64,000 nt of DNA, from positions 2,720-66,719 of the forward strand of contig JACUUL010000001.1 of the NCBI GenBank assembly GCA_014859345.1. Direction: 5' to 3'. Origin of the DNA: Thermoleophilia bacterium (GTDB lineage: Bacteria > Actinomycetota > Thermoleophilia > BMS3ABIN01). Below are positions 1 to 64,000 of this stretch, piece after piece. The notes under the pieces were generated by a model. The model worked only from the letters and a program-made list of their open reading frames with translations. It ran no database searches and was not told where the DNA came from. How positions within the stretch are numbered: position 1 is the stretch's first letter; the number at the start of each line of letters is the position of its first letter. Position numbers and translations under genes: made by a program.

Positions 1-381
1 GTGGCGGGTATGGTCGAAACGCTGGCGCAGCCAGTTAGAGGCGTCCTTGAACTTCTTGTATGTGATGAGACGGATGACCAGCTCTTCACGGGCCTCTTCA
101 GGGGTGAGCTCCTCCAGGTCGAACTCCCCGGGCCGGGGCAACAACTGGGCTGACTTTATCTCCAGGAGCGAGCTCATGAGGATGAGGAACTCACTGGCAG
201 CCTCCAGGTCCAGCTCCTCTTTTTGCTCCAGCCGCTCCAGGTAGGAGATGACAATTTCGGCCAGCGAAACCTCGAAAATGCTGATCTCCTCTCTGAGGAT
301 AAGCGTCAGAAGCAGATCGAAGGGGCCATGAAAGATCTCCAGGTCAAGGTCCGGCAGCTCCAGGTGCCAGTCACCTGCCAT
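1..381 (-). CDS. scpA: Segregation and condensation protein A (ScpA), N-terminal part; gene runs off the window start
   Basis: Minus-strand translation from ATG at 381 reads MAGDWHLELPDLDLEIFHGPFDLLLTLILREEISIFEVSLAEIVISYLERLEQKEELDLEAASEFLILMSSLLEIKSAQLLP. This fits the ScpA N-terminal pattern (FxGPLDLLLxLI..EI.I..I.LA.I..QYL.YL). No stop occurs before position 1. It is absent from the ORF track, probably because it is open at the edge. Confidence 0.55.
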   Translation of the reverse strand, partial: MAGDWHLELPDLDLEIFHGPFDLLLTLILREEISIFEVSLAEIVISYLERLEQKEELDLEAASEFLILMSSLLEIKSAQLLPRPGEFDLEELTPEEAREELVIRLITYKKFKDASNWLRQRFDHTRH

Positions 382-480
382 CAAACCACCCCCGACCGCG
401 GGTAATGCCTGCGTTCGCGTGCCATCTCCCGCCTGCTTTTCTCCGCGCAGCCTGGGTTCCTGTTGCCGCTTTTTCCCTTT

Positions 481-1491
481 TTATATCCCGATCGCCTCGC
501 ATGCCTCCCCCAGCACTTCGGATGCGACTTTCTGGGCCCGCTGGCGGCCATCCTCCAGGATCGCCTCGATGCGACCAGGTTCGGTCATCAGCCGGCTCCG
601 TCTTTTCTGGATGGGTTCCAGCATGCCCACGACCCGGTCCGCCAGCCGACCCTTGCATTCGGTGCAGCCGATGGCGGCGGCGCGGCAGGCCCTGTCGATT
701 TCGTCAAGCTCCGCTGGCGGCGCCTCGAAAAAGCTGTGATAGGAAAAGACGTTGCAGGCTTCCGGATGGCCGGCGTCCCTGAGCGTCTTGCGGGCCGGAT
801 CGGTGTACATGGACATGACTTTTTTGCGCACGGTCTCGGCGTCGTCGGCCAGGTCGATGGTATTTCCGTAGGACTTGCTCATCTTGCGGCCGTCCAGCCC
901 CTGCAGGCGGGGCGTCTCGGTCAGTATCGCCCGGGGCTCCGGGAAGACCGGGCCGTAGAGCCCGTTGAAGCGGCGCACAATCTCACGGGCCAGCTCGAGG
1001 TGCGAAACCTGGTCCTCCCCCACCGGCACCCGGCCGGCCTTGTACAGGATGATGTCGGCGGTCTGCAGCACGGGATAGCCGAGGAAGCCGAAGGTGGCTA
1101 TGTGCTCGCCCAGCTCGCTGATCTGCTCCTTGTATGAAGGTACGCGGGTGAGCCAGGAGACCGGCACCAGCATGCCCAGCAGCAGGGCCAGCTCGCTATG
1201 CTCGCGAACGTCGGACTGCCGGAAGATGACGCTGCGCTCGGGGTCGATGCCCACCGCGATCCAGTCAGCCACCATCTCGACGCCATCGGCCTTCATGCCG
1301 GCGACATTATCGAAGCGGGTGGTGAGCGCATGCAGGTCGGCCACACAGTAGAAGCAGTCATAATCCTCCTGCAGCCTTACCCAGTTGGGTAGCGCCCCAA
1401 GAAGGTGGCCCAGATGCAGGCGGCCCGTGGGCCGCATTCCGGAAAAGACTCGCTCGCGCGGGGGAAGCCGGGGTTCCTTGGGTTCGGACAT
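481..1491 (-). CDS. trpS: Tryptophan--tRNA ligase (class I aaRS)
   Basis: 336 aa. N-terminal RPTGRLHLGHLLG (HIGH-type motif) and KMSKS near the C-terminus; size and motifs typical of TrpS. Confidence 0.88.
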   Translation of the reverse strand: MSEPKEPRLPPRERVFSGMRPTGRLHLGHLLGALPNWVRLQEDYDCFYCVADLHALTTRFDNVAGMKADGVEMVADWIAVGIDPERSVIFRQSDVREHSELALLLGMLVPVSWLTRVPSYKEQISELGEHIATFGFLGYPVLQTADIILYKAGRVPVGEDQVSHLELAREIVRRFNGLYGPVFPEPRAILTETPRLQGLDGRKMSKSYGNTIDLADDAETVRKKVMSMYTDPARKTLRDAGHPEACNVFSYHSFFEAPPAELDEIDRACRAAAIGCTECKGRLADRVVGMLEPIQKRRSRLMTEPGRIEAILEDGRQRAQKVASEVLGEACEAIGI

Positions 1492-1582
1492 GGAGGGATT
1501 TTATCGGAGCGGGGCGGAATATTAAAGCGGCGCGGGGGGAAATCAATTCCGCGGTCCGCGTGATGAGAATTGCGTGGCGGGT

Positions 1583-1945
1583 TTATTCGAACTGGCTGAG
1601 CTGATCCTCGTCCATGCCGAAATAATGGCCCAGCTCGTGCATGACCGTTTTGAGCACCTGCTCCCGGATTTCCTCGTCGGTTCGGCAGATCTGCAAGATG
1701 GGAAGGCGGAAGATCGTGATGCGGTCTGGAAGGACGCCCGCGTAGCCGAAGTCGCGCTGCGTGAGTGGAATTCCCTCATAGAGGCCCAGCAGATGATACG
1801 GGTCCCCCTCATCCATCTCATCCATCTGGCCGGGCCCGGGAAGGTCGGCGACATGGATGGCCACGTTTTCCAGCGCCTGGAAAAACTTTTCCGGAAGCGC
1901 GGCCAGGGACTCGCCTACCAGCTGTTCAAATCGCGCCGGATCCAC
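1583..1945 (-). CDS. Small zinc metallopeptidase-like protein (MMP-like minimal metalloprotease domain, COG3824-type)
   Basis: 120 aa with HELGHYFGMDEDQL (HExxH zinc-binding motif) near the C-terminus. Confidence 0.45.
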   Translation of the reverse strand: MDPARFEQLVGESLAALPEKFFQALENVAIHVADLPGPGQMDEMDEGDPYHLLGLYEGIPLTQRDFGYAGVLPDRITIFRLPILQICRTDEEIREQVLKTVMHELGHYFGMDEDQLSQFE

Positions 1946-2017
1946 CGGGTTTCACTCCTTGTCAGATTTGAGCGGATGGTTCTCTCATCGGCCGCCGGAA
2001 AGAAAATCTGCAGCGCC

Positions 2018-2962
2018 TCAGGTCCAGTGCAGCACAGCATAGGCGGTGGCCGTCCACAATACCACATTTATCAGCAAAGGTACATCGGTAAGAAGCACCT
2101 GCTCCGGGGAGCCGCCCCGCTGGCGGCGGTGCAGAAGATACAGATACCGGAATAAGCCATAAAGCACAAACGGGATGGTCAGCATCATCCATTCAGAGTC
2201 CAGCGCCGTGAAGCTGTACAGGGAATAGGAAACCAGGCTGGCAGCGGCCGCCACCCCAATCATCTGGTCCAGGAGCGCGAGGCTGTAATGCTCGAGGATG
2301 CTGCGATGATTGGCCGACTCTCCTTCCAGCAGCGTCAGTTCCGCCCTTCTTTTCGCCAGAGCCAGGAAGAGGGCCAGGAGCAGCGTGCATAGTACCAGCC
2401 ACGGTGAAATATAGGCGTGTATGACCGCGCCTCCCGCGACGGCCCTGAGGACAAACCCCGCGGCTATGCCCAGCACATCGAGTATCATCAGATGCTTCAG
2501 CACAAACGTGTACAACAGTTGCAAGACAATGTAGAAGGCAAAGAAGAGGGACATCAAAGGCTCGATCGCCAGCCCGAAGCCCAGGGCCGCCGCAATCAAC
2601 AGGCCGGAAATGGCTACGGCAGTGGCCGCGTCCACCCGGCCGCTGGCGATGGGGCGGTCTTTCTTGACCGGGTGAAACCGGTCCCGCTCCCTGTCAAGAA
2701 CGTCATTTATCAGATAGCCGGCCGACACAACCGCGCAGAATCCGGCAAAGGCGGCCCAGACTGTCAGCTGCAGGTCCCAGTTAAAGACGTTCTGGGAAAA
2801 GATCAGCCCGGCGAAAACGACCAGGTTCTTGATCCACTGCTTCGGCCTGAGCGACACCAGGATGTCCCGGGCCAGTCCGGCCCGGCTCTTCCCGGCGCCG
2901 GCCAGAGGGCTGCCGCCGATCTCCCCGTCTGGAGCTATCCCCCGGCTGTCGAAATTATCCAT
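2018..2962 (-). CDS. UbiA-family prenyltransferase, decaprenyl-phosphate phosphoribosyltransferase (DPPR synthase, Rv3806c-like)
   Basis: 314 aa polytopic membrane protein. LRPKQWIKNLVVFAG and NDVLDRERDRFHPVKKDRPIASGRV (NDxxDxxxD...KxRP) match the Rv3806c-type UbiA family. Overlaps the upstream GT-C gene by 8 nt. Confidence 0.65.
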   Translation of the reverse strand: MDNFDSRGIAPDGEIGGSPLAGAGKSRAGLARDILVSLRPKQWIKNLVVFAGLIFSQNVFNWDLQLTVWAAFAGFCAVVSAGYLINDVLDRERDRFHPVKKDRPIASGRVDAATAVAISGLLIAAALGFGLAIEPLMSLFFAFYIVLQLLYTFVLKHLMILDVLGIAAGFVLRAVAGGAVIHAYISPWLVLCTLLLALFLALAKRRAELTLLEGESANHRSILEHYSLALLDQMIGVAAAASLVSYSLYSFTALDSEWMMLTIPFVLYGLFRYLYLLHRRQRGGSPEQVLLTDVPLLINVVLWTATAYAVLHWT

Positions 2963-4508
2963 CTTGGTAAGTCCATTGTCCCGTGCCCTGATCCAGCGCT
3001 CTTATGAGCCTCAGCAACCCGGTTTCGGAATCGTAGCTGAACAAATAGCCATCTCCCTCATCTCTGGCAGATTTGACTGAGCTGCCCAGATATATGACCT
3101 TCAGGTCGTCCCTGTCATAGGCGATGCGTATGGCCGGCTGCAGGCCGGTGATAAAAACATACGCGCCTCCCTGCCATTCAGGGACGCCCCTGAAATAGAT
3201 TTTAGCATTCTCATGAGGGTCGGGAAGCAGGGCCCGGGCCTGCAGGGGCAGGCTGTGGTTTATGGCGGCCGCCCTCTCCCAGGGCCTGTTATTGAAATTC
3301 ACTCCCACAAAATACACCGGCAGCAGGGCCAGCAGGGCTGCCGCCGCGCCTATCTGCCACTTGCGGTTTTTCCATCCGAACTCGAGCAGCCCCAGCGCTA
3401 CCAGTGACAGAACGGCCAGTGTGGGAAAATACAGCACACGAATTTCCCGGAGGCTGTGATTCACTCCCATCATAAAGAGCTGTGCATAAACAGGCGCAAT
3501 CGAGGCGCCGAGGAAAACTGCCATGAACAGCCACAGCCGTCTGATTCCCGCAGATGTGCGCTGCCAGCGCCAGAACACGACCAGAAGCGCCGACAGGCAC
3601 AACAAGCTGGTAAACGCCAGCAACGCATATATGGCCCCCATGGGAAACTCATGACTATTAAGCGGCGACAGGAGAGTAGTGATGGTGCGGGCGGCGGCGC
3701 CCGGATAGGGCCTGCCTATGACAGGCACATCCTGGTATCCGCCCAGGCGCCCCAGGCTGGCGTAGCGCACGGCGATATGGCCCATGAATATCACAAAAAA
3801 AATCGAAAGCCTCGCAAGCGGCCCGTACATGCGCGGCAGAAGCGAAGTCAGATCCGCCCGGACACTGTCGGCTTCCCGAGTTCTGTCCTCCGATGGAAAC
3901 CGGCGGCCATACAGCAATTCCATGGCCGGAACAAGCACAATCAGGACCATCGCTGTCTCTTTGCTGAAAAACGCTGCGACAGCCGCCAGCATGGCTCCTG
4001 CGAAGGCAAAGCGGTTCCCTGACCTGATGGTGACCCCGTAAAGGCACAGTGCCAGCAGGGTGAACATCAGAGCCAGAAGATCAAAGCGTCCAGACACCCA
4101 GGTAACCGTCTCCGGAGCCACCGGGCTGATTACGAACAGCGTCGCGGCAAGTCCCGCGGAAAGCCTGCGGGCTCCCCAAATCGTAAGGAACCAGAAGAGC
4201 AGATATGCTGTCGCCGCCTGCAACAGGGTATTGATCAGATGAGCGGGCCAGGCCGACATCCCGAAAACGTTATATTGAATCCACCACACAAACAGCGGTA
4301 CTGGCCTGACGAAGCTGGGCAACACCGTAAACAGCTGCCAGAGGCCGGTAACCTCCAGGGAGCCGGCCCTGCTTATGAAGGCGAAGTCATCGGCGATGAA
4401 CGTGTTGTTCATTACAGTCCAGTAGGCTGCCACAACCAGGCCAAAAAGGAAGGCAAACATTGATAGTCCGGACAAACCAGACTTTCTCGTCCATGACATA
4501 TCACTCAT
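2955..4508 (-). CDS. GT-C fold membrane glycosyltransferase (ArnT/PMT_2-like), paralog 1
   Basis: 517 aa, about 12 predicted TM helices, acidic DD motif in the first loop (FIADDFAF), C-terminal soluble domain. Clear similarity along its length to the upstream 514-aa paralog (AYWTVMNNTFIADDF vs AVYWPVLNNTLISDDH; DGYLFSYDSETGLLRLI vs DGYLIDYDQEQGLLRLV). Confidence 0.45.
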   Translation of the reverse strand: MSDMSWTRKSGLSGLSMFAFLFGLVVAAYWTVMNNTFIADDFAFISRAGSLEVTGLWQLFTVLPSFVRPVPLFVWWIQYNVFGMSAWPAHLINTLLQAATAYLLFWFLTIWGARRLSAGLAATLFVISPVAPETVTWVSGRFDLLALMFTLLALCLYGVTIRSGNRFAFAGAMLAAVAAFFSKETAMVLIVLVPAMELLYGRRFPSEDRTREADSVRADLTSLLPRMYGPLARLSIFFVIFMGHIAVRYASLGRLGGYQDVPVIGRPYPGAAARTITTLLSPLNSHEFPMGAIYALLAFTSLLCLSALLVVFWRWQRTSAGIRRLWLFMAVFLGASIAPVYAQLFMMGVNHSLREIRVLYFPTLAVLSLVALGLLEFGWKNRKWQIGAAAALLALLPVYFVGVNFNNRPWERAAAINHSLPLQARALLPDPHENAKIYFRGVPEWQGGAYVFITGLQPAIRIAYDRDDLKVIYLGSSVKSARDEGDGYLFSYDSETGLLRLIRALDQGTGQWTYQDG

Positions 4509-4555
4509 CGATGGCCCCTGTTGCGCTCAGAATTCTTGAACAAAGCGGCTCCATG

Positions 4556-6100
4556 TCAATTATCCTTGACCAATCTCAAAAGGCCCTGCTCCTGGTCATA
4601 ATCAATTAGGTAGCCATCAGTATCACTTTCAGGCAAAGGCTCATCGAAGTAATCCCCTGATGCCAGTCTCCTGACGCGGGTCACAATAATGTCGTCGCGG
4701 CCATACGCAGAATATAAAGCTTGCCGGAATCCAATCACGAAGACATAGCTGTCTTTCCAGGCAGGCACATGGATGAAGGTCATCCTGGCATTCTGCGGCG
4801 GATCAGGTATCAGCTCCACAGTCTGTTTTGGAATACTGTAATTCATTGCCGCTGCCCGCTGCCACGGACGGTTGTTGGCATGCAGTCCCGCTATATATAC
4901 CGGCAGCAAGACCGATAAGGCCAGGATTGCGAAAATCCGCCATGACCGTTTATGCCAGCCGAATTCCAGCATGCTGATAGCCAAGAGGGCCAGAACCGCA
5001 AGAGTCGGGGAATAAAGCAGGCGGCTCTCGCGAAGATTATTGGAAACGCCTGTCTGAGAAAGAACGGCATAACCGGGAAGAAGGGAACCGATTAAAAAGA
5101 TGATCATAAAGACAAGCATTTTTTTTGAATCGGCCGCGGCCCGGCGCCAGCGCAAAATGACAAGCGATCCACCGATGAGGAAAAGAGTGGCAGAGTAAAA
5201 ACCCAGGTAACGGATCAACCCCCATGACACCTCCGCGCTGTTTAGCGGCGATAGTGTTGTCTTTAAAGTGCTCAAGGCGTTTGCTCCCGGCAAAGCAAGC
5301 AACGGGAGGTCGCCATAACCGCCCATTCTCCCGAGAATCGCATAATGAAGCACAACGCTGGCGAACACGATCACGGAAAAAACAAACATCCTTGTCAGAA
5401 ATTTCCAATCAGAAAATTGAGCCCGGCTATTATTTATCAGCATTTTGGCAATATTGGCTTTCCTGCTGTCAATAGCGTAGGAGGATCTGTCCGCATAAAG
5501 AAGCTCCATGGCGGGCAACATCAGGACAAGCATGTATGCCTGTTCCTTGCTTAATAAGGCGGCCATGGCGGCCGCCATGGCCGTGCCGAAATAACCCCAG
5601 CTTTTCTTTTTGAGTGCGAAGAAATAAAGTCCGACAGTCAACAACGTGAAGAACAGCGCCATCAAATCATGCCGTCCAGACAGCCAGGTGGCCGCTTCCG
5701 GCGCGACTGGCGTCACTAAAAAAAGTACCGCAGCGGCAGTGGCCGTAAGACCGCGTGCCCCAAGCATTCGTAAAAGCCAAAACATAAGGCTGGCGACGCC
5801 CGCGTGCAGAAACACATTGATTAAATGCGCGGGCCAGGGATTAAAGTCAAAAAGGCGAAACTGGATCCAATAGGTCAGCCAGGTGAATGGCCGAACAGAG
5901 AAGTTTGACTGCAGAGTGAATAAGGAACCAAGCTCGGAGACTGGCAAGGAGCGCAACTCATAATAATAGAAGTGGTCATCGGAGATGAGAGTGTTGTTGA
6001 GCACTGGCCAGTACACCGCCACCGCCAGTCCGGCAAGAAGAATGAACAAGAAAAACAGTCCGCTCAGATTCTTTGATTTATTCTCTTTCCCCCCTTTCAC
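4556..6100 (-). CDS. GT-C fold membrane glycosyltransferase (ArnT/PMT_2-like), paralog 2 (lower GC)
   Basis: 514 aa, same architecture and conserved blocks as 2955..4508, but markedly lower GC (about 45% vs about 60%). Confidence 0.45.
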   Translation of the reverse strand: MKGGKENKSKNLSGLFFLFILLAGLAVAVYWPVLNNTLISDDHFYYYELRSLPVSELGSLFTLQSNFSVRPFTWLTYWIQFRLFDFNPWPAHLINVFLHAGVASLMFWLLRMLGARGLTATAAAVLFLVTPVAPEAATWLSGRHDLMALFFTLLTVGLYFFALKKKSWGYFGTAMAAAMAALLSKEQAYMLVLMLPAMELLYADRSSYAIDSRKANIAKMLINNSRAQFSDWKFLTRMFVFSVIVFASVVLHYAILGRMGGYGDLPLLALPGANALSTLKTTLSPLNSAEVSWGLIRYLGFYSATLFLIGGSLVILRWRRAAADSKKMLVFMIIFLIGSLLPGYAVLSQTGVSNNLRESRLLYSPTLAVLALLAISMLEFGWHKRSWRIFAILALSVLLPVYIAGLHANNRPWQRAAAMNYSIPKQTVELIPDPPQNARMTFIHVPAWKDSYVFVIGFRQALYSAYGRDDIIVTRVRRLASGDYFDEPLPESDTDGYLIDYDQEQGLLRLVKDN

Positions 6101-6406
6101 GATGCTTCCGGCTCCAATTGAAATGAATGGGAAAAAAAGTACCGAAAATTATCAGCCAGCGGCTGTATTTTGTTCTTCGGGCTAACAAAACGCAGTTCCA
6201 TTGACAGGAAAGCACTGCAGCCATTTAAAACGAAAGACGCGGCCGCTATGAAATGAACCGTGCTGCCTAACGAGCGTCCAAAGTATTTTGAAAGGAAGAA
6301 CCGGGGAAATGCGGTTAAGGGGATGACGATGCCCCTGACGAAATTCATGGGATATGCAGGTGTGATGCTTCCCCACCTCCAAGGAAACAAACGGCTTTGA
6401 GAGGTT

Positions 6407-6440
6407 TTATTGTAGTATAAATATGGTTAAAGAGAAATGG
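6407..6440. promoter_or_regulatory. Copy A of a conserved about 34-nt intergenic motif (ATTGTAGTATAAAT...GAGAAATGGG)
   Basis: Exact 11-mer ATTGTAGTATA and GAGAAATGGG block are shared with 8065..8098. Both copies lie 30-60 nt 3' of a minus-strand stop codon. Confidence 0.3.
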
Positions 6441-6473
6441 GATGACCGGGTTTGTCCGGGAAGGGCTGTCTAA

Positions 6474-7925
6474 TTAAGGATGCCTCGGAATTTCTCTTTT
6501 TTTAAGCCAAAAATTTCGATTGAACAGGACAGTCCAGATGCGTTTGAGGATTACCTTGAGCTGATAAAGAGTCTTTATTTCCCTGGCCATCCCCCAGATC
6601 ACCCGTGGCCTGACATAAAATCCGATGACTGCTTTCCTGACGAATTTCTCAAGGACCCGGGAGTCAATTTCAGACACAAAAGGAATGATCTGGTAATACA
6701 AGAATTTGTTCCAGTCAAAATCTTCCGCCGGGACTTTTTTCCTCCAGTCTGAATAAATTTCAGTTCCGGGCAAGGGCATGACAGGAGAAAAGCTTGCCTT
6801 GTTCAGCTTCAGCCTTCTGGAAAATCTTATGGTCTTCTTAATCTCCTCCACTGTCTCCCCGGGATATCCCAGAAGAAAAAAGCCGGTCACGTTTAAATTG
6901 GACGAATTTTTAATAAGATCCACCTTCTCTTCAATCTGGTCCGTCGTGAGTTTCTTTCTCATCCTCCTGAGGACATCGTCGGATCCCGATTCAATCCCGA
7001 CAGCAACCGAATAGCACCCCGAGTCTTCCATGGCTTCAAGCATCTCCGCGTCGATGCGGTCAAGCCTGATTCCGTTCGGGCAGGCCCATGGCATTCTTAA
7101 ATTCCTTCGCTTCACAAGCGATGTGAACTCCATGACGTAATCCTTCTTCATCGTGAAGTTGTCATCTTCGATATGGAATTCCTTGATTCCATAATTTCTG
7201 ACCAGATACTCGATTTCATCAACGACATCCTCTGCCGGCCTGTACCTGATTTTTCTGCCGAACACCTTAAACGCGGCGCAGAAGGTGCACGGATAGGGAC
7301 AACCCCGGGAAGTCAACACCGGAGCGACCGGATATCCGCGCGAAAAGGTGCCGTGAGGAGATATGGGATATGTCCTGGGATCGATGAGGTCCCAGGCGGG
7401 GCGGGGAAGCGTGGCAAGATCTTCCGACTGAGCTATCTCGTTTATGCAGACTTCACCTTCATTAACCGGGTAAGCCACGTTCTTTATGCCGGCAAGCCTG
7501 GTTTTGTCATCAAGATCGCCCTTGTCGAGCTTCATCAGTTCCACGATGGCCTCTTCTCCTTCGCCGACCACCGCGCAATCAACGTCCGGTAATATCGAAA
7601 ACGTCTGCTCTACATCTCCCGATGGATGGGGGCCGCCCAGAACCAGGATGGCCTCCTCGTTCAAAGCCCGGGCAACATGGACCATCCGCCTGGCGGACGG
7701 GATGCCGCTGGTATAAACCTGAAAGCCGATAAGATGGAATTCCTTTCCCGACAGATATCCCCTGAAATCCTCAGGGCCGATATCTTCCTTGTTGCAATCG
7801 AGAATCACCGCGTCCAGCCCGCTTTCCCGAAGCGAGGCGGCGAGATAGCCGAGACCCAGGTTAGGCATGACGCTATAGGTGTAAACGTCTTTTGGTTTTA
7901 TCAATAAGGCTTTTCTTTGTTCCAT
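6474..7925 (-). CDS. B12-binding radical SAM protein (class B radical SAM)
   Basis: 483 aa. N-terminal cobalamin-binding (Rossmann-like) domain, then CPYPCTFC (CxxxCxxC radical SAM cluster motif). Lower GC than the surrounding genome. Confidence 0.8.
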   Translation of the reverse strand: MEQRKALLIKPKDVYTYSVMPNLGLGYLAASLRESGLDAVILDCNKEDIGPEDFRGYLSGKEFHLIGFQVYTSGIPSARRMVHVARALNEEAILVLGGPHPSGDVEQTFSILPDVDCAVVGEGEEAIVELMKLDKGDLDDKTRLAGIKNVAYPVNEGEVCINEIAQSEDLATLPRPAWDLIDPRTYPISPHGTFSRGYPVAPVLTSRGCPYPCTFCAAFKVFGRKIRYRPAEDVVDEIEYLVRNYGIKEFHIEDDNFTMKKDYVMEFTSLVKRRNLRMPWACPNGIRLDRIDAEMLEAMEDSGCYSVAVGIESGSDDVLRRMRKKLTTDQIEEKVDLIKNSSNLNVTGFFLLGYPGETVEEIKKTIRFSRRLKLNKASFSPVMPLPGTEIYSDWRKKVPAEDFDWNKFLYYQIIPFVSEIDSRVLEKFVRKAVIGFYVRPRVIWGMAREIKTLYQLKVILKRIWTVLFNRNFWLKKREIPRHP

Positions 7926-7957
7926 ATCCCGGCAAGGTCCGTTATCGCGGCGCGGCA

Positions 7958-8007
7958 GGAAAGGAAAACCGGCGCACGCAACCGAAAATTCGCGCCGGCC
8001 TTTTTCT
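7958..8007. terminator. Bidirectional rho-independent terminator-like hairpin
   Basis: CCGGCGC-16 nt loop-GCGCCGG (7969-7998), followed by TTTTTCT on the plus strand and preceded by GGAAAGGAAAA (T-rich on the minus strand). Lies between the Cys-rich gene and the radical SAM gene. Confidence 0.4.
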
Positions 8008-8064
8008 ATCCCGGAGGTTCAGGCTGTCCCGAACACTCACTCGACAGACGTAAATGGGAAGTTA

Positions 8065-8098
8065 AATTGTAGTATATATGCGATTCGAGGAAAATGGG
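8065..8098. promoter_or_regulatory. Copy B of the conserved intergenic motif (ATTGTAGTATATAT...GAGGAAAATGGG)
   Basis: See copy A at 6407..6440. An additional AAATGGGAAG sits just upstream at 8053-8062. Confidence 0.3.
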
Positions 8099-8160
8099 CA
8101 GGGAACAGCCCGTGTATGTCAGGGAATCGCAGAGTATTGCGCCTGTCCCGGGCGAGACAG

Positions 8161-8532
8161 CTAGGTATTATTGGGATAAACAGCTTCTTCCGCGGAATAG
8201 CGGTCCCTCAGGGCGCGCCGGCAGTTATCTCCATGCTCACGGTTATATGCCTTCTCTACCGTGACCGAACAACGGTCCAGGGGGGGCCTGACAACCTTGA
8301 CCGCGCCGAAGCCTCCCTTGCGCTTCTCCAGCTCCTTGAAGCCTTCCAGGTCGATCTCCACGGCGAAGACCTTGTAAAGGCAGCCAAAGTAGGTGCCGGA
8401 ATTGCCCTCGTCATAGGAATATATATATTTGCAGCCGGAATTGAAACAATTGGCCGGGTAGATGACCTTCTCGCAGAGCACGCCGCACTCGGCGCATTCG
8501 AGTTCTTCGCTTAGTTCCAGAATTAAAGACAT
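8161..8532 (-). CDS. Small cysteine-rich hypothetical protein (possible metal/Fe-S binding)
   Basis: Starts at internal ATG 8532 (MSLILELSEELECAECGVLCEKVIYPANCFNSGCKYIY...). The eight Cys fall in CxxC-like clusters. Divergent from nrdJ. No confident family assignment. Confidence 0.3.
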   Translation of the reverse strand: MSLILELSEELECAECGVLCEKVIYPANCFNSGCKYIYSYDEGNSGTYFGCLYKVFAVEIDLEGFKELEKRKGGFGAVKVVRPPLDRCSVTVEKAYNREHGDNCRRALRDRYSAEEAVYPNNT

Positions 8533-8739
8533 TTGTACCTTTCGCTTTGCCGCAGCCCGGGTCCTGATAAAACCGTCCGGGGATTTCGAACCTGCAGAGC
8601 CGCTCGTTTCCAAACTGCATAATTGTACTGCCTCGGGGAGCTTTGGGCAAGGTCTTGCGGTTCAATTATTTTGAGAGGGGGTAGAAGAAAACAAGATTGA
8701 ATCCGGCAGGCGCCTGAACCGCTGCGTTTCAAAGAAACA

Positions 8740-10851
8740 ATGGCAGAGATTAAAATCAAGGAGATTCGCGCCCGCAATGGCCGCCTCCTGGCCTTTGACG
8801 CCGGGCGGATCGAGCGAGCGATCGCCAGGGCCGTGGCGGCAGCGGGTGAGAGTGATGGCGAGGTATCGCGAGAGCTGGCCCAGCAGGTTATTGACCGGCT
8901 CGATCAGAAATATGCCGGCGGGACCCCCACTGTCGAGGAGATACAGGACATGGTGGAAACCGTGCTGATGGAGACGGGTCACGCCGAGACAGCCCGTGCC
9001 TACATCACCTACCGCCGGCGCCATGCCGACCTCCGGGCCGCCAAGCGCTTTCTGGGCGTAAAGGATGACCTGAAGCTGCCGATCAACTCGCTGACCGTCC
9101 TGAAAAAGAGATATCTCGTCAAGGACGAAAAGGGCGAGGTGGTAGAGACGCCGCGGGAGATGTTCAATCGGGTGGCCGGCCACATCGCGGCGCCAGACGC
9201 CGCCTACGGCGACGATGCGGCCGCCTCGGAAGAGGCCTTTTTCCGGATCATGGCCAGCCGCGAATTCCTGCCCAACTCCCCCACCCTGATGAACGCCGGC
9301 ACGGAGCTGGGGCTGCTCTCGGCCTGTTTTGTCCTGCCGGTGCCAGACTCGATCCCCGGCATCTTCGATTCCATAAAATACATGGCCATAATCCACCAGG
9401 CCGGCGGCGGCACAGGGTTTTCCTTCTCCAACCTGAGGCCCAAGGGAGACATCGTGGGCACCACTCACGGCATCGCCTCCGGGCCCGTCAGTTTCATGAG
9501 CGCCTTTGACGGGGCCACCGAGGTCATAAAACAGGGCGGGCGGCGCCGGGGGGCAAATATGGGCGTGCTGAGAGCGGACCACCCCGACATCCTTGAGTTC
9601 ATCACGGCCAAGCAGCGGGAGGACTTCCTGGTGAATTTCAATGTTTCGGTGGCAGCCACGGACGCCTTCATGCGGGCGGTCCGCGATGACGGCGAGTTCG
9701 ACCTGATTAACCCGCGCAACGGCGAAGTCACCGGCAGTTTAAAGGCGCGCCCGGTGATGGAGGCCATTTCCTCGGCTGCCTGGCGCACCGGAGACCCGGG
9801 AATGATCTTCCTGGACCGCATCAACGAGGCGAATCCCACTCCACAACTGGGCCCCATGGAGACGACCAATCCCTGTGGCGAACAGCCGCTGCTGCCCTAT
9901 GAGTCCTGCAACCTTGGGTCGATCGACCTGGCCAGGCTGGTCAAAAACAGCAGCATGGACTGGAAGCGGCTGGGCGGGCTTATCGACATCTCGGTTCATT
10001 TTCTGGATAACGTCATCGACGCCAACCGCTTTCCCCTTGCCGAGATCACCGAGATGACCAACGGCAACCGCAAGATCGGCCTGGGAGTCATGGGCTTTGC
10101 CGAAGCGCTGATCAAGTTGGGCATCCGCTATGACTCCGAGGAGGGGCTGGCAACCGGCGAGAAGATCATGAAATTCATCTCTGAGAGAAGCATCGCCAAA
10201 TCGCGGGAGATCGCCCGCCGGCGCGGCTCCTTCCCGAACTTCGAGGGCAGCCTGTGGCAGCAGCGGGGCCTGAGCGAGATGCGCAATTCCACAGTGACCA
10301 CCGTGGCGCCGACCGGCACGATCAGCGTCATCGCCGGCACCAGCAGCGGCATCGAGCCGCTTTTCGCGATCTCTTTCGTGCGGGATGTGATGGAGGGCAC
10401 CCGACTGCTGGAGGTCAATCCGGAGTTCAAGCGGGTGGCCATCGAACGCGGCTTCTACAGCGACGATCTGATGATGCGAATCGCCAAAACCGGCAGCGTC
10501 CAGGATGTGGAGCAAATCCCTGAGGATGTCAGGAACCTCTTCCGGACCGCTCATGACATCATGCCGGAATGGCATGTGCGCATGCAGGCGGCCTTCCAGA
10601 AGCATGTGGACAATGCAGTTTCCAAGACGATAAACCTGCCCCGGGAAGCCGGAATCGACGAGGTCCGCAAGGCGTACCTGCTTGCCTACGACCTGGGCTG
10701 CAAGGGGATCACGGTCTTCCGTTACGGCAGCAAGAAACAGCAGGTTCTGTACCTGACCGGGGACATCATGGGAAACGGCGCCGAAGCCGAGCATCTGCGC
10801 GCCGCCCCGGAGTTTGCCGGAGGATGCCCCACCATCGACTGCGAGTTTTAG
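8740..10851 (+). CDS. nrdJ: Ribonucleoside-diphosphate reductase, adenosylcobalamin-dependent (class II)
   Basis: 703 aa. N-terminal ATP-cone, catalytic NPCGEQPLLPYESCNLGSIDL block, C-terminal Cys pair (CPTIDCEF). No nrdB/nrdG partner nearby. Sits in a genome segment rich in B12 biosynthesis genes. Confidence 0.75.
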   Translation: MAEIKIKEIRARNGRLLAFDAGRIERAIARAVAAAGESDGEVSRELAQQVIDRLDQKYAGGTPTVEEIQDMVETVLMETGHAETARAYITYRRRHADLRAAKRFLGVKDDLKLPINSLTVLKKRYLVKDEKGEVVETPREMFNRVAGHIAAPDAAYGDDAAASEEAFFRIMASREFLPNSPTLMNAGTELGLLSACFVLPVPDSIPGIFDSIKYMAIIHQAGGGTGFSFSNLRPKGDIVGTTHGIASGPVSFMSAFDGATEVIKQGGRRRGANMGVLRADHPDILEFITAKQREDFLVNFNVSVAATDAFMRAVRDDGEFDLINPRNGEVTGSLKARPVMEAISSAAWRTGDPGMIFLDRINEANPTPQLGPMETTNPCGEQPLLPYESCNLGSIDLARLVKNSSMDWKRLGGLIDISVHFLDNVIDANRFPLAEITEMTNGNRKIGLGVMGFAEALIKLGIRYDSEEGLATGEKIMKFISERSIAKSREIARRRGSFPNFEGSLWQQRGLSEMRNSTVTTVAPTGTISVIAGTSSGIEPLFAISFVRDVMEGTRLLEVNPEFKRVAIERGFYSDDLMMRIAKTGSVQDVEQIPEDVRNLFRTAHDIMPEWHVRMQAAFQKHVDNAVSKTINLPREAGIDEVRKAYLLAYDLGCKGITVFRYGSKKQQVLYLTGDIMGNGAEAEHLRAAPEFAGGCPTIDCEF

Positions 10852-11268
10852 GAAATCTATCCCTAAAATCCGCTCCTCAATGCCGGGTCTGGATGATTTT
10901 AAGGGTAATGCCCTCTCCTTTGTTCTTCCCCCCGTCAATGTTAAAAGCTCTGCCCCTGCGTGAAAATTTCCTCAATTTGCAGGCATATCATCGCTCCTGG
11001 AATCGTCACGTACTCTTTAAATACGACCACTTTGGTCAAAAAAGTTATAGCAATAATAAAAATAGGGGTTTTCCCCGATAGCCAGGCGCCCGCGCCCGCG
11101 ATATGCTCTCAGCACGTAGTTTTAGTCCTACCTTTTTAGGAGCGAGGCACCTGACCGCGCCCGGCGACGGACAATTTTCTCGAAGCGCCGGGTTGGGGAG
11201 GCTTTGAGGACAAGGGGCTGGCGGATAACGACGGCTGTTTGGTTCGATAAATCGATTCCAGCAAGGAG

Positions 11269-11754
11269 GTGACGAAAATGCAGCTTACCAGGCAAGCGGA
11301 TTATGCGATCAGGGCGCTTCTTAAATTATCAGAAGTTGAGTATGGCAGCGTTATCCAGACCAAGGAAATCGCTTCTTGTGAAGCGATTCCGGAGAAATAT
11401 CTGCCGACCATCATGCGCACCCTGGCTCGCGCCGGCCTTGTAAGGACCCTGAGGGGCAATCAGGGCGGCGTTCTGCTGGCCCGCCAGCCGTCCGAGATAA
11501 ACCTGCGGGAAGTCATAGAGGCAATCGAGGAGCCGATTGTACTCAATCGCTGTCTTCGTGATAGAGGCGAGTGCTCACGTGAGGAGTTTTGCCCCGTTCA
11601 CCCCGTCTGGGACCGCATACAGAAATCACTCGTGGAGCGGCTTGAATCCACTACGTTTGCCGATCTGGCAACGGAGAGAATATCTGCGGCGGCCGGGTCT
11701 TCCAAGGGATGGCAATACGATGAAGATCCGAGACGGGAAAAAGTTCCCGCTTAG
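11269..11754 (+). CDS. Rrf2-family transcriptional regulator (IscR/NsrR-like, 3-Cys cluster-ligand motif)
   Basis: MQLTRQADYAIRALLKLSE (Rrf2 winged-helix N-terminus) and CLRDRGECSREEFCPV (C-x6-C-x5-C). Confidence 0.8.
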   Translation: MTKMQLTRQADYAIRALLKLSEVEYGSVIQTKEIASCEAIPEKYLPTIMRTLARAGLVRTLRGNQGGVLLARQPSEINLREVIEAIEEPIVLNRCLRDRGECSREEFCPVHPVWDRIQKSLVERLESTTFADLATERISAAAGSSKGWQYDEDPRREKVPA

Positions 11755-12036
11755 GATTCCGAAGCAGGATGGGAGTGACTGGGCCTCCAGGAGGGCACTC
11801 ATCGACGGATAGCTGATGTGGCAGCGAAACAGCGGAGCCGGGTTTGGAGAGGACACGAAGCCAAGACACGCGCGCAAGACCCGGATAAAAAACTTCATAA
11901 GGGAATTTTCTCCCTATTTCTCAGGCAGGCGACAAGCCTGCCTGATGACTTTGCGAAGCCCTTTGGTGTCCTTCCGTTTCAACAGCACGCCCTTTTTCAG
12001 CTTTAAAGCGCCGCCTGTTTAGGTTAATATTTTCCC

Positions 12037-12345
12037 GTGAAAGGTCGATCGCCCAGACCGGTAAAGGATTACTACCGCATCCTGCAGGTACACCCCGAAG
12101 CTTCTCCGGAGGTTATTGATCGCGCCTACAAGGCTCTGGCCCGCAAGTACCATCCGGATTCGTGGCCCGCAGAGAAGCAGAACTGGGCGAACATGAAGAT
12201 GCAGGAAATCAACGAAGCCCGGGCCGTACTCGGCAATCCCGCGCGCCGGGCAGAGTATGCCCGTTACCGGCGAACCGAATTCTGGCGGATTTTCTGGCGG
12301 GAAGGGCTTTCCGGCTTATCACGAAAGTGGGCCGGGAAGGGGTAA
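12037..12345 (+). CDS. J-domain (DnaJ-like) small protein
   Basis: DYYRILQVHPEASPEVIDRAYKALARKYHPD is a J-domain signature with HPD. 102 aa, GTG start. Confidence 0.5.
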   Translation: MKGRSPRPVKDYYRILQVHPEASPEVIDRAYKALARKYHPDSWPAEKQNWANMKMQEINEARAVLGNPARRAEYARYRRTEFWRIFWREGLSGLSRKWAGKG

Positions 12346-12377
12346 AAGCTTCCCCCATTCTGGTTTGACCGCGGGTA

Positions 12378-12848
12378 TTATTCGGATGGCATAGGAGTGT
12401 CGGTTGGCTTGCCGCGCCCCTCGTATGCTTCATCTATCCGGTCCCGTATCTCTCTGAGCGAGAGATCCTCCTTCATCCACTCGCCGATGTCGATCGCCTC
12501 CTCAAGGCATATGGCGCAGCCGGCGGCATGCTCATCAAAATCACCGGTTTTCCTGTCGATGAAGCAGTCCTTGAGGTTCTGGTATTTCTCGGGGTTCTGT
12601 TCGCATCCGCAATAACAAGGAACCGCCTCCAGCGCCTCCGGATAGGTCGCTGCGATCCGGTAGCCCTTCAGAGAGTCTTCGGAGCGGTATACGAACTGCG
12701 GGAAATCGACATCCGCTGCCAGCGTCTCATCGCTCCCCCCGCCGCAGCCGGCCAGCGCCATCGTAGCCATGAGAAGAACCAGGGCGCCGGCGCCCAGCAT
12801 TACTGGTATTCTGTTTTTTATTGACAATATCTTCATTTTTTCAATCAA
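12378..12848 (-). CDS. Lipoprotein with PCYCGC-motif domain
   Basis: Signal peptide plus lipobox (LAGCGG), then VPCYCGCEQNPEKY, which matches the PCYCGC-motif domain family. Additional CxxC (CAIC). Confidence 0.55.
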   Translation of the reverse strand: MIEKMKILSIKNRIPVMLGAGALVLLMATMALAGCGGGSDETLAADVDFPQFVYRSEDSLKGYRIAATYPEALEAVPCYCGCEQNPEKYQNLKDCFIDRKTGDFDEHAAGCAICLEEAIDIGEWMKEDLSLREIRDRIDEAYEGRGKPTDTPMPSE

Positions 12849-12880
12849 ATCATTAATCTGGAAGTTGTAATAGCGTCAGC

Positions 12881-14248
12881 CTAGCATGCTCCGCTCATGG
12901 GAATCAGGAACAGATAGCCAAATCCGGCCGCGGCCGCCAGCACCATGAAACGCCGCGAGGCGATGCCGCCGCGGCTGCTTTCTCCCCCAAGGCCGGATCT
13001 GGTCAGCCTCCATGAGAGATACAGTCCGATCCCCAGGATCACGAACTGAACAGACTTAAGCGGAATGCTGGTGAAATAAACGTTGTCCGGCGGCATGTGC
13101 CCGTCCCAGCCAAAGAGCCGGGACTCGGCCATCACGGTTTCCAGCGAAGGCCAGAGGCCGTACCTGAGATGCTGCAGCGCCAGGGCCAGGAAAACGCCCA
13201 GGGATAATGGCAGATACGAGAAAGCCATTCCGGCGAAGGCCCTTGAATCCCGCGATTGCCGCCAGACCAGCCACGAGCCAAGCAGCTGCACAGCCAGAAC
13301 CGCGCCCACCAGCGCCGAGACGCCGCCAATCACGGAGAGCCGGTAGTTATAGTCGAAGTACGGGAGAGCGAACTGTTGATAGCGGGCAAAAAGCGGGGTC
13401 ATGCGCACCGAGTCCGCGGCCATCAGTCCCAGCAGCAGCAGTGAAAGAAACGCCTCCGGCCGCCCGAACTCCCGGACGCCGGGAAGCCGGCCGCCGCTGA
13501 CGCCAAACGTGGTCCTGATTCCGGAAACGTCCGGCAGGGTGCAGGCGCCGCACATCTGGCACTGGCTGGGCTGCCTCAGGCTCTGGGGCGACTGGCCGGC
13601 CGGACAGGAAACGGCCTTATACCTGACTCCTCCGCCCACGGGCTGAAGCCAGGAGAAAAACGAATACACCCGGGTTATCATTCCCACCGGGCACAGGTAA
13701 CGGCAAAAGGTTCTGCCCTTGTAGAGGACAGTCATGCCGAAGGCCAACAGGATCATGGCGATCAGAATGACGCCGGTGGCGCCGGGATTCTCCTCCAGGC
13801 CGAGAGCCAAAAAGGCCAGGCCAAAGAAGAAAACCGATAACGCTCCCATCCACGGTCCCCAGCTCCTGAGCAGGGAGGGAGCCGCAGACTTGCTACCCAG
13901 ACGGGCAGCAAAATCGGCAGCCGCCCCGAACGGACATATGCCGCACCAGATCCTGCCTCCAAGGAGCAGGATGAACGGCAGGCCAGGCCACCAGAGCTTC
14001 CAGACCACCTCGGTTGCCAGATTCCCTTCCGCCCGCCGCACCGGGTTAAAGGCAAAATATATGAGGACGACCAGTCCCGCGAAAAACAGCAGGTGGAAGG
14101 TGCCCGGATACCACCGCCAGTAAAGCAGCCGGTCCATCCCCGCCCGCGCGGGCCGCGTTGCGGCGGACTTCAATGTTCCCACCGCCGCGCCTTCTGCAGA
14201 TTGTTTCATTATTCCAGGTAGTTCACCCGGATAGCCACCTTGTTCCAA
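12881..14248 (-). CDS. Membrane polyferredoxin-like 4Fe-4S binding protein (NapH/MauN/FixG-like)
   Basis: 455 aa, multiple TM helices. CGICPFG, CRYLCPVG and CQMCGACT motifs are typical of membrane-bound CxxCP polyferredoxins. Confidence 0.5.
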   Translation of the reverse strand: MEQGGYPGELPGIMKQSAEGAAVGTLKSAATRPARAGMDRLLYWRWYPGTFHLLFFAGLVVLIYFAFNPVRRAEGNLATEVVWKLWWPGLPFILLLGGRIWCGICPFGAAADFAARLGSKSAAPSLLRSWGPWMGALSVFFFGLAFLALGLEENPGATGVILIAMILLAFGMTVLYKGRTFCRYLCPVGMITRVYSFFSWLQPVGGGVRYKAVSCPAGQSPQSLRQPSQCQMCGACTLPDVSGIRTTFGVSGGRLPGVREFGRPEAFLSLLLLGLMAADSVRMTPLFARYQQFALPYFDYNYRLSVIGGVSALVGAVLAVQLLGSWLVWRQSRDSRAFAGMAFSYLPLSLGVFLALALQHLRYGLWPSLETVMAESRLFGWDGHMPPDNVYFTSIPLKSVQFVILGIGLYLSWRLTRSGLGGESSRGGIASRRFMVLAAAAGFGYLFLIPMSGAC

Positions 14249-14388
14249 GATGGAGCGGGATCATTTGAGTTGACTATTACCTCGAACAGGTGGGGGCCAC
14301 CCATCCCTCTTCCCATGTGCGATGACACGGTCAGATCCGCTGTCTCGCCCGGCTCTATTGCCGTGGAACTCACGGCCGCCATGGCGTC

Positions 14389-14679
14389 TCAGCAGCCCTC
14401 CAGCCGCTTGACCTCCAGTTCTCCCAGGTGAAGCGGCCCGGTGCCAGTATTTTTCAGCTCAAAATCATGCTCGACCAGTTCCCCCACCGGCACTTCGCCG
14501 AAATCGTACATGGTTTCACTTATCTCAAGCCTGCCACCTGTATCGGCGGTGATTACCGCCGTGCTGGCTTCCTCCTCCCCGCAACCGGCAAGCAGCACCA
14601 TCAGCGCCAGGGCAGAGCCCAGCGCCGCCAGGATCGCGGCTCCCTGCCGTTTGCCGCGAAAATTCACGATAAAGCCCAT
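14389..14679 (-). CDS. DUF1573-domain lipoprotein
   Basis: Signal/lipobox (LLAGCGEE) and MYDFGEVPVGELVEHDFELKNTGTGPLHL, a typical DUF1573 signature. Confidence 0.5.
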   Translation of the reverse strand: MGFIVNFRGKRQGAAILAALGSALALMVLLAGCGEEEASTAVITADTGGRLEISETMYDFGEVPVGELVEHDFELKNTGTGPLHLGELEVKRLEGC

Positions 14680-14822
14680 CAGCAGCTCCTTTTTACGAGG
14701 CGAGCCCGGCGGGCAGCCGGTGTAAATCGCTCGGCTGAAACTAATAAAAGTAGTACTTCTACATCATAGCCGCATTTTAAAGCCTTTTGCATGGTTATCC
14801 CAGTTAAGAATTCTTAAAAAGC

Positions 14823-14844
14823 GATTCTGAAATGATTCTGAAAT
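14823..14844. repeat. Tandem direct repeat GATTCTGAAAT x2 in an AT-rich divergent intergenic region
   Basis: Seen directly at 14823-14833 and 14834-14844, between the DUF1573 operon (minus) and the sensor gene (plus). Confidence 0.4.
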
Positions 14845-14927
14845 ATTAGACGTGATTTTATCCGAAAAGGCGCAGCCCGGCCCGGCCCAAATGCAAGTTA
14901 TTCCATTCTTTTGCTTGAAAGCGGGAA

Positions 14928-15653
14928 TTGGTCTATAAATCAGAAACCGGTTTTGTTAGAGCTTTTTCTAGCTCTGTCGCCTATAATTCAGATTCGGGCC
15001 GCGCCGCCGGGAAGATGGTCTCTTTCAGCCAGGGAAGTATTGCTGTTGTGATGATTTTTTCCAAAAATTTTCCCAACCGGCATGTGATCATGATGATGGT
15101 CGTCATCATTCAGCTGGGCGTAATCGGTTTGCTCGACATGCTGTTTTTAGTTGAGCTTCCCCTGATGTATGTTTTGTGGCTGGTCCCGATATTTTTCGCT
15201 TTGTTCTTTTTGAGTACGGCCGAAGTTGTGGCGGTAGCGCTGGCCGCCTCCATGATCTGTCTGACCGCGCAAGCGGCCGCCGCGGAAAGGCTGTCTCTGA
15301 TTAATTGCCTTGCCATCGCCTTGTTCGGCATTGCCGCCGCTATTGCAGCGATTCCGGTGCGCCGGTATATCCAAACCGTCAACATGACCCGCAGCGCGCT
15401 GGAAAAATCCCCGCTTGCTCATGCAAAGTTCACGTTTCCCGGATATTCCATCATTGATTGCAACAGCGCCTTCGAAAAGCTGTCAAGCACGATGACCGGC
15501 CCGGGTCCGAAAAAATCGCTTTTTGACGCTTTCCCCCGGGAATCGGCCAATCAGATGGCCGAGCTCATGGATGAAGTCATCGCATCTCACACAGAGACCG
15601 AATGCAAGGAGCTCCGCTTTCCATCTCCCGGTGGCGGCTTTTATTTTTGGTGA
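14928..15653 (+). CDS. Sensor protein N-terminal part: membrane segments plus first half of a PAS domain (interrupted by in-frame TGA at 15651-15653)
   Basis: Hydrophobic TM block, then PAS-like FPGYSIIDCNSAFEKL...ECKELRFPSPGGGFYFW ending at a TGA. Same frame as the next ORF. Confidence 0.35.
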   Translation: MVYKSETGFVRAFSSSVAYNSDSGRAAGKMVSFSQGSIAVVMIFSKNFPNRHVIMMMVVIIQLGVIGLLDMLFLVELPLMYVLWLVPIFFALFFLSTAEVVAVALAASMICLTAQAAAAERLSLINCLAIALFGIAAAIAAIPVRRYIQTVNMTRSALEKSPLAHAKFTFPGYSIIDCNSAFEKLSSTMTGPGPKKSLFDAFPRESANQMAELMDEVIASHTETECKELRFPSPGGGFYFW

Positions 15654-17324
15654 GTGAGCTTTGTCCCACTTTCCCCGTCGGGGAGAGTGACCCCCCGGAG
15701 TGTGAGCATGTTCGCCTATGAGGTCACGGAGTCGATCACCCGGTCCCGGACGCAGGAAGCCGCCCTCAGGGTCAGCGTGTCGGCAATGTCCAGCCTCGAT
15801 TTCGACGAGACAATCATGGTGGTTATGGATGGATTGACTTCTATCACTGGAGTTGATACCGCGGCGCTGTTTCTGGTCGAGGACGATCAGTGGGTAGGAA
15901 AGGCCGGCCATGGGGAAATCTCCACCGGGCTGGTCCAGAAACTTCGATTCCCTTATGAAGCGATAGCCCCGGCCCGCGAAAGCGTTGAAAGAAAAGAAGT
16001 GATCACAATCGATGACGCGGGCAGTGACGGAGGACTCGACGCGGAATATGCAAGAAAACTGAAAGTCAGATCCGCCATGGTAGTGCCGCTGGTCAGCGGC
16101 AGCCGCGCCATAGGCGCCGTTGTTTTGTACCCCACTGGCGAAAAGCGGCTTTTTGATGAAGATCAGATCAAGTTCGCCACGATCATCGGCTCCCATGCCG
16201 CCCTGGCCATAGAAAATTCAATAATCTACCAGAACGAGCTTGCCATCAGAAAGTCCCTGGAAGCCATCGAGTTGGTGTCCGAGGCCGGACTGGTGTCTCT
16301 GGATCTCGAGGAGGTTCTGTTCGAGCTGGTAAACCGGACCCAGGACGTCATGCAGATGGATGCTGCCATGTTCCTGCTCTACGATGCCCGGGAAAATTGC
16401 CTGGTCGGGCGCGCCGCGACCGGCGCCTCGGACAAGGTTCCCATCTCGCAGATAAAGCTCGCGCCGGGAGAAGGGATAGCCGGCCGGGCGTTTCAGGAAG
16501 GCGCTCCCATGAAAATCGACGACATCCGCGGCCACGAGAGCGAGATGTGTGCCGAGATGTGCCCTCTGGCTGATTGCCACACCGGCGACTGTCCGTTCTC
16601 CGAACAGCACGGGATAGTCTCCGTGCTGGCGGTGCCGCTCAGGGTGACAGGCAGGCTGATCGGCGTGCTGCAGATCGGCAGCCGCCGCCAGGCCGCCTTC
16701 TCGGCCAGGGAGTGGGGACTTATCCAGGTGCTCGCCGACCGTGCCTCGCTAGCCGTGCAGAACTCGATGCTACACGAGGAAACCGCGCGGGAGCTGGCCC
16801 GGGTGAAGCTGCTCCGCGAGCTGGCCGATGCCTGCGCCGGCTCGCAGCACAAAGATGCCATCGCCGAGCGGGCCCTGCAGGCGGTTTACGAACGCATGGA
16901 CTGCTCCATCGCCAGCATCTACTGGCTTGACCCGGAAAGGGATGAGCTGGTCAACCTGGCTTTCAGAGGCCACCCGCCCGGCGTGGCGGAGAATCTCAGG
17001 ATTATCGGCCTGGATCGCAGCGAGTTGCTGCTCATACGCGCGGTTAACGAGCGACGCATCATCACTCATGAAGATTTCAACGTTGATAACGCCAGCGAAC
17101 AGGAGGCCGGGATCCTTCGGCAGATGGACATCGGCTACAGCCGCTGCGCCAGAGTTCCCATCGTTTACCAGAATGAGCCGGTGGGAGCCATGGCGGTAGT
17201 CTTCAGGGACAGCCGGGCCTTCACTTCTGGAGAACTGGAAACACTAAAGAGCATCTCGCATCTGCTGGCGGTGGCGTTCAAGAACTCCTCCGTGGACCGG
17301 GAAAGTCCTCTGCTGGAAAGCTGA
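15654..17324 (+). CDS. Multi-GAF domain sensor protein (continuation of a PAS domain, then about 3 GAF domains, no recognisable output domain)
   Basis: Starts immediately after the TGA in the same frame. VSFVPLSPSGRV...SMFAYEVTESITRSRTQEAAL reads as the C-terminal half of a PAS fold. Repeated GAF-like blocks follow. Confidence 0.55.
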   Translation: MSFVPLSPSGRVTPRSVSMFAYEVTESITRSRTQEAALRVSVSAMSSLDFDETIMVVMDGLTSITGVDTAALFLVEDDQWVGKAGHGEISTGLVQKLRFPYEAIAPARESVERKEVITIDDAGSDGGLDAEYARKLKVRSAMVVPLVSGSRAIGAVVLYPTGEKRLFDEDQIKFATIIGSHAALAIENSIIYQNELAIRKSLEAIELVSEAGLVSLDLEEVLFELVNRTQDVMQMDAAMFLLYDARENCLVGRAATGASDKVPISQIKLAPGEGIAGRAFQEGAPMKIDDIRGHESEMCAEMCPLADCHTGDCPFSEQHGIVSVLAVPLRVTGRLIGVLQIGSRRQAAFSAREWGLIQVLADRASLAVQNSMLHEETARELARVKLLRELADACAGSQHKDAIAERALQAVYERMDCSIASIYWLDPERDELVNLAFRGHPPGVAENLRIIGLDRSELLLIRAVNERRIITHEDFNVDNASEQEAGILRQMDIGYSRCARVPIVYQNEPVGAMAVVFRDSRAFTSGELETLKSISHLLAVAFKNSSVDRESPLLES

Positions 17325-17402
17325 CCTTGGTGTTTGACTGACCGGCCTTTCCCCCTCAGGGCCAGGATTCTGCCGCTCCGGGCAACCTGCTAGTATATCT
17401 TT

Positions 17403-18350
17403 ATGACTGTCCGCATAGGCCACCTGTCCACCTTCTACCATACCTCCATCCTGTTGATGGCCGACAAAACGACTGCGGAGAGGCTCGGTGCCGAAACCGA
17501 GTGGATCCTCATGGGGACGGGGCCGGATCTGGTCGGGGCCATCGGCAGGGGAGAGCTGGAAATCGCCTATATCGGCCTGCCGCCGGCGCTGGTAGGCATA
17601 TCCGGTGGCGTTCCCATCGTATGTGTGGCCGGCGGGCATGAGGAAGGAACCGTTGCCATTGGCAGGGTGGAAGACTCCGGTTATCCCGAGCATAGGGATC
17701 TGGGGGCGGTGCTCGGCCAGTATGAAGGTGAAAGGATAGGCGTGCCCGGCAAGGGGTCGATACATGACGTGATCCTGGCCGATGCCCTGGCACGGCACGG
17801 CCTGACCGGAAAAATAGACATAGTCAATTTCAGGTGGGCGGACATGGTTACGGAAGCCCTGGCAGAAGGAAATGTACGGGCCGCCTTCGGGACTCCCGCC
17901 CTGGCCGTATCCGCCCGCCGGTATGCAAGGTGCAAGATCATATGGCCGCCAAACCTTTTGTGGCCGGAGAATCCCAGCTACGGAATCCTGGCCCGTAAGG
18001 AATTTGTCGAGGCCGCCCCGGAGCTGCTTAAAAGCTTTCTTCTCCTTCACGAAGAGGCCACGAAAAGAATAAGGGAAGTTCCCGGCGAGGCCGCCTCCAC
18101 GATAGCCAAGTTCGTATCAGTCGTGGAAAGCGATTTCGTCCTTGAGGCGATTTCAGTATCTCCCAGATATTGCGCCGCACTCACGCCCGGGTTTATCGAT
18201 TGCACCATGAGGTTCGCCGGAGCGATGAAGTCGCTGGGATACATTGAGCGGATACCGGGAATGGAGGAGGTATTCGATTCCTCATTCATAAATGAAGTTC
18301 ACGGTCCGGGAGAGCATTATTCAAAGGGAATCAACAAAGGAGGTCTTTGA
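17403..18350 (+). CDS. NMT1/THI5-like (SsuA/TauA-type) substrate-binding fold protein, no signal peptide
   Basis: 315 aa periplasmic-binding-protein type II fold pattern. No N-terminal signal, so probably cytoplasmic. Family assignment tentative. Confidence 0.35.
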   Translation: MTVRIGHLSTFYHTSILLMADKTTAERLGAETEWILMGTGPDLVGAIGRGELEIAYIGLPPALVGISGGVPIVCVAGGHEEGTVAIGRVEDSGYPEHRDLGAVLGQYEGERIGVPGKGSIHDVILADALARHGLTGKIDIVNFRWADMVTEALAEGNVRAAFGTPALAVSARRYARCKIIWPPNLLWPENPSYGILARKEFVEAAPELLKSFLLLHEEATKRIREVPGEAASTIAKFVSVVESDFVLEAISVSPRYCAALTPGFIDCTMRFAGAMKSLGYIERIPGMEEVFDSSFINEVHGPGEHYSKGINKGGL

Positions 18351-18784
18351 TGTCTGCGGATAAACCCCTGCCTCGTCCCCGCAGGAAATCACGGGAGCCC
18401 GAAGGAGGGCTGCTGGCGGACAAGATGGCCAGGGCCATGGCAGAGGGCAGGTTTGATGAGTTTGTCGATAAAGAGCTGAAGGGAAACGAGGGCGCCCGCC
18501 GGCTAGCCGAATTGATGATGCATACCACGGGCATGGCTCCGCCCGCGGCCGGCAAGCAAAAGCGGAAGCAAACGCCTCGCAAAAAGATCCCGCCGGAGCA
18601 GAACGCCACCGGTAAAGAAAAAGTTGCGACCGGTGAGAAGCCGGGAGCCGCGGCCTCTCTGAAGCCGGGCGTAATGGAGGAGCTTTCCCGAATCGCCGCG
18701 GAAAATGGCGTTGAGGTGGACTGGATAATATCCAGGGCTCTAGGCCTTTATATCCGGGACCACCGGGCCACAGGCAGGCTTTAG
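18347..18784 (+). CDS. Hypothetical protein (basic, low-complexity middle; possible RHH-like C-terminus)
   Basis: 145 aa, overlaps the previous gene by 4 nt. No recognisable motif. Confidence 0.3.
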   Translation: MMSADKPLPRPRRKSREPEGGLLADKMARAMAEGRFDEFVDKELKGNEGARRLAELMMHTTGMAPPAAGKQKRKQTPRKKIPPEQNATGKEKVATGEKPGAAASLKPGVMEELSRIAAENGVEVDWIISRALGLYIRDHRATGRL

Positions 18785-18836
18785 AATCTGTTGCGATCGC
18801 TGCAAATAACCAAAAGGCCTTGATCGTCCGGAAGCT

Positions 18837-19925
18837 TCAGGACGCCAGGAACTTCATGAACCTGTCGCGTATCTGTTCTGCGTCGAGAGGTATCTGCGAA
18901 ACTTTTCTGTCCCCTGCGCGCGCCGGCACGTGCAGGAAAAAAGGGCTTTCCGGCTTTTTCAGGGCGTCCAGGATTTCCTCAGCTGCCGCCGCTTTCCCGG
19001 TATGGCGAAAGCCCATGCCCCGGGCCAGCAGCTCCAGCTCGACGCAGCTGCCGGTCAGCGTCGGCTGTCCTCCGGTGGATCCGTAGGAGGCGTTGTCCAC
19101 CGCGATCACAAACAGGTTGCCGGGGTCCAGCATCGCGGCGGTGGCCAGGGTGCCCGGATTCATCAAAATGCTGCCGTCGCCTTCTATTACATAGATCTTT
19201 TTTGCTGTCGAAATGGCAAGTCCCAGACCGATCGCTGTCGCCATCCCCATGCTCCCCAGCATATAGAAATTTGAAGGCTGTTCGATGATCTCGTAGAGCT
19301 CTTTCGCTGGCACGCCGAGATTGCAGACCACCGCTTCGCCCCTGAGCGCCGGGGCAGCGGCCTCTATCACGGCGTAGCGGTCAAGCGCCGGTGCGGGAAT
19401 GTCCGCTATATCAAATGCTCCCGCTGAGACCTTGCAGGCGCGTCCGGAACTCTCACCCATGACCTCCGAACCTTCCCAGAGGACCGGGCTCATGAGGAAG
19501 AAATGTATGCTGCCCTCCGCGTATGCCCTATTGAGTTCTCCCGCAACCTTGCCCATGTCTTCGGCGGTGTGTAGTTCAGTCGAGTCCAGGCCCAGGGCAT
19601 CCAGAAGGCCGGGGAGCGCGCGGCCCATGGGAACCTGTGCGGCTATGCCCTCCTTGTACACACCCCGCCAGCTCACGAAAACAGCAAGCGGCAGGCCATA
19701 ATAAAAGTTGAGGGACATCAGGGCGTTTATCATGTTGCCGACGCCCGAGCTCTGGATCATCAAGGCGGGCCTTTTCCCGGCCAGGGCAGCTCCCGCCGCG
19801 ATGCCCATTCCCTCTTCTTCGCGGGTAAGCGGCACTCTCCGAAAATAGCTGTCGGAGAGAGTCAAAAGCCCCTTTATCCTGTCGCAGGGGAGGGTGCAGA
19901 GGAGATCGACTCCTCCGGCCCTCAT
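18837..19925 (-). CDS. Fused TPP-dependent sulfopyruvate decarboxylase (ComD-ComE like; alternatively phosphonopyruvate decarboxylase)
   Basis: 362 aa. The N-terminal half resembles ComD (GIAAGAALAGKRPALMIQSSGVGN). The C-terminal half carries a TPP-binding motif (VIEGDGSILMNPGTLATA) like ComE. No PEP mutase gene nearby, which favours sulfopyruvate. Confidence 0.6.
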   Translation of the reverse strand: MRAGGVDLLCTLPCDRIKGLLTLSDSYFRRVPLTREEEGMGIAAGAALAGKRPALMIQSSGVGNMINALMSLNFYYGLPLAVFVSWRGVYKEGIAAQVPMGRALPGLLDALGLDSTELHTAEDMGKVAGELNRAYAEGSIHFFLMSPVLWEGSEVMGESSGRACKVSAGAFDIADIPAPALDRYAVIEAAAPALRGEAVVCNLGVPAKELYEIIEQPSNFYMLGSMGMATAIGLGLAISTAKKIYVIEGDGSILMNPGTLATAAMLDPGNLFVIAVDNASYGSTGGQPTLTGSCVELELLARGMGFRHTGKAAAAEEILDALKKPESPFFLHVPARAGDRKVSQIPLDAEQIRDRFMKFLAS

Positions 19926-19930
19926 GGCCT

Positions 19931-21184
19931 TCAGGAATATCTCTTCAGGGTTTGGCAGAAAAGCTCCTCCAGTTCAGGATTGCTTATCTCTTTCGAAACC
20001 AGCTCGCCCTTGACCTTGCGGGCCTTCCTTTCCCTTTTGATGAGTTTCTCGCCCCCGCCTGTAATGTTGAGCAGGACCGGGTCTGTCTTTGGCAGCGAAC
20101 CAGCGGCCTTGACAAGCGACGCCACCGCCACAGCCGCGGCCGGAACTATATCCAGGCCTTCCGTTTCTTCAAACAGTTCTGCCGCCTCCCGGGCCTCCTC
20201 GTTGGTTATGCCGTAGAAATCACCGCCGCACGCCTCGAGCGCGTCGTATACGCCTCCCTGCACCGAGTAGGCCGGATACCGGGACGACAGTACCCGGGTG
20301 GAGATCATTTCTATCAACCTCGAGTCCAGATCCTTGGCAGCCAGTTCCCTCCTGTGATGCTTCCAGGCCCAGTACATGGGAGCGAAGGGCAGGTTCTGCG
20401 CCAGATGAAGCTGGGGAAGACTGTTGCCGAAACGCCCGTCCGCCAAAAACCTCTCAGCCATCTCCCAAGACGCGATCGCCCCGGCGCCGCTTCCTACCGC
20501 CTGGAAATAATGCGCCGGCAGCCTGCCCATCGCCGAAACTGCTTCCAGGAGCACCACCCCCAGGCCGTCCCGTTTGGCGACGTTCTTCACCCCTCCCTCA
20601 AATGGCATTCCGGAGACCCGGGCGACCCTTCCGGCCAGATCTATGGCATCGGAATAATCGCCGTCCTTGACCACCAGGGTAAGCACACCCGCGGAATCGG
20701 TGTGGTACCACATCTCCTTCCAGCACATGAAGGGGACAACTATAATCACCGGATAGCATGCCTTGGCGGACAGGTAAGCGAAAGATCTTGCGGTATTTCC
20801 GGCTGAGGCCACAACCAGCCCTTCCACGCCATTCTCCCTGGCATTCTCCATTACCACCGCTGCCTCGAACTCCTTGAACGTGCAGGTCTCCGTAAGCGCT
20901 CCTATTTCCGGGGTGTAACCCGTGTATGCAACATGGAGATCGTCAAGCCCGAGTGCCCGGGCAAGACCCTGTGAGCGGTATATCACCGGACCGGGCATTT
21001 TGAATGCCGGCTCGTGGACGGGCAGCCAGTTGAAGCGCCAAATGCCCGGGGCGCCGCTTTCGCGAAACAGCCTGTCGCGGTACTCGGTGACCAGCAGGGA
21101 ATTCGGGCAATGCTCGCAAAAGGCGCAATAGATCTCCTCAAGCGCCTTGCCGCATTTCCTGCATCTTATACGAAAATGGCTCAT
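19931..21184 (-). CDS. Threonine synthase-like PLP enzyme with N-terminal zinc ribbon; candidate cysteate synthase
   Basis: Real start ATG at 21184, forming an ATGA overlap with the HdrD-like stop. CRKCG...CAFCEHC zinc ribbon, TFKE PLP-lysine region, Gly-rich SAGNTARS. Adjacent ComDE-like gene supports a sulfonate (cysteate to sulfopyruvate to sulfoacetaldehyde) route. Confidence 0.5.
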   Translation of the reverse strand: MSHFRIRCRKCGKALEEIYCAFCEHCPNSLLVTEYRDRLFRESGAPGIWRFNWLPVHEPAFKMPGPVIYRSQGLARALGLDDLHVAYTGYTPEIGALTETCTFKEFEAAVVMENARENGVEGLVVASAGNTARSFAYLSAKACYPVIIVVPFMCWKEMWYHTDSAGVLTLVVKDGDYSDAIDLAGRVARVSGMPFEGGVKNVAKRDGLGVVLLEAVSAMGRLPAHYFQAVGSGAGAIASWEMAERFLADGRFGNSLPQLHLAQNLPFAPMYWAWKHHRRELAAKDLDSRLIEMISTRVLSSRYPAYSVQGGVYDALEACGGDFYGITNEEAREAAELFEETEGLDIVPAAAVAVASLVKAAGSLPKTDPVLLNITGGGEKLIKRERKARKVKGELVSKEISNPELEELFCQTLKRYS

Positions 21185-22383
21185 AAGCAGCCTGCCAGAA
21201 GTTCCATGATGTCCGTTATCCTGACCTGCTTTTCGTATCCCTCCATGGCCTCGTTCACCTTTGAATAGCACGCGGGACAGCTCAAAATGAACCTGTCCGC
21301 GTTCTTCTCCCAGGCCTCGTCTATAGCCAGCCTGCCAATTGCCACCGCATTCTCATGAAACACCTTCCGGGCTGCTCCCCCGGCTCCGCAGCATCGCGAA
21401 TCCCTGCGGTTCCGGTCGAACTCGAGGAGCTTAAGGCCCGGTATCGCCCTCAGGACCTCTCTGGGTTCCTCGATCACGCCCACCCCCCTGCTCAGGTAGC
21501 ATGGGTCGTGGTAGATAACCTTCCCGTTAAATCCACTTTTTAGCTTAAGCGTGCCTTCGGCCAAAGCCCGGCTGGCAAATTGCGTCATGTGCCTTATGCG
21601 GAAGGGTAGCTCCTTTCCCAAAAAGAGCGGCCATTCCCTGGCCATCATGTTCACGCAGCAGGGACAGGAACATATAAGTGTCTCGACCCCCTTATCCTGA
21701 TAAGCGGATACGAGCTGTTTGACAAGACCTTCCAGCAGATCGAACTGGCCGGTTATGAAAAGGGGAAAGCCGCAGCAGACCTCTTCCTCGGCGCCAAGCA
21801 TTGTAAACGGCTCTCCGGCAGCGGCCAGCACGAGCGCGTCTCCCCTTACCATGGGATGCGCTTCGTACGCCCCCGTGCATCCAACGTAGTATGCAATCTT
21901 CGCTTTCGCGACAGGCTCCACTCCCTCCGGGAACCAAGGCGAAAACCTCTCTGACGCCGGCTTGTCGTACACATTTCCCGTCTCCTTAACAAAACCGGGT
22001 ATCAATTTCTGTGGACCGATGGGGCCAAGGCCCCTCCTCACCATTTCGCGCCTCAGCATGGGCCATAGCCTCTGGGTGTAGATGCCTACCGGGCAGACTT
22101 CGCCGCACGCGCCGCAGGTTGTGCACTCGAAGATCGCCTTGGTGAACTCCTCGAGCAGCTCCTGGTTCACCCTTCGCCGGCCGAACAGCATGCCCTTGAG
22201 GCCCTGGGTCGACTTGATGAACTCCCTGAATATGCGTATCTTCTCACGGGGAGATACGGAAGCGTCGCCGGTCACATCCTGAACAGGACATTTCTTCAGG
22301 CATTCGCCGCACTGGGTGCAGGCGTCGATTTCGATCACCTGTTGACGCGAGAGGCAGCTGGTGAATGAGTCTTTCTTAATCAT
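21181..22383 (-). CDS. HdrD/DsrK/GlcF-family iron-sulfur protein (two 4Fe-4S ferredoxin motifs plus two CCG domains)
   Basis: CTQCGECLKKCPV and CTTCGACGEVCPV, then VCCGFPLF...CSCPCC and RCCGAGG...SCPAC (CCG-domain signatures). Confidence 0.7.
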   Translation of the reverse strand: MIKKDSFTSCLSRQQVIEIDACTQCGECLKKCPVQDVTGDASVSPREKIRIFREFIKSTQGLKGMLFGRRRVNQELLEEFTKAIFECTTCGACGEVCPVGIYTQRLWPMLRREMVRRGLGPIGPQKLIPGFVKETGNVYDKPASERFSPWFPEGVEPVAKAKIAYYVGCTGAYEAHPMVRGDALVLAAAGEPFTMLGAEEEVCCGFPLFITGQFDLLEGLVKQLVSAYQDKGVETLICSCPCCVNMMAREWPLFLGKELPFRIRHMTQFASRALAEGTLKLKSGFNGKVIYHDPCYLSRGVGVIEEPREVLRAIPGLKLLEFDRNRRDSRCCGAGGAARKVFHENAVAIGRLAIDEAWEKNADRFILSCPACYSKVNEAMEGYEKQVRITDIMELLAGCL

Positions 22384-23047
22384 GCAAGAGACCCTCGGTT
22401 TCCTCCTGCCTTCTTCTGGACTCGATCGTTGTGAAGGGAGCCGTGAAGATGTGGGTGGGCAGGAAGGCCAGAACGACGAATGCCAGCAGGAAATGCAGCG
22501 GGAAAAGCCAGTTTTGCGGCGGTGCGATTATCCGGAAGGAAAATATGCCCATCATGAAATTTTTCGCAGCTGTTATGTCGGCCCTGAAGTACTGGGCCAG
22601 AAACAGACCGGTGAGCCCCAGGAGCAGGATGGTGGCGGTGAGCATCAGGTTGTAGATGGAGCTGTACTTCATTCTTTCCCACACCAGCCGGTAAATCAGG
22701 ATATAGGCCAGCGAGGCGATCAGGGCCACGCCGGCATAAGGCTTGATTTGCGCCAGCACAATCATCCAGCGGGGGACGTCATAGAAGAAAAATCTCAGAT
22801 GGCCGAGAAAGACCAGAATGAACGAGATATGGAAAACCCATGATCCCGGCCATATGCCCGGATTGGCATTGAACAGCCTCCTGAGCAGGAAAATATCCAG
22901 TATCGCCAGCAGGATGGAGGAAATGGACTGCTTGCCACCAGGCGCCGGAGATCCATCTCCCCGGATGTAGATCAGAAACCGGACGGTTACGCCTACATAG
23001 AAAACGAGCAGCGCCGCATAAGCGACAATCGCCAGCAGAATGGCCAT
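22376..23047 (-). CDS. NarI/HdrE/DsrM-like membrane di-heme cytochrome b subunit
   Basis: 223 aa, 5 TM helices, His pairs in TM helices (FHISFILVFLGHL; PLHFLLAFVVLAFLPTH). Overlaps the downstream HdrD-like gene by 8 nt, as in hdrED/dsrMK pairs. Confidence 0.55.
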   Translation of the reverse strand: MAILLAIVAYAALLVFYVGVTVRFLIYIRGDGSPAPGGKQSISSILLAILDIFLLRRLFNANPGIWPGSWVFHISFILVFLGHLRFFFYDVPRWMIVLAQIKPYAGVALIASLAYILIYRLVWERMKYSSIYNLMLTATILLLGLTGLFLAQYFRADITAAKNFMMGIFSFRIIAPPQNWLFPLHFLLAFVVLAFLPTHIFTAPFTTIESRRRQEETEGLLHD

Positions 23048-23050
23048 CGC

Positions 23051-23389
23051 TCACCTTTCCAGCTCCAGGATTTCTTGCATGAACTCGATATGGGCGTCTT
23101 TCGGCAGGCGAAATCCGGCCTCCGCCTCCAGCGCCATCAATATCCCGGCCGGGACCGGACAGGACACGTGCTTTAAATGCCTGTCCGCGGCCCGGTAAAC
23201 CGGATTTTCCATGAACCTGACGAAGGCGTCCATACGGTTCAGCTCTTTAATGTCGCCGGCCATGCGGGTCACGTGCTCGCAGTCGCTCTTCATTTCAACG
23301 CTGTATGGCTCATTTTTGCCGCCGTTTCGTATGCGTACCCAGGTGATGAAACCGCAGGCCCCAGAGGTTATCCTGACGGAGGTGGTCAC
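23051..23389 (-). CDS. Hypothetical 112-aa protein, translationally coupled between RACE and HdrE-like genes
   Basis: 4-nt overlap with the RACE stop and a 3-nt gap to the HdrE-like start. Contains 4 Cys and 6 His. No known family recognised. Confidence 0.3.
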   Translation of the reverse strand: MTTSVRITSGACGFITWVRIRNGGKNEPYSVEMKSDCEHVTRMAGDIKELNRMDAFVRFMENPVYRAADRHLKHVSCPVPAGILMALEAEAGFRLPKDAHIEFMQEILELER

Positions 23390-25362
23390 CCTTTTACCGG
23401 CACGGCCGAGCCGGATTCCTCAAGCATTTTCTTTACATGAGGAAATTTGTCTTTCATGTGGGGTATATGCATGGCCTGTATGAACTCTTTCTCGAATTCC
23501 GGCTCCACTGCTATTTCCAAGTACTCGAGTTCTCTGGCCTGCTTCCTGGCCTCCAGCCGCTTGGTCCTGCTCAAAAGGGCCATTATGGCTCCATCGCCTG
23601 CGGCATTGCCCACCGCGTAAACCTTCTCCGGATCGCAATCAGGAAACATCCCCAGTGTCATCGCGGATTTCTTGTGTATGTAACTTCCAAAGGCCCCGGC
23701 CAGTATGACCTTTTCCACTTTCGCTATGCCCATTTTTTTCATCATCAGCTTGGCGCCGGTGTAAAGGGCCGCCTTGGCCAGCTGCAGCGCCCGGACGTCC
23801 GCCTGCGCGATGGTAATGTCTGTGCCAATAGATGTTTCCTTCGCCCAGGCCAGGACATATTCGAGTTTCCCGTCATGGTCCCGGCGAACTCTCTCCGTAT
23901 CCAGATCCTTGGCCATTCTTCCGGATTTGTCTATTATGCCTGCCTTGAACATCTCCGCCACTACATCGATTATCCCGGAGCCGCATATGCCCTTTGCCTC
24001 TATGTCGCCCTTGATTTCGGTATGCCATTCCTCTTTGCCAATTACTTTATACACGGGCTCCCTGGTCTGCGGGTCGATCTTCACTTTCTCTATGGCGCCG
24101 GGGGCGGCCCTCATGCCGAATTTTATCTGGGCTCCCTCAAATGCCGGACCCGTGGCGCAGGAAGTCGAGGAGAGATGTTCCTTGTTTCCGAGCAGGAGCT
24201 CGCCGTTCGTGCCAATGTCGATAATCAGAACCTTCTCTTTCATCCGGTACGGCTCCTCAGCAATGAGGACGCCCACGTTGTCCGCGCCCACGAAACCCGC
24301 CTCGATCGGCAGGACATGAACATAGGACGCATGGTTAATCCCTATATCCATATCCCGGGCCTTGATGTTAAGGTCGTTCTGCACCGCCGGGATGAAAGGC
24401 GCCAGGCCGATATACACCGGATTAAGGCCCAGGAATATATGGTGCATGGCTGTATTGAAGACTATTGTCATGTCCACTATCGACTGGCCGCCGGGCTTCG
24501 CGTCCATTTCGTAATTCGCTGTCAGCCTGCCGATCAGGTCGTTCAGGCCGTCTATCAAGGCCTTCTGCATGGTCTCGAGCCCGCCCTCGGTCATCATGGC
24601 GTAGGTGATCCGGGACATCACGTCCTCGCCGTAAGGAACCTGGGGATTCATCATCGACTCGGTTCTGACCACCTCGCCGGTTGTCAGCTCGCATAGGTAC
24701 GCGGCCACGGTAGTGGTCCCCACGTCCACCGCCAGCCCCAGGGAGGATTCCACGAAACCCGGTTCCACTTTCACTATCTCGGAATCCATCCATATGGAGA
24801 CTGTAATTTTCCAATCACCTTCCCTGATGACGTCCTGCAGGCCAGTAAGCACGGCATAGTCCATCGAGAGGCCCGTGAGGCCGTATTCCGCCTCGATCTC
24901 GGCTTTCAGCCTTTCCAGGTCACCCACGATAGTTTTTTCCAGAGTGGGTTTCTCCAGCTCCACGAAGTATTTCCTTACCGCCGGCTCAATAGGCACGGTC
25001 ACCTTCCGGGCCGTCTTTCTGACTATCTGCTTTCCGGCACGGGATTTCTCGGGAACGAAGAGCTTGACGTCTCCATGGAGCTCGGCGGCGCAGGCGAGCC
25101 TGATATTCTCACCGTCGGCGGGTTTTATGAACTTCTTTTCCCCATCCGTAATGGGACTCAGATTTGTCATCCGGGAATCAATATTGTCTTTCTCGAAATA
25201 ACCTTCATCCACCCGGACCTTGCATTTGCCGCAGGTTCCCTTGCCTCCGCATATGGATTCGAGATCCACTCCCAGTTGCTGCGCGGCCTCGATCAGGCTT
25301 TTTCCCTCTTCCACTTCGCCGCGCCGGCCCGAGGGCTGAAAAATTACCTTATGCTTGCGCAT
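23386..25362 (-). CDS. RACE-type reductive activator of corrinoid enzymes (2Fe-2S ferredoxin plus ASKHA ATPase domain; RamA/RACo-like)
   Basis: 658 aa. N-terminal plant-type ferredoxin (CGGKGTCGKCKV) followed by a large ASKHA/DUF4445-type ATPase domain. Confidence 0.8.
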   Translation of the reverse strand: MRKHKVIFQPSGRRGEVEEGKSLIEAAQQLGVDLESICGGKGTCGKCKVRVDEGYFEKDNIDSRMTNLSPITDGEKKFIKPADGENIRLACAAELHGDVKLFVPEKSRAGKQIVRKTARKVTVPIEPAVRKYFVELEKPTLEKTIVGDLERLKAEIEAEYGLTGLSMDYAVLTGLQDVIREGDWKITVSIWMDSEIVKVEPGFVESSLGLAVDVGTTTVAAYLCELTTGEVVRTESMMNPQVPYGEDVMSRITYAMMTEGGLETMQKALIDGLNDLIGRLTANYEMDAKPGGQSIVDMTIVFNTAMHHIFLGLNPVYIGLAPFIPAVQNDLNIKARDMDIGINHASYVHVLPIEAGFVGADNVGVLIAEEPYRMKEKVLIIDIGTNGELLLGNKEHLSSTSCATGPAFEGAQIKFGMRAAPGAIEKVKIDPQTREPVYKVIGKEEWHTEIKGDIEAKGICGSGIIDVVAEMFKAGIIDKSGRMAKDLDTERVRRDHDGKLEYVLAWAKETSIGTDITIAQADVRALQLAKAALYTGAKLMMKKMGIAKVEKVILAGAFGSYIHKKSAMTLGMFPDCDPEKVYAVGNAAGDGAIMALLSRTKRLEARKQARELEYLEIAVEPEFEKEFIQAMHIPHMKDKFPHVKKMLEESGSAVPVKG

Positions 25363-25582
25363 CTCTCTTCCTCCATGAAGTTTCGGATATCCCTTTAATC
25401 ACTGTTGCCGTAATCATCATCCTGAGGGATAAATGAGGGGACGGTTACCCCCGACTGCCGGATTACCGGCCGTCCTGTAACCGAAGCAGATGGTAAAAAT
25501 GCGGGGCAAACTTACCGACCGTCCCCCAATCGCGCCAATGGGGAGGTGGCGATATCCGATGTCACGTTTAACTCTGTTTCCT

Positions 25583-26266
25583 CTATTCGGCCTCTGCCTC
25601 TTGTTTAAGCCTTTTGAGAGAGCTGACCATGTCTATGGCGTCCTTGAGCGCGTTGCTGGCGTCGGCCGCGTATCCGTCTGCGCCCCACTTGTCGGCTATG
25701 TCCTGTGACGCCGGGGCGCCGCCTATCATTATTATACAATCTGGGTTCTTCTCCTTGAGATCATGGATAACCTTCTCCATGCCCGACATGGTCGTCGTCA
25801 TCATGGCGGACAGGCAAACAAGATCCGAATCCGTCCGGAGCTGCTCTTCAACGAACTTGTCGAGGGGCACGTCCCTGCCCAGGTCATAGACCGTGAAGCC
25901 GGCCACGTCGAACATCATCTTGACTATGTTTTTGCCGATATCGTGGACGTCTCCTTCCACCGTGCCGATTACCACCGACCCCCTGACACCCAGATCCAGC
26001 TGTTCGACATGGGGCCTGAGAATATCCAGCCCGGCATACAGGGCATCCGCGCACATCAGCAGCTCGGGGACGAAATATTCCTCCTCCTCGAAAAGCCTGC
26101 CGACTTCCTCCATGCCGGTCACCAGTCCGTCGAATATCGCGTCATTGGCCTTGAGGCCCTCGTCCAGCGCTATCTGCGCCCACTCCCTGGCTGTGTCCTC
26201 GTCGTACTCGATAACGGCGTTTTTGAGATTTTCCAGTATTTCCTGTTTCCGTTCTTCCGTAGCCAT
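25583..26266 (-). CDS. Corrinoid (cobalamin-binding) protein, MtaC/MtbC-like
   Basis: 227 aa. B12-binding DxHxxG motif (GDVHDIGKNIV) and N-terminal helical cap domain. Confidence 0.8.
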   Translation of the reverse strand: MATEERKQEILENLKNAVIEYDEDTAREWAQIALDEGLKANDAIFDGLVTGMEEVGRLFEEEEYFVPELLMCADALYAGLDILRPHVEQLDLGVRGSVVIGTVEGDVHDIGKNIVKMMFDVAGFTVYDLGRDVPLDKFVEEQLRTDSDLVCLSAMMTTTMSGMEKVIHDLKEKNPDCIIMIGGAPASQDIADKWGADGYAADASNALKDAIDMVSSLKRLKQEAEAE

Positions 26267-26270
26267 TAGC

Positions 26271-27320
26271 TCACCTCGCGTAGTTTCTAACCGCGTCCAT
26301 CATCGCCTCGAAGTTCCGGGGCGGAACCGTGGGCCATATATCACAGCCCGGCCACACGGCGCTGACCCCGTCGTCCAGGCATTTATTTATCGTTTGCTCC
26401 ACCAGTTCCGGAGTGCCGGATACCAAAACGTTGAACGGGTCGTAATTTCCGAATACCAGGGCATCGGGACCAAGCTCCTCCCTGGTCTTGATTATTTCGT
26501 TTCTCTGGTCCACGCTGATCGCATCGGCCCCGGCTTCCACCATGGCGCCGACTATCGGGTTTGTCTTGCCGCAGATATGGTTTACGCTGGGCACCGTGAT
26601 TTCAGCAAATATCTTCTTCAGGTTGGGCAGAATCAGTTTCTTGAAGATCCGGGGGCTAAGCACATCCGAAGTCGCCCCCATCTCCCTGACGGTAAGGTAG
26701 TCGATGCCCGCTTTTTCGTACCGCTTTAGCACCGCTATGATGACATCAGCCAGCTTGTCGAGCAGCGCCTCCACCTTGTCGGGCTTCTTGAATGAGAGCT
26801 TGAGGAGGTCGTTGAGCTCCATAATCTGTCCTGCCAGGGTAAACGGGCCCAGCACATAGCTCCCGACCGGCACCTCACCCTTGAGTTCCTCCTTGGCCAG
26901 CCCTATCGCTTCGCACACAAGGGGAACCCGGCCCTTCTCGGCCACATCGGCCGGCATGGAGAGATCCATTTCATCTTCGCTATGGATGACCTTCTCCTTG
27001 ATCGTGGGGTAAAACAGGTCCTCCGTGTGGGCATAGGTGTTTATCTCGCATCCGATGGCCTCGGCCTCGACGCAAAGATCAAACGGCACCACGGCGCAGT
27101 CGAACCCGAAGAGTTTCGGAGTGGAAACGGCCGCTTCGGCCATCTGCCGGCTATCCAGGTGCACTTCAGCGAACTTGTAGCCCAGCTTCTCGAGTCCGGC
27201 GGTGGTCACGTTGCCCAGGCCGCTGAAGCAGGCCGGCCTGTCCGTCTTCTCGCCAGCAAACACGCTGGCGACCCTTTCTTTGGCGGTCATCGTCTTAAGC
27301 TCCTGTTCTTTCCTGTTCAT
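26271..27320 (-). CDS. MtaA/CmuA-family (UroD-fold) zinc methyltransferase 1
   Basis: 349 aa. UroD-family N-terminus, zinc ligand motif VNHICGKT and downstream PGCDIWP, as in methylcobamide:thiol methyltransferases. Confidence 0.75.
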   Translation of the reverse strand: MNRKEQELKTMTAKERVASVFAGEKTDRPACFSGLGNVTTAGLEKLGYKFAEVHLDSRQMAEAAVSTPKLFGFDCAVVPFDLCVEAEAIGCEINTYAHTEDLFYPTIKEKVIHSEDEMDLSMPADVAEKGRVPLVCEAIGLAKEELKGEVPVGSYVLGPFTLAGQIMELNDLLKLSFKKPDKVEALLDKLADVIIAVLKRYEKAGIDYLTVREMGATSDVLSPRIFKKLILPNLKKIFAEITVPSVNHICGKTNPIVGAMVEAGADAISVDQRNEIIKTREELGPDALVFGNYDPFNVLVSGTPELVEQTINKCLDDGVSAVWPGCDIWPTVPPRNFEAMMDAVRNYAR

Positions 27321-27326
27321 GTTTTT

Positions 27327-28289
27327 TCACTTTTTTGCCTTGGCTTTCCGGCCCCCACCGGCTTCGAGTTTCTCAATGAAGTCAGGGAAATATTTCCGCA
27401 GGGGCAGATCCGGGTTATCCGGTATCTGCCCGGTCTCATCGTACACCAGGGTGGAAAGCAGTACGTGGGCGGTCGCCACGGCCGGAAATATCCTGGGCGC
27501 CGTCACTATTGGGCCGTAAAGATTGAAGTCGCTCCACAGGGCGGTTGACATTCCCTGCGCCACCGCGTCCATTGCCCTGAAGCCTTCCTGCCCCCAGGCA
27601 TCTTTCGCTTCTTGCCACATATGTGTCCCGTTCGAGTACGCCGCGCCGCAGGGGTAGCCGAGCTCCTCCTTTATCATCTTGTTGGCAAGCAACGAAAAGG
27701 ACGTGGACGGCAGATTCATGACAGAGGTGTCCACGATTACGGTATCGAAGGCGTCCGCTCCCTGCTCGAGTATGCTCTTCAGGGATTTCAGCCTGCCCTT
27801 GGGAGACTGGTCCTCGTCATCGAACGCCTGGATTATGACGTGTTTGATTCCAAGGTTCTTGAGGGTTTCGACCTGTCCCCTTATATCCTTGTCCCAGGCA
27901 GTGATGCTGTTGTAAAGAAACTTGTCCTGGGCCCCGATCTCGGCGACGTACTCAGTGGCTTTTGCGCGTTTTTTGGGAACCCACATATCGATGCCGAAAG
28001 GCATGTCAGTCGTTTCGGTATAGAAATCTATGTAAATCCTGGCTTCATCCGGAGAATTAGCCACCATGGCGACCATGGCGGGTATGCCGGTGGCCCGGGA
28101 GAGTTCTTCCTGTTTCCTGATTAGATCAACGGCTTTTTCCCGGTCGAAGTCTCCTTTTCTGTCACGCAGTATCCTGTCTTTGTTATGGAACATCGATGCG
28201 ATCAGCAACGGCGGGTTGTCGCCGGGCTGCCCGCCGATCTTTATCCCGTCAAACTCAAAGACTTTCTGCGGAGTCGCAAACCTGAACAT
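27327..28289 (-). CDS. MtrH-like (pterin-binding) methyltransferase, probable methylcorrinoid:tetrahydrofolate methyltransferase
   Basis: MtrH-family similarity begins at MFRFATPQKVFEFDGIKIGGQPGDNPPLLIASMF (ATG at 28289). The longer track ORF would overlap the AhpD-like gene, so the internal start is used. Confidence 0.65.
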   Translation of the reverse strand: MFRFATPQKVFEFDGIKIGGQPGDNPPLLIASMFHNKDRILRDRKGDFDREKAVDLIRKQEELSRATGIPAMVAMVANSPDEARIYIDFYTETTDMPFGIDMWVPKKRAKATEYVAEIGAQDKFLYNSITAWDKDIRGQVETLKNLGIKHVIIQAFDDEDQSPKGRLKSLKSILEQGADAFDTVIVDTSVMNLPSTSFSLLANKMIKEELGYPCGAAYSNGTHMWQEAKDAWGQEGFRAMDAVAQGMSTALWSDFNLYGPIVTAPRIFPAVATAHVLLSTLVYDETGQIPDNPDLPLRKYFPDFIEKLEAGGGRKAKAKK

Positions 28290-28350
28290 CACCTCTCCTT
28301 GGATATTCTCAGGCCGGCGGAGGGAATTCCCTCCGCCGGTCTTTTTTGCC

Positions 28351-28950
28351 CTAGTAGATCCCGTGGTCCCATTTCGGCTCGGGGAGATACTCCCACGGTT
28401 CGCCTTTGCGATGCTTGGCCTCGATGTCGAGGCATTTGACCGCGTATTCGAATGCGTACGGTATGCCCGGACCGCCAGGTACAAAGCCGGCCAGAATCAT
28501 CCCCACGGACGCCGCCTCGAATATTTCCTCGGTGGTCGCTCCCGCTTCTATGGCCGGAACCACGTGAATGATGCACCGGGGAGAGCAATAGGAAACGCCG
28601 CCGGCCATGAACATCAGTTCCTTGATCTTTTTCGAAAGGGCGCCGTCGCCGAACACGCTGGCGTAGAAATCGGCGAAGGTCTTGCCCGGCACCGGCGTTA
28701 CCGTGTTGATCGTCTGGAACATCCTGGGCGTGAAGCCCATGACGTTTTTCATGTATTCGTTGCATTCCTCCGGCGACATCGCCGCGCATTCTTCCATCGT
28801 CATCGCTTTCATGCTGCTCTCAGCCATTTCTGCTCCTTTCTCGCTTTCGTCCCCGCCCTCCCGCTTCGAAGTGGAGGCGAAAAATTTTTTAAGTTCGTCC
28901 CAGAAATTCATCTCTTCGGCTCCTCTCCCGGCTTTTATAAGCCAGAACAC
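28351..28950 (-). CDS. Carboxymuconolactone decarboxylase/AhpD-like family protein
   Basis: CSPRCIIHV (CxxCxxxH AhpD-core motif). Confidence 0.55.
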   Translation of the reverse strand: MFWLIKAGRGAEEMNFWDELKKFFASTSKREGGDESEKGAEMAESSMKAMTMEECAAMSPEECNEYMKNVMGFTPRMFQTINTVTPVPGKTFADFYASVFGDGALSKKIKELMFMAGGVSYCSPRCIIHVVPAIEAGATTEEIFEAASVGMILAGFVPGGPGIPYAFEYAVKCLDIEAKHRKGEPWEYLPEPKWDHGIY

Positions 28951-28989
28951 CCAGCAGCTTTTCCCCTAAGTCATCGCACCTCCTCCCAC

Positions 28990-30018
28990 CTAAAGCTTCC
29001 ATTCTCTCGCCGTCCGGATGAATGCCTCAATGTTCTCGTAAGGCACGGTTGGCGGTATATCGCAGCCAGGCATCAACACAAACCCTCCGTCCGTCCCCGC
29101 CGTCTCGATTATCCGGCGCGAAACCTCTTCCACCTGCGCCGGGCTTCCCTGGTCCATGACGGCCACAGGATCAATATTGCCGCCGAAGCACATTTTCCCG
29201 TGCAGCGTCTCCTTCGCCTTGGCGATATCAGTCTTGTGGTCCAGGCTTATGCAGCTTGCCCCCGTATCGACCATCAGGTCAAGCCTGTCGGTGGTGTTCC
29301 CGCATATATGCACCAGGGTGTGCCTGTCATGCTGCTTTGCCCAATCGGTGAACTTTTTAAGGTATGGCAGGGCGAATTCCCGAAACTGTTTTTTGGAGAT
29401 GAGGTCTCCCGAAGCGGTTGGGTCTGCCAGCGAGATGACTTCGAGCGTCCCGTCCCGCACCAGGGGCTCGAATAAATGGATAAGAAGGCCGGTAGTGAAA
29501 TCTGCCATTTTGTGAACGAAGTCCGGCCGTTTGAAGGTGGCCTTCATCATGGTCTCTTCGCCCACAAACCGGGCGGCCAGAGTATATGGACCCCAGGCGG
29601 TCATCGTCACAACATATTCGTCTCCAATCTTCTTTTTGGTCTCCCTGAGGGCTTCTTTGACTGTATTTATCACCTCGTTCCTGTCCAGAGCCGAGTAGTC
29701 CAGTTTATCGATATCCTCGGCAGTGTCGACCAGGTGCTCCTTTAGATCGGGAGCGCCCATCTCTCGGTACTTTATCCCCCCGCCAAACGCCGAAGCGTGA
29801 AAGTTGTTATAACCCGAGCCCGCGTACACGATGTCACAGAGGAGCTTCCCCGACGTAGTAACCAGCATGTCTGTCATCTTCCCCACATCGGTCGCCAGTT
29901 CCTCGAAGGAGGTGCCAAAATTTCTGATGCTCCACATGCCTGCCCCGAACAGGGTGACCGGCACCCTCTCGGTCTTCTTGCCCTCATAAGCATCCAGGAT
30001 AATCTGTTTTGGTGTCAT
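28990..30018 (-). CDS. MtaA/CmuA-family (UroD-fold) zinc methyltransferase 2
   Basis: 342 aa. VHICGNTT and PGCDIPP zinc-ligand motifs. Paralog of 26271..27320 but clearly divergent. Confidence 0.75.
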   Translation of the reverse strand: MTPKQIILDAYEGKKTERVPVTLFGAGMWSIRNFGTSFEELATDVGKMTDMLVTTSGKLLCDIVYAGSGYNNFHASAFGGGIKYREMGAPDLKEHLVDTAEDIDKLDYSALDRNEVINTVKEALRETKKKIGDEYVVTMTAWGPYTLAARFVGEETMMKATFKRPDFVHKMADFTTGLLIHLFEPLVRDGTLEVISLADPTASGDLISKKQFREFALPYLKKFTDWAKQHDRHTLVHICGNTTDRLDLMVDTGASCISLDHKTDIAKAKETLHGKMCFGGNIDPVAVMDQGSPAQVEEVSRRIIETAGTDGGFVLMPGCDIPPTVPYENIEAFIRTAREWKL

Positions 30019-30511
30019 GCCCCTTCCCTTTCGTATTTTCTTAAATGCCTAAGGACCGATTTCCTCAAAACCGGACCCTCAGGGGACCAACAGCGAACGA
30101 AGGAACAATTGGAGCGGCGTCTTTTATGCAGTGTCTCCGGGCTCGTTTTTGTTAATCTCTGATTGTCATATATTCTATCTTATCTGAAGGTCGTATCGGG
30201 TCGCAGTCCGGCTACATCCTGCTTCATTGCCGAGAAACAAAAGCCCAGGAAACTGTCTGGTGTTATCAACTGGCAATGGCGAAGGCCACCCCCCTCCACG
30301 GGCCGTCATCACTGCCTGACCTCTTTCCCCCATACGGTAGAGGTCAAACCGTTCGCCGCGGATATCATGTTCATCGCGAACAATCCGCGCTTTGTCGTGA
30401 AGGGCGTGGCGATGCGCCTGCCTTAACGTTCAAAAACCAGTTCTTCGCTGAGGAGTCTATCCTACGATCTTTTCCAAACTCAAGGCCGGAGTTGACCGGA
30501 TGATCGTTATG

Positions 30512-30922
30512 TCAAAAACAGAGGGTTCCCCTGGCCTGAGAAGCGAGGTCAATGAGGCTCATGGCTCCGGCGGGCGTAGCTTCGGGAATCAGGCCTTCGG
30601 GAGCTATATTCTTGTTCGCCATGGTCTGCGTGCAGCACTGGATTTCGACGCCCATGTCGATCGCTTCATAAAGCCTTTGGCCGATTGTCGGCATGCCCTG
30701 CGCCTCTTTTTCATGCTTCTCGACGGAGCCCTTTGCCATGACATCCACCGCTTCCTGGATGCAGTACAGAATGGATCGGCAATTCGCGGCGGCCGCCAGC
30801 GAGGCGAACATGAGAGCCGAGCGCACGCGAGCCGGGTTTTCGAATCCGGACGCGCACACTACTATGAACAGATTGTCGACTTCCGCGCCTTTTGGATCTG
30901 TTTGCTGACGAACTTTCAGCAT
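30512..30922 (-). CDS. DsrE/DsrF/TusD-like sulfur-relay family protein
   Basis: Start at internal ATG (MLKVRQ...). IVVCASGFENP conserved-Cys region typical of the DsrE family, about 135 aa. Confidence 0.4.
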   Translation of the reverse strand: MLKVRQQTDPKGAEVDNLFIVVCASGFENPARVRSALMFASLAAAANCRSILYCIQEAVDVMAKGSVEKHEKEAQGMPTIGQRLYEAIDMGVEIQCCTQTMANKNIAPEGLIPEATPAGAMSLIDLASQARGTLCF

Positions 30923-30923
30923 G

Positions 30924-31454
30924 TCAGACCGTTTCCAGCTCGGCATGCAACGCGACAGGCCTGGAGAGCGTCACTCCCACAGGCGACGTGGCGAGCACAT
31001 GTTTATGAAGTTCTTCCAGCGTCTCTTTATCCGCATCAGACTTTATCTTCACGTTGGCTGTGATGTTCTTGAACCCCGGGAGCTTGTCCATGCTGAGGCT
31101 CTCGGGCGGTTCCAGCCCCAGGAAGCCCGGCAGGTCAATCTCGCCCTCGAGGTTGATGCTGATATCCTCGATGTTGATATTCCTGACCGCGGCGTTCATG
31201 GCGTAACCGATCGTCAGGCATGCTCCATAGGCCTGAAGCACCATCTCGACCGGGTTTGCCGCCATGTTTGTCCCGCACAGCATCTCGGGCTCATCAGCCA
31301 GGAGCGTGAAGTCGCGCGAGCACGTCTCGACCTGGAATCCGCCTTTCCACGACGTCGATGCTTTCCAGACCGTCCTGCCCGTATCCCAGTTCTCCTTGAC
31401 CGTCTCAACAACCTTTATCAGGTCCTCGGTTTCCAGTCCGTTTACTACAGGCAT
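30924..31454 (-). CDS. OsmC/Ohr-family peroxiredoxin-like protein
   Basis: Start at internal ATG (MPVVNGL). Two conserved Cys (ETCSRD...LCGTN ... GACLTIGY) as in OsmC. Confidence 0.5.
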   Translation of the reverse strand: MPVVNGLETEDLIKVVETVKENWDTGRTVWKASTSWKGGFQVETCSRDFTLLADEPEMLCGTNMAANPVEMVLQAYGACLTIGYAMNAAVRNINIEDISINLEGEIDLPGFLGLEPPESLSMDKLPGFKNITANVKIKSDADKETLEELHKHVLATSPVGVTLSRPVALHAELETV

Positions 31455-31659
31455 CGCAAATCCTCCTATTTTGTTGTTACCGCAGTTATAGTATAACAAT
31501 AGTTCAGTTTAGGAGCCACGTTTTCACCCTTGCCCCTGTCTCCATGATGGTCAAACAGTCAGTTATGACCCGGAATAATGCCCCGTTTACGATCCGGAAG
31601 ATCGTTCCCGGCCCATGATTTTCTGATACCCGGGATTCTCCATCATAAACCCGGTTTGA

Positions 31660-32430
31660 TCAAAGAGCCGCCGCTGCCGCCAGCAAAGCGGCCACTCTGC
31701 CGGTCTCGACCGAGGCTCCCAGTAAATCGCCGTTGGCTCCTCCGAACCAGCGTCTGCCCGCCGCCGCCAGCAAAATGGCCACTGCCAGCGCCCCTGCCCC
31801 GCAAACCAGCGGGATTAAGATGCCCAGCGGAATGGCCAGCAGCGCGAGAAGGATCAGGACAATCGCCGATGCCGCCATTCCCCGCCATCCTTTCGATCCG
31901 GCGATGAAGACGCTGCCGCTGCCCTTGTGAGAGGGCCGGCTGAACATGGCCAGGGCGAAAAGGGAGAATCGCGCTGAGAGTTCAACCGACATCATCAGCC
32001 ATGGCCAGTGGCGCTCTTCGATTCCGGGCAGCGCTTCTGAAAGCGCCGCCCAGGATACAAGGTAGACAAGCAGCAGTGCCGCGATGGCGCCGATGCCCAT
32101 GGTGCGATCCTTAAGCACCGCCAGGCGCCGCGACCGGGAGCCGCCGGCCATGACCGCGTCGCCCACGTCGGCCAGGCCGTCAGCGTGATGGAGGCCGGTG
32201 AGGAGCAGGGCCAGCGCCAAAATTATCGCCGCCACAACCTGCGCTTCAAACAGCCCCGAAAGGCCCCAGCCGGCCAGACCCTCGACTCCGCCCAGAAAAA
32301 CGGCCACCAGCGGCAGCAAGAAGGCGGCCCGGGTGACTTCTTCGATGCCGCCGGCGCGGGCCAGGGGGAGAATCGTGAAAAAACCGAAAGCCAGGCGCAG
32401 CTGTCTCACGGAAACGTCCTCATTTCGCAA
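31660..32430 (-). CDS. cobS: Adenosylcobinamide-GDP ribazoletransferase (cobalamin synthase)
   Basis: 256 aa polytopic membrane protein. LAFGFFTILP N-terminal motif. Confidence 0.8.
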   Translation of the reverse strand: MRNEDVSVRQLRLAFGFFTILPLARAGGIEEVTRAAFLLPLVAVFLGGVEGLAGWGLSGLFEAQVVAAIILALALLLTGLHHADGLADVGDAVMAGGSRSRRLAVLKDRTMGIGAIAALLLVYLVSWAALSEALPGIEERHWPWLMMSVELSARFSLFALAMFSRPSHKGSGSVFIAGSKGWRGMAASAIVLILLALLAIPLGILIPLVCGAGALAVAILLAAAGRRWFGGANGDLLGASVETGRVAALLAAAAAL

Positions 32431-33199
32431 GCAACTTTGTCAGGCTCCGGACGAGTATCTCCAGATCGTGGATGGCGCCGGGCTCGGCCGGCCGGTCCAC
32501 CACCAGCAGTTCGATGCCCTCGGCGGCGGCCGCATCCGCCTTTTCCATAAGGCCGCCCTCGAGGCCGGAATCCTTGGTGAGCAGGATCCCTGCCCGGCTG
32601 TGCCGGATGCATGCCCGGTTGAACTCGACACTGAAGGGCGGATGGGCGGCGATGATATCGCGCGGATCCATGCCCAGGCGTTCGCACTCCGCCAGAGATT
32701 CGGGCACAGGCAGGATGCGGGCGGTGAAATCGATATGTTCCCGGACAAAAGGCTCCAGGTGGCGGGTGCCAACGGTGAGCAGGGCCCGGCCGGGGCGGTC
32801 CTTTAGAATCTCCAGGGCTTCGCTGAAGGAGGCGGCCCGGATGACGTCCGCTTTCGGGATGGGCGAGGCCGGCCGGCTGTACCGCAGGTATGGCAGGCCG
32901 GCCTGGCGGGCGGCGAGGCGGGCCTGGTCGCTGGCGGCCAGGGCGTAGGGATGTGAGCAATCGACGATGGCGGCGGCCCCCAGCTCGGAGGCGCGCCGGG
33001 CCATGCGGCAGGCATCCTTGGGTCCGGTATCCGCCAGGTGGCTGCCGGCCTCTGCAGACAGGACCGCCCCCCAGGGGGTGGCCACGCTGACGGTTACGCT
33101 GTAGCCCTCCGCCTGGAGGCGGGCGGCAGCCTGGTTTGCCTCGCCGGTGCCGCCTATCAGATAGAGGGCCGGAGCTGACCGCGTCTGACTCAAGCTCAC
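32420..33199 (-). CDS. cbiJ: Cobalt-precorrin-6A reductase
   Basis: 259 aa, LYLIGGTGEANQAA N-terminal dinucleotide-binding motif typical of CobK/CbiJ. Confidence 0.8.
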   Translation of the reverse strand: MSLSQTRSAPALYLIGGTGEANQAAARLQAEGYSVTVSVATPWGAVLSAEAGSHLADTGPKDACRMARRASELGAAAIVDCSHPYALAASDQARLAARQAGLPYLRYSRPASPIPKADVIRAASFSEALEILKDRPGRALLTVGTRHLEPFVREHIDFTARILPVPESLAECERLGMDPRDIIAAHPPFSVEFNRACIRHSRAGILLTKDSGLEGGLMEKADAAAAEGIELLVVDRPAEPGAIHDLEILVRSLTKLLAK

Positions 33200-35082
33200 G
33201 ACTCCTTCCGGTAACCCCGCCGGGTTACCATCTTCCCGTCGATGATCTCCGTGCGGGAGTTTCCTATGATAACCGCGGTCCGCATGTCTATATCCTGTCC
33301 GGACAGCTGCCCGAGGTTGACAATAGCTGCTTTCTCGCCGGGACCGCCGGCTTCACGCACCCAGCCCACGGGGGTCTCCGGCAGCCTATGCTCAAGCAGG
33401 ATGTCGCAGGCCTCCTCGAAAAGAGGGCGGCGTTTCCTGCTGGTAGGGTTGTAGAGACAGATGACCATGTCCGACGCCGCAGCCGCCGCCGCGCGGCGCA
33501 GAACCTCCTCCCTGGGCGTAAGCAGGTCGCTGAGGCTTAACACGATAAAATCATTCATCAGCGGGGCTCCCAGGCGGGCGGCGGCGATGTGGGCGGCGCT
33601 GACGCCGGGCAGGATCCGCACCGGCACGTGGCCGGCCACCTCGAGAAGTGGGCCCGCCATGCCGTAGACGCCTGGGTCGCCACTTGAGATCAGGGCCACT
33701 GTCTTGCCCTCGCGCGCCAGGTTAAGAGCCTCGCGGCAGCGGTTCACCTCCCTGCCCATGGATCCGGCAAGGTATTTTTTTTCGGGAAAAATGCGGCGCA
33801 CCTGATCGATATAGGTACGATAGCCGACGACCACGTCGGCGTTCTCGATGGCGGCAGCCGCTTCTGCGGTGAGCAATCCGGACGTGCCCGCGCCGATGCC
33901 AACCGCCAGGACCTGTCCGCAGCCGGCCGGCCGGGACTCAGCCTGTCCGGACGCGGCCGGCATTGGCGCCGGCCGTGGTCCGACACGCGGCGGAACAGAT
34001 CGCGGAGCGGGTCGCGGCTTCAGGGCCAGCGCCACAGTTACCGGGCCGTGAACCGACTTGGCGGCAACCAGCTCGGATCCGGCCCCCGCTCCCAGCAGCG
34101 CCGCGGGTTCCGACACGGCGGGGGTTCCGACCTTGGCGGCCACGAAATCTCTGCCCGGACGGCCAAGGGCGCCCAGCTGGCTGGCAGTGTAAAAAATCAG
34201 TTCCACGTCAAGCTCGCGGGCGGCCTCCTCAAGCCCGGCCTCATCCTTTTTTACATCGATGCTGGCCAGAGAGCTGAGCGACAGGGGATCGATTCCGGCG
34301 GCCGAGCAGGCTTCATAAACCGCTGAGATCACCTTTCCGGGCGCCACCCCCCGCCTGCAACCCACTCCGGCGCAGACGACGCGGGGAACCAGCCGGGCAG
34401 TCGGAATCATATCCTCGTAAGGCTCCGCATCGCGAACGCTTGGGTTGGTTATTAGCAGGCGGCCGGCGTATCCGCGCGGTTCGGCCCCGGAAGGCATCCA
34501 GTCGTAGCCGTCGATGCCGGGATCCCGGGTAGCCTGAATGCAGAGGCGGTTGCCATCCACCAGCAGGGCGGTCACCCGCCTGAGCTCATCCTGCCCGGCG
34601 ACGCGGCAGTCAAGCAGGCGGGCCACTTCGTCCGGCGCCGTGAGCCCCTGCACGTCGCTGGAAGTGGTGATGGCGGCCTCGCCTCCCAGGTATGCTGCCA
34701 TGTCCCTGGCCAGATCGTTGGCGCCGGCGGCATGGCCGCCCAGCAGAGGAATCGCGTGCCGGCCTTCCTCATCCAGCACTATTACCGCGGGATCGACATG
34801 TTTGGTGGACAGATGTGGCGCCAGCAACCGGAAAACGATACCGGCGGCCATGACGGCCACGACGGTGTCGCCGGCCAGAAACCGTTCGGGAAGCGTCTCG
34901 GCAAGATTGTCAAAGGGGGAGCAATGCCCGCATCCCAGACTCTGGCAACGGGGCAGATAAGCTGTGCCGCCAAACCGGTCGCGAAGGCTGAGCGCCGTGA
35001 GCGCCCCGCCGGCGGTCAGCGAGAAATAGCTGATATGATCAGCTTTCCCCCGGCTCACCGGACTCGCCCTGCCTGTACCCAT
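33196..35082 (-). CDS. cbiGH: Fused cobalt-precorrin-5A hydrolase / cobalt-factor III C17-methyltransferase (CbiG-CbiH)
   Basis: N-terminal CbiG-like region followed by a precorrin methyltransferase domain (VLAVGIGAGTSGLLTAEAAAAIENADVVVGY). Confidence 0.8.
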   Translation of the reverse strand: MGTGRASPVSRGKADHISYFSLTAGGALTALSLRDRFGGTAYLPRCQSLGCGHCSPFDNLAETLPERFLAGDTVVAVMAAGIVFRLLAPHLSTKHVDPAVIVLDEEGRHAIPLLGGHAAGANDLARDMAAYLGGEAAITTSSDVQGLTAPDEVARLLDCRVAGQDELRRVTALLVDGNRLCIQATRDPGIDGYDWMPSGAEPRGYAGRLLITNPSVRDAEPYEDMIPTARLVPRVVCAGVGCRRGVAPGKVISAVYEACSAAGIDPLSLSSLASIDVKKDEAGLEEAARELDVELIFYTASQLGALGRPGRDFVAAKVGTPAVSEPAALLGAGAGSELVAAKSVHGPVTVALALKPRPAPRSVPPRVGPRPAPMPAASGQAESRPAGCGQVLAVGIGAGTSGLLTAEAAAAIENADVVVGYRTYIDQVRRIFPEKKYLAGSMGREVNRCREALNLAREGKTVALISSGDPGVYGMAGPLLEVAGHVPVRILPGVSAAHIAAARLGAPLMNDFIVLSLSDLLTPREEVLRRAAAAAASDMVICLYNPTSRKRRPLFEEACDILLEHRLPETPVGWVREAGGPGEKAAIVNLGQLSGQDIDMRTAVIIGNSRTEIIDGKMVTRRGYRKES

Positions 35083-35848
35083 GCGAAAATTCCTTGGAGT
35101 ACAGTTTCGATTCCTCGCCCTGCTGCGCCAGCGCCGCGCCGATGAGGATGATCGCGGTGCGGTCCATCTTGGCTTCCCTGATCGCCTCTCTCATATCCTG
35201 CACATTTGTGCGCAGCACTTTCTCCTGCGGCCAGCTGGCCTGCTGGACGATGACAACCGGTGTCTCCGGCGGATAATGGGCAGCCAGCCTCTCATGCAGC
35301 CTGCTGATCAGGCCGGCGCTCAGGAATACCGCCATGGTGGCGCGATGCTCGGCCAGCATGGCGATATCCTCCCTCTCAGGCACGGGCGTGCGGCCGGCGG
35401 CACGGGTTACGATCACCGTCTGGGAAACACCCGGAACCGTCAGCTCGCTGCTGATGGCGGCTGCGGCAGCGCCCAGAGAAGATACTCCAGGCACCACTTC
35501 CAGATCGACGCTCGCCTCGCGCAATTTGGCGATCTGTTCCTTGATGGCGCCAAAGAAAGCGGGGTCGCCGCTGTGCAGGCGCACCACCCTCTTGCCGTGC
35601 TTGACCCGGTCCACCATGATCTCGACTATATAATCGAGACAGAGAGGGGCGCTGTCGATGCGTTCGGCTTTCGGGCACAGCTCCAGCACCTCGGGACTGA
35701 TCAGCGAGCCGGCGTAGATGACGACATCGGCCTGCTCGAGCAGCCGCATCCCCTTTATAGTGAGCAAATCGGGGTCGCCGGGACCTGCCCCGACGAAATG
35801 GACCCTGTGGGTCACTGTTTTCCGATTCTTGTTTCTGTCAGGATTCAT
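35039..35848 (-). CDS. cbiF: Cobalt-precorrin-4 C11-methyltransferase
   Basis: VHFVGAGPGDPDLLTIKG...ADVVIYAGSL. Start codon uncertain (44-nt overlap with cbiGH if ATG 35848). Confidence 0.85.
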   Translation of the reverse strand: MNPDRNKNRKTVTHRVHFVGAGPGDPDLLTIKGMRLLEQADVVIYAGSLISPEVLELCPKAERIDSAPLCLDYIVEIMVDRVKHGKRVVRLHSGDPAFFGAIKEQIAKLREASVDLEVVPGVSSLGAAAAAISSELTVPGVSQTVIVTRAAGRTPVPEREDIAMLAEHRATMAVFLSAGLISRLHERLAAHYPPETPVVIVQQASWPQEKVLRTNVQDMREAIREAKMDRTAIILIGAALAQQGEESKLYSKEFSHGYRQGESGEPGES

Positions 35849-35954
35849 TTTGCATACCTTTCGCGGTTTTATCGTGCGGATCGTGCCCGGTCAAACATCG
35901 CCTGCTGAAGAAAGCAGCCAGGATATTCGAAGGGAAAGAAATTATAGTACACTC

Positions 35955-36665
35955 CTATGGCTGTTTAATCCAAATTATGGAAAAATACGGCAAATTAGCG
36001 GCTGCTTTGCGGTCGAGTTGTTCGATGATCTGCTCCGAGGGACCACCGAGCTCGATGGCAGCGCTGGCCCGGCCGAAGGCGCCGTCACTTTCCAGCAGAC
36101 CCAGGGCTTCCTCCGAGAGCGACCGCGGTTTCATGATAATGACCGAGCCGCCCATCTCCAGCGCTTTTTTTAAAGACCGGCTTGACCCCCCGGTCACAAC
36201 CGCCGTTGGCGAGTCTCCGGAAGCCAGGGGCAGGCCGATGGCCGCGGCAAAAGCATTCATGGCGGCGATGCCGCTTATCACTTCCACCTTTCCCGGAAAG
36301 CGCTCCGCCAGATAACCGAAGGTGCTATAAAAAAGCGGGTCTCCCAGCGAGAGGTAAGCCACGTCGCGGCCGCCGCGGGCGGCTTCCGCAAGGGACGCGG
36401 CGGCCTGCTCGTGTGCCTGGGCCAGGCTATCCCTGTTTTTGGTCATGGGCATGAGCAGAGGCAGCAGCGTAGTTTCAGGCCTCAGATGGATCCTGACCGT
36501 TTCCAGGGCCCGGCTGCGAGCGCCCCTCCGACGCACGGGAAAAGCTATGATGGCAACGTTCCTGATTATCCTCAGCGCTTTCAAGGTAACCAGCTCCGGA
36601 TCGCCGGGTCCGACGCCGACGCCGTACAGGATCCCGTTTTCGTTATTCACTTTCTCCGCTACCAA
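35955..36665 (-). CDS. cbiL: Cobalt-precorrin-2 C20-methyltransferase
   Basis: GILYGVGVGPGDPELVTLKALRIIRNV... Confidence 0.8.
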   Translation of the reverse strand: MVAEKVNNENGILYGVGVGPGDPELVTLKALRIIRNVAIIAFPVRRRGARSRALETVRIHLRPETTLLPLLMPMTKNRDSLAQAHEQAAASLAEAARGGRDVAYLSLGDPLFYSTFGYLAERFPGKVEVISGIAAMNAFAAAIGLPLASGDSPTAVVTGGSSRSLKKALEMGGSVIIMKPRSLSEEALGLLESDGAFGRASAAIELGGPSEQIIEQLDRKAAANLPYFSIIWIKQP

Positions 36666-36740
36666 ATACGGCCTCCATCATAAATCAAGGGTCAACATAA
36701 TATGGGTCGCCGTGCTCATTTGTGGTGTTTTTTGATTGTC

Positions 36741-38030
36741 TCATGCTCCCGGAACCGGTTTGTCACCCGTGAAGATGATCACCGGATTTTGCTTCTGCCA
36801 GTTATCTTTTGTTCTCCGCGCGACCGTCACCCGGGTCGCGGTGAGGTGCTTCAGGTCAGATTGCCCGAACTGCTGGTGGGCGATTTCCTTGGTTTTTTGA
36901 AGGAGCGCGGTCACCACGATGCGCCCGCCAGGAGCCAGCGCCCTGACGGCAGTCTTGAATATCGGAGCCAGCATCCCCCCGTTGCCGCCGATGATCACCA
37001 GATCGGGCGTAGCCAGGGTTTCCAGCCCCTCGGGAGCCTCCGCGCACACAACCTCCACCCGGGCGCCGAAGCGGCTGGCATTGGCTGCGGCCAGATGGCA
37101 CGCAGCCGGGTCCCGGTCAACGGCGATCACCTGCGCGGCGGGTTCCAGCAGCGAACATTCTACGCCGTACGAGCCGGTTCCGGTTCCTATATCCCAGATG
37201 ACCCGTCGTCCCGCCGGCCGGGCCCTGGATAGCATCACGGCCCGGATCTCGGACTTGGAAAGGGGAATCCCTGCCGCCCTGAGCCACAACCCGTCGGGAA
37301 TCCCGGGCGCGGGGGCCGGCGAAGGGATACGCTCATCCGGAGCTCCGCCCAGCGGCGCGTCGGCCTTTCGGTTCTCTCCGGGACTCCCTTGGGCAGACGG
37401 CCTTACCAGCAACAGGGAATGTCCGGGAAAAACCCCGGCCGCGATTTCCCGCAGGCTTCCTTCCCTGACAAGCTCTTCTTCTTCGCCCAGAAAGGCTCCG
37501 ACCGCAGCCTCACAATCAGGCATCGTGTCAAGCAGCCGCCCGGCAATCGCCTGTGGGGGGTTGCTCTCGTCACAGAAATACAGCACCGGCCCCGAAGGCG
37601 GTTCCCCAGACGCCTCGGCCGCCCGCCCATGCAGGCTGATAAGCCGCCAGTCCTGCCAGGGAAGACGCAGGCGCGCCGACATGAGCTGCACCGAGGAGAT
37701 TCCCGGCAACACCCTGATCCTGTCCTTGAAATGTTTCATCAGGTAGGAAAGAATGCTGTAACAGCCGGGATCCCCGCTGGTCAACACGCAAACGTCGGCC
37801 TGTTCCAGATGGCCGGCGATGAAATCCCGGGCCTCTTCGAAATCGGCGCCGATGGCGTGAGTCGATTCCGCCCCGGGAGCCAGATCGTCGGCCAGCCTGA
37901 GCAGCCGGGCGGCGCCCGCGAACACCCGGCAGCCGGCTATGGCCTGCCTGGCCTGAGCGGTCAGAAGACCGGGAGATCCGGAACCGGCGCCGACTACGAA
38001 CAGTGTGTGCCTGCCGTGGGTCATGGACAT
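36741..38030 (-). CDS. cbiET: Fused cobalt-precorrin-6B/7 C5,C15-methyltransferase, decarboxylating (CbiE-CbiT)
   Basis: N-terminal tetrapyrrole methylase domain (LFVVGAGSGSPGLLT). C-terminal class I SAM MTase (VIWDIGTGTGSYGVE). Confidence 0.8.
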   Translation of the reverse strand: MSMTHGRHTLFVVGAGSGSPGLLTAQARQAIAGCRVFAGAARLLRLADDLAPGAESTHAIGADFEEARDFIAGHLEQADVCVLTSGDPGCYSILSYLMKHFKDRIRVLPGISSVQLMSARLRLPWQDWRLISLHGRAAEASGEPPSGPVLYFCDESNPPQAIAGRLLDTMPDCEAAVGAFLGEEEELVREGSLREIAAGVFPGHSLLLVRPSAQGSPGENRKADAPLGGAPDERIPSPAPAPGIPDGLWLRAAGIPLSKSEIRAVMLSRARPAGRRVIWDIGTGTGSYGVECSLLEPAAQVIAVDRDPAACHLAAANASRFGARVEVVCAEAPEGLETLATPDLVIIGGNGGMLAPIFKTAVRALAPGGRIVVTALLQKTKEIAHQQFGQSDLKHLTATRVTVARRTKDNWQKQNPVIIFTGDKPVPGA

Positions 38031-38079
38031 GCCTTGCCAAATCTGTTTTTCAAGCTTTCAGTCATTCGGTATTACGTGC

Positions 38080-39183
38080 TTATCCGGAGCGGCCCACGAC
38101 CCGGCCGCCGCCGTCGGTCAGCAAAACCAGGGCCTTGAAGCCATACTCTTTCTTCACCCGCGCCGCCACCCGGCCGGCGGCGACGTCCAGCACTTCGAAA
38201 TCGCCCGCGCGGCGCAGGCTGCGGATTGCCGCCTCTGTGGTGGGCATCATTTCCAGCGCCGCTGCCCTTTCGCCGCTCAGTCCCGCGGCCGTGGCGCATT
38301 CCGCGAGCACGTCCAGCGGCATGGCAGACCGGCGCGAATGGGTATCGAAATCTCCACGGGCCATCTTGGCCAGCTTTGACACATGGCCGGCAAGCACGAC
38401 CTGCCTGAATCCCCTGTCCCGGGCCGCGCCCAGCATCATGCCGAAGAAATTGCCGGCGTGAATCACGGCTTCCGGCTGGCAGCCGGCCCCGATCGCGGCC
38501 TTTTCGCCCTTGGCCCCTGGCACCAGGACCGGTTCCCTTACCCCGGATGCCCGGGCCACATCCAGTTGCGGCAAAAGTGAATCCTGGTACGCGGCTACAG
38601 ACCAGGGTTCCACCCGTCCGGTCGTACCCAGGATGCTGAGCCCGCCCGATATGCCCAGCCTGGGATTAAACGTCCTCCGGGCCAGCCGGCCGCCCCCGGG
38701 TATGGAAACGGTGATGTCGGCTCCCTGCGGCAGCGCCAGCCGCGCCTCGGCCCGTATCTGCTTTAAGGGGGTTGGGTTGATGGCCGGCCGGCCGGGCTTG
38801 ACCGGCAGGCCTTCCCGGGTCACCAGACCGACGCCCTCCCCGCCTTTGACGAGCACGCGGCCGTCCCGCCGCGGGCTCGCGCGAACCGTGATCGTGACGC
38901 CGTCGGTGATGTCGGGATCGTCGCCCGCGTTCTTGACTACGGAGCAGGCTCCATCACCGTTCATGGTCACTTGAAAGACGGCTGCTTCCCCGCCGGGCAA
39001 AACGATCTCCACCGAACCGGCCTTCCCCGGGTTCGCCGGATAACCGTCATCACTATTGCCCAACCGGGGCAGGGAACCGGTGGCCGCCATCAGCGCCGCT
39101 GCCCGGGTGGCCGCCTGGGCGCACGCGCCGGTGGTGTAACCCCTGGCCGGCTTTTGGCTTTTTTTCTTGCCAGATTCCTTCAT
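38080..39183 (-). CDS. cbiD: Cobalt-precorrin-5B (C1)-methyltransferase
   Basis: RGYTTGACAQAATRAA. Start at ATG 39183 (MKESGKKK). Confidence 0.8.
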   Translation of the reverse strand: MKESGKKKSQKPARGYTTGACAQAATRAAALMAATGSLPRLGNSDDGYPANPGKAGSVEIVLPGGEAAVFQVTMNGDGACSVVKNAGDDPDITDGVTITVRASPRRDGRVLVKGGEGVGLVTREGLPVKPGRPAINPTPLKQIRAEARLALPQGADITVSIPGGGRLARRTFNPRLGISGGLSILGTTGRVEPWSVAAYQDSLLPQLDVARASGVREPVLVPGAKGEKAAIGAGCQPEAVIHAGNFFGMMLGAARDRGFRQVVLAGHVSKLAKMARGDFDTHSRRSAMPLDVLAECATAAGLSGERAAALEMMPTTEAAIRSLRRAGDFEVLDVAAGRVAARVKKEYGFKALVLLTDGGGRVVGRSG

Positions 39184-39217
39184 TTCCAAGGCGATCTTCA
39201 GTCTGCCGTCCGCGTTT

Positions 39218-40054
39218 TCAGACCTGGGCGGGCTCGATCCCGCTTCGCGCCAGCAGCCGCCGCTCAAGCTCCTTGCGGGCCATGCCCACCGTGAGAGGCA
39301 GTTCGGTCAGATCGGGAAACACTTCAAAGAGATACGAGATGCGCGGCAGCCGCAGATGGCAGCGCTCGATCAGCCCCCGGCTGCCGAAGACCTCCTTCAG
39401 TCCGCCCCTGACCGCAACCCGTCCGGACCTGAGCAGGCAGACCTGTTCCGCGTAGAGCGGTATCAGGTCTACGTCATGGGTAGCCATGACGATCGTCATG
39501 CCGGCGCGGTTGAGACTGAGCAGCAGACGCATGATGCGTTTCTCTCCCATTGGATCCAGGCTGGCGGTGGGCTCATCCAGGATGAGCACCCGCGGCTGCA
39601 TGGCGAGCACCCCGGCTATTGACAGCCGTTTTTTCTGTCCATGGCTCAGATGATGGATGGGCCGCCCCAGCAGGCTGTGGATTCCCACCTGAGCGGCGGC
39701 CGCCTCCACCCGCCGCCCGACCTCATGGTCAGACAGGCCCAGGTTGCGCGGACCGTAAGCTATGTCATCCTCCACGGTGGGGGCAAAAATCTGGTCATTG
39801 GGATCCTGAAAGACGAAACCCGCTATCCTGTTAATCTTCTCGAAACTCTTCTTTTCCACAGAAATCCCGTTCACGGCCACTGTGCCAGCCTGGGCTGCCA
39901 GCAGCCCGTTCAGGTGCTTGAGCAGCGTCGATTTCCCGGAGCCGTTGGCTCCCATAACCGCCAGGAAAGACCCCTCCGCCACCTCGAGCGACACTTCTTC
40001 CAAAGCCTTGACGCCGCCTGGATAAGTGAAGCAGAGATTTCTGACGCTGATCAC
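39218..40054 (-). CDS. cbiO: Cobalt ECF transporter ATP-binding subunit
   Basis: Walker A GANGSGKST, ABC signature, Walker B ILILDEPTASLD. A probable GTG start at 40054 forms a GTGA overlap with the cbiQ stop. The track ORF extends further upstream. Confidence 0.8.
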   Translation of the reverse strand: MISVRNLCFTYPGGVKALEEVSLEVAEGSFLAVMGANGSGKSTLLKHLNGLLAAQAGTVAVNGISVEKKSFEKINRIAGFVFQDPNDQIFAPTVEDDIAYGPRNLGLSDHEVGRRVEAAAAQVGIHSLLGRPIHHLSHGQKKRLSIAGVLAMQPRVLILDEPTASLDPMGEKRIMRLLLSLNRAGMTIVMATHDVDLIPLYAEQVCLLRSGRVAVRGGLKEVFGSRGLIERCHLRLPRISYLFEVFPDLTELPLTVGMARKELERRLLARSGIEPAQV

Positions 40055-40818
40055 CGCCAGCCCTCCAGGGCCAGAACCACAAGAAGGACAAGCAGCAGGG
40101 CAGTCGCCAGCCCCGCGCCCACGTCGAGGCGCGACGGCCGGGGCAGGTTCCCGGATACCAGCGAACCGGCTCCGCGGCAGCTCATCGCCTCCGCCGAGCG
40201 CAGGCCCCTCTCGTATACCCTGAGAAAAAGCGATCCTCCCAGCATCCTGCTGCTGGAAAGGCCCGCGGCCGCCGAGGTCCACCCCAGGCGCGACCGCTGA
40301 GCCTCGCGCATCCGCGCGTACTCGGCGTATATATCAAATAAATACCGGTAGGTTAAAAGCACCACTTCGACAAATGTGGCCGGCACCCGGAACCAGCGGA
40401 GGGCCATGCAAAGGCGGTTGATGGGCGTGGTCACTCCCAGAACAACCACGACCAGCGCGCCTGATACCACGCGAAGGGAAAGATAAATGCCGTGAAGCAG
40501 GCCGTCCAGATGCAAGTCGATAAACCAAAGGCTGGCAAAGACCGCCCGGCCCTCAAAAACGGTCTGGGAAGCGATGATGAAAATGGCGAAAGTCGCGGGG
40601 AAAGCGATCATTATCAGCTGGCGCCGGTAGGGAACGCGGCCCGCAACCATAAGCAGCAGCATCGCAAAGGATATGACGAGGGGCACCAGGAATGTGGCGG
40701 CCAGCAGGTTCACCGCCAGCAGGCCGGCCACCGACGCTATCTTCACCCGCGGGTCTACCCGGGAGAGCCAGCCGCCGCTCCAGGCGTAATCGTCTCTGCC
40801 ATGTGACGCTCCGGTCAT
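40051..40818 (-). CDS. cbiQ: Cobalt ECF transporter transmembrane (T) component
   Basis: 255 aa polytopic membrane protein, EcfT/CbiQ pattern, located between cbiN and cbiO. Confidence 0.8.
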   Translation of the reverse strand: MTGASHGRDDYAWSGGWLSRVDPRVKIASVAGLLAVNLLAATFLVPLVISFAMLLLMVAGRVPYRRQLIMIAFPATFAIFIIASQTVFEGRAVFASLWFIDLHLDGLLHGIYLSLRVVSGALVVVVLGVTTPINRLCMALRWFRVPATFVEVVLLTYRYLFDIYAEYARMREAQRSRLGWTSAAAGLSSSRMLGGSLFLRVYERGLRSAEAMSCRGAGSLVSGNLPRPSRLDVGAGLATALLLVLLVVLALEGWR

Positions 40819-41168
40819 CGGGTACGCTCCTTGCCGGACGCTCCAGCAGCGGCTCGGGGCGGAAGACGGGCTCCGCTGTTTTCGTCCGGATTAGGATTAC
40901 GGCCGGCTTCTTTCTCCCTGCCGCCGGCAAAGAGAACGCGCCAGTAATAGCCGGCCGCGAAACCGGCGGCGGCTCCCCCGGCCAGAAAGAGGAAAAGCAG
41001 CAAATCTCCATCGATGCTCCAGGGCAGGATCCGGGACTCGCCGGCGCCGGCTTCAGCGGCCAGCGAGAGCGAGACTGCCTCCGTGATATCGCCGTCCCAT
41101 TGGGACCGGGTCAGGAACACGCTCGTTAAAAACACGGCAACAAGCATCAGAATGATCAAGCGTTTCAC
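40815..41168 (-). CDS. cbiN: Cobalt transport protein CbiN
   Basis: 117 aa, two TM helices, typical size and position between cbiM and cbiQ. Confidence 0.7.
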   Translation of the reverse strand: MKRLIILMLVAVFLTSVFLTRSQWDGDITEAVSLSLAAEAGAGESRILPWSIDGDLLLFLFLAGGAAAGFAAGYYWRVLFAGGREKEAGRNPNPDENSGARLPPRAAAGASGKERTR

Positions 41169-41824
41169 GGGCGCATCACCACCCCGGCCAGCAACTCGGC
41201 CCGTTGCCTGGCGATAAAGACAACCACCCCTGCCGTGAGCAGGCCCTCGGCGATGGCCAGCGGAACCTGCGTCGGCAAGAAAGAGGCGAAAGCGGCGGCC
41301 CAGACCAGGGTCACAGGCTCCTGACCGTGCAGCGATAACGCCAGCTGCAGAGCCGTGATGGCGTAAGTGACCAGGTCGCCGGTAAAGCCGGCCATGCCGG
41401 CGGCTGCGCCAATGCCGAATCCCAGCCGGCGGGAAACCCTGAAGGCGGCGAACCCTGCCAGTGACCCGCCGATCGCCATGGCGAAAACGTTTGCTCCCCA
41501 GGTGGTGATGCCGCCATGCGCGAAAAACAGGGCCTGCAGGAGCAAGGCCACCGCTCCCAGCACTATCGCTGTCAGGGGTCCCAGAATGATGGCCGCCAGC
41601 GGCGTGCCGCAGGGGTGGGAGACGGTGCCCAGGCCCGGCACAGGCACCGGCATCAGTGAAATCACGAACACGAAGGCGCCCAGCAGTCCCACCAGCGCCC
41701 GGGTCTGGGGCAGTTCGTTAAACCTCTTCCTGAGGCTTGCCAGTCCCGTACCTATGAAAGCAAGCGCCGGCGCGTACCAGGCCAACGCCTGTCCGGCGGG
41801 TATCAAGCCTTCCGGGATATGCAT
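41165..41824 (-). CDS. cbiM: Cobalt ECF transporter substrate-capture component CbiM
   Basis: MHIPEGLIPAG N-terminus, hallmark of CbiM/NikM. The ATG at 41824 overlaps the stop of the upstream gene (TGATG). Confidence 0.85.
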   Translation of the reverse strand: MHIPEGLIPAGQALAWYAPALAFIGTGLASLRKRFNELPQTRALVGLLGAFVFVISLMPVPVPGLGTVSHPCGTPLAAIILGPLTAIVLGAVALLLQALFFAHGGITTWGANVFAMAIGGSLAGFAAFRVSRRLGFGIGAAAGMAGFTGDLVTYAITALQLALSLHGQEPVTLVWAAAFASFLPTQVPLAIAEGLLTAGVVVFIARQRAELLAGVVMRP

Positions 41825-43068
41825 CAGGATCTCCTCATCCGGCCGCAATTTCCTCCGGCATGGATACCGGTGGCGTTTGGGCCGCGGGCGTCCCTGGGCG
41901 CGCCGGCGGCTGCCAGCCGCATCAGCGCGTTGGCGGCGGCAACGGCCACGTTGCTGCCGCCCCGGTGTCCGGGAAGGGTTATGTGGGGCAGGCCGGAATC
42001 CATCAGCGCCCGCTTGCTCTCAGCGGCGCCGATAAAGCCTACCGGGACCCCCACTATCAGAGCCGGCCGCGCCCCGGTTTCTTCTGCCAGCCGCAGGCAT
42101 TCGAACAGGGCGGTGGGGGCGTTGCCGATGACGATGATAGCGTCGCCGAGAGCGCCCGCGGCTCGGCGGATTCCCGCCGCGCCGCGCGTAATCCCTTCCC
42201 TTCGCGCCAGATTTAGTGTTTCCTCGCCGGTGATGCGGCAGCAGACATCCAGTCCCATCCTGGCGGCGGTGGGCTCTATCCCCGCCGCGACCATTTTGAC
42301 GTCACAGATGATCCGGGCATCCCCTCTGCCGGAGCTGCCGCTGGCCCTGGCGCCCCTCCAGCCGCCAGCATCCAATCCCCTGCCGGCATCGTTTCCGGTC
42401 CCGACATCATCATCTGCGCCGGTGCAGCCCGCGGCGGCGGCGCCATTCTCGAGGATGCGGAGGGCGGATCCGACAGCATCCCTGGAGAAAACCAGTTCTC
42501 CGGCCAGCCCCGGATCGCCGGTGGCATGAACCACGCGCCTGGTTATCTGATACTCGGGCGAAGCCGGATCGGAAGGCTTCAACATCTGGTCGATGACCTC
42601 AAAACTTTCTGACTCGATCGGGTGCTGGGGAAGGCTGGCGCGTTCGCTGCTGCCTGGAGGCGGACCGCTGCCACAGCGGCCGGCTACCGACTCTTCGATC
42701 CTGGCCAGCATCACATCCACCAGCCGTGAATCGGCGCCCAGCGAGCCGGCCAGGACCAGTTCGACCCCGGGAAGTTCCGTTTCCAGCTTTCTCAGCTCTT
42801 CGGGGATGTCAAGTTTCATGTGATTCCCGGCAAACAGGAAATATGGAGTCACCACGATTCGGCGGACGCCTCCGGCAGCCAGGTGGCGGCAGGATTCCGC
42901 CAGTGTGGGACGGTTAAACTGAAGTGAAGCCGCCGTCACCGGATATTCACAACGAGCGGCCAGCCGCCCGGCGACCCATTCCAGCAGCAGCGCTGCCTCC
43001 GGCGCCCGGCTGCCGTGCCCCAGCACCACCACGCCTGTTTTCAAAGCGTTGCCGAATTTTGCCGTCAT
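41824..43068 (-). CDS. cbiXC: Fused sirohydrochlorin cobaltochelatase (small CbiX-type) / cobalt-precorrin-8 methylmutase (CbiC)
   Basis: N-terminus VVVLGHGSRAPEA...PYFLFAGNH (CbiX). C-terminus IVIGNAPTALFECLRL...IVGVPVGFIGAAESK (CbiC). Confidence 0.7.
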   Translation of the reverse strand: MTAKFGNALKTGVVVLGHGSRAPEAALLLEWVAGRLAARCEYPVTAASLQFNRPTLAESCRHLAAGGVRRIVVTPYFLFAGNHMKLDIPEELRKLETELPGVELVLAGSLGADSRLVDVMLARIEESVAGRCGSGPPPGSSERASLPQHPIESESFEVIDQMLKPSDPASPEYQITRRVVHATGDPGLAGELVFSRDAVGSALRILENGAAAAGCTGADDDVGTGNDAGRGLDAGGWRGARASGSSGRGDARIICDVKMVAAGIEPTAARMGLDVCCRITGEETLNLARREGITRGAAGIRRAAGALGDAIIVIGNAPTALFECLRLAEETGARPALIVGVPVGFIGAAESKRALMDSGLPHITLPGHRGGSNVAVAAANALMRLAAAGAPRDARGPNATGIHAGGNCGRMRRS

Positions 43069-44534
43069 GCCGCCCTCCCGGACCCGGCGCAGGCTTCGAC
43101 GAAGCGTGCAGCCGCGCCATGATCCCCGGCGAAATGAATATGAACATACGAGGCCAGCAGGTTCCCCCGGCAGAAGCCATCCTGCTCCACTTCAGGCCGT
43201 TTGCTGGAAAAACAGTCGTAAGCCAGGCGGTCTTCCTGCCATTTGACCCGGGACCAGTGAAACTCGTGGCCTCGAACGCGTTCGCCTGCCTCCATCAGGA
43301 TGTTCGAAACCCGCGCCCTGGCTTCCACGTATCCCAGCGCCTGCCGGCGGCCGGTCATCCGGGCCTCGCTGTCAATGACCCCGGCCATCTCCCGGCGGCG
43401 GCCATTGACCTCCACTCCCCGGCAAAGATACACCATGCCGCCACACTCGGCATACGCCGGCAGGCCTGCCCGCAAGGCCGCCGCCACGGAGCGGCGCATG
43501 GCGCTGTTGGCTTCCAGCTGGCCGGCGAACACTTCCGGAAAGCCGCCGCCCAGATACAGGCCCTCGCAGGCGGGCAGGCCCTCATCGCGCAGCGGGCTGA
43601 ACCGGACCAGTTCGGCGCCGGCAGCTTCCAGCGCCTCCAGTCCGTCCGCATAATAAAAAGAGAAGGCCTCGTCCCTGGCCACTGCGATGCGCGGGCAGCG
43701 CCCGCCGGAATGATTCGGGCCCGGAGCAGCCTTGCCAGAGCCGCCTTCTGCCGCCATTTTTTCCGCCGGCCTGTCCGGGCCGGATCCGGTTTGTGCGCCC
43801 GGGATTCCCTGATTCTTCAACGGGCCTGCGTCTCTCGCAGATCCGCCGCCGGCGCCGCCGGCCATGGCAGCCACGGCTTCGATGTCGACGTTTCGCCCGA
43901 CGTGGTCGATGATGCTTTCCATCTTCCGGCCTGCTGCCTCCAGTTCGCTTTCCGGCACCAGGCCCAGTTGCCGCGAGCCCAGCGTTATGCCTTCCGCCCG
44001 CGGAATCTCGCCCAGAACCGGCACCCCCGCCTCGCGGGCGGCGTCCCTGAGAACGCGGGCGTGACCGGGGCTGCCCACGTTGTTTAAGATGACCCCCGCC
44101 AGGTCAATACTCCGGTCGAACCGGTCAAACCCCGTCAGCAGCGGAGCCAGGCTGCGGCCCAGCCGGGCGCAGTCGGCCACCAGCACCACAACGGCGCCGG
44201 TCAAACGCGCCATTTCGGCAGTGCTTCCCTCATCCCTGCCGCCGGCGCGCCCGTCGAACAGTCCCATCACTCCCTCGATGACGCCGATGTCCGCTCCGGC
44301 GGCGCCCCGGGCGTAAATTCTGCTTACCACCGCAGGCGATGTGAGCCAGGTATCAAGATTACGGGACAAGACTCCCGTCGCTCTCTGATGATAACCCGGG
44401 TCTATATAATCCGGGCCAACCTTGAAAGGAGCCACCGTAAAACCCTGCCGCCGCAAAGCCCCCATAATCCCGGTGGCGACAGTGGTCTTTCCAACGCCGC
44501 TGGCGTGTCCGGCTATTACCAGCGGGCGCTTCAC
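43065..44534 (-). CDS. cbiA: Cobyrinate a,c-diamide synthase
   Basis: MKRPLVIAGHASGVGKTTVATGIMGAL, plus a C-terminal glutamine amidotransferase domain. Confidence 0.85.
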   Translation of the reverse strand: MKRPLVIAGHASGVGKTTVATGIMGALRRQGFTVAPFKVGPDYIDPGYHQRATGVLSRNLDTWLTSPAVVSRIYARGAAGADIGVIEGVMGLFDGRAGGRDEGSTAEMARLTGAVVVLVADCARLGRSLAPLLTGFDRFDRSIDLAGVILNNVGSPGHARVLRDAAREAGVPVLGEIPRAEGITLGSRQLGLVPESELEAAGRKMESIIDHVGRNVDIEAVAAMAGGAGGGSARDAGPLKNQGIPGAQTGSGPDRPAEKMAAEGGSGKAAPGPNHSGGRCPRIAVARDEAFSFYYADGLEALEAAGAELVRFSPLRDEGLPACEGLYLGGGFPEVFAGQLEANSAMRRSVAAALRAGLPAYAECGGMVYLCRGVEVNGRRREMAGVIDSEARMTGRRQALGYVEARARVSNILMEAGERVRGHEFHWSRVKWQEDRLAYDCFSSKRPEVEQDGFCRGNLLASYVHIHFAGDHGAAARFVEACAGSGRAA

Positions 44535-45625
44535 GCCAGCGCCTTTTTCAGTGCGGAAATCAACTGGTAGTTCTCCTGGTCCGAGCGCACCGCCACCCGG
44601 ATGAACCGGTTGCCCAATTCCGGGAAGGAGCGGCAGTCACGCACCATAATGCCCATGCGCCCCAGGCAGTCAGCCAATTCATCCGAACCGGCGGTAGCGA
44701 GACGGCAGAGGATGAAATTCGCCTCCGATGGCAACGGGTCGATGCCGGGCAGGGAAGCCAGAGCCCGGAACAGCCGGAAACGGGACCGGAAGTTCACCCG
44801 TCTGGCCTCGAGCAGATAGGCGGTATCCGCCAGGGCCGCCCTGCCGGCGGCACGGGCAAAGACGTTTATATTCCAGGGAGGCATCATCTCCCGCAGCGAC
44901 AGGGCAAAATCCTCCCGCGCAACCAGGCAGCCCAGCCTCAGGCCCGCCAAGGCATGCGATTTGGTAAAAGAACGCACGACGAAGATTCCCTCTGCGGCAT
45001 CCCCGGTCAGGACAGAGGCGCCCTCACCGGCGAAATCGATGAAAGCCTCATCCACCACCAGGCCGGCGCCGGCGGCCCGGCATTGCCGCCACAACCAGAC
45101 GACTTCATCAGCCGGGACCAGATAGCCGGTGGGATTATTGGGATTGCAGAGAAACACCAGGTCATGACCCGCCGGGCGGATCCGTCTCACATCAAGAGCA
45201 AAATCTTCCTCTTCCCTTAACTTGAAGGAGTCGCAGGCGGCGCCGGCCGGCACGCAGGCGCGGCGGTACTCGGAAAATGTCGGTTCCACGACCAGGACCC
45301 GCGCGGGCTTGAGGGCTCTGACCAGCCAGTAAAGAACCTCGATGCTGCCGTTTCCGGGAACTACCCGGCAGGCAGGCACGTCCAGATATGCAGCCATCTG
45401 CTCCGCCAGTCCGGCCGCGTCCTCTTCCGGATAGTGGGAGATCTCCAAAGCCGCTCCCCTGACGGCAGCGGCCACCCCGGCAGGCGGTCCCAGCGGGTTG
45501 ATGCTGGCGCTGAAATCGAGAAGTTCCTCTTTGGGGATTCTGTAGCGCCGGGCAGCATCATCACGCCGGCCGCCATGGACCGGCGCCTTCCCGGACAACG
45601 TATCGGTATTACGCAAATCAGTCAT
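44531..45625 (-). CDS. cobD: L-threonine-O-3-phosphate decarboxylase (aminotransferase class I/II fold)
   Basis: Histidinol-phosphate aminotransferase-like PLP enzyme, positioned between cbiA and cobO/cbiB as in cob operons. Confidence 0.65.
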   Translation of the reverse strand: MTDLRNTDTLSGKAPVHGGRRDDAARRYRIPKEELLDFSASINPLGPPAGVAAAVRGAALEISHYPEEDAAGLAEQMAAYLDVPACRVVPGNGSIEVLYWLVRALKPARVLVVEPTFSEYRRACVPAGAACDSFKLREEEDFALDVRRIRPAGHDLVFLCNPNNPTGYLVPADEVVWLWRQCRAAGAGLVVDEAFIDFAGEGASVLTGDAAEGIFVVRSFTKSHALAGLRLGCLVAREDFALSLREMMPPWNINVFARAAGRAALADTAYLLEARRVNFRSRFRLFRALASLPGIDPLPSEANFILCRLATAGSDELADCLGRMGIMVRDCRSFPELGNRFIRVAVRSDQENYQLISALKKALA

Positions 45626-45704
45626 TCAAACTCCATCGTCGGCAGCAGTTTTCCGGAAACCTTCCGCGGTGGAAAGAAAGCGATCTTCCCGACCGTCCGG
45701 ACGT

Positions 45705-46298
45705 TCAATATTCCGTTCCTTCCCGGGCCCGGATACCATTCCGGAACGGGTGTTTGATCTTCTTCATTTCCGTGACGTAATCACAAATCTCCACCAGCTC
45801 CGGAGGCGCGTGCCTGCCTGTCAGCACCAACTCCAGGCTGTCGGCCTTGTCCCTGACAACCTCGATCAACTCCTGAAGAGGCACGAGTTCCTGCTTGACC
45901 ACATGGGTTACCTCATCAAGTATGACCAGGTCGTGATTGCCGCTTTTCACCAGCTCTTTCGAAACCTCCCACCCCCGGGCTACCGTCTGCCCGCTTTCCT
46001 CAACTTCACGTTTTTCTTCTTCCGTGGCGAACCGGGAGGCGCCGAACCGCTGGATGGTGAACGGCCCGTCCATCTTTTCCACGAACACTATCTCTCCCGT
46101 CTTCATCTTCGTGCGTTTCAGAAACTGGACCATGGCTACCCGGCGATCCCGCCCCAGTGCCCTGAGGGCCAGACCCAGAGCCGCGGTGGTCTTTCCCTTG
46201 CCGTCTCCGGTGTACAGATGAACCAGTCCCTGCCTGCGGGTCTGCTCCCAGATGACTTGCGCCAGCAGGTCATGATCCGGGGGTCTCTGGTCGTTCAT
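45705..46298 (-). CDS. cobO: Cob(I)yrinic acid a,c-diamide adenosyltransferase (CobA/BtuR type)
   Basis: HLYTGDGKGKTTAALGLALRALG P-loop. Start at ATG 46298, directly after the cbiB stop. Confidence 0.8.
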   Translation of the reverse strand: MNDQRPPDHDLLAQVIWEQTRRQGLVHLYTGDGKGKTTAALGLALRALGRDRRVAMVQFLKRTKMKTGEIVFVEKMDGPFTIQRFGASRFATEEEKREVEESGQTVARGWEVSKELVKSGNHDLVILDEVTHVVKQELVPLQELIEVVRDKADSLELVLTGRHAPPELVEICDYVTEMKKIKHPFRNGIRAREGTEY

Positions 46299-47287
46299 GG
46301 CCCGCCTCCGGTGCTTGAAACCCGCCTTCTTCCTCCGAGGCCCGCCAGCCATCTGAGCGCGGTGCCCGCTGCCAGGATCACCAGGGCCACGCCGTACATG
46401 AGACTGACAGCCCGGCCGATGTCGGCGCGGCCGGGAGGCCGTCCGGTTCCCATGGGCCGGGCATCAACCCTGCGGCCTCCATAGCAGCGGGCGCCTCCCA
46501 GACCGACTCCGAGGGCGCCCGCGAAGGCGGCCTCGCAAACGCCGGCGTTGGGGCTCTCGTGCCCGGCCCCGTCACTTAGCCAGACCTGGAGCGCTCTCCT
46601 GGCGTCGGCCCTTGCCAAGGGGCTTGCGACAACCGTTGCCAGCGCCGTGAGCCGCGCCGGCGCGTAACCGGCCAGATCATCAAGGCGGGCGGCTGCCCAG
46701 CCGAAGTCACGGTAGCGGTCGTTTTTGTAACCAATCATCGAATCCATGGTGTTAACCATCCTGTATGACAAAGCCAGCGGCGCTCCCCCGATGAACCCGT
46801 AAAACATGGGGGCCACGATCCCGTCATTGGTGTTCTCCGCCACGCTTTCCACCGCGGCCCTGGCCACCCCGGCCTCGTCCAGGCGGCCGGTGTCGCGGCC
46901 GACGATGCGAGCCACCTGCAGGCGGCCGGTTTCCAGGCTGTCGCCCAGTCCCTCCTCCACGTCGCGGGCCGCCTCTCCGAGGGAGCGTACGGTGATTGCC
47001 GAGGCCAGCATGGCCGCCTCGGCAACTCCGGCCAGGCGGCGCGGCGCAATCCTCAGTATTCCCCGGGCGGCAAGATAAGTACCCGCGGGCAGCGCCACGG
47101 CGATCAATATCCCGGCCAGGCGCCTCCAACCCGGGTTCAGTCCAGCCCTGTCCGCCGCCCTTTCAGCTTGCTCCACAACTTTTCCCATCAGGCAGACGGG
47201 ATGCACGGCCTCGGCCGGCTCTCCCACGGCCAGATCCAGCGCCAGCGCCAGTCCCGGCTTCATGCCCGGGCCAATGTTTCCGGGCAT
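46295..47287 (-). CDS. cbiB: Adenosylcobinamide-phosphate synthase
   Basis: ALALDLAVGEPAEAVHPVCLMGK, CbiB/CobD membrane protein pattern. Confidence 0.8.
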   Translation of the reverse strand: MPGNIGPGMKPGLALALDLAVGEPAEAVHPVCLMGKVVEQAERAADRAGLNPGWRRLAGILIAVALPAGTYLAARGILRIAPRRLAGVAEAAMLASAITVRSLGEAARDVEEGLGDSLETGRLQVARIVGRDTGRLDEAGVARAAVESVAENTNDGIVAPMFYGFIGGAPLALSYRMVNTMDSMIGYKNDRYRDFGWAAARLDDLAGYAPARLTALATVVASPLARADARRALQVWLSDGAGHESPNAGVCEAAFAGALGVGLGGARCYGGRRVDARPMGTGRPPGRADIGRAVSLMYGVALVILAAGTALRWLAGLGGRRRVSSTGGGP

Positions 47288-47390
47288 TACCGGCGCCCCT
47301 TTAAAACCTGCTCCCGCCCGCCCTCAGCAGTCTGCCACGGACGACGGCTGTCTTTCGGGAGATTGGGGCGGCTCACGCGCCAGGCAGCGT

Positions 47391-48950
47391 TCACGCCAAT
47401 CCTGCTATCTCATATATTTTCTCAATATCAACAGAGTTCCTCAGCGCCACGGCCAGCCGGTCGTATTCGTGCTCTTTCGCCGCGGCCCGGTCTATCAGCG
47501 GCAGCTCGGCCGGCATGCCGAACCAGGACAGCAGGCCTGCCAGCACCTCGTTACTGTCAAAGAATCCATGCATGTATGTGCCCAGCACCAAACCGTTTTC
47601 GCTTACGGCTCCGTCCGGGCCGGACCGCGTCCCCAGCAGATGCGCCGCCTGGGGCCCGAGGTATGTCTGACCCATATGAATCTCATAGCCGGACACTGCG
47701 GTGCCCCTCGGCAGCAGGGCGTTATAGCCGGTGATCCTCCCTGACTGCTGCCTCGTTTCCTTTTCAGGCTCAAAGACCGTCTCTACGTCAAGCAGGCCCA
47801 GGCCCTTGACGCTGCCGGCGCCGCCGTCCAGGCCGCGCCGGTCAAGGACTTTCTTGCCCAGCATCTGAAACCCGCCGCAGATGCCGATCACAGGCGTGCC
47901 GCCCTGTGCCCGGCGGATTACCTCAGCGGCAATGCCGCTCGACCAGAGAAAGCGCAGATCGGCGACCGTGCTCTTGGTTCCGGGGATGATGATCAGATCT
48001 GCCCCGCGCAGGCCGGCGGCGTGCTCCACGTAGCCGCATTCAAACCCGGGACAATCGCTCAAGGCATCAAAATCGGTGAAGTTGGAAAGACGCGGCAGTC
48101 TCAAAATGCGTACCCGGACGGGGTCGCCATGCCTGGCAGCCCTGTCCCCGCCGCCGCGCACGTCCGAGGGGAAGAGCGCCCTCGCGCCCTGTCCAGGGCC
48201 GGGTGGTTCAGATGAACGCTGCGGCAGCCCCACGGAATCCTCCTCTTCGACGCGCAGGTCCTTTACATAGGGAACCACGCCCAGCACCGGCCGCTGGCAA
48301 TGGCTCTCGAGAAAATCAAGTCCCGGCTCCAGGATAGTCCTGTCTCCCCGGAACTTGTTGATGATGAAGCCGGCAACCCTTTGCCGGTCGCTGTCCTGAA
48401 GCAGTTCCATGGTGCCCACCAGTTGGGCAAACACACCGCCGCGCTCGATGTCACCCACAAGCAGCACCGGCGCCTCGGCCATCTCGGCCACAACCATGTT
48501 GGCGATATCCCGCCCCCGGAAGTTCACCTCGGCAGGGCTGCCGGCCCCTTCGATGAGCACGACTTGGAAATCTCGTCTCAGCCGGTCCAGAGAGTCGTAT
48601 ACCGCGTCCATCAGCCCCATTTTGTAATCGTGGTAGTCTTGCGCGGTCATGGTAGCCACAGGCTTGCCCTGCACCACGACCTGGGCGCCGGTATCGGTGG
48701 TGGGCTTGAGCAGCACCGGGTTCATGTCGGTATGGGGTTTGACCCGGGCCGCTTCCGCCTGGACCACCTGCGCCCTGCCCATCTCGCCGCCCTCGGCGCT
48801 GACAAAGGAATTTAGCGACATGTTCTGGGATTTGAACGGCGCCACCGAGAAGCCATCCTGAGCCATGATGCGGGCCAGTCCGGCTACCAGCAGGGTTTTA
48901 CCGGCGTGGGAAGCGGTACCCTGGATCATTAGTGTCTTTGCCGCTGGCAT
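47391..48950 (-). CDS. cobQ: Cobyric acid synthase
   Basis: 519 aa. LMIQGTASHAGKTLLVAGL N-terminus plus C-terminal GATase domain. Confidence 0.85.
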   Translation of the reverse strand: MPAAKTLMIQGTASHAGKTLLVAGLARIMAQDGFSVAPFKSQNMSLNSFVSAEGGEMGRAQVVQAEAARVKPHTDMNPVLLKPTTDTGAQVVVQGKPVATMTAQDYHDYKMGLMDAVYDSLDRLRRDFQVVLIEGAGSPAEVNFRGRDIANMVVAEMAEAPVLLVGDIERGGVFAQLVGTMELLQDSDRQRVAGFIINKFRGDRTILEPGLDFLESHCQRPVLGVVPYVKDLRVEEEDSVGLPQRSSEPPGPGQGARALFPSDVRGGGDRAARHGDPVRVRILRLPRLSNFTDFDALSDCPGFECGYVEHAAGLRGADLIIIPGTKSTVADLRFLWSSGIAAEVIRRAQGGTPVIGICGGFQMLGKKVLDRRGLDGGAGSVKGLGLLDVETVFEPEKETRQQSGRITGYNALLPRGTAVSGYEIHMGQTYLGPQAAHLLGTRSGPDGAVSENGLVLGTYMHGFFDSNEVLAGLLSWFGMPAELPLIDRAAAKEHEYDRLAVALRNSVDIEKIYEIAGLA

Positions 48951-49012
48951 GCCTCAGGCCCTTTCCGGAAACCCGGGCACGGGAGCCGGCGTTTCTCTGT
49001 CCACGATTCTGA

Positions 49013-49549
49013 TCATTTCACCCTCACCGGCAAACCGGACACACACAGATAGACCTCGTCGGCAACCGCGGCCAGTTTCTGATTGGCGCGCCCGGCCAGG
49101 TCGCGGAAGACGCGGGCCAGAGCGTTGTCGGGGACGATGCCCATTCCCACCTCGTTGCTTACCAGAATGACGCGGCCGTTACCTTCCGATCGTGAAACGC
49201 AAAGTCCGGCCAGCCGTTCCATTTCCCCATCCACCAGCTTCTCCAGCCGCATCCCGGAGCCGGGCCCCTGGCTCAGCAACAGATTTGAGATGTATACAGT
49301 GAGGCAATCCACCAGCACGGTGCCGCCGCCGGCAAGCGCCGCCTCCACGGCGCCGGGCAGATCATCGTAAGCTTCCACGGTCTGCCATTCCCGGGGCCTT
49401 CGGCGCCGGTGTCCGGCTATGCGGTCGCCCATTTCGGCATCGCCGGCCCGGGCGGTGGCGATGTAGGTTACCCGGCCGCCATGCTCGCGGGCCAGCCTTT
49501 CCGCCAGGCTGCTCTTGCCGCTCCTGGCTCCTCCGGTAATGAATATCAT
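49013..49549 (-). CDS. cobU: Adenosylcobinamide kinase / adenosylcobinamide-phosphate guanylyltransferase
   Basis: MIFITGGARSGKSSLAERLA P-loop, 178 aa. Confidence 0.85.
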   Translation of the reverse strand: MIFITGGARSGKSSLAERLAREHGGRVTYIATARAGDAEMGDRIAGHRRRRPREWQTVEAYDDLPGAVEAALAGGGTVLVDCLTVYISNLLLSQGPGSGMRLEKLVDGEMERLAGLCVSRSEGNGRVILVSNEVGMGIVPDNALARVFRDLAGRANQKLAAVADEVYLCVSGLPVRVK

Positions 49550-49564
49550 GCCGTCCTCAAGACG

Positions 49565-49592
49565 GAAAAAGCCCTCTTCAAACGAAGCGGGC
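49565..49592 (-). terminator. Intrinsic terminator/attenuator (expression platform) between riboswitch and cobU start
   Basis: Minus strand reads GCCCGCTTC-GTTT-GAAGAGGGC followed by TTTTTCCGTCTTGAGG-ATG. Stem 9 bp with one mismatch. The RBS follows immediately. Confidence 0.5.
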
Positions 49593-49639
49593 TGGAAAGA
49601 AAATCGGTTTTCAACCTAGCCACTCCTATCCGCGAAGAG

Positions 49640-49800
49640 CGTTTGAGGCTAGAGCCTGCGGGCAGGTTTCCTGGCTCCCGGCGCCATGACTTCTGTTGAA
49701 TACATACGCGCGCGCCGGCTACAGTGGCGGGACCGCGCCGGCATCAAACCGGCTTCCCCTGCACGCCCGGTCTCAAAAATTCCGGACGCATGCCACAGGC
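49640..49800 (-). promoter_or_regulatory. Cobalamin (B12) riboswitch in the 5' leader of the cobU-led cob operon
   Basis: Minus strand reads ...GCAGGGGAAGCCGGUUUGAUGCCGGCGCGGUCCCGCCACUGUAGCCGG...GAAGUCAUGG...GGAGCCAGGAAACCUGCC... It contains the B12-box GCCACUG plus the conserved GGGAAGCCGGU..UCCGGCGCGGUCCCGC and GAGCCAGGA.ACCUGCC blocks of RF00174-type cobalamin riboswitches. Confidence 0.75.
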
Positions 49801-49861
49801 TGCAGCTATAATGACTGATTTTGGAAGTATACGGGCAGGCGAGAGGTTTTTCAAGAATGCT

Positions 49862-51253
49862 TTAGCGGAATATCAGCTCATAAAAATAAAACCCCGTAAA
49901 AAAGGCGTAGAAGAGGACCGCGGCAAGGGTGGCGGCTATCCACACGGGTCCGGGGGCGAGCGCACGGGGCAGCCTCCGCAAGTTCAGGTAGAGGGTAACG
50001 GATACGACCACGGGAATATGCGCCGCGGAAATTGCCCCGCCTATGAACAAAATGCCGACTGGATCACGGAGCAGGAGGTAAACCGCGACCGGCGCGGCCG
50101 TTAGCACCGCGATGACATAACCGTTCCTCAGAAGCAGCCGCCGCCGCGGTTTGGAGGATTCATCAATCCCGCGGCGCCTCAGCAGTATCAAGGTGGCGTC
50201 GGCATACATTCTTCCCCATCCATCCTGGTTCGCCAGAACAGAGCCCCACAGGGCCACAAAGATGCCGGTGACAAAAACCCAGGTTCCCGCGGGACCCCAT
50301 ACATCGGAGAGAAGCCTGGCGATATCCTCGGCCACCCGGATTCCCTCGGGGACGATCCCGAGCGGAGCCAGCAGCTCGGCGCCGAGTGTAAGAAAGGAAA
50401 CGTTGACGACAGTCGCTCCGACCACGCCTATGGCTGCCGTCGTTCCGGTGATGATCATCCATGAGCGCAGGCTCGCCTGCCTGCCGGCTGCCGAAACGGC
50501 CTTGCCTTGTTCGTCATCCTGCTCTTCCTCCTCGAATACAGGCCCTCCAAAGCCCCGCGCCGCAACCCAGTACGAGTACCACATCATGCCGGCCGCTCCC
50601 GCCAAAAGAAATCCAAACCAGGGAAGCACGAAATGCGCGTCGAAGTCCAGAGGCAGGACCGGAGCCAGGCCATGTGCGTACGGGCCGAATCCGGGAAAAA
50701 CAACGATCGCGGTGACGACCGTCGATACAATAAGAACAGCGGCCAAGCCGGCCGTCACCTTTTCCAGATGCCTGTACCTTCCGCTGACCACCAGCGCGCT
50801 CGAGACAAGAATAATGCCGACCGCAAAATAAGCCTGCCTTTCCGGCAGGACGATCCCCAGCGCGCTGCCGATCAACGCGGCAATGCCGGCCACCACCACG
50901 ATGCCGCTGGCCAGCCCAGGCAGAAAAATGAGCCATACTATCCATCCCCTGGGACCCGGAATGCCGTAATACCCTTCGAGAATGGATCTCCCGGAAACGA
51001 CGGTGTAACGGCCGATTTCACGAATGATTACCCAGGTCAGAAAAGCCACCAGCAAGGCAGCCCAGAGAAGTTCATACCCGTAGCGCGATCCGACTCTGGG
51101 CGTAAACAGTATCGAGCCGGACCCTACGGAGGAGACCATCCAGAGGAGCCCCGGGCCGTACCATTTCAGCCGTCTCCATCCGCCTGGAGCGACAGCCACC
51201 CTGTCCCGGCAGTGCTCCCGGCCGTTCTGTTGGGGAGTTTCGATATCGGGCAC
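49862..51253 (-). CDS. Nramp-related membrane transporter with a non-canonical metal-binding motif
   Basis: 463 aa. YGPGLLWMVSSVGSGSILF...GSRYGYELLW follows the Nramp TM1 pattern (GPGfl...YiDPGN...G..fGY.LLW), but DPGN is replaced by SVGSGS. Confidence 0.5.
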   Translation of the reverse strand: MPDIETPQQNGREHCRDRVAVAPGGWRRLKWYGPGLLWMVSSVGSGSILFTPRVGSRYGYELLWAALLVAFLTWVIIREIGRYTVVSGRSILEGYYGIPGPRGWIVWLIFLPGLASGIVVVAGIAALIGSALGIVLPERQAYFAVGIILVSSALVVSGRYRHLEKVTAGLAAVLIVSTVVTAIVVFPGFGPYAHGLAPVLPLDFDAHFVLPWFGFLLAGAAGMMWYSYWVAARGFGGPVFEEEEQDDEQGKAVSAAGRQASLRSWMIITGTTAAIGVVGATVVNVSFLTLGAELLAPLGIVPEGIRVAEDIARLLSDVWGPAGTWVFVTGIFVALWGSVLANQDGWGRMYADATLILLRRRGIDESSKPRRRLLLRNGYVIAVLTAAPVAVYLLLRDPVGILFIGGAISAAHIPVVVSVTLYLNLRRLPRALAPGPVWIAATLAAVLFYAFFTGFYFYELIFR

Positions 51254-51368
51254 GCACTCCTTAAAATCGCTCAGGGTGATAATGCCCGATTCGCCCGGGA
51301 TTGGAACTATGAAGAAACGGATGCCAGGCCGCGCTCAGAAAGGCTTGCGCCTCGTTCCGGGGATGACT

Positions 51369-52055
51369 TTACGGGTTATGTTCCACCATCTCGTCGAAAT
51401 CAACCTGCAGGATGCCCTTGCGGATGGCGTAGCGCACAAGTTCGGCGCGCTTGTGCAGGTTGAGCTTCTCCATGATGTTGGCCTTGTGGGTTTCCACCGT
51501 CTTGACGCTGATGAACAGGCTCTCAGCGATCTCCCGGTTGGTGTATCCCTCGGCCACCAGCCGAAGAATTTCCCGCTCCCGCTCGGTCAACGCATCGAAG
51601 CTCGAGGTTGGCTCCTGGCCCGCTTTCAGCTTCTCCAGGTAATCCTCGACCACCATCTTGGCGGCGGATGGATAGAGAAAGCAGTCTCCCCGGGAAACCA
51701 CGTGGATGGCGTTGACCAGGTCGCTGTCGGCGGCCTTCTTCAGCACGTAGCCTGAGGCGCCCGCCTGGAGAACCTGGAACAGGTACTCCTCGTTGTCGTG
51801 CATGGTCAGCACCAGCACCTTGACATCATTGTCCCGTTTCTTTATCTGCTTGGTGGCCTCCATGCCGTTCATCACCGGCATGCCGATGTCCATCAGCACG
51901 ATGTCCGGATGCAGCTCCTGCGTTTTCTGGACCGCTTCGCGGCCGTTTTCAGCCTCGCCGACGATCTCGATGTCGCTCTCCTCGCCTAACAGGCGCATCA
52001 GGCCCGAGCGCAGGATTGCGTGGTCGTCGGCGAGCAATATCCTGATCTTGCTCAC
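51369..52055 (-). CDS. Response regulator, NarL/LuxR family
   Basis: ILLADDHAILRSG...DIVLMDIGMP receiver domain, plus C-terminal LuxR HTH (REREILRLVAEGYTNREIAESLFISVKTVETH). Confidence 0.85.
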   Translation of the reverse strand: MSKIRILLADDHAILRSGLMRLLGEESDIEIVGEAENGREAVQKTQELHPDIVLMDIGMPVMNGMEATKQIKKRDNDVKVLVLTMHDNEEYLFQVLQAGASGYVLKKAADSDLVNAIHVVSRGDCFLYPSAAKMVVEDYLEKLKAGQEPTSSFDALTEREREILRLVAEGYTNREIAESLFISVKTVETHKANIMEKLNLHKRAELVRYAIRKGILQVDFDEMVEHNP

Positions 52056-53164
52056 CAGATGCCCTCCTTGTTAGTATCGATTGGAACTTCGAAGAAGATA
52101 GTGGAGCCATGGCCCGGCCTGGTATCAAACCCGAGCGAGCCGCCCACCAGCTCGATTCTTTCCTTCATGCCGTGCAAGCCGAGCCCCCGGCCCTGCTCGG
52201 ACATAACCTCCTGCGAGTCAAACCCCTGGCCGTTGTCCGATATCGATCCTTCTATCCCGTTGCCTTTGTGCTTGAGCAGAACTCGGCACTCGCTGGCTCC
52301 GGAGTGCCGGGCAACATTGGTTAGGGCCTCCTGGACTACCCGGTATAATACCGTCTCCATCTCGGGAGATAACCTCTGTGACAGCACCAGCGGCTGAATA
52401 TCCACGGCAATACCGGTATTTGCGGAAAATTCCTTGACGTAAGAGCGAAGCGCTGCCGAGAGCCCCAGATCGTCGAGCACGCTGGGCCTGAGCCTGATGG
52501 CCATGGTATGAACCTCGTTAAGCGTCGAATGAGCCAGGTCGCTGATGCCGTTCAGACGCTCCTTGATTTCCGCCATGCCATCCGGAACCACTTCCTCCAC
52601 CATCCTGATGCCGATCACCAGCCCGGTCAGGGACTGGCTGGTCTCGTCGTGAAGCTCTCGCGCGATCCGCTTGCGCTCCTCTTCCTGGGCCTGGATCACC
52701 GACGCCGCCGCCCGCCGGCGCTGCCACTCCATGGAGTTGAGCATGGCGTTCAGGCTCTTGGAAAGATCCTCGATCTGGGGATCGTCCCTGACCTCCGGCA
52801 CGCGGATGCCGCGGTGCCCGGCGCGTATCGCCTTCATCGTGTCGGTTACGTCATCAAGAGGCCGGAAGGCCAGCTTGACCAGCAGATAATTAACCAGGAT
52901 GGAAAGTGAGACGCCGCTGGCAAGGAACAAAACCAGGTATCCGAGCTCGCCATCCTGGAAATACAACTTCTGCAGATAGATGCCCAGGCTGGCGCCGATG
53001 GCGATGAGGATGGTGTTCGCGATGACGACTTTCTGAAAAAGGGGGCGCCTCTTGACCCGGTCCATGACCGGATTGACATAATCGCAGATACACCGGTCCC
53101 AGACCTCCTGCCTCGGGGGAGACGCAGCCGCATCGACCTGTTCAATTGCTTCCTGGCTTCCCAT
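52052..53164 (-). CDS. Sensor histidine kinase (HisKA_3/NarX-DegS type)
   Basis: Two TM helices, then ELHDETSQSLTGLVIGI (H-box of HisKA_3) and an HATPase_c region. 4-nt overlap with the response regulator gene. Confidence 0.8.
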   Translation of the reverse strand: MGSQEAIEQVDAAASPPRQEVWDRCICDYVNPVMDRVKRRPLFQKVVIANTILIAIGASLGIYLQKLYFQDGELGYLVLFLASGVSLSILVNYLLVKLAFRPLDDVTDTMKAIRAGHRGIRVPEVRDDPQIEDLSKSLNAMLNSMEWQRRRAAASVIQAQEEERKRIARELHDETSQSLTGLVIGIRMVEEVVPDGMAEIKERLNGISDLAHSTLNEVHTMAIRLRPSVLDDLGLSAALRSYVKEFSANTGIAVDIQPLVLSQRLSPEMETVLYRVVQEALTNVARHSGASECRVLLKHKGNGIEGSISDNGQGFDSQEVMSEQGRGLGLHGMKERIELVGGSLGFDTRPGHGSTIFFEVPIDTNKEGIW

Positions 53165-53506
53165 CTGGATTTCCTGCTCTTTACCCGGATTATTACAGGA
53201 TTATGAATTCGGCCAGGGAACGCTGGCGGCGCTACATCCGCTGCCTGCAAGCGGAACCCAGCCTGCCCCCGCAATTTATTACGCCCTGGGTATTTTACAT
53301 GGTATCAGACGGCTGCCTGTAAGGCCACATATCGCCGGCAAACGGCGTATGCCAAACGTCGCCGTCAAATCGCGTGTATAAGGGATATATCGGCTTCTGC
53401 TACGGACCCTCCTGATCCGGTTTCCCGGCGGGTAAAATTGGGCTGAGAATGCCTCGGGCAGGGAGAGCCTGCCGGGACAGGCAGCGGGAAAGAGTCCGGC
53501 GCGGTC

Positions 53507-53992
53507 CTAGTCGCTTAAAACCCGCGAATGCTTCAGGGACTCGTCTGGCGGGGCGGCCTCCAGGGGCATTCCATCCTTCGCCTGCACATATGTTCGTGAA
53601 ACCAGGTCGGCGAAGGTGGTGTTATGCAGCTGTGCTATCAGGGAATTCTGCACGTTCTCGCAGACCGGCCGGAAGGTGCAGCTGTCCTGATGGACACATT
53701 GTTCCGGGCTTCTGAGGCAGGGGACCAGCGAGATCGGCCCTTCCACCGCTTCGATGACTTCAAGCACAGAGAGGTCCTCCGGCGGCCGGGCCAGCATGAC
53801 ACCGCCCTGGTTCCCCCTCAGCGTGCGGATGAGCCCGGCGCGAGCCAGTGTGCGAATAATGGAAGGAAGATATTTGCTCGGGATTACCTGGCGGGCGGCT
53901 ATCTCCTTCGTCTGCACCACTTTGCCGTAAGGAAGATTGGCAAGATGCAGAACAGCGCGGACGCCGTAATCGCTCTGTCTGGTTAGATGCAC
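53507..53992 (-). CDS. Rrf2-family transcriptional regulator, second paralog (3-Cys motif)
   Basis: MHLTRQSDYGVRAVLHLANLP and CLRSPEQCVHQDSCTF. Confidence 0.8.
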   Translation of the reverse strand: MHLTRQSDYGVRAVLHLANLPYGKVVQTKEIAARQVIPSKYLPSIIRTLARAGLIRTLRGNQGGVMLARPPEDLSVLEVIEAVEGPISLVPCLRSPEQCVHQDSCTFRPVCENVQNSLIAQLHNTTFADLVSRTYVQAKDGMPLEAAPPDESLKHSRVLSD

Positions 53993-54378
53993 CGTCCACC
54001 CATAACAAATCTTTCTTTCGTCTCACCGGGTGGCGGAACATGCCAAATCCGGCCGATGGCATGATAAAACATGCTGCTGACCTCCATGAAGGGGATGACA
54101 TCTCCCGATCCCCGCTTCCCGGTGCGTCTCTTAAAGAGAGCTGCCTGGCGGCTAAGTTTATGACGAGTTACAGTTTTTGTCAATCATACTCCTCTGTAGT
54201 AGTTTCTAAAGGCGGTGTTCCCGCTTGCACCATGTTTGCTCTCCATGGTTATTTTTGGGGATGGCAATCCGCGCTAAGCAGCGATTTCGGCAATGCCTTT
54301 CCAGCTGTTAAGTCAATCTTTCAACATCTCAGCGGTACTTTTTTACCCGCTGATGGCACCAGTACCGGTGCCGGGGAG

Positions 54379-54771
54379 CTACGGCTGCCTGCGCCAGGGC
54401 CAGCGGCCATCCACCTCCACCTCCAGGGTGAAGCTCAGGAATGTCCGCACCAGCACGATGGCAGCCAGGACTCCCACGTTCTGAAAGGTGGGCGAGATGG
54501 CGACGGTGCGGATGATGTCGGCGGCGATGAGCACTTCCAGGCCGAGCAGAATGGCCCGGGCCATGCTCTGACGGCCCCGCTGGAAGGCAACCGGCCGTTG
54601 TTCCCGGTTGAAGAAACGGGCGCTAAACGTAATCAGGCCCGCCGCTGTTCCCAAAACGATGACAGCGACCCCCAGGATGTCCAGCGACTTGCCGACCAGC
54701 TCTACTGTCTCGCTGAATTCCATGGCTCCCTTCGGAAGCAGAAGGAGCTCACAAATCCATACGGCTTCCAT
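54379..54771 (-). CDS. DUF1622-family small membrane protein
   Basis: MEFSETVELVGKSLDILGVAVIVLG...ILLGLEVLIAADII pattern. Chosen over the overlapping plus-strand 283-aa ORF. Confidence 0.45.
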   Translation of the reverse strand: MEAVWICELLLLPKGAMEFSETVELVGKSLDILGVAVIVLGTAAGLITFSARFFNREQRPVAFQRGRQSMARAILLGLEVLIAADIIRTVAISPTFQNVGVLAAIVLVRTFLSFTLEVEVDGRWPWRRQP

Positions 54772-54917
54772 ACTACAACAGGCATGGCGTATTTATTTCC
54801 CCGCGGCCATGGGATTAAACGGCTTTGGCAAGCCCGCGTGCTTGAAAAACCTGCCGGCATTGCCGTAGTCCGGCCGGTTTCCGGAATTTGACGGCGGTAT
54901 ATGGCCGTTCTGCCTGT

Positions 54918-55946
54918 CTAGGCAGCCTTGCGCATCTGCGCCCGGCGGCTTATGTATCCGGCCGCGTCGACAACCCGGCGCGCGTACCCCCATTCGTTGT
55001 CGTACCATGCCACCACTTTCACGGTATGGCCGTTGATGGCCATGGTTGAGGAGGCGTCCACCACCGCTGAATAGGTGCTGCCGATTATGTCGGACGAAAC
55101 CAGCGGTTCCTCGCTGATGCCCAGGATGCCGCGCATCTCTTCGGCGGCCGCGCGCCGGCGGATAGCCTCATTGACCTTTTCCTCATCAACCGTCCGCTCC
55201 GTGTTGGCCACGAAATCGATTACGGAGCCGCAGAGCACCGGCACCCGCATTGCCATGCCGTTGACCTTGCCTCTGAGCTGCGGCAGGGTCTCGGCCGTGG
55301 CGATGGCCGCGCCGGTGGTGGCGGGAACGATGTTGTGCGCTCCCGCCCGGCCCCTGCGCCAGTCCTTGCCGGGCTTGTCCACTATCCCCTGGCCGCTCGT
55401 GAGGGCGTGCACGGTGGTCAGCAGGCCTTCCACGATGCCGAATTCCTCGTCCAGCACCTTCGCCACCGGCGCCAGGCAGTTGGTGGTGCAGGAGGCGTTG
55501 GATATCACCAGGTGATCCGAGGGATCGAACTTATCCTCGTTCACCCCCATGCAGATGGTGATATCAGCGCCCTTGGAGGGCGCCGTCACCAGAACCCGCT
55601 CGGCGCCGGCGTCAAGATGTCTGCCGGCCTCGGTCCTGGCGGTGAAGGCGCCGCTGGCCTCGATCACGGTTTCGACCCCCTTTTCGCCCCACGGCAACTG
55701 TTCCGGATCGCTGATTCTGGTGAAGGGTATCTGCCGGTCGTCCCAGGAAAGCATGCCGTCATTTACGCCGATACTGGCGTCTGGAGACGAATACACGCTG
55801 TCGTGAAGCAGCAGATAGGCCAGATTCTCCAGGTCCGCGACGTCGTTGATCGCCACCACTTCAAGGCCGTCGCCACTTTCCATGATCTGGCGGAAGGTGA
55901 GCCGCCCGATCCGCCCAAACCCGTTGATTGCTACCTTGGTCGCCAT
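54918..55946 (-). CDS. gapA: Glyceraldehyde-3-phosphate dehydrogenase, type I
   Basis: MATKVAINGFGRIGR and active-site SNASCTTNCLAP. Confidence 0.9.
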   Translation of the reverse strand: MATKVAINGFGRIGRLTFRQIMESGDGLEVVAINDVADLENLAYLLLHDSVYSSPDASIGVNDGMLSWDDRQIPFTRISDPEQLPWGEKGVETVIEASGAFTARTEAGRHLDAGAERVLVTAPSKGADITICMGVNEDKFDPSDHLVISNASCTTNCLAPVAKVLDEEFGIVEGLLTTVHALTSGQGIVDKPGKDWRRGRAGAHNIVPATTGAAIATAETLPQLRGKVNGMAMRVPVLCGSVIDFVANTERTVDEEKVNEAIRRRAAAEEMRGILGISEEPLVSSDIIGSTYSAVVDASSTMAINGHTVKVVAWYDNEWGYARRVVDAAGYISRRAQMRKAA

Positions 55947-56021
55947 GATCCTACCTCCCATAAGAAGAAATCAGTACTCCTTGATGACTTCCCGATATGG
56001 CAGGTTCGAAACCGGGCAGAT

Positions 56022-57068
56022 CTACTGTTCTTCCATCTCCGGTCTGTACTCCCCGAGCAGGGCGGCTCCATTGAGGCGCGCCCGTTTCAGAAGCGCCTCC
56101 TGCGCCGGCCCCCGGTTGCCCGGCTGGCCCTTCCATGCCCGTAGCGCCGAGGCCTGCAGGGCCCGCCCGTAGGAGAAGCTCAGATGCCAGGGAGCGACGC
56201 TGCCGGCGGCATTTATCGCGTTGAGATTGGCCGTGGCCTGCTGCTCGCTTAGTCCCCCCGAAAGGAAGACCACACCGGGCAGCTCATCCGGCAGCACCTC
56301 GCTCAGGCAATCGATCGTCATCCGGGCCACTTCGGCCTCATCGGCCTGGACGGCCGCGTCCGCGCCGCTTACGACCATGTTCGTCTTCAGCAGAATCTGG
56401 GGAAAAGGCACCCGGTACAGCGCCAGCCGGTCAAAGACGGCGGCCAGGGTCCGCCGGGTCGCGTCGTAGCACTGCCGGATCGAATGTCCGCCATCCATCA
56501 GGACTTCAGGCTCGACGATGGGCACCAGGCCGTGCTCCACGCAAAGAGCAGCATAATAGGACTGCACGTGGGCGTTGGCTTCGATGCAGTAGTCCGTGGG
56601 CAGGCCGTCGCCGACGGAATACACGGTCCGGAACTTGGCAAACCGGGCGCCCAGCGACCGGTACTCCGGTAACCGCTCCGCCAGGCCGTCGAGGCCCTCG
56701 GTGATCTTCTCGCCCTTGGAGCCCGCAAGGTCCTTAAGGCCCTTGTCGACCTTGATTCCCGGAATGATGCCCCTGCGAGCCAGGACCCCGGCCAGCGGCG
56801 TGCCGTCGCCGGCCTGCTGACGGATCGTCTCATCAAACAGAATGACGCCGCCGATAAATTCCTCGATGCCCTCGGCGGTAAATAGGATCTCCCGGTAGGA
56901 CCGCCGGTTTTCCTCGGTTGATTCCACCCCGATCTGATCGAACCTCTTCTTGATGGTGCCCGAGCTTTCGTCGGCGGCCAGGATGCCCTTCCCGTCGCAG
57001 AGGGCGAGAGCTGTTTCTTCGAGGGCTGGAGCTGAAGCGACCGGATCGTTCTGCTCTGACATTTTCAC
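56022..57068 (-). CDS. fbaB: Fructose-bisphosphate aldolase, class I
   Basis: GILAADESSGTIKKRF and the overall class I FBA pattern. Confidence 0.85.
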   Translation of the reverse strand: MKMSEQNDPVASAPALEETALALCDGKGILAADESSGTIKKRFDQIGVESTEENRRSYREILFTAEGIEEFIGGVILFDETIRQQAGDGTPLAGVLARRGIIPGIKVDKGLKDLAGSKGEKITEGLDGLAERLPEYRSLGARFAKFRTVYSVGDGLPTDYCIEANAHVQSYYAALCVEHGLVPIVEPEVLMDGGHSIRQCYDATRRTLAAVFDRLALYRVPFPQILLKTNMVVSGADAAVQADEAEVARMTIDCLSEVLPDELPGVVFLSGGLSEQQATANLNAINAAGSVAPWHLSFSYGRALQASALRAWKGQPGNRGPAQEALLKRARLNGAALLGEYRPEMEEQ

Positions 57069-57142
57069 TCCTTCGGTTGACGGTTACATTCCTTTTTGCC
57101 TGCGATTGTTTAACGCCTGTGAGTTAGCCAGTAGATTTCGTC

Positions 57143-57167
57143 GAAAAAAGCCGGCTGCCGGCCGGCT
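57143..57167 (-). terminator. Rho-independent terminator downstream of tRNA-Thr
   Basis: Minus strand reads AGCCGGC-CGGCA-GCCGGCT followed by TTTTTT. Confidence 0.4.
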
Positions 57168-57269
57168 TCACCGACGTCCACTGTTTCACATCCTTAAACA
57201 ACTTCCCCGGGGGAAAGAATCTAAAACAGCGGTCAATCCAGGATTGAAAATAGCAAAGTTATGATCGGT

Positions 57270-57296
57270 CAATGAAATCTGGAGCCGGTGACCTGG
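57270..57296. repeat. Tandem duplication of the 13-nt tRNA-Thr 3' end (TGGAGCCGGTGAC x2, 1-nt spacer)
   Basis: 57270-57282 and 57284-57296 are identical. The second copy is the authentic 3' end (including CCA) of the tRNA. Confidence 0.6.
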
Positions 57297-57360
57297 AGCC
57301 GGTGACAGGATTCGAACCCGTGGCCTGCTGATTACAAATCAGCTGCTCTAGCCAACTGAG
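57284..57360 (-). tRNA. tRNA-Thr (anticodon UGU), CCA encoded
   Basis: Minus strand reads GCCGGTGTAGCTCAGTTGGCTAGAGCAGCTGATTTGTAATCAGCAGGCCACGGGTTCGAATCCTGTCACCGGCTCCA. It folds into a cloverleaf: acceptor GCCGGTG/CACCGGC, D arm GCTC..GAGC, anticodon loop TTTGTAA, T loop TTCGAAT. Confidence 0.85.
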
Positions 57361-57553
57361 CTACACCGGCTCGGGGCAGGCGCGCCTGGCTTTATTCCGT
57401 GCGCTGGAATAAATAAACCGCACGATGACGCTCAACGCCGAAGCAGGATTATTATACCCGAGGATCATTGGAGAACGAATCCGGGATCAAACACTCGATC
57501 CCTCAACAACGCGGATTCAGGTCATCGGCAAAATATGCGCCGGTGATATGGCG

Positions 57554-58243
57554 TTAAAGGATGACCTGGCGGCTTTGAAGGTGTAAATCCACCTTGCGCT
57601 TGATGCGCTGCAGAGCGTTGTCCACGCTCTTGGTGTCGCACTTGAGACGGGCCGCGATCGCCTCGTATGAGCGCCCTTCCAGGTAAAGCCCCAGGACACT
57701 GGTCTCGAGGTCGCTGAGCAGGCGGGCCAGGCAGTCCTTGAGGCTGTCGACCTCCTCGGAGCTGATGACCTGGTTCAGCGGATCGTGTACGGGAGACCCG
57801 GGCAGGATGTCGCCCAGCGAACATTCGCCCTCGTCATGCGAACCGGGGCTGTGGCTGAGAGACAGGTAACTGTTAAGGGGAGCATGTTTCTGGCGGGAAG
57901 CCGTCTTGATAGCGGTGATGATCTGCCTGGTGATGCAGAGTTCGGCGAAACTGCGGAAGGAAGCCTCACGGTCATCCCGGTAGTCGCGAATCGCCTTGTA
58001 GAGGCCTACCAGCCCCTCCTGGATCAAATCGTCGATGTCGCCGCCATACATGAAATAGGAGCTGGCCTTGAGCTTCACGAATCCCTGGTACTTGCAGATC
58101 AGTTGCTCATAGGCATCGATCCGGCCGGCGCGGACCTCCTCCAGAAGGGCCAGATCCTCATCCTGAGGAGTAGGTTTAGAGATTGAATCCTGGTTACCGG
58201 GTTCAGCGGAAGATCTCGTTTTTTTCCCACGTGAAGATCTCAA
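57554..58243 (-). CDS. sigH: RNA polymerase sigma factor, sigma-70 family (SigH-like)
   Basis: Region 2 block IDAYEQLICKYQGFVKLKASSYFMYGGDIDDLIQEGLVGLYKAIRDYRDDREASFRSFAELCITRQI. Lies downstream of yacP and cysS as in Bacillus/Clostridia. Start uncertain (TTG at 58243 suggested; the track ORF extends to 58408 and overlaps yacP). Confidence 0.6.
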   Translation of the reverse strand: MRSSRGKKTRSSAEPGNQDSISKPTPQDEDLALLEEVRAGRIDAYEQLICKYQGFVKLKASSYFMYGGDIDDLIQEGLVGLYKAIRDYRDDREASFRSFAELCITRQIITAIKTASRQKHAPLNSYLSLSHSPGSHDEGECSLGDILPGSPVHDPLNQVISSEEVDSLKDCLARLLSDLETSVLGLYLEGRSYEAIAARLKCDTKSVDNALQRIKRKVDLHLQSRQVIL

Positions 58244-58292
58244 GACTTCCCCCTCTCTCTGCCTTACGGCAAATAGTTCGGGATTTGCGCCC

Positions 58293-58802
58293 CTACCTAC
58301 CTCCTCTGCGCAGCCGCTCGAGCTTCTCCAAAGTCTCAACGTCAAGCTTATGCTCAAGCTTCCAACGGATTCTATCCTTTTTTGTGCTTTTTGCAACCCT
58401 TTTTTCAAGATTTTTTATTTCTGCTATGAAATGGCGGGGCGGTATGCGCTCAACCCGCGGCTGCATCGCTCCCTTCTGAACCTCCCAATCCGCGCTAACT
58501 ACCCGGATACGCTGACGCGTCCCGGCCAGATGCTGCTGCACCAGCCGGCCGATGATGACATCTGCGCTTTCGGCGGCTGAGGCGAACTTGAGCGTAACCG
58601 GAGTCCCTTGGATAGAGTGGCTCTTTGAAGCGCGGGCCTGAGCGGAATCAAAGACGATGATGGTTTTGACGCCCATGGAAGCCGCGTGGCTGATAACTCC
58701 CTCTACGAACCGCCGTCGCTTCTCCTCCAGCTCCCCGGCCCGGAGGCCGCCATCACCCTCCATGGCGTGCATCACGTTGTAGCCGTCAATGATGTAGATC
58801 AT
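58293..58802 (-). CDS. yacP: NYN-domain ribonuclease, YacP/Rae1-like
   Basis: MIYIIDGYNVMH N-terminal NYN/PIN-like motif, 169 aa. Conserved position between cysS and sigH. Confidence 0.55.
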   Translation of the reverse strand: MIYIIDGYNVMHAMEGDGGLRAGELEEKRRRFVEGVISHAASMGVKTIIVFDSAQARASKSHSIQGTPVTLKFASAAESADVIIGRLVQQHLAGTRQRIRVVSADWEVQKGAMQPRVERIPPRHFIAEIKNLEKRVAKSTKKDRIRWKLEHKLDVETLEKLERLRRGGR

Positions 58803-58886
58803 GAGTTCCGGTTTCGGTTCGGTTCCTCTTTGAATTTCCGTACAACTTCGTCCTGGAATCCGGAAACCCTGGGCAGGCAGGGGAGA

Positions 58887-60320
58887 TTATTTCCTCTTCA
58901 CCAGCCTCGGTCCCTGGGGAGTATCGCGGATCTCATAACCCGCTTCGCGGATCCTGTCCCGGGCCGCGTCGGCCTCGGCGTAATCGCGTTCGTCGCGGGC
59001 TTTTTCACGGGCTTCAACCAGCTCCAGCAGCTCCGCCTCCAGACCCGTTTCCACAAAATCAGCCATGGTCAGCTCTATCCCGATGATACGCAGAAAACGG
59101 GTCAGCAGGTCTCTGGCCTCGCCCAGGAGTTCCGCGTCGGCCTTGCCGGCCACCGAGGCCTCCTCAGTGTATTCATTGATAGCCTTGACCAACCCGAAAA
59201 GCGCCGCCAGGGCGCCGGCGGTGTTGGCGTCGTCCTGCATCTCCGCGTGAAATTCCTTGTCGGCCCGCACGATGGCGTCCTTCAGGTATTCGCCGCTGGG
59301 CGCCCCTTCCCCATCGGGAACGATCTCCGTCTCTTCGATGACGCTGTGCATCTTCCAGTAGCAGTTCCGCAGACGATCCAGCTGTGCCTGGGCTTCCTCG
59401 AGATTCGTGGTTGAGAACTCCAGAGGGTTGCGGTAGTGGGTGGCGGCGAAGAAGAGGATGAGCACCCGCGGATCGTAATGCTTGAGGAACTCTCTGAGCA
59501 GGAAGATGTTTCCCACTGACTTGCTCATCTTCTCTTCCTTGCGGGTGATCATACCGTTGTGCATCCAGTAGCGCACGAATTCGCCTCCCGTCACCGCCTC
59601 CGCCTGGGCCACCTCGTTCTCGTGGTGAGGGAAGATCAGGTCGCGGCCGCCGCCGTGGATATCGAAGCTCTCGCCCAGATACTTGAGGGACATGGCGGTG
59701 CATTCTATGTGCCAGCCCGGCCGTCCCGGACCCCAGGGGCTGTCCCAGACCGGCTCGCCCCGCTTGGCCGCCTTCCAGACGGCGAAATCCAGCGGATTTT
59801 CCTTGGCCTCGCCCTCGCGAGGCGGTTCCAGGTGCTTCATCTGATCTGTCTTTTGCCCGGAAAGCTTGCCATAGCCGGGGAACCTTTGCACCCGGTAGTA
59901 GACGCTGCCACCCGTTTCATAGGCCATGTCCAGTTCGATCAGCTTCTGGCACAGGGCGATTATCTCGCCGATGTGCTCCGTTGCCCGGGGCTCGATATCC
60001 GGCCGCCCCAGGCCCAGACGGCCGGTATCCTGAATGTACGCCTCAGAGTAGAACCTGGATACCTTTTCGGGAGCGCGGCCTTCCTCGCGGGCCCGGTCGA
60101 TGATCTTGTCGTCGACATCCGTGATGTTTTCGACCACGGTGACGTCGTAACCCTGGTCGCGCAAGTAGCGCGCCAGCACCTGGAAGAACACAAAGGGCCT
60201 CGCGTTGCCCACGTGGATGTAGCCATAGACGGTGGGGCCGCAAACGTAGATGCCGACTTTGCCGTCCTCGCCGGGCACAAGCTCTTCTTTTTGCCTGGTT
60301 AGAGAGTTGAAGATGATCAT
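58887..60320 (-). CDS. cysS: Cysteine--tRNA ligase
   Basis: [18 protein letters not shown] (HIGH-type motif) and KMSKSVGN. Confidence 0.9.
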
Positions 60321-60341
60321 GGCAAGATAATAAACAAAATC

Positions 60342-61874
60342 CTAGGCGGCGGCGAACCGGCGGGCGGCTTCCAGGCGTTCGCGTACCGTTTCACGTCCCA
60401 GCCCGGGCAACAGGTATACCAGTTCCGGCCCGGATGTTTTGCCCGTAAGCGCGATGCGCAGCGTGCGAAACAGGCGCTTGGGCGGGATATTCTCTTCCCG
60501 GCACGCGGATTTGAGCGCGCCAAGCAGGTTTTTGGCCTCGTCCAGCTCCCTGTCGACCGCGGCCGGGTCAAGCCCCGCGGCCGGCTTGATGGCATCGATT
60601 TGCTCCAGAGCCAGTTCCAGGACGCGCCCTGCCTCGCTGTTCCGGATCTCGGCCGCCTCACCTGCCGGATCAAGGGGCTCGGCGTGGAAAAAGCTTTCGA
60701 CCAGAGAACCGGCGTCTTCCAGGGTGACCAGCGCGGTCTGAATGGCCGCCTCGGCTACCGCCAGCTGGCCGGCGCTTTTGCGGGCCGCGGCGTCCCCCAG
60801 AAACGATTGGATGGCCTCGTGGAAGTCCTTTCGGCTCATATCACGGATGTGAAGACCGTTCAACCAGTTGAGTTTGGCGATATCAAAGATGGCGGGACTC
60901 CTGGCCACCCGCATCAACTCGAACTGCCGCTCCATCTCCTCAAGTGGAAGTTTCTCCTCACCGCCCTCCGGCGACCACGAAAGCAGGGCCAGGTAATTGA
61001 CGATGGCGCCCGGCAGATAGCCCATGCTCCGGAATTCACCAACCGAGGTGGCTCCGTGGCGCTTGGAGAGCTTGCCGCCATCGGGCCCCATGATCAGGGA
61101 ATGGTGAGCGAATGCGGGAGGCTCATTCCCCAGCGCTTCGAAAACCAGAATCTGGCGCGCCGTGTTGGTGAGGTGGTCTTCTCCCCGGATCACGTGGGTG
61201 ATCTCCATGCCGATGTCGTCCACCACGACCGCGAAGTTGTACGAGGCGCCGCCGCCGGAGCGCAGAATGATGAAATCGCCAAGCATGTCCGATTCGAAAC
61301 CGGTGGGTCCATGAATGATGTCGGCCACGGTGATCTTCCGTCCCGCGGGGACTTTGAAACGGATGGCGGCCGGCTCGCCTGCCGCCATCCGGCTGCCAAT
61401 CTCATCTTCAGAAAGCAGGGCGCACCTTCGGTCATACCGGGGCATCTCGCCGCGGTCAAGACAATCCTGCTTTAGTTCCTCCAGGCGCTCCTGTGGGCAA
61501 AAGCAATGATAGGCCTTATTCTCCTGGAGCAGGCGCTTTGCCGCGTCACGGTACACGCCGGCGGCGGAGCGCTCACTCTGGCGGTACGGTCCCGCTCCGC
61601 CTCCCCGCTCCGGTCCCTCGTCCCACCCCAGGCCCAGCCATAAAAGATCGTCCATGATGGACTGCTCGAATTCACGGGAGGAGCGCGCCACGTCCGTGTC
61701 CTCCACCCTGAGGATAAAGACCCCGCCCGTATGGCGGGCGAACAGGTAGTTGTAGAGGGCCGTGCGGGCGGAGCCCACATGCAGGGCGCCGGTGGGACTG
61801 GGCGCGAAGCGGACCCGCGCGGGGCCGGGGACGTGATTGCCGGGAGTCATAACTTCCAGCTCACTCTGGGACAC
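60342..61874 (-). CDS. gltX: Glutamate--tRNA ligase
   Basis: VRFAPSPTGALHVGSARTALYNY and KLSKRHG. Confidence 0.9.
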   Translation of the reverse strand: MSQSELEVMTPGNHVPGPARVRFAPSPTGALHVGSARTALYNYLFARHTGGVFILRVEDTDVARSSREFEQSIMDDLLWLGLGWDEGPERGGGAGPYRQSERSAAGVYRDAAKRLLQENKAYHCFCPQERLEELKQDCLDRGEMPRYDRRCALLSEDEIGSRMAAGEPAAIRFKVPAGRKITVADIIHGPTGFESDMLGDFIILRSGGGASYNFAVVVDDIGMEITHVIRGEDHLTNTARQILVFEALGNEPPAFAHHSLIMGPDGGKLSKRHGATSVGEFRSMGYLPGAIVNYLALLSWSPEGGEEKLPLEEMERQFELMRVARSPAIFDIAKLNWLNGLHIRDMSRKDFHEAIQSFLGDAAARKSAGQLAVAEAAIQTALVTLEDAGSLVESFFHAEPLDPAGEAAEIRNSEAGRVLELALEQIDAIKPAAGLDPAAVDRELDEAKNLLGALKSACREENIPPKRLFRTLRIALTGKTSGPELVYLLPGLGRETVRERLEAARRFAAA

Positions 61875-61895
61875 ATTGGCATGGCGCCGCAGGCT

Positions 61896-62243
61896 TTACT
61901 CGGTCACGTCCGAAAAATGAACGACCGTGACTGTGTCCTGCAGTGTGACCGGCCGGTTATAGACCTGGCTCAAGAGATGCACTACCTCGTCCACCCGGCG
62001 GAATTCAGGGTTCTCGCGTTCCACGTCGCGGGGACTAAGGTCGTCGATCGGCTTGACCTCGACGCTGTCAATGATGGCGGTAAACAGCTTCTGCCGGGGT
62101 CCGTACTTGCGGCCGATCGTGATCCATACCAGTTGGCCTTTCTTGTACTTGTGACTTTTATCGCCGAGGCGAACGGTCGCCGTCTTGCGCCGGTGCTTGA
62201 GCTGATCGTCATAGAAATGCGAATAAAAATTGATGGCGTACAT
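61896..62243 (-). CDS. Small ASCH/PUA-like domain protein (tentative)
   Basis: 115 aa, beta-rich pattern with a basic patch. Weak family assignment. Confidence 0.3.
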   Translation of the reverse strand: MYAINFYSHFYDDQLKHRRKTATVRLGDKSHKYKKGQLVWITIGRKYGPRQKLFTAIIDSVEVKPIDDLSPRDVERENPEFRRVDEVVHLLSQVYNRPVTLQDTVTVVHFSDVTE

Positions 62244-62281
62244 TTGCGTTACTCCTTTTTTAAGCCTTCAGGCCGTCCCCG

Positions 62282-62848
62282 CTATATTTCCCCGCATTCT
62301 AGCAAACATGTCGCGACGGCCGCGATTCCCTCGCCCCGGCCGGAAAAACCCATGCGCTCGGTAGTGGTGCCGCGCACGCCGATATCGGCGGCGCTGATTC
62401 CCAGCGCTCCCGACAGGGACTGGCGAATACGGGCCCGCTGAGGCGCGATCCTGGGTTCTTCGGCTATCACCACCGCATCGATATTGCCGATCCGGAAACC
62501 GCGCTGATGCAGCATCGTCCGGATCTGCCTCAGCATCTCGAGGCTGGCCGCGTCCTTATACTTCGGGTCGCTGTCAGGAAAATAATGACCGATATCCTCA
62601 AGCCCCGCGGCGCCGAGCAGGGCGTCGGCGACGGCATGGCTGAGAACATCGGCATCGGAATGGCCTTCGAGGCCCTGGGGATGGTCAAATTCAACTCCGC
62701 CGAGCACCAGGCGCCGCCCGGCCGCGGCCTGCGCGAAACGGTGGGCGTCAATGCCTATGCCGGTGCGAATTCTCACTGTCGGGTCCCGGTTTTTTGGCCA
62801 TTCATTTTCATCTGCGTTATCATCTGCGTTATCATCCGCATATCTCAT
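62282..62848 (-). CDS. ispF: 2-C-methyl-D-erythritol 2,4-cyclodiphosphate synthase
   Basis: IGIDAHRF...HSDADVLSHAVADALLGAAGLEDIGHYFPDSDPKYKDA...TTTERMGFSGRGEGIA. Start is ATG 62848 (ATGA overlap with ispD, giving a DDNADDNADEN extension) or GTG 62777. Confidence 0.85.
   Translation of the reverse strand: MRYADDNADDNADENEWPKNRDPTVRIRTGIGIDAHRFAQAAAGRRLVLGGVEFDHPQGLEGHSDADVLSHAVADALLGAAGLEDIGHYFPDSDPKYKDAASLEMLRQIRTMLHQRGFRIGNIDAVVIAEEPRIAPQRARIRQSLSGALGISAADIGVRGTTTERMGFSGRGEGIAAVATCLLECGEI
62809..62844. repeat. 12-nt tandem repeat CATCTGCGTTAT x2 plus a degenerate third copy
   Basis: 62809-62820 and 62821-62832 are identical. 62833-62844 matches at 9/12. Lies at the ispD/ispF junction. Confidence 0.5.
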
Positions 62849-63609
62849 TCTCCGCGTCGTATAAGGATTTCTTCCGCCATCAGGACGTCGAGAGGCTCGG
62901 TCAACTTGATGTTTTCCCTGCTTCCCGGCACCATCACCACCCGCCCGCCAATCCGCTCAACGAGATATGAGTCATCCGTGGCTTTCTCCAATATTTCCGG
63001 CGGAAGCGCAAAAGCCTGCTCCAGGATTGCCCGCCGGAATATCTGAGGAGTCTGCGCCGCCCACAGCCGCCCCCGCTCCGGAGTGCCGGATATCCAAAGC
63101 GATTCCGGTTCTGTCTCTTTTATGGTATCAATCACGGGCAGGCCGAATACGGCGCCGTCGACTCCTTCTTCATTAACACGCGCCAGCCCTTCCCTAAGGA
63201 GCTCCCCGGGAAACAACGGCCGGGCGCCATCATGAACGGCCACGGCATCGATCTCCGGAGAGAGTTCCCGGAAAGCGTTGATCACAGAGGCGGCCCGGTG
63301 CTCGCCTCCCGCGACCACAGCCTTGACTTTGGCGAAACCGCGATCCGAGATCAGACGGCGGCCCGCAGAGGCATTCTTCGTGTCGATGGCGACCACGATC
63401 TCGGATACCTGCGAAAGTGGCTCGAATATCCCGATTGTACGGGCCAGGACCGGCTCTCCAGCCAGCTTCAGCAGCTGCTTGGATGCGCCGGCCCGCATGC
63501 GGCTGCCGGCGCCGCCGGCCGCTATGATGATTCCCAGATTCAATTTCGCTCTAATTCGTATTTCATGCGGACGATTTGCATTGTACCCCCGGGCTTCCTC
63601 GAATTTCAT
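62845..63609 (-). CDS. ispD: 2-C-methyl-D-erythritol 4-phosphate cytidylyltransferase
   Basis: IIIAAGGAGSRMRAGASKQLLKLAGEPVL. Confidence 0.8.
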   Translation of the reverse strand: MKFEEARGYNANRPHEIRIRAKLNLGIIIAAGGAGSRMRAGASKQLLKLAGEPVLARTIGIFEPLSQVSEIVVAIDTKNASAGRRLISDRGFAKVKAVVAGGEHRAASVINAFRELSPEIDAVAVHDGARPLFPGELLREGLARVNEEGVDGAVFGLPVIDTIKETEPESLWISGTPERGRLWAAQTPQIFRRAILEQAFALPPEILEKATDDSYLVERIGGRVVMVPGSRENIKLTEPLDVLMAEEILIRRGE

Positions 63610-63785
63610 GTTTTCCCGCCGGGAGAAAGGTTTCCGCGAAGCGCGTCTCCCGCATCAAAAGCGAACGGCAAATGTTCCTTCCCGGCCCCGGGGTTTCTCC
63701 CGCCGAATTTGCCGCAAAGAAAGACCGCCGGCAAAACCAGCGGTCGTCGAAAATTGAAACCATAATTAACCGGGTCTATATGAAC

Positions 63786-64000
63786 TTACTGGATATCATT
63801 GATTTTTGTAACGGAGATGGCAGGCCGCATTTCCTTGAGGACGCCGTCGAGAAACCTGTCTGCCTCTCTCTCATCCAGGCCCCGTGCGTACATGAGCTCG
63901 CTGGCCAGGATCTTCTTGGCGCGGTTGAACATCTGCTTCTCTCCGGTGGAAAGGCCCTTTTCCTGTTCCCTCAGGGAAAGATTCCTGACCACCTCCGCCA
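63786..64000 (-). CDS. 3' end of a gene continuing beyond the window end (unknown; the yacL-like position in Firmicutes synteny)
   Basis: Open reading frame reaches the window edge. C-terminal 68 aa show no diagnostic motif. Confidence 0.25.
   Translation of the reverse strand, partial: AEVVRNLSLREQEKGLSTGEKQMFNRAKKILASELMYARGLDEREADRFLDGVLKEMRPAISVTKINDIQ

Follow-up and report, generated by a model that had tools for sequence, protein, structure and literature searches.

What joins the activase of a corrinoid methyltransferase system to genes for sulfonate synthesis and a heterodisulfide-reductase-like pair in a bacterial genome? The question is raised by six co-directional genes on the - strand at 18837-25362 of the window, the 64-kb stretch of DNA analyzed here. 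In order of transcription, they encode a reductive activator of corrinoid enzymes with a [2Fe-2S] domain and an ASKHA ATPase (RACE, 23386..25362), the small protein DUF6951 (23051..23389), an HdrE/DsrM/NarI-like membrane cytochrome b subunit (HdrE-like, 22376..23047), an iron-sulfur protein with a 2x[4Fe-4S] ferredoxin part and two CCG domains (HdrD-like, 21181..22383), a cysteate synthase (CS, 19931..21184) and a fused ComD-ComE sulfopyruvate decarboxylase (ComDE, 18837..19925). A first-pass annotation had named these genes by eye, with DUF6951 appearing as a 112-aa protein, and profile searches upheld all six identities.

The six genes belong to a larger conserved cluster

Reading the junctions from the ORF list confirmed the coupled arrangement: a 4-nt overlap between RACE and DUF6951, a 3-nt gap before the HdrE-like gene, an 8-nt overlap (ATGATTAA) between the HdrE-like and HdrD-like genes, a 4-nt overlap between the HdrD-like gene and CS, and a 5-nt gap before ComDE. 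The 4-nt overlaps had been given as ATGA, which is correct for HdrD-like/CS; at RACE/DUF6951 the overlap is GTGA, and DUF6951 starts with GTG.

Although the six genes are real, they account for just a part of the unit, which extends over ~17.4-30.0 kb. They are the distal half of one conserved 11-13-gene cluster. On the - strand upstream of RACE, up to 30018, the cluster begins with UROD1 (28990..30018), an MtaA/CmuA-like zinc methyltransferase of the Mlp type, followed by the AhpD/carboxymuconolactone-decarboxylase-like small protein CMD (28351..28827), MtrH of the methyl-pterin:corrinoid methyltransferase family on the tetrahydrofolate side (27327..28289), the MtaA-like methylcobamide:thiol methyltransferase UROD2 (26271..27320) and a B12-binding methyl-carrier corrinoid protein (CP, 25583..26266). 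CP and RACE are separated by just 220 nt. Downstream of ComDE, conserved partners lie on the opposite strand at 17403-18784: a cytoplasmic TauA/SsuA-like protein of the NMT1_2 family (17403..18350, +), convergent on ComDE, and the small protein orf145 (18347..18784, +), with a 4-nt overlap across the stop of the TauA-like gene. A cobalamin riboswitch, together with the origin of the related loci in Nitrospirota MAGs, marks the host as a bacterium.

The order UROD1-CMD-MtrH-UROD2-CP-RACE-DUF6951-HdrE-HdrD-CS-ComDE is kept in ~55-75 species-level genomes. Overall, the gene order recurs in ~80 such genomes, nearly all Thermodesulfovibrionia, and the cluster is conserved in dozens of Nitrospirota genomes related to sulfate reducers. 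Where a locus had sufficient flanking sequence, we counted how often each gene recurred with order and orientation unchanged: ComDE directly follows CS in 75/75 loci, and similar figures hold for HdrD (72/74), HdrE (63/71), DUF6951 (63/65), RACE (59/60), CP (57/58), UROD2 (56/57) and MtrH (54/55); CMD was found in 47 of 53 related loci. Because the same order and orientation recur across loci, the arrangement exceeds chance. A full-text literature search found no description of it, consistent with the earlier remark that it was not a described arrangement in bacteria.

Cysteate synthase and ComDE would lead to sulfoacetaldehyde

On TIGR03844, the equivalog model for cysteate synthase, the PLP enzyme reaches 468.8 bits (cutoff 324.9; residues 4-394), compared to at most 68 bits on threonine synthase (ThrC) models. 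Its N-terminal Cys cluster is conserved among orthologues, and its lysine lies within a TFKEF motif. The mechanical ORF begins further upstream at GTG 21271, but the alignments make ATG 21184 the better predicted start, because TIGR03844 aligns from residue 4 and most of 80 orthologues align from query residue 1. Homologues are naturally fused to PAPS reductase and to 2-hydroxyacid dehydrogenase, and these fusions appear to fit the substrate pair sulfite and phosphoserine.

ComDE contains Pfam TPP_enzyme_N and TPP_enzyme_C. Its alpha part passes TIGR03845 (169.1 bits, cutoff 147.95), and its beta part reaches 206.7 bits on TIGR03846, 15 bits under the curated cutoff of 221.5; the phosphonopyruvate decarboxylase model gives 194.6 bits (cutoff 312.5) and acetolactate synthase models at most 29. 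Both enzymes thus came through comparison with their nearest alternatives as first proposed. Judging by family membership, CS would convert O-phosphoserine and sulfite to L-cysteate, a housekeeping aminotransferase outside the cluster would yield sulfopyruvate, and ComDE would decarboxylate this to sulfoacetaldehyde. No CoM synthase (COG1900/MMP16) was found in the cluster or elsewhere within the 64-kb window. CoM can form from sulfoacetaldehyde and sulfide, and L-ASST can serve as a backup for MMP16 (PMC12068725).

Several partner genes accompany CS and ComDE. The TauA-like protein matches Pfam NMT1_2 (2e-14) and the SsuA family (89.7 bits, below cutoff), and in the PDB it is closest to 6ssy (2e-7), a protein that binds the C2 sulfonate taurine. 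It has no signal peptide, and its conserved core runs from residue 3. It shares 42-46% identity with the overlapping gene immediately after CS-ComDE in loci L082 and L084, and it is adjacent in at least 14 Nitrospirota loci. Homologues of orf145, which had no family match in profile searches, adjoin ComDE in 31 loci; its C-terminus is conserved and, to our reading, has a ribbon-helix-helix look. CMD exceeds the gathering score of Pfam CMD (3e-6); its start was placed at ATG 28827, downstream of a GGAG-like site, and it shares 52% identity with the CMD gene that neighbors CS-ComDE-NMT1 in L082. DUF6951 is a small Cys3-His protein with a predicted IscU/SufU/SufE-like fold, in which the Cys3His set is invariant. 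CS, ComDE, TauA-like, CMD and DUF6951 genes occur together in the unrelated contig L082/L083, with no methyltransferase genes within the sequence examined. The CS-ComDE-TauA-like triad is also present in L084, and an NMT1_2 gene adjoins CS in L092.

The methyltransferases carry a predicted thiol-type zinc site

UROD1 matches Pfam URO-D (4e-62) and, at 188.6 bits, falls below the 235.4 cutoff of the NCBIfam MtaA/CmuA family; its best PDB match is MtaA 4AY7 (1.5e-25). UROD2 passes NF004889 'methylcobalamin:coenzyme M methyltransferase' (256.8 bits, cutoff 244) and TIGR01463 (238.6 bits, cutoff 235.4), and aligns full-length to M. mazei MtaA 4AY7 (1.2e-44). Neither reaches the equivalog cutoffs for MtaA and MtbA. 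In a PDB sequence comparison, they barely matched or did not match the structure of the O-demethylase CdmB. Residues H237/C239/C319 of UROD1 are 100% conserved in 26 orthologues, and H248/C250/C326 of UROD2 are invariant in 48. A His-Cys-Cys zinc site is typical of S-methyltransferases, whereas O-demethylase MT1 enzymes have their Cys zinc ligands replaced (Kountz & Balskus 2023, PMC10418091). By these residues, the predicted zinc site of both proteins is of the thiol type, not the O-demethylase type. MtaA-like proteins in other bacteria appear to use selenide or sulfide, not CoM (PMC10418091).

The remaining methyl-transfer genes are readily recognized. MtrH, starting at ATG 28289, matches Pfam MtrH (7e-54) and NF002142 (342.9 bits, cutoff 287). 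The corrinoid protein contains Pfam B12-binding and B12-binding_2 domains and the DxHxxG motif as DVHDIG at residue 106, with a TIGR02370 score (201.3 bits) slightly below the 215.3 cutoff. All four RACE domains (Fer2, RACo_linker, Raco_middle and RACo_C_ter) are above their Pfam cutoffs, and Cys38/44/47/91 are present. FolD is inserted inside the cluster in 10 related loci, which ties the cluster to tetrahydrofolate. Neither a substrate-specific MtaB/MttB-type MT1 gene nor an MCR gene was seen within the window.

The HdrE-like protein has hydrophobic segments and four histidines, H73, H83, H185 and H199, that are 98-100% conserved in 51 orthologues. It matches NCBIfam DsrM (5e-13) at 48.9 bits against a 300 cutoff, with no Pfam NarI match and no PDB sequence match. 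HdrD-like contains two Pfam CCG domains and a Fer4 dicluster, and its 8 + 10 cluster cysteines are all invariant in 66 orthologues. Its best NCBIfam match is TfrB (175.9 bits, cutoff 385), with 83.9 bits on DsrK (cutoff 400), and it also matches GlpC, LdhH and GlcF relatives. CCG-domain proteins are not always disulfide reductases, and the best PDB relative of HdrD-like is annotated just as an 'iron-sulfur-binding reductase' (9ojn, 1e-30).

A putative sulfonate-thiol circuit

The cluster is best explained as three interleaved modules, for sulfonate-thiol biosynthesis, corrinoid methyl transfer and a redox link. We tentatively propose, as a plausible reading that leaves considerable room for doubt, that it makes sulfoacetaldehyde and from it a C2 sulfonate thiol, used in corrinoid methyl exchange with tetrahydrofolate, while the HdrED-like pair links the system to the quinone pool. 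Reductive thiolation of sulfoacetaldehyde would give a C2 sulfonate thiol, either 2-mercaptoethanesulfonate (coenzyme M), the probable product, or a near relative of it. Because the cluster is without a COG1900/MMP16 CoM synthase, we suggest that the TauA/SsuA-like sulfonate binder, DUF6951 and CMD carry out or assist this step, with DUF6951 as a persulfide carrier. MtrH would pass methyl groups between tetrahydrofolate and the corrinoid protein, and the two MtaA-like enzymes would exchange them between the corrinoid and thiols or thioethers, the sulfonate thiol among them. RACE would hold cobalt as Co(I), using ATP. The HdrE/HdrD-like pair would connect the menaquinone pool with thiol/disulfide chemistry at its two CCG clusters, providing either re-reduced sulfonate-thiol disulfide or two electrons for thiolation.

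If so, the net effect would be a bacterial, MCR-free counterpart of the methanogen methyl-pterin/CoM/heterodisulfide circuit, in which methyl flow could run in either direction, suggesting that bacteria not producing methane synthesize and use a methanogen cofactor. The first-pass annotation had already suggested that a CoM-like sulfonate thiol accepts methyl groups or acts as a redox partner. The His-Cys-Cys methyltransferase pair and the TauA-like gene beside ComDE favor this suggestion, and the lack of a CoM synthase gene within the window speaks against it. Also weighing against our proposal are the sub-cutoff scores of ComDE beta, UROD1 and UROD2, a locus that has HdrD-CS-ComDE-TauA-like without methyltransferases (L042), and the fact that sulfoacetaldehyde can also lead to taurine, isethionate and sulfoacetate. 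We know of no sink for methyl-CoM without MCR.

Alternative explanations

Two unrelated systems might instead be neighbors here, which we consider unlikely. One would be a methylotrophy system, passing methyl groups from a methyl thioether, methyl halide or methoxy compound through the corrinoid protein and MtrH to methyl-tetrahydrofolate; the other, independent CS-ComDE synthesis of a sulfonate serving as taurine/isethionate osmolyte, sulfolipid head group or sulfite sink, with HdrED as a DsrMK-like respiratory module. Bacterial and Mto-type demethylases (Mtv/Odm/CmuAB) do as a rule combine a URO-D methyltransferase, corrinoid protein, MtrH-like protein and RACE. CS serves non-CoM routes too, with an aminotransferase as its partner in L090 and L091, and besides L042, CS-ComDE occurs without methyltransferases in L082. 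Against this reading, genes that would belong to separate systems are interleaved: CMD is placed between UROD1 and MtrH, DUF6951 separates RACE from HdrE, and both accompany CS-ComDE elsewhere. The full order also persists in dozens of species whose proteins are just 40-80% identical, the window junctions overlap or leave 3-6 nt, both methyltransferases have the predicted thiol-type zinc site, and no taurine-, isethionate- or lipid-forming gene lies in the cluster.

That zinc site is shared with 'mlp' gene clusters (MGCs), and the two Mlp-like proteins, corrinoid protein and RACE match a type 1 MGC core. We judge it distinctly improbable that the locus is a variant of these clusters devoted to methyl-sulfide or methyl-selenide salvage. 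On that reading, its MtaA-like proteins would strip methyl groups from methylated S/Se compounds and hand these groups to tetrahydrofolate, thereby recovering S or Se, the sulfonate being incidental or a secondary methyl acceptor. An OsmC-related (seleno)protein-like ORF does lie just upstream (30924-31499), but no selenium-handling genes (selABD) were seen within the window, and the invariant CS-ComDE and HdrED would be left unexplained. Furthermore, type 1 MGCs typically have no tetrahydrofolate methyltransferase, in contrast to the MtrH found here, and their description names no Nitrospirota, cysteate or sulfopyruvate (PMC10418091).

Electron input for RACE-driven corrinoid reactivation, which the first-pass annotation had offered as another role for HdrED, is now disfavored, and we regard it as highly improbable. 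The [2Fe-2S] cluster of RACE depends on an external reductant, and HdrE and HdrD follow two genes downstream, joined through DUF6951 by overlaps or 3-nt gaps. Yet L056 and L073 keep UROD-MtrH-CP-RACE-DUF6951-CS-ComDE without HdrED, and in L042, where no methyltransferases occur, HdrD still accompanies CS-ComDE. A separate 2x[4Fe-4S] protein gene, between CP and RACE and directly upstream of RACE in most Nitrospirota loci (52 of them), is a better candidate donor. A quinol-linked module, at ~ -70 mV, is also too electropositive to reduce Co(II), as the Co(II)/Co(I) couple needs ~ -500 mV even with ATP coupling.

Comparison with known systems

Bacterial demethylase systems, such as the Mtv/Odm/Mto O-demethylases and chloromethane CmuA/CmuB with FolD, share with our cluster a URO-D methyltransferase, corrinoid protein, MtrH-like protein and RACE; in some genomes, FolD lies close by. 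Theirs are without sulfonate-biosynthesis or Hdr-like genes, and O-demethylase MT1 enzymes replace the Cys ligands that are both invariant here; CdmB is barely matched, if at all. Type 1 mlp clusters likewise combine several His-Cys-Cys MtaA-like proteins, one corrinoid protein, RACE, a strictly anaerobic host and predicted S/Se-methyl transfer (Kountz & Balskus 2023, PMC10418091). They are tied to selenium or methionine-salvage genes, whereas the Nitrospirota cluster has MtrH, CoM-precursor genes and HdrED.

The HdrED-like pair has the two-subunit layout of Methanosarcina HdrDE and of DsrMK from sulfate reducers, with a small membrane protein bearing four conserved histidines and a ~400-aa cytoplasmic protein with two [4Fe-4S] and two complete CCG motifs; here the DsrM, DsrK and TfrB models are all below cutoff, and no CoB biosynthesis genes were seen within the window. 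Methanogen MtaA/MtbA/MtsA with MtaC-type proteins and an activase share the zinc site, the DxHxxG corrinoid protein and, on the pterin side, an MtrH homologue, but the activase here is bacterial RACE, not RamA. Compared to the Mtr methyl-H4MPT:CoM reaction, MtrH is not accompanied by MtrA-G, and sodium pumping is therefore not to be expected.

If the product is CoM, the cluster would join the XcbB1-E1 system of alkene-oxidizing Xanthobacter as a bacterial source. The Xcb enzymes are entirely different, starting from phosphoenolpyruvate with an aspartase/fumarase-family step, and serve epoxide carboxylation in aerobes rather than methyl transfer (PMC9457059). The closest parallel is the Class II CoM operon of Methanosarcina (MA3297/MA3298/MMP16-ComF MA3299), in which CS is directly followed by fused ComDE on the same phosphoserine and sulfite route to sulfoacetaldehyde (PMC12068725, PMC9457059), and TIGR03844, which CS passes, was built for this pathway. 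A Methanomassiliicoccus MAG (L089) carries COG1900 in the same CS/ComDE context, and it and a contig of the same type (L087) have ATPase, CobW and PF04060 Fe-S genes that are absent here. In our cluster, TauA-like, CMD and DUF6951 genes accompany CS-ComDE instead, and the host is a bacterium.

Extent of the Cluster

The first-pass annotation described six co-directional genes as an operon, and their tight packing on the minus strand between positions 18837 and 25362 was borne out by the junction read-out. The series begins with RACE, a corrinoid activase (23386-25362), which overlaps by 4 nt the gene for DUF6951, a protein of 112 aa (23051-23389). This first overlap had been given as ATGA and in fact reads GTGA, because the start codon of DUF6951 is GTG. 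A 3-nt gap separates it from the HdrE-like gene (22376-23047), which encodes a 223-aa membrane protein and shares 8 nt with the gene for the 400-aa HdrD-like protein (21181-22383). The latter runs through an ATGA overlap into the cysteate synthase gene, CS (19931-21184), which lies 5 nt before ComDE, the sulfopyruvate decarboxylase gene and the last of the six (18837-19925). For CS, we take the ATG at 21184 as the start rather than an upstream GTG at 21271, because it is there that the TIGR03844 profile and the majority of the 80 orthologues suggest the protein begins.

The unit is larger than these six genes. Upstream on the same strand lie CP, a corrinoid protein with a DxHxxG motif (25583-26266), the MtaA-like methyltransferase UROD2 (26271-27320), MtrH (27327-28289; 342.9 bits against a cutoff of 287), the AhpD/CMD-like protein CMD (28351-28827, with a chosen start), and a second MtaA-like protein, UROD1 (28990-30018). 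Gaps along this upstream stretch measure 4-6 nt, save for 220 nt between CP and RACE, about 60 nt between CMD and MtrH, and about 160 nt between UROD1 and CMD with the chosen CMD start. Beyond ComDE, two plus-strand genes converge on it: a TauA/SsuA-like gene (17403-18350; TauA-like below), whose product has a taurine-binding protein as its best PDB relative, and the small orf145 (18347-18784), which overlaps the TauA-like stop by 4 nt.

Scans of the region from 18.3 to 30.7 kb found promoter-like and terminator-like sites at chance level (6 against 5.8 expected, and 18 against 12.7 ± 3.7 expected, respectively) and do not define transcription units. The spacer between CMD and MtrH holds a perfect 14-bp palindromic hairpin (28311-28342, 11 G-C). 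Because the coding (minus) strand has no T tail there, a role in mRNA processing or stability seems likelier for the hairpin than one as a terminator.

Cysteate Synthase and Sulfopyruvate Decarboxylase

The two enzymes at the end of the series had been read as a cysteate synthase and a fused ComD-ComE decarboxylase, and both names survived comparison with their nearest competitors. CS passes the TIGR03844 equivalog model over profile positions 1-395 of 398 (468.8 bits against a cutoff of 324.9), and the best ThrC model reaches 68.3 bits; on these profile scores we rejected a threonine synthase identity. The protein also has a Pfam PALP match (1e-31), a TFKEF motif with the Schiff-base lysine, and a Cys-rich, zinc-ribbon-like N-terminal segment in which C8, C11, C20, C23 and C26 are conserved in 97-100% of orthologues. 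In ComDE, the alpha half passes TIGR03845 (169.1 bits against 147.95), and the beta half falls 15 bits short of TIGR03846 (206.7 against 221.5), which is still its best beta-type match. Phosphonopyruvate decarboxylase and acetolactate synthase identities were rejected on profile scores as well: the model for the former gives 194.6 bits against a cutoff of 312.5, and those for the latter stay below 30 bits. At the family level, CS is predicted to convert phosphoserine and sulfite into cysteate, and ComDE to convert sulfopyruvate into sulfoacetaldehyde.

The CS family is compact: a search of 1.84 billion proteins yielded 195 representatives at E<1e-30, ten of which were looked up. Its genomic contexts are of three types. 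The methanogen type (L087 and L089, the latter from a Methanomassiliicoccus MAG) contains CS, an ATPase, CobW, a PF04060 Fe-S protein and ComD/E, followed by COG1900 (HcyBio/MMP16). A second type pairs CS with an aminotransferase (L090, L091), as expected for sulfonolipid synthesis, and the third is that of the window. The homologues P0151, P0171, P0144 and P0129 are longer: in one of them the CS domain is fused to a PAPS reductase domain, in another to a D-2-hydroxyacid dehydrogenase, and the remaining two have unassigned extensions of about 150-300 aa at the N-terminus. The two fusions would fit sulfite and phosphoserine as the substrates.

The Corrinoid Methyl-Transfer System

UROD2 passes two subfamily models, NF004889 ("methylcobalamin:coenzyme M methyltransferase"; 256.8 bits against 244) and TIGR01463 (238.6 against 235.4), and aligns with MtaA of Methanosarcina mazei along its whole length (1.2e-44). 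UROD1 fails both models, with 177 and 188.6 bits. Neither protein was filed as MtaA, because both lie below the equivalog cutoffs for MtaA (NF040654, cutoff 400; 239.4 bits for UROD2 and 146.4 for UROD1) and MtbA (NF041608, cutoff 600; 177.2 and 160.0 bits). Their HICG and PGC zinc-site motifs align to those of MtaA in structure 4AY7, and the His-Cys-Cys site is invariant in orthologues (H237/C239/C319 in UROD1, H248/C250/C326 in UROD2). Within the UroD superfamily, S- and Se-methyltransferases carry a His-Cys-Cys zinc site and O-demethylases replace the cysteines (Kountz and Balskus, PMC10418091). Because the site is kept and the solved O-demethylase CdmB is barely or not matched, we set aside an O-demethylase reading and predict that UROD1 and UROD2 act on thiols or selenols, as MtaA, MtbA and MtsA do.

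All four Pfam domains of RACE (Fer2, RACo linker, middle and ASKHA C-terminal) score above cutoff, in keeping with its original identification. Judged by family, these genes would form a corrinoid methyl-transfer system with MtrH on the pterin side, two enzymes on the thiol side and an ATP-dependent activase. The 220 nt between CP and RACE (25363-25582) are non-coding. In 52 Nitrospirota loci this position is filled by the gene for a protein of about 216 aa with two [4Fe-4S] motifs, which is absent from the window; a tblastn search found no remnant, and we rejected the idea that the gap is a decayed ferredoxin-like gene.

An anaerobic-type cobalamin biosynthesis operon lies directly upstream on the same strand (31660-49549 and 49643-49812, both minus). 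It encodes CobS, CbiJ, CbiG/CbiH-like, CbiF-like, CbiD, CbiC/CbiX, CobB/CobQ, CobD and CobU, with a cobalamin riboswitch at its head (60.1 bits; gathering score 31.5). Between this operon and UROD1, an ORF at 30924-31499 (minus) hits the 'OsmC-related (seleno)protein' domain of NCBIfam below cutoff (3e-14). Since a connection with selenium has been drawn for mlp-type clusters, this ORF may be relevant.

The HdrED-like Pair

HdrD proteins are recognized by two [4Fe-4S] motifs and two complete CCG motifs of the CX31-39CCX35-36CXXC type. The HdrD-like protein has all of these (Pfam CCG twice, Fer4_8), with all 18 cysteines invariant, so the two CCG domains initially assigned to it are both complete. 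It passes no curated model, the best being TfrB (175.9 bits against 385). Its partner, the HdrE-like protein, is a putative NarI-type di-heme cytochrome b of the membrane: two hydrophobic segments hold four histidines (98-100% conserved), and DsrM is matched weakly (5e-13), with no match to Pfam Nitrate_red_gam or in a PDB sequence search. The nearest solved relative of the HdrD-like protein, 9ojn, is named merely "iron-sulfur-binding reductase". Because of this, and because CCG proteins are not always disulfide reductases, we keep the label at "HdrD-like"; at the family level, the two proteins are a putative membrane-anchored CCG pair.

Two further variations occur among L034, L035, L049 and L069 (about 6.6-8.0 kb) and L015 (2468-3277). 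In some of these genomes the cluster contains an additional, divergent HdrD paralogue (about 30% identity), and in some another NarI-type membrane protein (Nitrate_red_gam, 1e-6) takes the place of the HdrE-like one.

Conservation and Taxonomy

A search with the window CS returned 80 species-representative loci, nearly all from Nitrospirota/Thermodesulfovibrionales MAGs, at 59-67% identity; its closest relatives share 76-79% (P0002-P0005). By tblastn of the window proteins, the order UROD1-CMD-MtrH-UROD2-CP-RACE-DUF6951-HdrE-HdrD-CS-ComDE recurs in essentially all 80. Counted over loci with enough flanking sequence, ComDE is present in 75/75, always directly after CS, HdrD in 72/74, HdrE in 63/71, DUF6951 in 63/65, RACE in 59/60, CP in 57/58, UROD2 in 56/57, MtrH in 54/55 and CMD in 47/53. 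The first-pass annotation had allowed that threonine synthase and acetolactate synthase identities for the two enzymes, or a gene order not kept in related genomes together with negative junction RT-PCR, would undo its reading; the profile scores and the conserved order run counter to both.

The variants of the cluster are instructive. Ten loci have an insert of 315-317 aa between DUF6951 and HdrE (L002 at 6737-7690, L012 at 7064-8011, and eight others), which we read as a predicted FolD (methylene-tetrahydrofolate dehydrogenase/cyclohydrolase). Two loci (L056, L073) lack HdrED and keep all other cluster genes, and one (L042) keeps HdrD-CS-ComDE-TauA-like and has no methyltransferases.

The source record reads 'MAG: Thermoleophilia bacterium' (locus tags IBX61_), and the labelled loci with a related cluster are almost all Nitrospirota. 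This mismatch would reflect either horizontal transfer of the cluster or a mis-binned contig. Before the TauA-like gene, the plus strand at 14928-17324 carries an ORF of 241 aa, for which a PAS signal is weak, and the gene for a triple-GAF protein of 556 aa; neither is conserved beside the cluster in Nitrospirota loci. Further out, at 6474-7925 (minus), 11269-11754 (plus) and 12378-14248 (minus), are genes for a B12-binding radical SAM protein, an Rrf2 regulator, a PCYCGC-motif protein and a 455-aa membrane Fer4_5 (NapH-like) protein.

Candidates for the Thiolation Step

No gene for the CoM synthase COG1900/MMP16/ComF was found in the cluster or among the scanned ORFs of the 64-kb window, and in a search of the collected loci it turned up only in the Methanomassiliicoccus MAG (L089), adjoining ComDE. 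For the last step, carried out by MMP16, L-ASST or sulfide alone can stand in (PMC12068725). Other loci indicate which proteins travel with the sulfonate enzymes. In L082 (10001-14957) and L083, which represent another lineage and have a CS 47% identical to that of the window by tblastn and 49% in the HMMER listing, CS, ComDE and TauA-like genes are overlapping and co-directional and are followed by PNPOx, a 169-aa ORF, CMD and DUF6951; no methyltransferase genes were seen up to the contig end. L084 has CS-ComDE-TauA-like, and L092 has NMT1_2-PAPS reductase-CS. Because of these contexts, we conclude that TauA-like, CMD and DUF6951 belong with CS-ComDE and not with RACE, despite their interleaving with methyltransferase genes in the window.

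The TauA-like protein has no signal peptide. The 112-aa protein originally listed as unknown keeps its length and now falls in a named family, DUF6951 (PF22263, 2.4e-27). Searched with a single sequence, it gave 4 matches; a profile of 22 sequences gave 1586, of which the best 120 are all close Nitrospirota-type relatives. A PDB sequence search with DUF6951 found no match. Its AF2 model (mean pLDDT 90.6) was compared with the PDB by Foldseek, and the top 22 matches were all IscU/ISCU/SufU/SufE. The invariant C12/C37/H74/C77 resemble the IscU/SufU ligand set. Because the structural similarity is moderate, a role as an IscU/SufU/SufE-like sulfur or Fe-S carrier is kept as a lead. We regard the TauA-like protein, the IscU-like DUF6951 and the AhpD-like CMD as promising candidates for the components of an alternative thiolation system.

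A Possible Coenzyme M Loop and Its Alternatives

In the scheme that we propose, sulfoacetaldehyde would be converted into a C2 sulfonate thiol, most probably CoM, which would be the substrate of at least one of the MtaA-like enzymes, and HdrED would work on the disulfide or persulfide chemistry of this thiol. In its fullest form, which we put forward tentatively, Thermodesulfovibrionia (strict anaerobes) and the window organism may make genuine CoM by the archaeal phosphoserine/sulfite route. A new CoM synthase might consist of the TauA-like protein as a cytoplasmic sulfonate binder, DUF6951 as persulfide carrier and the AhpD-like protein, possibly with electrons from HdrED. Methyl-CoM and CoM disulfide could form a methyl- and redox-carrier loop tied to tetrahydrofolate and the quinone pool. 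We treat these parts as one possible, still speculative, reading; if true, the greater part of the methyl-transfer and heterodisulfide circuit of methanogens would run in bacteria without methyl-CoM reductase.

The cluster could also consist of two unrelated neighbours, which seems rather unlikely to us since the interleaved genes and the conservation speak against it. An mlp-type system for methyl-S/Se salvage is unlikely, for it leaves CS-ComDE, HdrED and MtrH unexplained. The first-pass annotation had also offered HdrED as the electron source for corrinoid reactivation. This we consider very improbable: L056 and L073 keep the cluster without HdrED, most genomes own a dedicated ferredoxin-like gene, and the redox potentials are unfavourable.

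CoM counts as a cofactor of archaea that metabolise methane or alkanes, and the last step of its synthesis is incompletely understood even in methanogens. To our knowledge, bacterial CoM is known only from aerobic alkene oxidisers, via an unrelated pathway. The cluster described here unites archaeal CoM-precursor enzymes with MtaA-like S-methyltransferases, MtrH and an HdrDE-like pair, and its hosts are widespread subsurface, sediment and groundwater relatives of sulfate reducers. A CoM loop in these hosts would extend CoM-type chemistry to anaerobic bacteria and supply candidate proteins for an alternative final step of CoM synthesis. It would also affect the use of mtaA, hdrD, comDE and the cysteate synthase gene to mark methanogens in metagenomes, as well as the interpretation of bromoethanesulfonate inhibition in mixed communities, and it raises the question of the fate of the methylated thiol in an organism free of MCR. 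The interest of the cluster rests on its being both widespread and specific.

Comparison with Known Systems

Type 1 mlp clusters combine at least two Mlps, a corrinoid protein and RACE, a combination that is also found here; their definition further places the Mlps in the Mlp2 and Mlp3 clades. By that definition they lack a tetrahydrofolate methyltransferase, whereas MtrH is present in 54/55 of our loci, and the paper describing them makes no mention of cysteate, sulfopyruvate or Nitrospirota (PMC10418091). The class II CoM pathway of methanogens includes MMP16/ComF (COG1900 plus ferredoxin), which the window cluster is without. Where bacteria are known to make CoM, in aerobic alkene oxidisers, they use the Xcb pathway (PMC9457059), which is unrelated to the window's route. 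A full-text literature search found no description of this arrangement, consistent with the initial view that it had not been described in bacteria. All of the parts come from known families; their combination and host range are new.

Follow-up and report, generated by a model that had tools for sequence, protein, structure and literature searches.

A conserved operon of ~12.7 kb (18837-31499), the 5′ half of which consists of genes predicted to mediate corrinoid-dependent methyl transfer, lies within the 64,000-nucleotide stretch analyzed here (the window). The following features were annotated, with the operon read from 5′ to 3′.

49643-49812, cobalamin riboswitch of the cob operon
31660-32430, CobS, cob operon
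30924..31499, (-), OsmC-like two-cysteine protein (PF02566, 60 bits)
30512..30946, (-), DsrE-like protein (PF02635, 44 bits)
30019..30511, (-), intergenic gap of 493 bp between the DsrE-like and UroD1 genes
28990..30018, (-), UroD1, divergent MtaA/CmuA-like zinc methyltransferase (PF01208, 211 bits)
28351..28950, (-), CMD/AhpD-like protein (PF02627, 27.5 bits)
28311..28342, GC-rich inverted repeat (14 bp, perfect) that follows the CMD stop codon and precedes the ribosome-binding site of MtrH
27327..28289, (-), MtrH-family methyl-corrinoid:pterin methyltransferase (PF02007, 184 bits)
26271-27320, (-), UroD2, MtaA/CmuA-family zinc methyltransferase (PF01208, 252 bits)
25583..26266, (-), corrinoid (cobamide-binding) methyl-carrier protein (PF02310, B12-binding, and PF02607, B12-binding_2)
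23386..25362, (-), RACo/RamA-type ATP-dependent reductive activase of the corrinoid protein (Fer2, RACo_linker, Raco_middle, and RACo_C_ter)
23051..23389, (-), DUF6951 small protein (PF22263, 96 bits)
22376..23047, (-), membrane b-type cytochrome of the NarI/DsrM/HdrE type (weak DsrM match, 49 bits)
21181..22383, (-), HdrD-like iron-sulfur protein (two [4Fe-4S] motifs, two CCG domains; PF02754, 88 bits, and Fer4_8)
19931..21187, (-), cysteate synthase, CysS (O-phosphoserine + sulfite to L-cysteate; TIGR03844 equivalog, 468.5 bits, cutoff 324.9)
18837..19925, (-), fused sulfopyruvate decarboxylase, ComDE-like and TPP dependent (TIGR03845, alpha, 169.1 bits, cutoff 147.95)
18347..18784, (+), conserved convergent gene, 145 amino acids
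17403..18350, (+), NMT1/SsuA-like sulfonate-binding-type protein (PF13379 and PF09084)

All genes named in an earlier sequence-only reading, which had bounded the module at 25583 and 31499, were present on the (-) strand. The lower boundary splits the unit, as six further co-directional conserved genes, tightly packed on the same strand down to 18837, had been missed (RACo activase, DUF6951, the cytochrome-b/HdrD-like pair, cysteate synthase, and fused ComDE). Operon genes are separated by gaps or overlaps of ≤~60 nt, with two intergenic gaps as exceptions. The promoter of the methyltransferase block is presumably located in the 493-bp gap, in which no Rfam match was found at E ≤ 1. A small receiver-like gene lies directly 5′ of UroD1 in 55 relatives; tblastn of the window returned no trace of it. 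The inverted repeat at 28311..28342, since it lacks a T-tail on the coding strand, is probably an mRNA stem-loop inside the operon. The cob operon (CobS, CbiJ, CbiGH, CbiD, CbiC/X, CobQ, and CbiB) is directly upstream, as the sequence-only reading had stated, but this does not hold generally: of 80 relatives, none has CobS beside the cluster, and the adjacency is thus peculiar to this genome.

The proposed pair of divergent MtaA/CmuA-type enzymes was borne out. UroD1 and UroD2 share 28% identity, and their ligand motifs (HICGNT and PGCDIPP in UroD1, HICGKTN and PGCDIWP in UroD2) align with the His-x-Cys...Cys positions of Methanosarcina mazei MtaA (4AY7). These ligands are invariant in 64 UroD1 orthologues (H237, C239, and C319) and in 81 UroD2 orthologues. 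UroD1 scored 188.6 bits against the MtaA/CmuA family model TIGR01463, under the cutoff of 235.4, and shares 32% identity with M. mazei MtaA across the C-terminal 219 residues. UroD2, which starts at 27290 in the NCBI annotation (26271..27290; 339 amino acids) and has a 100% identical counterpart in "MAG: Thermoleophilia bacterium," exceeded the cutoffs of NF004889 (256.8 bits, >244) and TIGR01463 (238.6 bits, >235.4), fell under that of the MtaA equivalog model (239 bits, cutoff 400), and is 29% identical to 4AY7 over its full length. The equivalent of MtaA R70, which we take to be a CoM-binding residue, is Val, Ile, or Leu in 81 of 81 UroD2 orthologues, so the thiol pocket of MtaA appears not to be copied by UroD2. 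Six residues of the MtaA thiol pocket, R70 among them, are named in PMC13618148. The soft His-Cys-Cys zinc site of both UroD enzymes is typical of S/Se-methyltransferases and agrees with the thiol- or sulfur-type chemistry proposed earlier. O-demethylating UroD enzymes have one or both Cys ligands replaced (criterion quoted in PMC10418091); because both are invariant here, the suggested analogy with O-demethylases is disfavored.

The MtrH-family protein exceeded the NF002142 cutoff (343.9 bits, cutoff 287) and fell under those of true MtrH (TIGR01114, 167 bits, cutoff 271) and MtgA (161 bits, cutoff 550). Its PDB matches included 8z9u_B (190 bits), the solved methylcorrinoid:THF methyltransferase of Desulfitobacterium hafniense (6sj8, 138 bits), and MtrH of the Mtr complex (9qtp, 130 bits). 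The corrinoid protein scored 201 bits against TIGR02370, just under the cutoff of 215, and its PDB relatives are corrinoid proteins of methyltransferases; the expected D-x-H-x-x-G motif (GDVHDIGKN) is invariant in 78 orthologues. The activase, which matched RACo_C_ter at 330 bits and an AcsV-like model at 486 bits, is kept in 67 loci. As noted earlier, there is no MtaB/MttB/MtmB-type substrate methyltransferase among the large ORFs scanned, which included every ORF of at least 400 amino acids; one of these, a 517-amino-acid ORF at 2955-4508, had no family match.

AhpD-, DsrE-, and OsmC-like proteins do sit alongside. The cysteines of MLCG and GACL in the OsmC-like protein, the conserved part of which begins at ~31454, and the CC of QCCTQ in the DsrE-like protein, a possible sulfur-carrier site, are each invariant in 11 orthologues. 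The DsrE-like gene overlaps the 3′ end of the OsmC-like gene, and in ~10 relatives this pair (75 to 80% identity) lies a few kilobases upstream and divergent. The conserved part of the CMD/AhpD-like protein begins at ~28827, likely near the true start; its YCSPRCIIH motif is invariant at the second Cys and the His, with the first Cys found in 61 of 68 orthologues. UroD1 and MtrH flank the CMD gene in 70 of 81 loci; OsmC (26 of 81) and DsrE (10 of 81) are the least constant parts of the cluster.

The 3′ half encodes proteins of the coenzyme M (CoM) type. The DUF6951 gene overlaps the RACo stop codon, and its product has four residues invariant in 59 orthologues (C12, C37, H74, and C77); its AF2 model was unusable (pLDDT 53). 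Four His of the cytochrome b reach ≥95% conservation among 30 orthologues, and a related 269-amino-acid form in 11 relatives matches PF02665. The best NCBIfam match of the HdrD-like protein was the thiol:fumarate reductase TfrB (176 bits, under cutoff), and its orthologues are called heterodisulfide reductase subunit D by JGI. Proteins of the CCG/cytochrome-b kind are not invariably disulfide reductases; the sole solved relative, and only PDB match, of the HdrD-like protein is the quinone-linked mycobacterial EtfD (9ojn). Cysteate synthase is 43% identical over 392 amino acids (313 bits) to a solved "Cysteate synthase" (9k3c) and scored ≤68 bits against threonine synthase models. In bacteria, cysteate synthases also supply the synthesis of sulfonolipids. 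ComDE scored just under the cutoff of TIGR03846 (beta; 206.7 bits, cutoff 221.5) and well under that for phosphonopyruvate decarboxylase (194.6 bits, cutoff 312.5). Cysteate synthase and ComDE appear translationally packed behind the HdrD-like/cytochrome-b pair. Three methanogen-type "CoM signatures" share one operon: an MtaA-family enzyme, cysteate synthase with ComDE, and a protein of HdrD architecture paired with a di-haem-type cytochrome b.

Convergent with the operon, the 145-amino-acid product of 18347..18784 is possibly a ribbon-helix-helix regulator, as judged by eye from the C terminus only; a homologous family of ~200 amino acids without a Pfam match is found 3′ of ComDE in 19 of 33 loci. 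The neighboring SsuA-like protein, with no evident signal peptide, scored 90 bits against the SsuA family TIGR01728 (under cutoff), and its gene is similarly placed in loci L082-L084 and in 11 of 33 loci. ABC transporter genes of the SsuA type are within the cluster in 16 relatives and of the SsuC type in 9.

The co-directional order UroD1-CMD-MtrH-UroD2-CoP-RACo-DUF6951-cyt b-HdrD-CysS-ComDE was found in 80 GTDB species, mostly Nitrospirota/Thermodesulfovibrionia, and again in 80 metagenome loci retrieved independently with a CysS query; because of this recurrence, the arrangement is far beyond chance. The operon has moved between bacterial phyla. Conservation and constancy are highest in its methyltransferase core (65 to 85% identity across phyla), with MtrH present in 76 of 81 loci. 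In the metagenome loci, ComDE follows CysS in 52 of 52, HdrD directly precedes it in 43 of 46, the methyltransferase block is upstream of CysS in nearly every locus of sufficient length, and CysS and ComDE almost never occur without that block. FolD and MetF are inside the cluster in ~12 GTDB relatives each, and FolD also in 6 metagenome loci. A CobW-family GTPase in the cluster of 28 relatives is consistent with zinc enzymes. Samples bearing the cluster include groundwater, peat, and subsurface.

We give an even chance to a methyl exchange between THF and a thiol, most probably CoM made by the cluster itself, with the HdrDE-like complex serving that thiol. The cobamide carrier would be kept active by the ATP-dependent activase, and the MtrH-family enzyme would couple it to a pterin. 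That pterin is most likely THF, as proposed earlier, given the FolD and MetF genes inside the cluster of some relatives; the match to 6sj8 points the same way. Cysteate synthase and ComDE would yield sulfoacetaldehyde, to be thiolated to CoM by sulfide chemistry or with the aid of the HdrD-like/cytochrome-b/DUF6951 or DsrE/AhpD/OsmC-like proteins. No COG1900/MMP16-type CoM synthase and no aminotransferase was found in or near any of ~160 loci, so for this cluster the step from sulfoacetaldehyde to CoM is putative. UroD2, the more MtaA-like of the two, may methylate or demethylate CoM, and UroD1 may serve a second thiol or a methyl-thioether. The HdrDE-like complex could link the quinone pool to a CoM-containing disulfide, in CoM maintenance or the completion of CoM synthesis. 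No methyl-CoM-consuming enzyme is encoded in the cluster, and the catalytic cycle therefore cannot be closed from the encoded genes. The earlier idea of a thiol acceptor fits well. The half from RACo to ComDE points to CoM, a product of the cluster itself, as the specific thiol.

The sequence-only reading had also offered a methylated-sulfur substrate. An external substrate alone (DMS, methanethiol, methylmercaptopropionate, or perhaps methyl-CoM) now seems unlikely, the downstream genes favoring a specific thiol, CoM. In that case, the corrinoid protein would receive its methyl group from one or both UroD enzymes, acting as MT-I like MtsA/MtpA, and MtrH would move it on to THF; MetF/FolD would oxidize it, and electrons would reach sulfate/sulfite respiration, with the CoM-type genes accessory or the thiol a side acceptor. 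The soft zinc site (by the PMC10418091 criterion), the lack of an MtaB/MttB-type MT-I in the window, the MetF and FolD of some relatives, as in methylotrophic clusters, and hosts that are mostly Thermodesulfovibrionia-type anaerobes are consistent with this. Left unexplained, however, is the locking of cysteate synthase and ComDE to the cluster, and no conserved transporter for volatile or acidic methyl-sulfur compounds was found. Judged from the analogous Mtr reaction, net transfer of the methyl group of a thioether to THF is uphill by ~30 kJ/mol, with no energy-coupling device evident; funneling to THF, the direction proposed earlier, is therefore not the obvious one, and an uncoupled soluble system is expected to run from CH3-THF to the thiol. 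We also count for such catabolism that we know of no DMS and methanethiol oxidation pathway of sulfate reducers.

There is a slim prospect of methyl-Se/methyl-S salvage or detoxification, in which the UroD enzymes would act on selenide, methylselenol, sulfide, or similar and the AhpD/OsmC/DsrE-like proteins would deal with the reactive chalcogen. Two or more MtaA-like proteins, a corrinoid protein, and a RACE/RACo activase also make up the type-1 mlp clusters, of which ClMlp2 methylated selenide (PMC10418091), and the only NCBIfam matches of the OsmC-like and CMD proteins were to an "OsmC-related (seleno)protein" family (NF041052, 53 bits) and to AhpD domains linked or fused to arsenite or Se-linked methyltransferases. 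These matches are weak (E of 1e-5 to 1e-7, under cutoffs), however; type-1 clusters are defined partly by having no THF methyltransferase, whereas MtrH is near universal here; and CysS, ComDE, and HdrD are left unexplained. Neither Nitrospirota, MtrH, nor cysteate is mentioned in PMC10418091, and selA, selB, and selD are absent from the conserved neighbors. Slimmer still is dehalogenating methyl transfer from halomethanes (CH3Cl, CH3Br, and CH2Cl2), with a CmuA/MecE-like UroD enzyme moving the halide C1 to the corrinoid, MtrH in the MecF/CmuB role passing it to THF, and MetF/FolD oxidizing it. Such a reaction would be thermodynamically downhill, cmu clusters contain MetF and FolD, as do some relatives here, and groundwater, peat, and subsurface samples bear the cluster. 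The mec cassette has the same core (MtaA/CmuA-family enzyme, MtrH, corrinoid protein, and RACo), but mec proteins have no homologues of >35% identity outside known degraders (bioRxiv 10.1101/2021.08.30.458270), and no MecC/I/G/J-like genes were recognized in this cluster. The strict His-Cys-Cys site with AhpD/DsrE-type partners indicates thiol chemistry instead, and the CoM-type genes and HdrD-like pair would again go unexplained. Least probable is that CoM or another sulfoacetaldehyde-derived compound is mainly a low-molecular-weight redox thiol, used by the OsmC/AhpD-like peroxidase-type proteins and regenerated by the HdrDE-like complex, with the methyltransferase genes merely co-located or tuning the thiol pool by S-methylation. 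The OsmC-, AhpD-, and DsrE-like proteins in or near the cluster and the HdrD/cytochrome-b pair would suit such a role, and methanogens with raised CoM were protected from oxidative stress, according to one report (PMC12713407). The constancy of the methyltransferase core, the inconstancy of OsmC and DsrE, and the near absence of CysS and ComDE without that core argue against it.

Running from CH3-THF to the thiol, this system would be the soluble equivalent, in bacteria, of the Mtr/MtaA step of methanogens, but methyl-CoM reductase would be lacking. The operon joins, in bacteria, B12-dependent methyl transfer to genes for CoM synthesis and for a heterodisulfide-reductase-like complex, otherwise typical of methane-producing archaea. 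Production and methylation of CoM may hence extend to many nonmethanogenic bacteria. The searchable literature yielded no description of the cluster. Closest among published systems are the type-1 mlp clusters, the mec/cmu cassettes, and the MtaA/Mtr/HdrDE machinery of methanogens. The adjacency of cs and comDE is common to this operon and Methanosarcina acetivorans (MA3297-MA3298), which responds to CoM starvation by inducing ssuBC, cs, comDE, and hdr together (PMC11844431).

All of the genes between 25583 and 31499 that the sequence-only reading had assigned to a corrinoid methyl-transfer module were real and lay on the minus strand, and the corrinoid methyl-transfer gene set claimed there was confirmed. 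The module had been closed at 25583, but the same-strand unit runs on through genes annotated as encoding a reductive activase (RACo), DUF6951, a membrane cytochrome b, an HdrD-like protein, cysteate synthase (CysS), and a fused sulfopyruvate decarboxylase (ComDE), giving a cluster that spans 18837 to 31499.

Genes of the cluster in order of transcription.
30924-31499, minus strand: OsmC-like protein, first in transcription order
30512-30946, minus strand: DsrE-like protein, followed by a 493-bp gap
28990-30018, minus strand: UroD1, UroD/MtaA-type protein (PF01208)
28351-28950, minus strand: CMD, AhpD-like protein
27327-28289, minus strand: MtrH-family protein (PF02007)
26271-27290/27320, minus strand: UroD2, UroD/MtaA-type protein (PF01208)
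25583-26266, minus strand: corrinoid protein (CoP), carrying GDVHDIGKN
23386-25362, minus strand: RACo-type reductive activase
23051-23389, minus strand: DUF6951 protein
22376-23047, minus strand: NarI/DsrM/HdrE-type membrane cytochrome b
21181-22383, minus strand: protein of HdrD architecture, with two Fe-S motifs and two CCG domains
19931-21187, minus strand: cysteate synthase, CysS (TIGR03844)
18837-19925, minus strand: fused sulfopyruvate decarboxylase, ComDE

The genes from RACo to ComDE overlap or are separated by a few bases only and follow a single 220-bp gap (25363-25582). Two further statements about the module held: the scanned ORFs of the window include no protein of the MtaB/MttB/MtmB type, and the module lies directly downstream of the cob operon, which ends with CobS at 31660. 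An Rfam scan of two intergenic gaps returned no riboswitch or other element, and a promoter and terminator scan gave background levels only. In the interval that separates the CMD stop codon from the ribosome-binding site of MtrH, a GC-rich inverted repeat, perfect over 14 bp and centered on GAATTC, occupies 28311-28342; because no T-tail is present on the coding strand, it looks like an intra-operon mRNA stem-loop rather than a terminator.

Conservation was examined in 80 GTDB species loci fetched with UroD2 and in 80 metagenome loci fetched independently with CysS. Wherever contigs were long enough, the GTDB loci preserved the co-directional order UroD1-CMD-MtrH-UroD2-CoP-RACo-DUF6951-(cytochrome b)-HdrD-CysS-ComDE. 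Among the metagenome loci, ComDE followed CysS in 52/52 and HdrD directly preceded CysS in 43/46, and the methyltransferase block was upstream of CysS in nearly all loci with 10 kb of upstream sequence. The MtrH-family gene was present in 76 of 81 loci, and the catalytic motifs of the cluster proteins were invariant across orthologues. The methyl-transfer set is genetically locked to the CysS/ComDE pair and to the HdrD/cytochrome b pair. The nearest orthologues shared 83 to 85% identity with the window proteins, and the bulk (65 to 77% identity) belonged to Nitrospirota/Thermodesulfovibrionales, with a few labeled “Candidatus Sulfotelmatobacter,” Rokubacteriota, or Betaproteobacteria. Protein identities of 65 to 85% across phyla point to horizontal transfer of the cluster, which was abundant in groundwater, peat, wetland, and subsurface metagenomes.

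Several genes found with the cluster in relatives were absent from the window. These included a QueG/RdhA-like Fe-S protein (68 loci), a small receiver-like gene before UroD1 (55), a divergent CobW-family GTPase (28), and sigma-54 regulators (26), as well as SsuA-type (16) and SsuC-type (9) ABC genes, FolD (12), and MetF (12) inside the clusters themselves. The Fe-S protein (207 to 219 aa, Fer4_16) is encoded between CoP and RACo in 68/80 GTDB relatives (e.g., L054, 11707-12366, and L082, 11726-12349), and its N-terminal part resembles QueG/RdhA by eye; in the window and in L084, its closest relative, this place holds only a gap of 220 to 300 bp. A second, distant OsmC-like paralogue (25 to 33% identity to the window OsmC) was encoded co-directionally about 1 kb upstream of UroD1 in approximately 20 GTDB loci (e.g., L050 at 6560 and L062 at 6039), so the OsmC family recurs with the cluster in two forms. 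Exceptions to synteny were seen in L143, where an IS200-like transposase (7627-8595) directly precedes HdrD, and in L122 (4000-14500), where MsrAB, an ABC1 kinase, and a helicase are encoded upstream of CysS-ComDE and the methyltransferase block is absent. A locus labeled Rokubacteriota (L007) carried a second, divergent CoP and RACo pair (52 to 54% identity) upstream of the cluster, at 3524-6300.

Convergent with the operon are genes on the plus strand for a conserved protein of ~145 aa (18347-18784; ~145 to 200 aa across loci) with a possibly RHH-like C terminus, and for a cytoplasmic NMT1/SsuA-like protein (17403-18350). This pair is conserved, also accompanies the stand-alone CysS-ComDE of L122, and may be a sulfonate-sensing regulator pair. 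Farther out, the plus strand encodes a membrane protein with no family match (14928-15653) and a 556-aa protein with three GAF domains (15654-17324), which may be local regulators, given the PAS/GAF histidine kinases and sigma-54 regulators encoded close to the cluster in relatives. The left flank (11269-14248) also contains an Rrf2 regulator, a PCYCGC-motif protein (PF13798), and a 455-aa membrane Fer4_5 (NapH-like) protein. B12-related genes in the window include those for a B12-binding radical SAM protein and the AdoCbl-dependent ribonucleotide reductase NrdJ (6474-7925 and 8740-10851) and a full anaerobic cob operon (31660-49812 with its riboswitch), ahead of which lies the only riboswitch found, a cobalamin riboswitch at 49643-49812; no relative shows this B12-rich setting. 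The GC content was 0.55 to 0.57 in the cluster, 0.63 to 0.68 in the cob operon, 0.50 to 0.62 in the left 20 kb, and 0.59 to 0.63 on the right, with a step at ~31.6 to 32 kb, where the cluster gives way to the cob operon. GC content was not convincing as evidence for an island, since the left flank (0.54 to 0.62) overlaps the range of the cluster.

PF01208 spanned its whole model in both UroD2 (252 bits) and UroD1 (211 bits). UroD2, the deposited gene for which begins 10 codons inside the 349-aa ORF, scored above the MtaA/CmuA family cut-offs (TIGR01463, 238.6 versus 235.4; NF004889 [PRK06252], 256.8 versus 244). UroD1 scored below them (188.6 and 177 bits, respectively) and is therefore best named MtaA-like rather than a family member. 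Neither protein reached the MtaA equivalog (UroD2, 239 bits; UroD1, 146 bits; cut-off, 400) or the MtbA equivalog (177 and 160 bits; cut-off, 600), and identities were 29 to 32% to MtaA and 28% between UroD1 and UroD2. The HxC...C zinc ligands that had been read from the sequence were present in both proteins, aligning to “LHICGN” and “PGCGI” of Methanosarcina mazei MtaA (4AY7), and the His-Cys-Cys set was invariant in 64 UroD1 and 81 UroD2 orthologues. Of the MtaA thiol-pocket residues named in PMC13618148, T28 and L75 are kept in UroD2, and Q29, R70, and Q94 are replaced by T, V, and Y; the R70 position was hydrophobic in all UroD2 orthologues (n = 81).

HemE identity, which the cob operon neighborhood had suggested, was rejected on the basis of TIGR01464 scores of 92 and 70 bits (cut-off, 303) and the presence of zinc ligands, and further because adjacency to cob genes was seen in the window genome only and in no relative. 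The likeness to O-demethylases with a UroD-like MT-I, part of the sequence-only reading, was not borne out. In such enzymes, one or both Cys zinc ligands are replaced by a carboxylate or a nonligand (PMC10418091), whereas both are invariant in UroD1 and UroD2, and a UroD-type O-demethylase MT-I was rejected on this ground. By the same criterion, the His-Cys-Cys site argues for S (or Se) chemistry and not for O-demethylation.

The MtrH-family protein matched PF02007 (184 bits) and NF002142 (343.9 versus a cut-off of 287). The true-MtrH equivalog TIGR01114 was not reached (167 versus 271 bits), and no other Mtr subunit was found among the window ORFs scanned or the conserved neighbors. The protein also matched the THF (tetrahydrofolate) enzyme MtgA of Desulfitobacterium hafniense (6sj8), and its MtgA equivalog score of 161 was below the cut-off of 550. 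From this likeness, the bacterial hosts, and the occurrence of FolD and MetF inside some clusters, we infer that the pterin used by the enzyme is probably THF. CoP contained PF02310 and PF02607, with an invariant D-V-H-D-I-G, and scored just under the TIGR02370 cut-off (201 versus 215). RACo contained all four Pfam domains (2Fe-2S ferredoxin, RACo linker, middle, and ASKHA; RACo_C_ter, 330 bits). As annotated, the cluster encodes a complete corrinoid set comprising a carrier, its activase, a pterin-side methyltransferase, and two zinc-thiolate-type methyltransferases.

CysS scored 468.5 bits against TIGR03844 (cut-off, 324.9) and was 43% identical to the solved cysteate synthase 9k3c (313 bits), compared with ~44 bits for threonine synthases; on these matches, it is very probably a cysteate synthase. 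The alpha part of ComDE scored above its cut-off (169.1 versus 147.95) and the beta part just below (206.7 versus 221.5), and the score against the phosphonopyruvate decarboxylase model (194.6) was far under the cut-off of 312.5. No MMP16/ComF or COG1900 CoM synthase was found among the conserved neighbors of ~160 loci (±10 kb each), nor was an aminotransferase found in any of these cluster neighborhoods. Sulfide can form CoM from sulfoacetaldehyde without MMP16, and CoM starvation in Methanosarcina acetivorans co-induces the sulfonate transporter genes ssuBC together with cs, comDE, and hdr (PMC11844431), a gene set that resembles the accessory content of the cluster.

The HdrD-like protein (~400 aa) contained PF02754 in two stretches and Fer4_8, with motifs conserved in 43 orthologues that are annotated as HdrD by JGI; its sole solved relative was EtfD. 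The adjacent putative di-heme cytochrome b is a 223-aa membrane protein with four conserved His residues and a weak DsrM match. Proteins of the CCG/cytochrome b type include quinone-linked enzymes other than disulfide reductases. No CoB or MCR genes were seen at the cluster loci. DUF6951 had four homologues in a word-indexed search, and its AlphaFold model had a pLDDT of 53.

We interpret the cluster as exchanging methyl groups between THF and a thiol. That it carries out THF-linked corrinoid S- or Se-methyl transfer of some kind is highly probable; that the thiol is CoM made by the cluster itself is in our estimate evenly balanced. The narrower assignment follows from the joining of three modules that otherwise co-occur in methanogens: an MtaA-family enzyme, a cs-comDE pair, and an HdrDE-like pair. 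Methyl groups would then pass between CH3-THF and CoM in a soluble system made up of MtrH, CoP, and UroD2, and UroD1 would act on a second thiol or thioether; the HdrDE-like complex would keep the thiol reduced or take a share in thiolating sulfoacetaldehyde reductively. Judged from the Mtr and methionine synthase reactions, transfer from methyl-THF to a thiol would release ~30 kJ/mol, and an uncoupled system should therefore run from methyl-THF to the thiol. Against CoM stands the fact that no enzyme consuming methyl-CoM is encoded in the cluster, and the absent CoM synthase and aminotransferase, the hydrophobic R70 position, and EtfD as the sole solved relative were counted as weak points.

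The same direction of flow bears on the proposal of the sequence-only reading that DMS, MeSH, or MMPA is catabolized into THF. The zinc site, the lack of an MT-I, and the MetF and FolD genes agree with that proposal, but the pathway would be energetically uphill and would leave CysS and ComDE unexplained, and we regard it as unlikely. Selenium or sulfur salvage of the type-1 mlp kind is improbable, even though the architecture fits and the CMD and OsmC proteins have weak matches to selenoprotein families. Like the present cluster, type-1 mlp clusters occur in nonmethanogens and combine several His-Cys-Cys MtaA-like proteins with a corrinoid protein and a RACE activase; they are associated with sulfur/selenium genes, come mostly from Firmicutes, and have no THF methyltransferase, CoM-biosynthesis, or HdrD genes, and the present cluster is not mentioned in the paper that describes them (PMC10418091).

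A halomethane role would rest on the core held in common with the mec cassette (anaerobic dichloromethane) and cmu, namely, an MtaA/CmuA enzyme, an MtrH-type enzyme, a corrinoid protein, and RACo, which feed THF and occur in similar anoxic habitats (bioRxiv 10.1101/2021.08.30.458270). The remaining genes give such a role no support, as the cluster has no other Mec proteins and no halide link and has sulfur-type and CoM-type genes in addition; nothing like the described extra Mec proteins (MecC, G, I, and J), compared by description only, was found among the conserved neighbors, and we consider this role quite improbable. Production of CoM as a mere redox thiol seems very improbable, since the methyltransferases, which are conserved more constantly than any other part of the cluster, would then go unexplained.

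If CoM is the methyl carrier, the cluster would represent the half of methanogenesis that transfers methyl groups and recycles thiols, with methyl-CoM reductase missing. CoM is known from methanogens and alkane-oxidizing archaea, where it is the alkyl carrier for MCR, and from a few aerobic alkene-oxidizing bacteria, where it is made by a different pathway and acts as an epoxide nucleophile. A carrier function in these bacteria would be a third biological role for CoM; anoxic habitats would then have a bacterial supply of CoM and methyl-CoM, and the long-sought soluble “Mtr bypass” would gain a natural model. Tentatively, and with slightly less than even confidence, we propose that hundreds of uncultured anaerobic bacteria, mainly Nitrospirota/Thermodesulfovibrionia but also MAGs labeled Rokubacteriota, Acidobacteriota, and Thermoleophilia, make CoM by the archaeal phosphoserine route and use it as a methyl carrier, with a soluble THF:CoM system and an HdrDE-like quinone-linked reductase. 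Were the thiol CoM, bacteria would possess a methanogen-like methyl-CoM branch, and a candidate non-COG1900 alternative would be available for the final reaction of CoM synthesis. In that case, views on how CoM reaches CoM-auxotrophic methanogens and on methyl-thioether cycling in anoxic sediments would also have to change, and a soluble methyl-pterin/methyl-CoM route could be tested with a defined set of five proteins. Even with another thiol, the cluster would represent a widespread, uncharacterized THF-linked S-methyl-transfer pathway in sulfur-cycling bacteria.

Among known systems, the methanogen methyltransferases MtaA, MtbA, MtsA, and MtpA have in common with the cluster the UroD fold and the His-x-Cys…Cys zinc site; they too rely on a corrinoid carrier that is a separate DxHxxG protein and on an activase that requires ATP, and the MtsA and MtpA systems likewise need no MtaB/MttB-type MT-I. 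The cluster differs from these CoM methyltransferases in its low identity to MtaA, its bacterial hosts, the MtrH-family enzyme in the operon, and the hydrophobic residue at R70. MtvABC, MtoABCD, and MtgABC are likewise built from three components, and their MT-II, which acts on THF or H4MPT, belongs to the MtrH family, but the O-demethylase MT-I enzymes have carboxylate or absent zinc ligands and MtgB is MttB-type, neither of which fits the cluster. The proposed path from methyl-pterin through a corrinoid to CoM and the MtrH-family pterin half-reaction are shared with the Mtr complex and with the cytoplasmic “Mtr bypass” of Methanosarcina; unlike the Mtr complex, the cluster has no MtrA-G membrane subunits or Na+ coupling, its carrier is a soluble MtaC-like protein, and its pterin is probably THF.

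Cysteate synthase followed by a fused ComDE is the arrangement of class II CoM biosynthesis in Methanosarcinales and Methanomicrobiales, where the genes are adjacent as MA3297-MA3298, and current reviews on how CoM is made present the phosphoserine route as one that belongs to methanogens (PMC9457059, PMC11844431). The present genes are bacterial, have no MMP16/COG1900 in their neighborhoods, and are preceded by the HdrD-like/cytochrome b pair and DUF6951. In HdrDE and the DsrMK, TfrB, and EtfD/EMO families, as in that pair, a subunit of ~400 aa carries two ferredoxin-type clusters together with two CCG domains and lies beside a four-His membrane cytochrome b; in contrast to HdrDE, no CoB pathway or MCR accompanies it for CoM-S-S-CoB, and the quinone would be menaquinone rather than methanophenazine. 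A precedent for bacterial CoM-biosynthesis genes (xcbA-E) beside CoM-using catabolic enzymes is the alkene/epoxide pathway of Xanthobacter Py2 (PMC9457059), which differs in being aerobic, in making CoM from PEP via XcbA-E, and in using CoM as an epoxide nucleophile and not as a methyl carrier. A full-text literature search found no paper on the present gene combination. As its parts belong to known families, the kind of system, a three-component corrinoid methyltransferase system, is already known; what is new is that bacteria with no sign of MCR combine a corrinoid core with genes for class II CoM biosynthesis and with an HdrDE-like complex.

Follow-up and report, generated by a model that had tools for sequence, protein, structure and literature searches.

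A predicted corrinoid-sensing transcriptional OFF switch with a shortened aptamer periphery in the leader of a B12 operon of a Thermoleophilia bacterium

The leader of an 18-gene operon for B12 biosynthesis and cobalt uptake in a Thermoleophilia bacterium carries a cobalamin riboswitch that very probably acts as a corrinoid-sensing transcriptional OFF switch. We base this reading on the membership of its aptamer in a known RNA family, on alternative folds of the leader and their energies, on the conservation of its elements in orthologous leaders and on the gene content downstream. Two near-isoenergetic folds, found here and in the three closest relatives, are the anatomy expected of a transcriptional OFF switch.

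A cobalamin aptamer in the cobU leader

The window, that is, the whole 64-kb stretch of DNA analysed here, was scanned on both strands with Rfam 15. This gave a match to the cobalamin family RF00174 at 49812-49643 on the minus strand (60.1 bits, E 2.2e-12), with an alignment over model positions 1-189 that is full length and not truncated. The original prediction had placed a cobalamin riboswitch in the minus-strand leader of cobU and named the RF00174 score on this strand as its check; once run, the check bears the prediction out, as the score lies well above the gathering score of 31.5 bits. The covariance model confirms the aptamer as a genuine member of the cobalamin riboswitch family, and it is the sole RF00174 hit in the window. 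One other Rfam match was returned for the window, a tRNA gene at 57370-57297 (minus strand, 72.7 bits). The parts of the aptamer are as follows.

49812-49643, minus strand: cobalamin riboswitch aptamer, by the RF00174 covariance model
49806-49793 paired with 49661-49648, minus strand: long P1 stem, from the RF00174 alignment and folding
About 49789-49762, minus strand: P2 arm, an 8-bp stem GCGUCCGG/CCGGGCGU with an 11-nt loop
About 49757-49736, minus strand: core with GGGAA and P4
Following the core, minus strand: P5/L5, GG-UCCCG-CC
49718-49679, minus strand: P6/P7 with a short 27-nt distal hairpin
49677-49661, minus strand: AGCCAGGAAACCUGCC, the B12 box in the strict sense, which supplies the 3' strands of P6 and P3

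The complete core set of the family is present: a P3-P6 junction with GGGAA, the P4 hairpin, L5 with CCCG, ACUGUA and the B12 box AGCCAGGAgACCuGCC. The three closest orthologous loci (L001-L003) come from metagenome-assembled genomes of Thermoleophilia, Gaiellales and Actinomycetota, and in all three the GGGAA, P4, L5, ACUGUA and B12-box blocks are identical to those of the window. Both sequence blocks that had been quoted in support of a riboswitch occur on the minus strand, GGGAAGCCGGUUUGAUGCCGGCGCGGUCCCGCCACUGUAGCC at about 49757-49716 and GGAGCCAGGAAACCUGCC at 49678-49661. The motif GCCACUG is likewise present, but it had been mislabelled as the B12 box and belongs to the core at the P5/P6 junction; historically, the name B12 box denotes the conserved block that makes the 3' sides of P3 and P6 (PMC2258182). 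The span first assigned to the element, 49565-49800, was about right at its downstream end, where the U-tract of the terminator runs to 49566, one nucleotide short of 49565, but too short at its 5' end, as the aptamer begins at 49812 and is preceded by a promoter at 49854-49826.

The P2-P3 junction (49762-49752, minus strand) reads GUGCAGGGGAA, and the corresponding sequences of L001-L003 are GUCCAAGGGAA and similar, the family consensus being uuAAaaGGGAA; this clade seems to be without the usual T-loop-like L2B sequence. We also noted an 18-codon ATG frame within the aptamer (49705-49649, minus strand) that ends at the UAG of the invariant CUCUAG block CUCUAGCC. We rejected it as a chance upstream open reading frame: L001 has no start codon in this frame, the starts in the other leaders are shifted and no Shine-Dalgarno (SD) sequence precedes it.

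Among 185,579 species representatives searched, the nearest CobU proteins were 64-69% identical to that of the window, and the exact CobU sequence was found only in Logan assembly SRR11917416, whose DNA matches the window at 100% identity across 2.5 kb. An RF00174 aptamer lies directly upstream of cobU in nine related loci, namely L001-L003 and six Geobacter-type loci. A further contig, from a fermentation metagenome, carries two divergent cobalamin aptamers (480-655, minus strand, and 1872-2022, plus strand); the second is directly followed by AAGGAGG and has no P13-type hairpin, which suggests direct control of the SD sequence in that case.

The aptamer lacks the distal domain that its orthologues retain

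A point that the original prediction had missed is that the aptamer has lost its distal periphery relative to its orthologues. Where the model has 43 positions for the P8-P11 domain (acccccaauaugCCACUGg...cCGGGAAGGcggggg), the window has 15 nt, and P7, a CCGGCGC/GCGCCGG stem, is simply capped by the 27-nt hairpin. In contrast, L001-L003 and all Geobacter-type leaders retain the distal domain GCCACUGG...CCGGGAAGGC. Because this domain is missing, the RF00174 score is lower: 60 bits for the window compared with 89-107 for the orthologues, or 89-135 when the Geobacter-type leaders are included; it is the lowest among the cobU leaders.

The shortened periphery bears on the subclass of the aptamer. 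As in Cbl-I riboswitches, a P2 loop-stem-loop lies between P1 and P3, but the long P7-P11 extension of P6, which in that class folds back against the core, is absent. Cbl-II riboswitches combine a short P6 extension with the absence of a P2 arm (short J1/3); of these features the window shares only the short extension, as P2 is present. The atypical yvrC riboswitch of Bacillus subtilis has a P2 arm and a P6 extended by a simple P7 hairpin, and the aptamer of the window, being neither Cbl-I nor Cbl-II, resembles this hybrid type, the resemblance being one of architecture only. In Cbl-I riboswitches, the distal domain helps to shape the adenosyl pocket (PMC7367189). As the architecture resembles that of yvrC, the ligand selectivity of the aptamer is uncertain.

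The loss of peripheral structure relative to orthologues appears to be specific to this lineage and is the sole mildly unusual trait of the element, although shortened outer domains are already known elsewhere. One could imagine that the lineage recently deleted the whole P8-P11 domain and thereby possibly changed which corrinoids are bound, for example, from AdoCbl alone to a promiscuous range; we regard this scenario as rather doubtful. If it were true, the window and L001-L003 would provide a natural matched pair for the role of the peripheral domain in ligand discrimination in vivo.

Alternative folds in the expression platform

Between the aptamer and cobU, direct folding and comparison with the orthologous leaders revealed the following elements.

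49652-49616, minus strand: P13-type hairpin, stem 49641-49635 with 49627-49621, loop CGCGGAU at 49634-49628
49652-49647 (CUAGCC) paired with 49621-49616 (GGCUAG), minus strand: optional helix that encloses P13 in the OFF fold
49640-49571, minus strand: antiterminator of the ON fold, 49640-49615 with 49595-49571
49593-49566, minus strand: intrinsic terminator of the OFF fold, stem 49593-49584 with 49579-49570, loop GUUU, then the U-tract
49565-49551, minus strand: SD hairpin CCGUC-UUGAG-GACGG, with SD GAGGA at 49558-49554; the cobU ATG follows at 49549-49547

The terminator stem, from A49593-U49570 to C49584-G49579, comprises nine standard pairs and one G.A mismatch. It is followed by about five U residues (UUUU at 49569-49566), so that a GC-rich hairpin and then a U-tract precede the regulated gene in sense orientation, as expected of an intrinsic terminator. 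Folded alone, the P13 hairpin has an energy of -6.7 kcal/mol and the terminator hairpin one of -13.6 kcal/mol. These results fit the 9-bp hairpin and U-tract that had been reported immediately before the ribosome-binding site, as the SD sequence and the cobU ATG (49549) come next.

The two folds of the platform exclude each other. The antiterminator uses up both arms of the terminator hairpin, which identifies the first fold as the antiterminated state and the second, in which P13 and the terminator form, as anti-antiterminator plus terminator. Over the platform (49650-49540), the antiterminator fold is the minimum-free-energy structure at -33.3 kcal/mol, compared with -32.8 kcal/mol for P13 plus terminator. 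Constrained folding placed the ON and OFF structures within 0.1-1.1 kcal/mol of each other in all four leaders, that of the window and those of L001-L003.

Invariant platform blocks in the four leaders are GCUCUAGCC; CUCUUCGCGGA.GGAGUGGCU.GG, which corresponds to the P13 hairpin and the antiterminator arm; and GCCC.CUUC...GAAG.GGGCUUUUU, which corresponds to the terminator. The spacers and terminator loops vary and the region before the ATG cannot be aligned; the cobU start itself is conserved, the protein beginning with MIF in all four. The terminator stem is kept in L001-L003 with different loops and a tract of U5-7, and the position of its mismatch varies among the leaders (G.A, U-G, G.G). 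Support for the terminator and antiterminator takes the form of conservation, with almost no compensatory covariation among these four closely related sequences; the collections searched yielded no additional leader from the lineage of the window itself. Alternative folds and conservation together uphold the terminator-type expression platform that had been predicted.

A simple terminator scan listed nothing in 49000-50400, presumably because of the stem mismatch. This miss, together with a stem that contains one mismatch and a tract of 5 U, makes the terminator a modest one, and the hairpin and U-tract might accordingly be a constitutive attenuator or no terminator at all, with control exerted through Rho or mRNA stability. 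We consider this extremely improbable, as four leaders retain the hairpin with its U5-7 tract while the loops vary, an antiterminator using both terminator arms is the minimum-free-energy fold and the leader anatomy requires no Rho-dependent or stability-based mechanism.

The regulated step could also be translation initiation, alone or together with transcription, if the SD sequence of cobU were sequestered in the 49565-49551 hairpin. Many cobalamin riboswitches are indeed translational, including those of Mycobacterium tuberculosis metE and ppe2-cobQU (PMC11260477), and here a hairpin of 5-6 bp (-7.0 kcal/mol) holds GAGGA, with 2 nt between its end and the AUG. However, this hairpin is identical in the ON and OFF folds, nothing ties it to the ligand state and it is absent from the three orthologous leaders, all of which keep the terminator. 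On these grounds, SD sequestration is unlikely to be the regulated step, and we judge a translational switch to be highly improbable. The transcriptional reading, which is the one we favour, makes use of conserved elements of the platform.

A putative L5-L13 kissing loop and the question of decay

An L5-L13 kissing loop is common to all classes of cobalamin riboswitches (PMC7367189). In the leaders that we collected, a P13-type hairpin with a CGnGG loop and covarying stems lies 17-29 nt past the B12 box in ~30 of 37 non-redundant sequences. The window loop and L5 can form 4 bp (GCGG:CCGC, about -7 kcal/mol), whereas typical relatives reach 6 bp and -12 kcal/mol. As L5 (CCCG) is invariant in every leader collected, it yields no covariation signal for the kissing loop and the complementarity can be read against chance only: a 4-bp match to L5 is attained by 3.7% of random 7-mer loops. 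We propose that the P13 loop of the window is the kissing partner of L5, for which conservation and precedent speak in the main.

Weaker kissing-loop complementarity than in typical relatives, the loss of 43 model positions that every orthologue retains and the lowest score among the cobU leaders might together mark a decaying relic, in which the loss of P8-P11 has ended ligand binding or badly impaired it, leaving the operon constitutive or otherwise controlled. However, all core positions are intact and the same as in the orthologues, the two folds of the platform remain balanced and the promoter is conserved. In addition, a metagenome scan for a short spacer between core and B12 box returned 49 loci with short-periphery aptamers, and the 19 of these that were scored with RF00174 reached 56-106 bits. 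The distal P8-P10-P11 domain has been described as optional (PMC2258182), and yvrC, which has the same architecture, binds cobalamins (PMC7367189). Truncation in itself is thus no sign of decay, and a relic is, in our assessment, highly improbable; a functional OFF switch remains the preferred reading.

Promoter and proposed mechanism

A sigma-70-type promoter precedes the aptamer.

49854-49826, minus strand: promoter with TTGAAA (49854-49849), a 17-nt spacer and TATACT (49831-49826)

It matches the consensus at 10 of 12 positions and is the sole promoter-like site in 49000-50400. The pattern CTTGAAAA-N17/18-TATACTT is unchanged in the window and L001-L003 while the spacer sequence varies, a phylogenetic footprint that lends good comparative support to the view that the promoter is real. 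Transcription would then start near 49819. A gene for an Nramp-family divalent-metal transporter (49862-51253, minus strand) ends 8 nt before the -35 element with no terminator in between, and read-through from this gene into the riboswitch leader is possible. The same Nramp neighbourhood is present at another locus (L130).

Together, these elements suggest a model in which transcription would begin near 49819 at the conserved promoter and the aptamer (49812-49643) would fold first. Without corrinoid, 49640-49615 would pair with 49595-49571 to form the slightly more stable antiterminator, and polymerase would proceed into cobU and beyond. A corrinoid bound in the P3-P6 junction would instead allow L5 (UCCCG) to kiss the P13 loop (CGCGGAU), which would stabilize P13 and the enclosing CUAGCC:GGCUAG helix and so lock up the 5' arm of the antiterminator. 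The freed 49593-49570 hairpin and its U-tract could then form, and transcription would stop 17 nt before the cobU start codon. Classic feedback repression of B12 synthesis, as had been proposed, would be the outcome suggested by this anatomy.

One leader ahead of 18 genes

Cobalamin riboswitches lie in the 5' leaders of genes for B12 synthesis, B12 transport or B12-independent isozymes, and this one is followed by cobU and 17 further B12 or cobalt genes.

31660-49549, minus strand: run of 18 genes, ~18 kb, identified with NCBIfam and Pfam models, most above curated cut-offs, in the order cobU, cobQ, cbiB, cobO-type adenosyltransferase, cobD, cbiA, cbiX-cbiC fusion, cbiM, 117-aa ORF, cbiQ, cbiO, cbiD, cbiET, cbiL, cbiF, cbiGH, cbiJ and cobS

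All genes of the run are on the minus strand, neighbours either overlap or leave gaps of no more than 106 nt, and no strong or convincing terminator was seen in any of the intergenic gaps. We infer that the genes from cobU to cobS form a single transcript. Past cobS and a gap of 160 nt, genes for an OsmC-like protein, a DsrE-like protein and a uroporphyrinogen decarboxylase (URO-D) follow on the same strand (28990-31499, minus strand).

In the cob operon of Salmonella, cbiMNQO is embedded among the biosynthesis genes in the same manner as here. The original prediction had found it notable that cbiMNQO lies in the same transcript rather than behind a riboswitch of its own. For cbiM, cbiQ and cbiO the placement is as stated, but the arrangement has long been known, as a 2004 study (PMC545781) already described cbiMNQO beside cbiX in a cluster regulated by B12 in Geobacter. 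We also considered a second riboswitch ahead of cbiM and rejected it: cbiM and the preceding cbiX-cbiC gene share 25 nt, which leaves no room for a riboswitch of its own, and the window contains one Rfam cobalamin hit.

Several gene models in the run deserve comment. The 117-aa ORF between cbiM and cbiQ (40815-41168, minus strand) occupies the position of cbiN. Its product contains two hydrophobic segments and has a C-terminal tail rich in Arg, Pro and Ala, and searches of Pfam and NCBIfam gave nothing even with the limit relaxed to E <= 10. The protein could be a highly diverged CbiN, which is a guess from position, or an unrelated small membrane protein. The fusion protein (41824-43068, minus strand; 414 aa) joins CbiX, a small chelatase, to CbiC, precorrin-8X methylmutase, and ~120 residues between the two domains match no family. 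The cobO-type gene was assigned as cob(I)yrinic acid a,c-diamide adenosyltransferase. Its ORF (45705-46352, minus strand) overlaps the preceding gene by 58 nt and matches its families from residues ~28-39, and the cbiO ORF (39218-40282, minus strand) overlaps its neighbour by 232 nt and matches its family from residue ~77. The mechanically called starts of both ORFs are probably over-extended.

Comparison with known cobalamin riboswitches

As an annotation, the element places an ~18-kb anaerobic-pathway B12 operon of an uncultured bacterium, including cobalt uptake, under one predicted corrinoid-sensing leader. It also adds a short-periphery hybrid aptamer whose orthologues keep the full periphery, a possible comparison set for ligand selectivity. 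Otherwise, the riboswitch is real but ordinary and opens no new question.

The operon can be compared with the cbi clusters of Geobacter (Rodionov et al. 2004, PMC545781), in which one riboswitch likewise precedes a large anaerobic-pathway cluster with cbiMNQO embedded beside the cobalt chelatase gene cbiX. The Geobacter-type loci that we collected (L008-L024) also share the order of riboswitch and then cobU. Gene order and fusions (cbiX-cbiC, cbiGH, cbiET) differ from those of Geobacter and Salmonella, and the CbiN position is taken by the unrecognizable 117-aa ORF.

Among aptamers, the AdoCbl riboswitches of Thermoanaerobacter tengcongensis and Symbiobacterium thermophilum, which represent Cbl-I, share with the window P1, the P2 loop-stem-loop arm, the P3-P6 four-way junction, GGGAA, ACUGUA, the B12 box, a C-rich L5, a downstream P13, a place before B12 genes and OFF logic, which in the window is predicted. 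In contrast to these, the window is without the long P7-P11 extension that defines Cbl-I and buttresses the adenosyl pocket, and its P2-P3 junction departs from the consensus.

The ppe2-cobQ-cobU switch of M. tuberculosis (Kipkorir et al. 2024, PMC11260477) is also actinobacterial, has a truncated P6 extension and serves an operon with cobQ and cobU. However, it is compact, switches off translation and has a regulatory uORF, whereas the leader described here has a predicted intrinsic terminator and no conserved uORF.

An architectural counterpart is the atypical yvrC riboswitch of B. subtilis (Chan & Mondragon 2020, PMC7367189), which is promiscuous and binds AdoCbl, MeCbl and HyCbl. Past the family core the two have no sequence relationship, the L4 loop of the window (UUUGAUG) is different, and yvrC controls a transport locus whereas the switch of the window precedes biosynthesis genes. 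Both nonetheless combine a Cbl-I-like P2 arm with a short, simple P7, a P13 kissing hairpin, which in the window is a proposed one, and a terminator/antiterminator platform.
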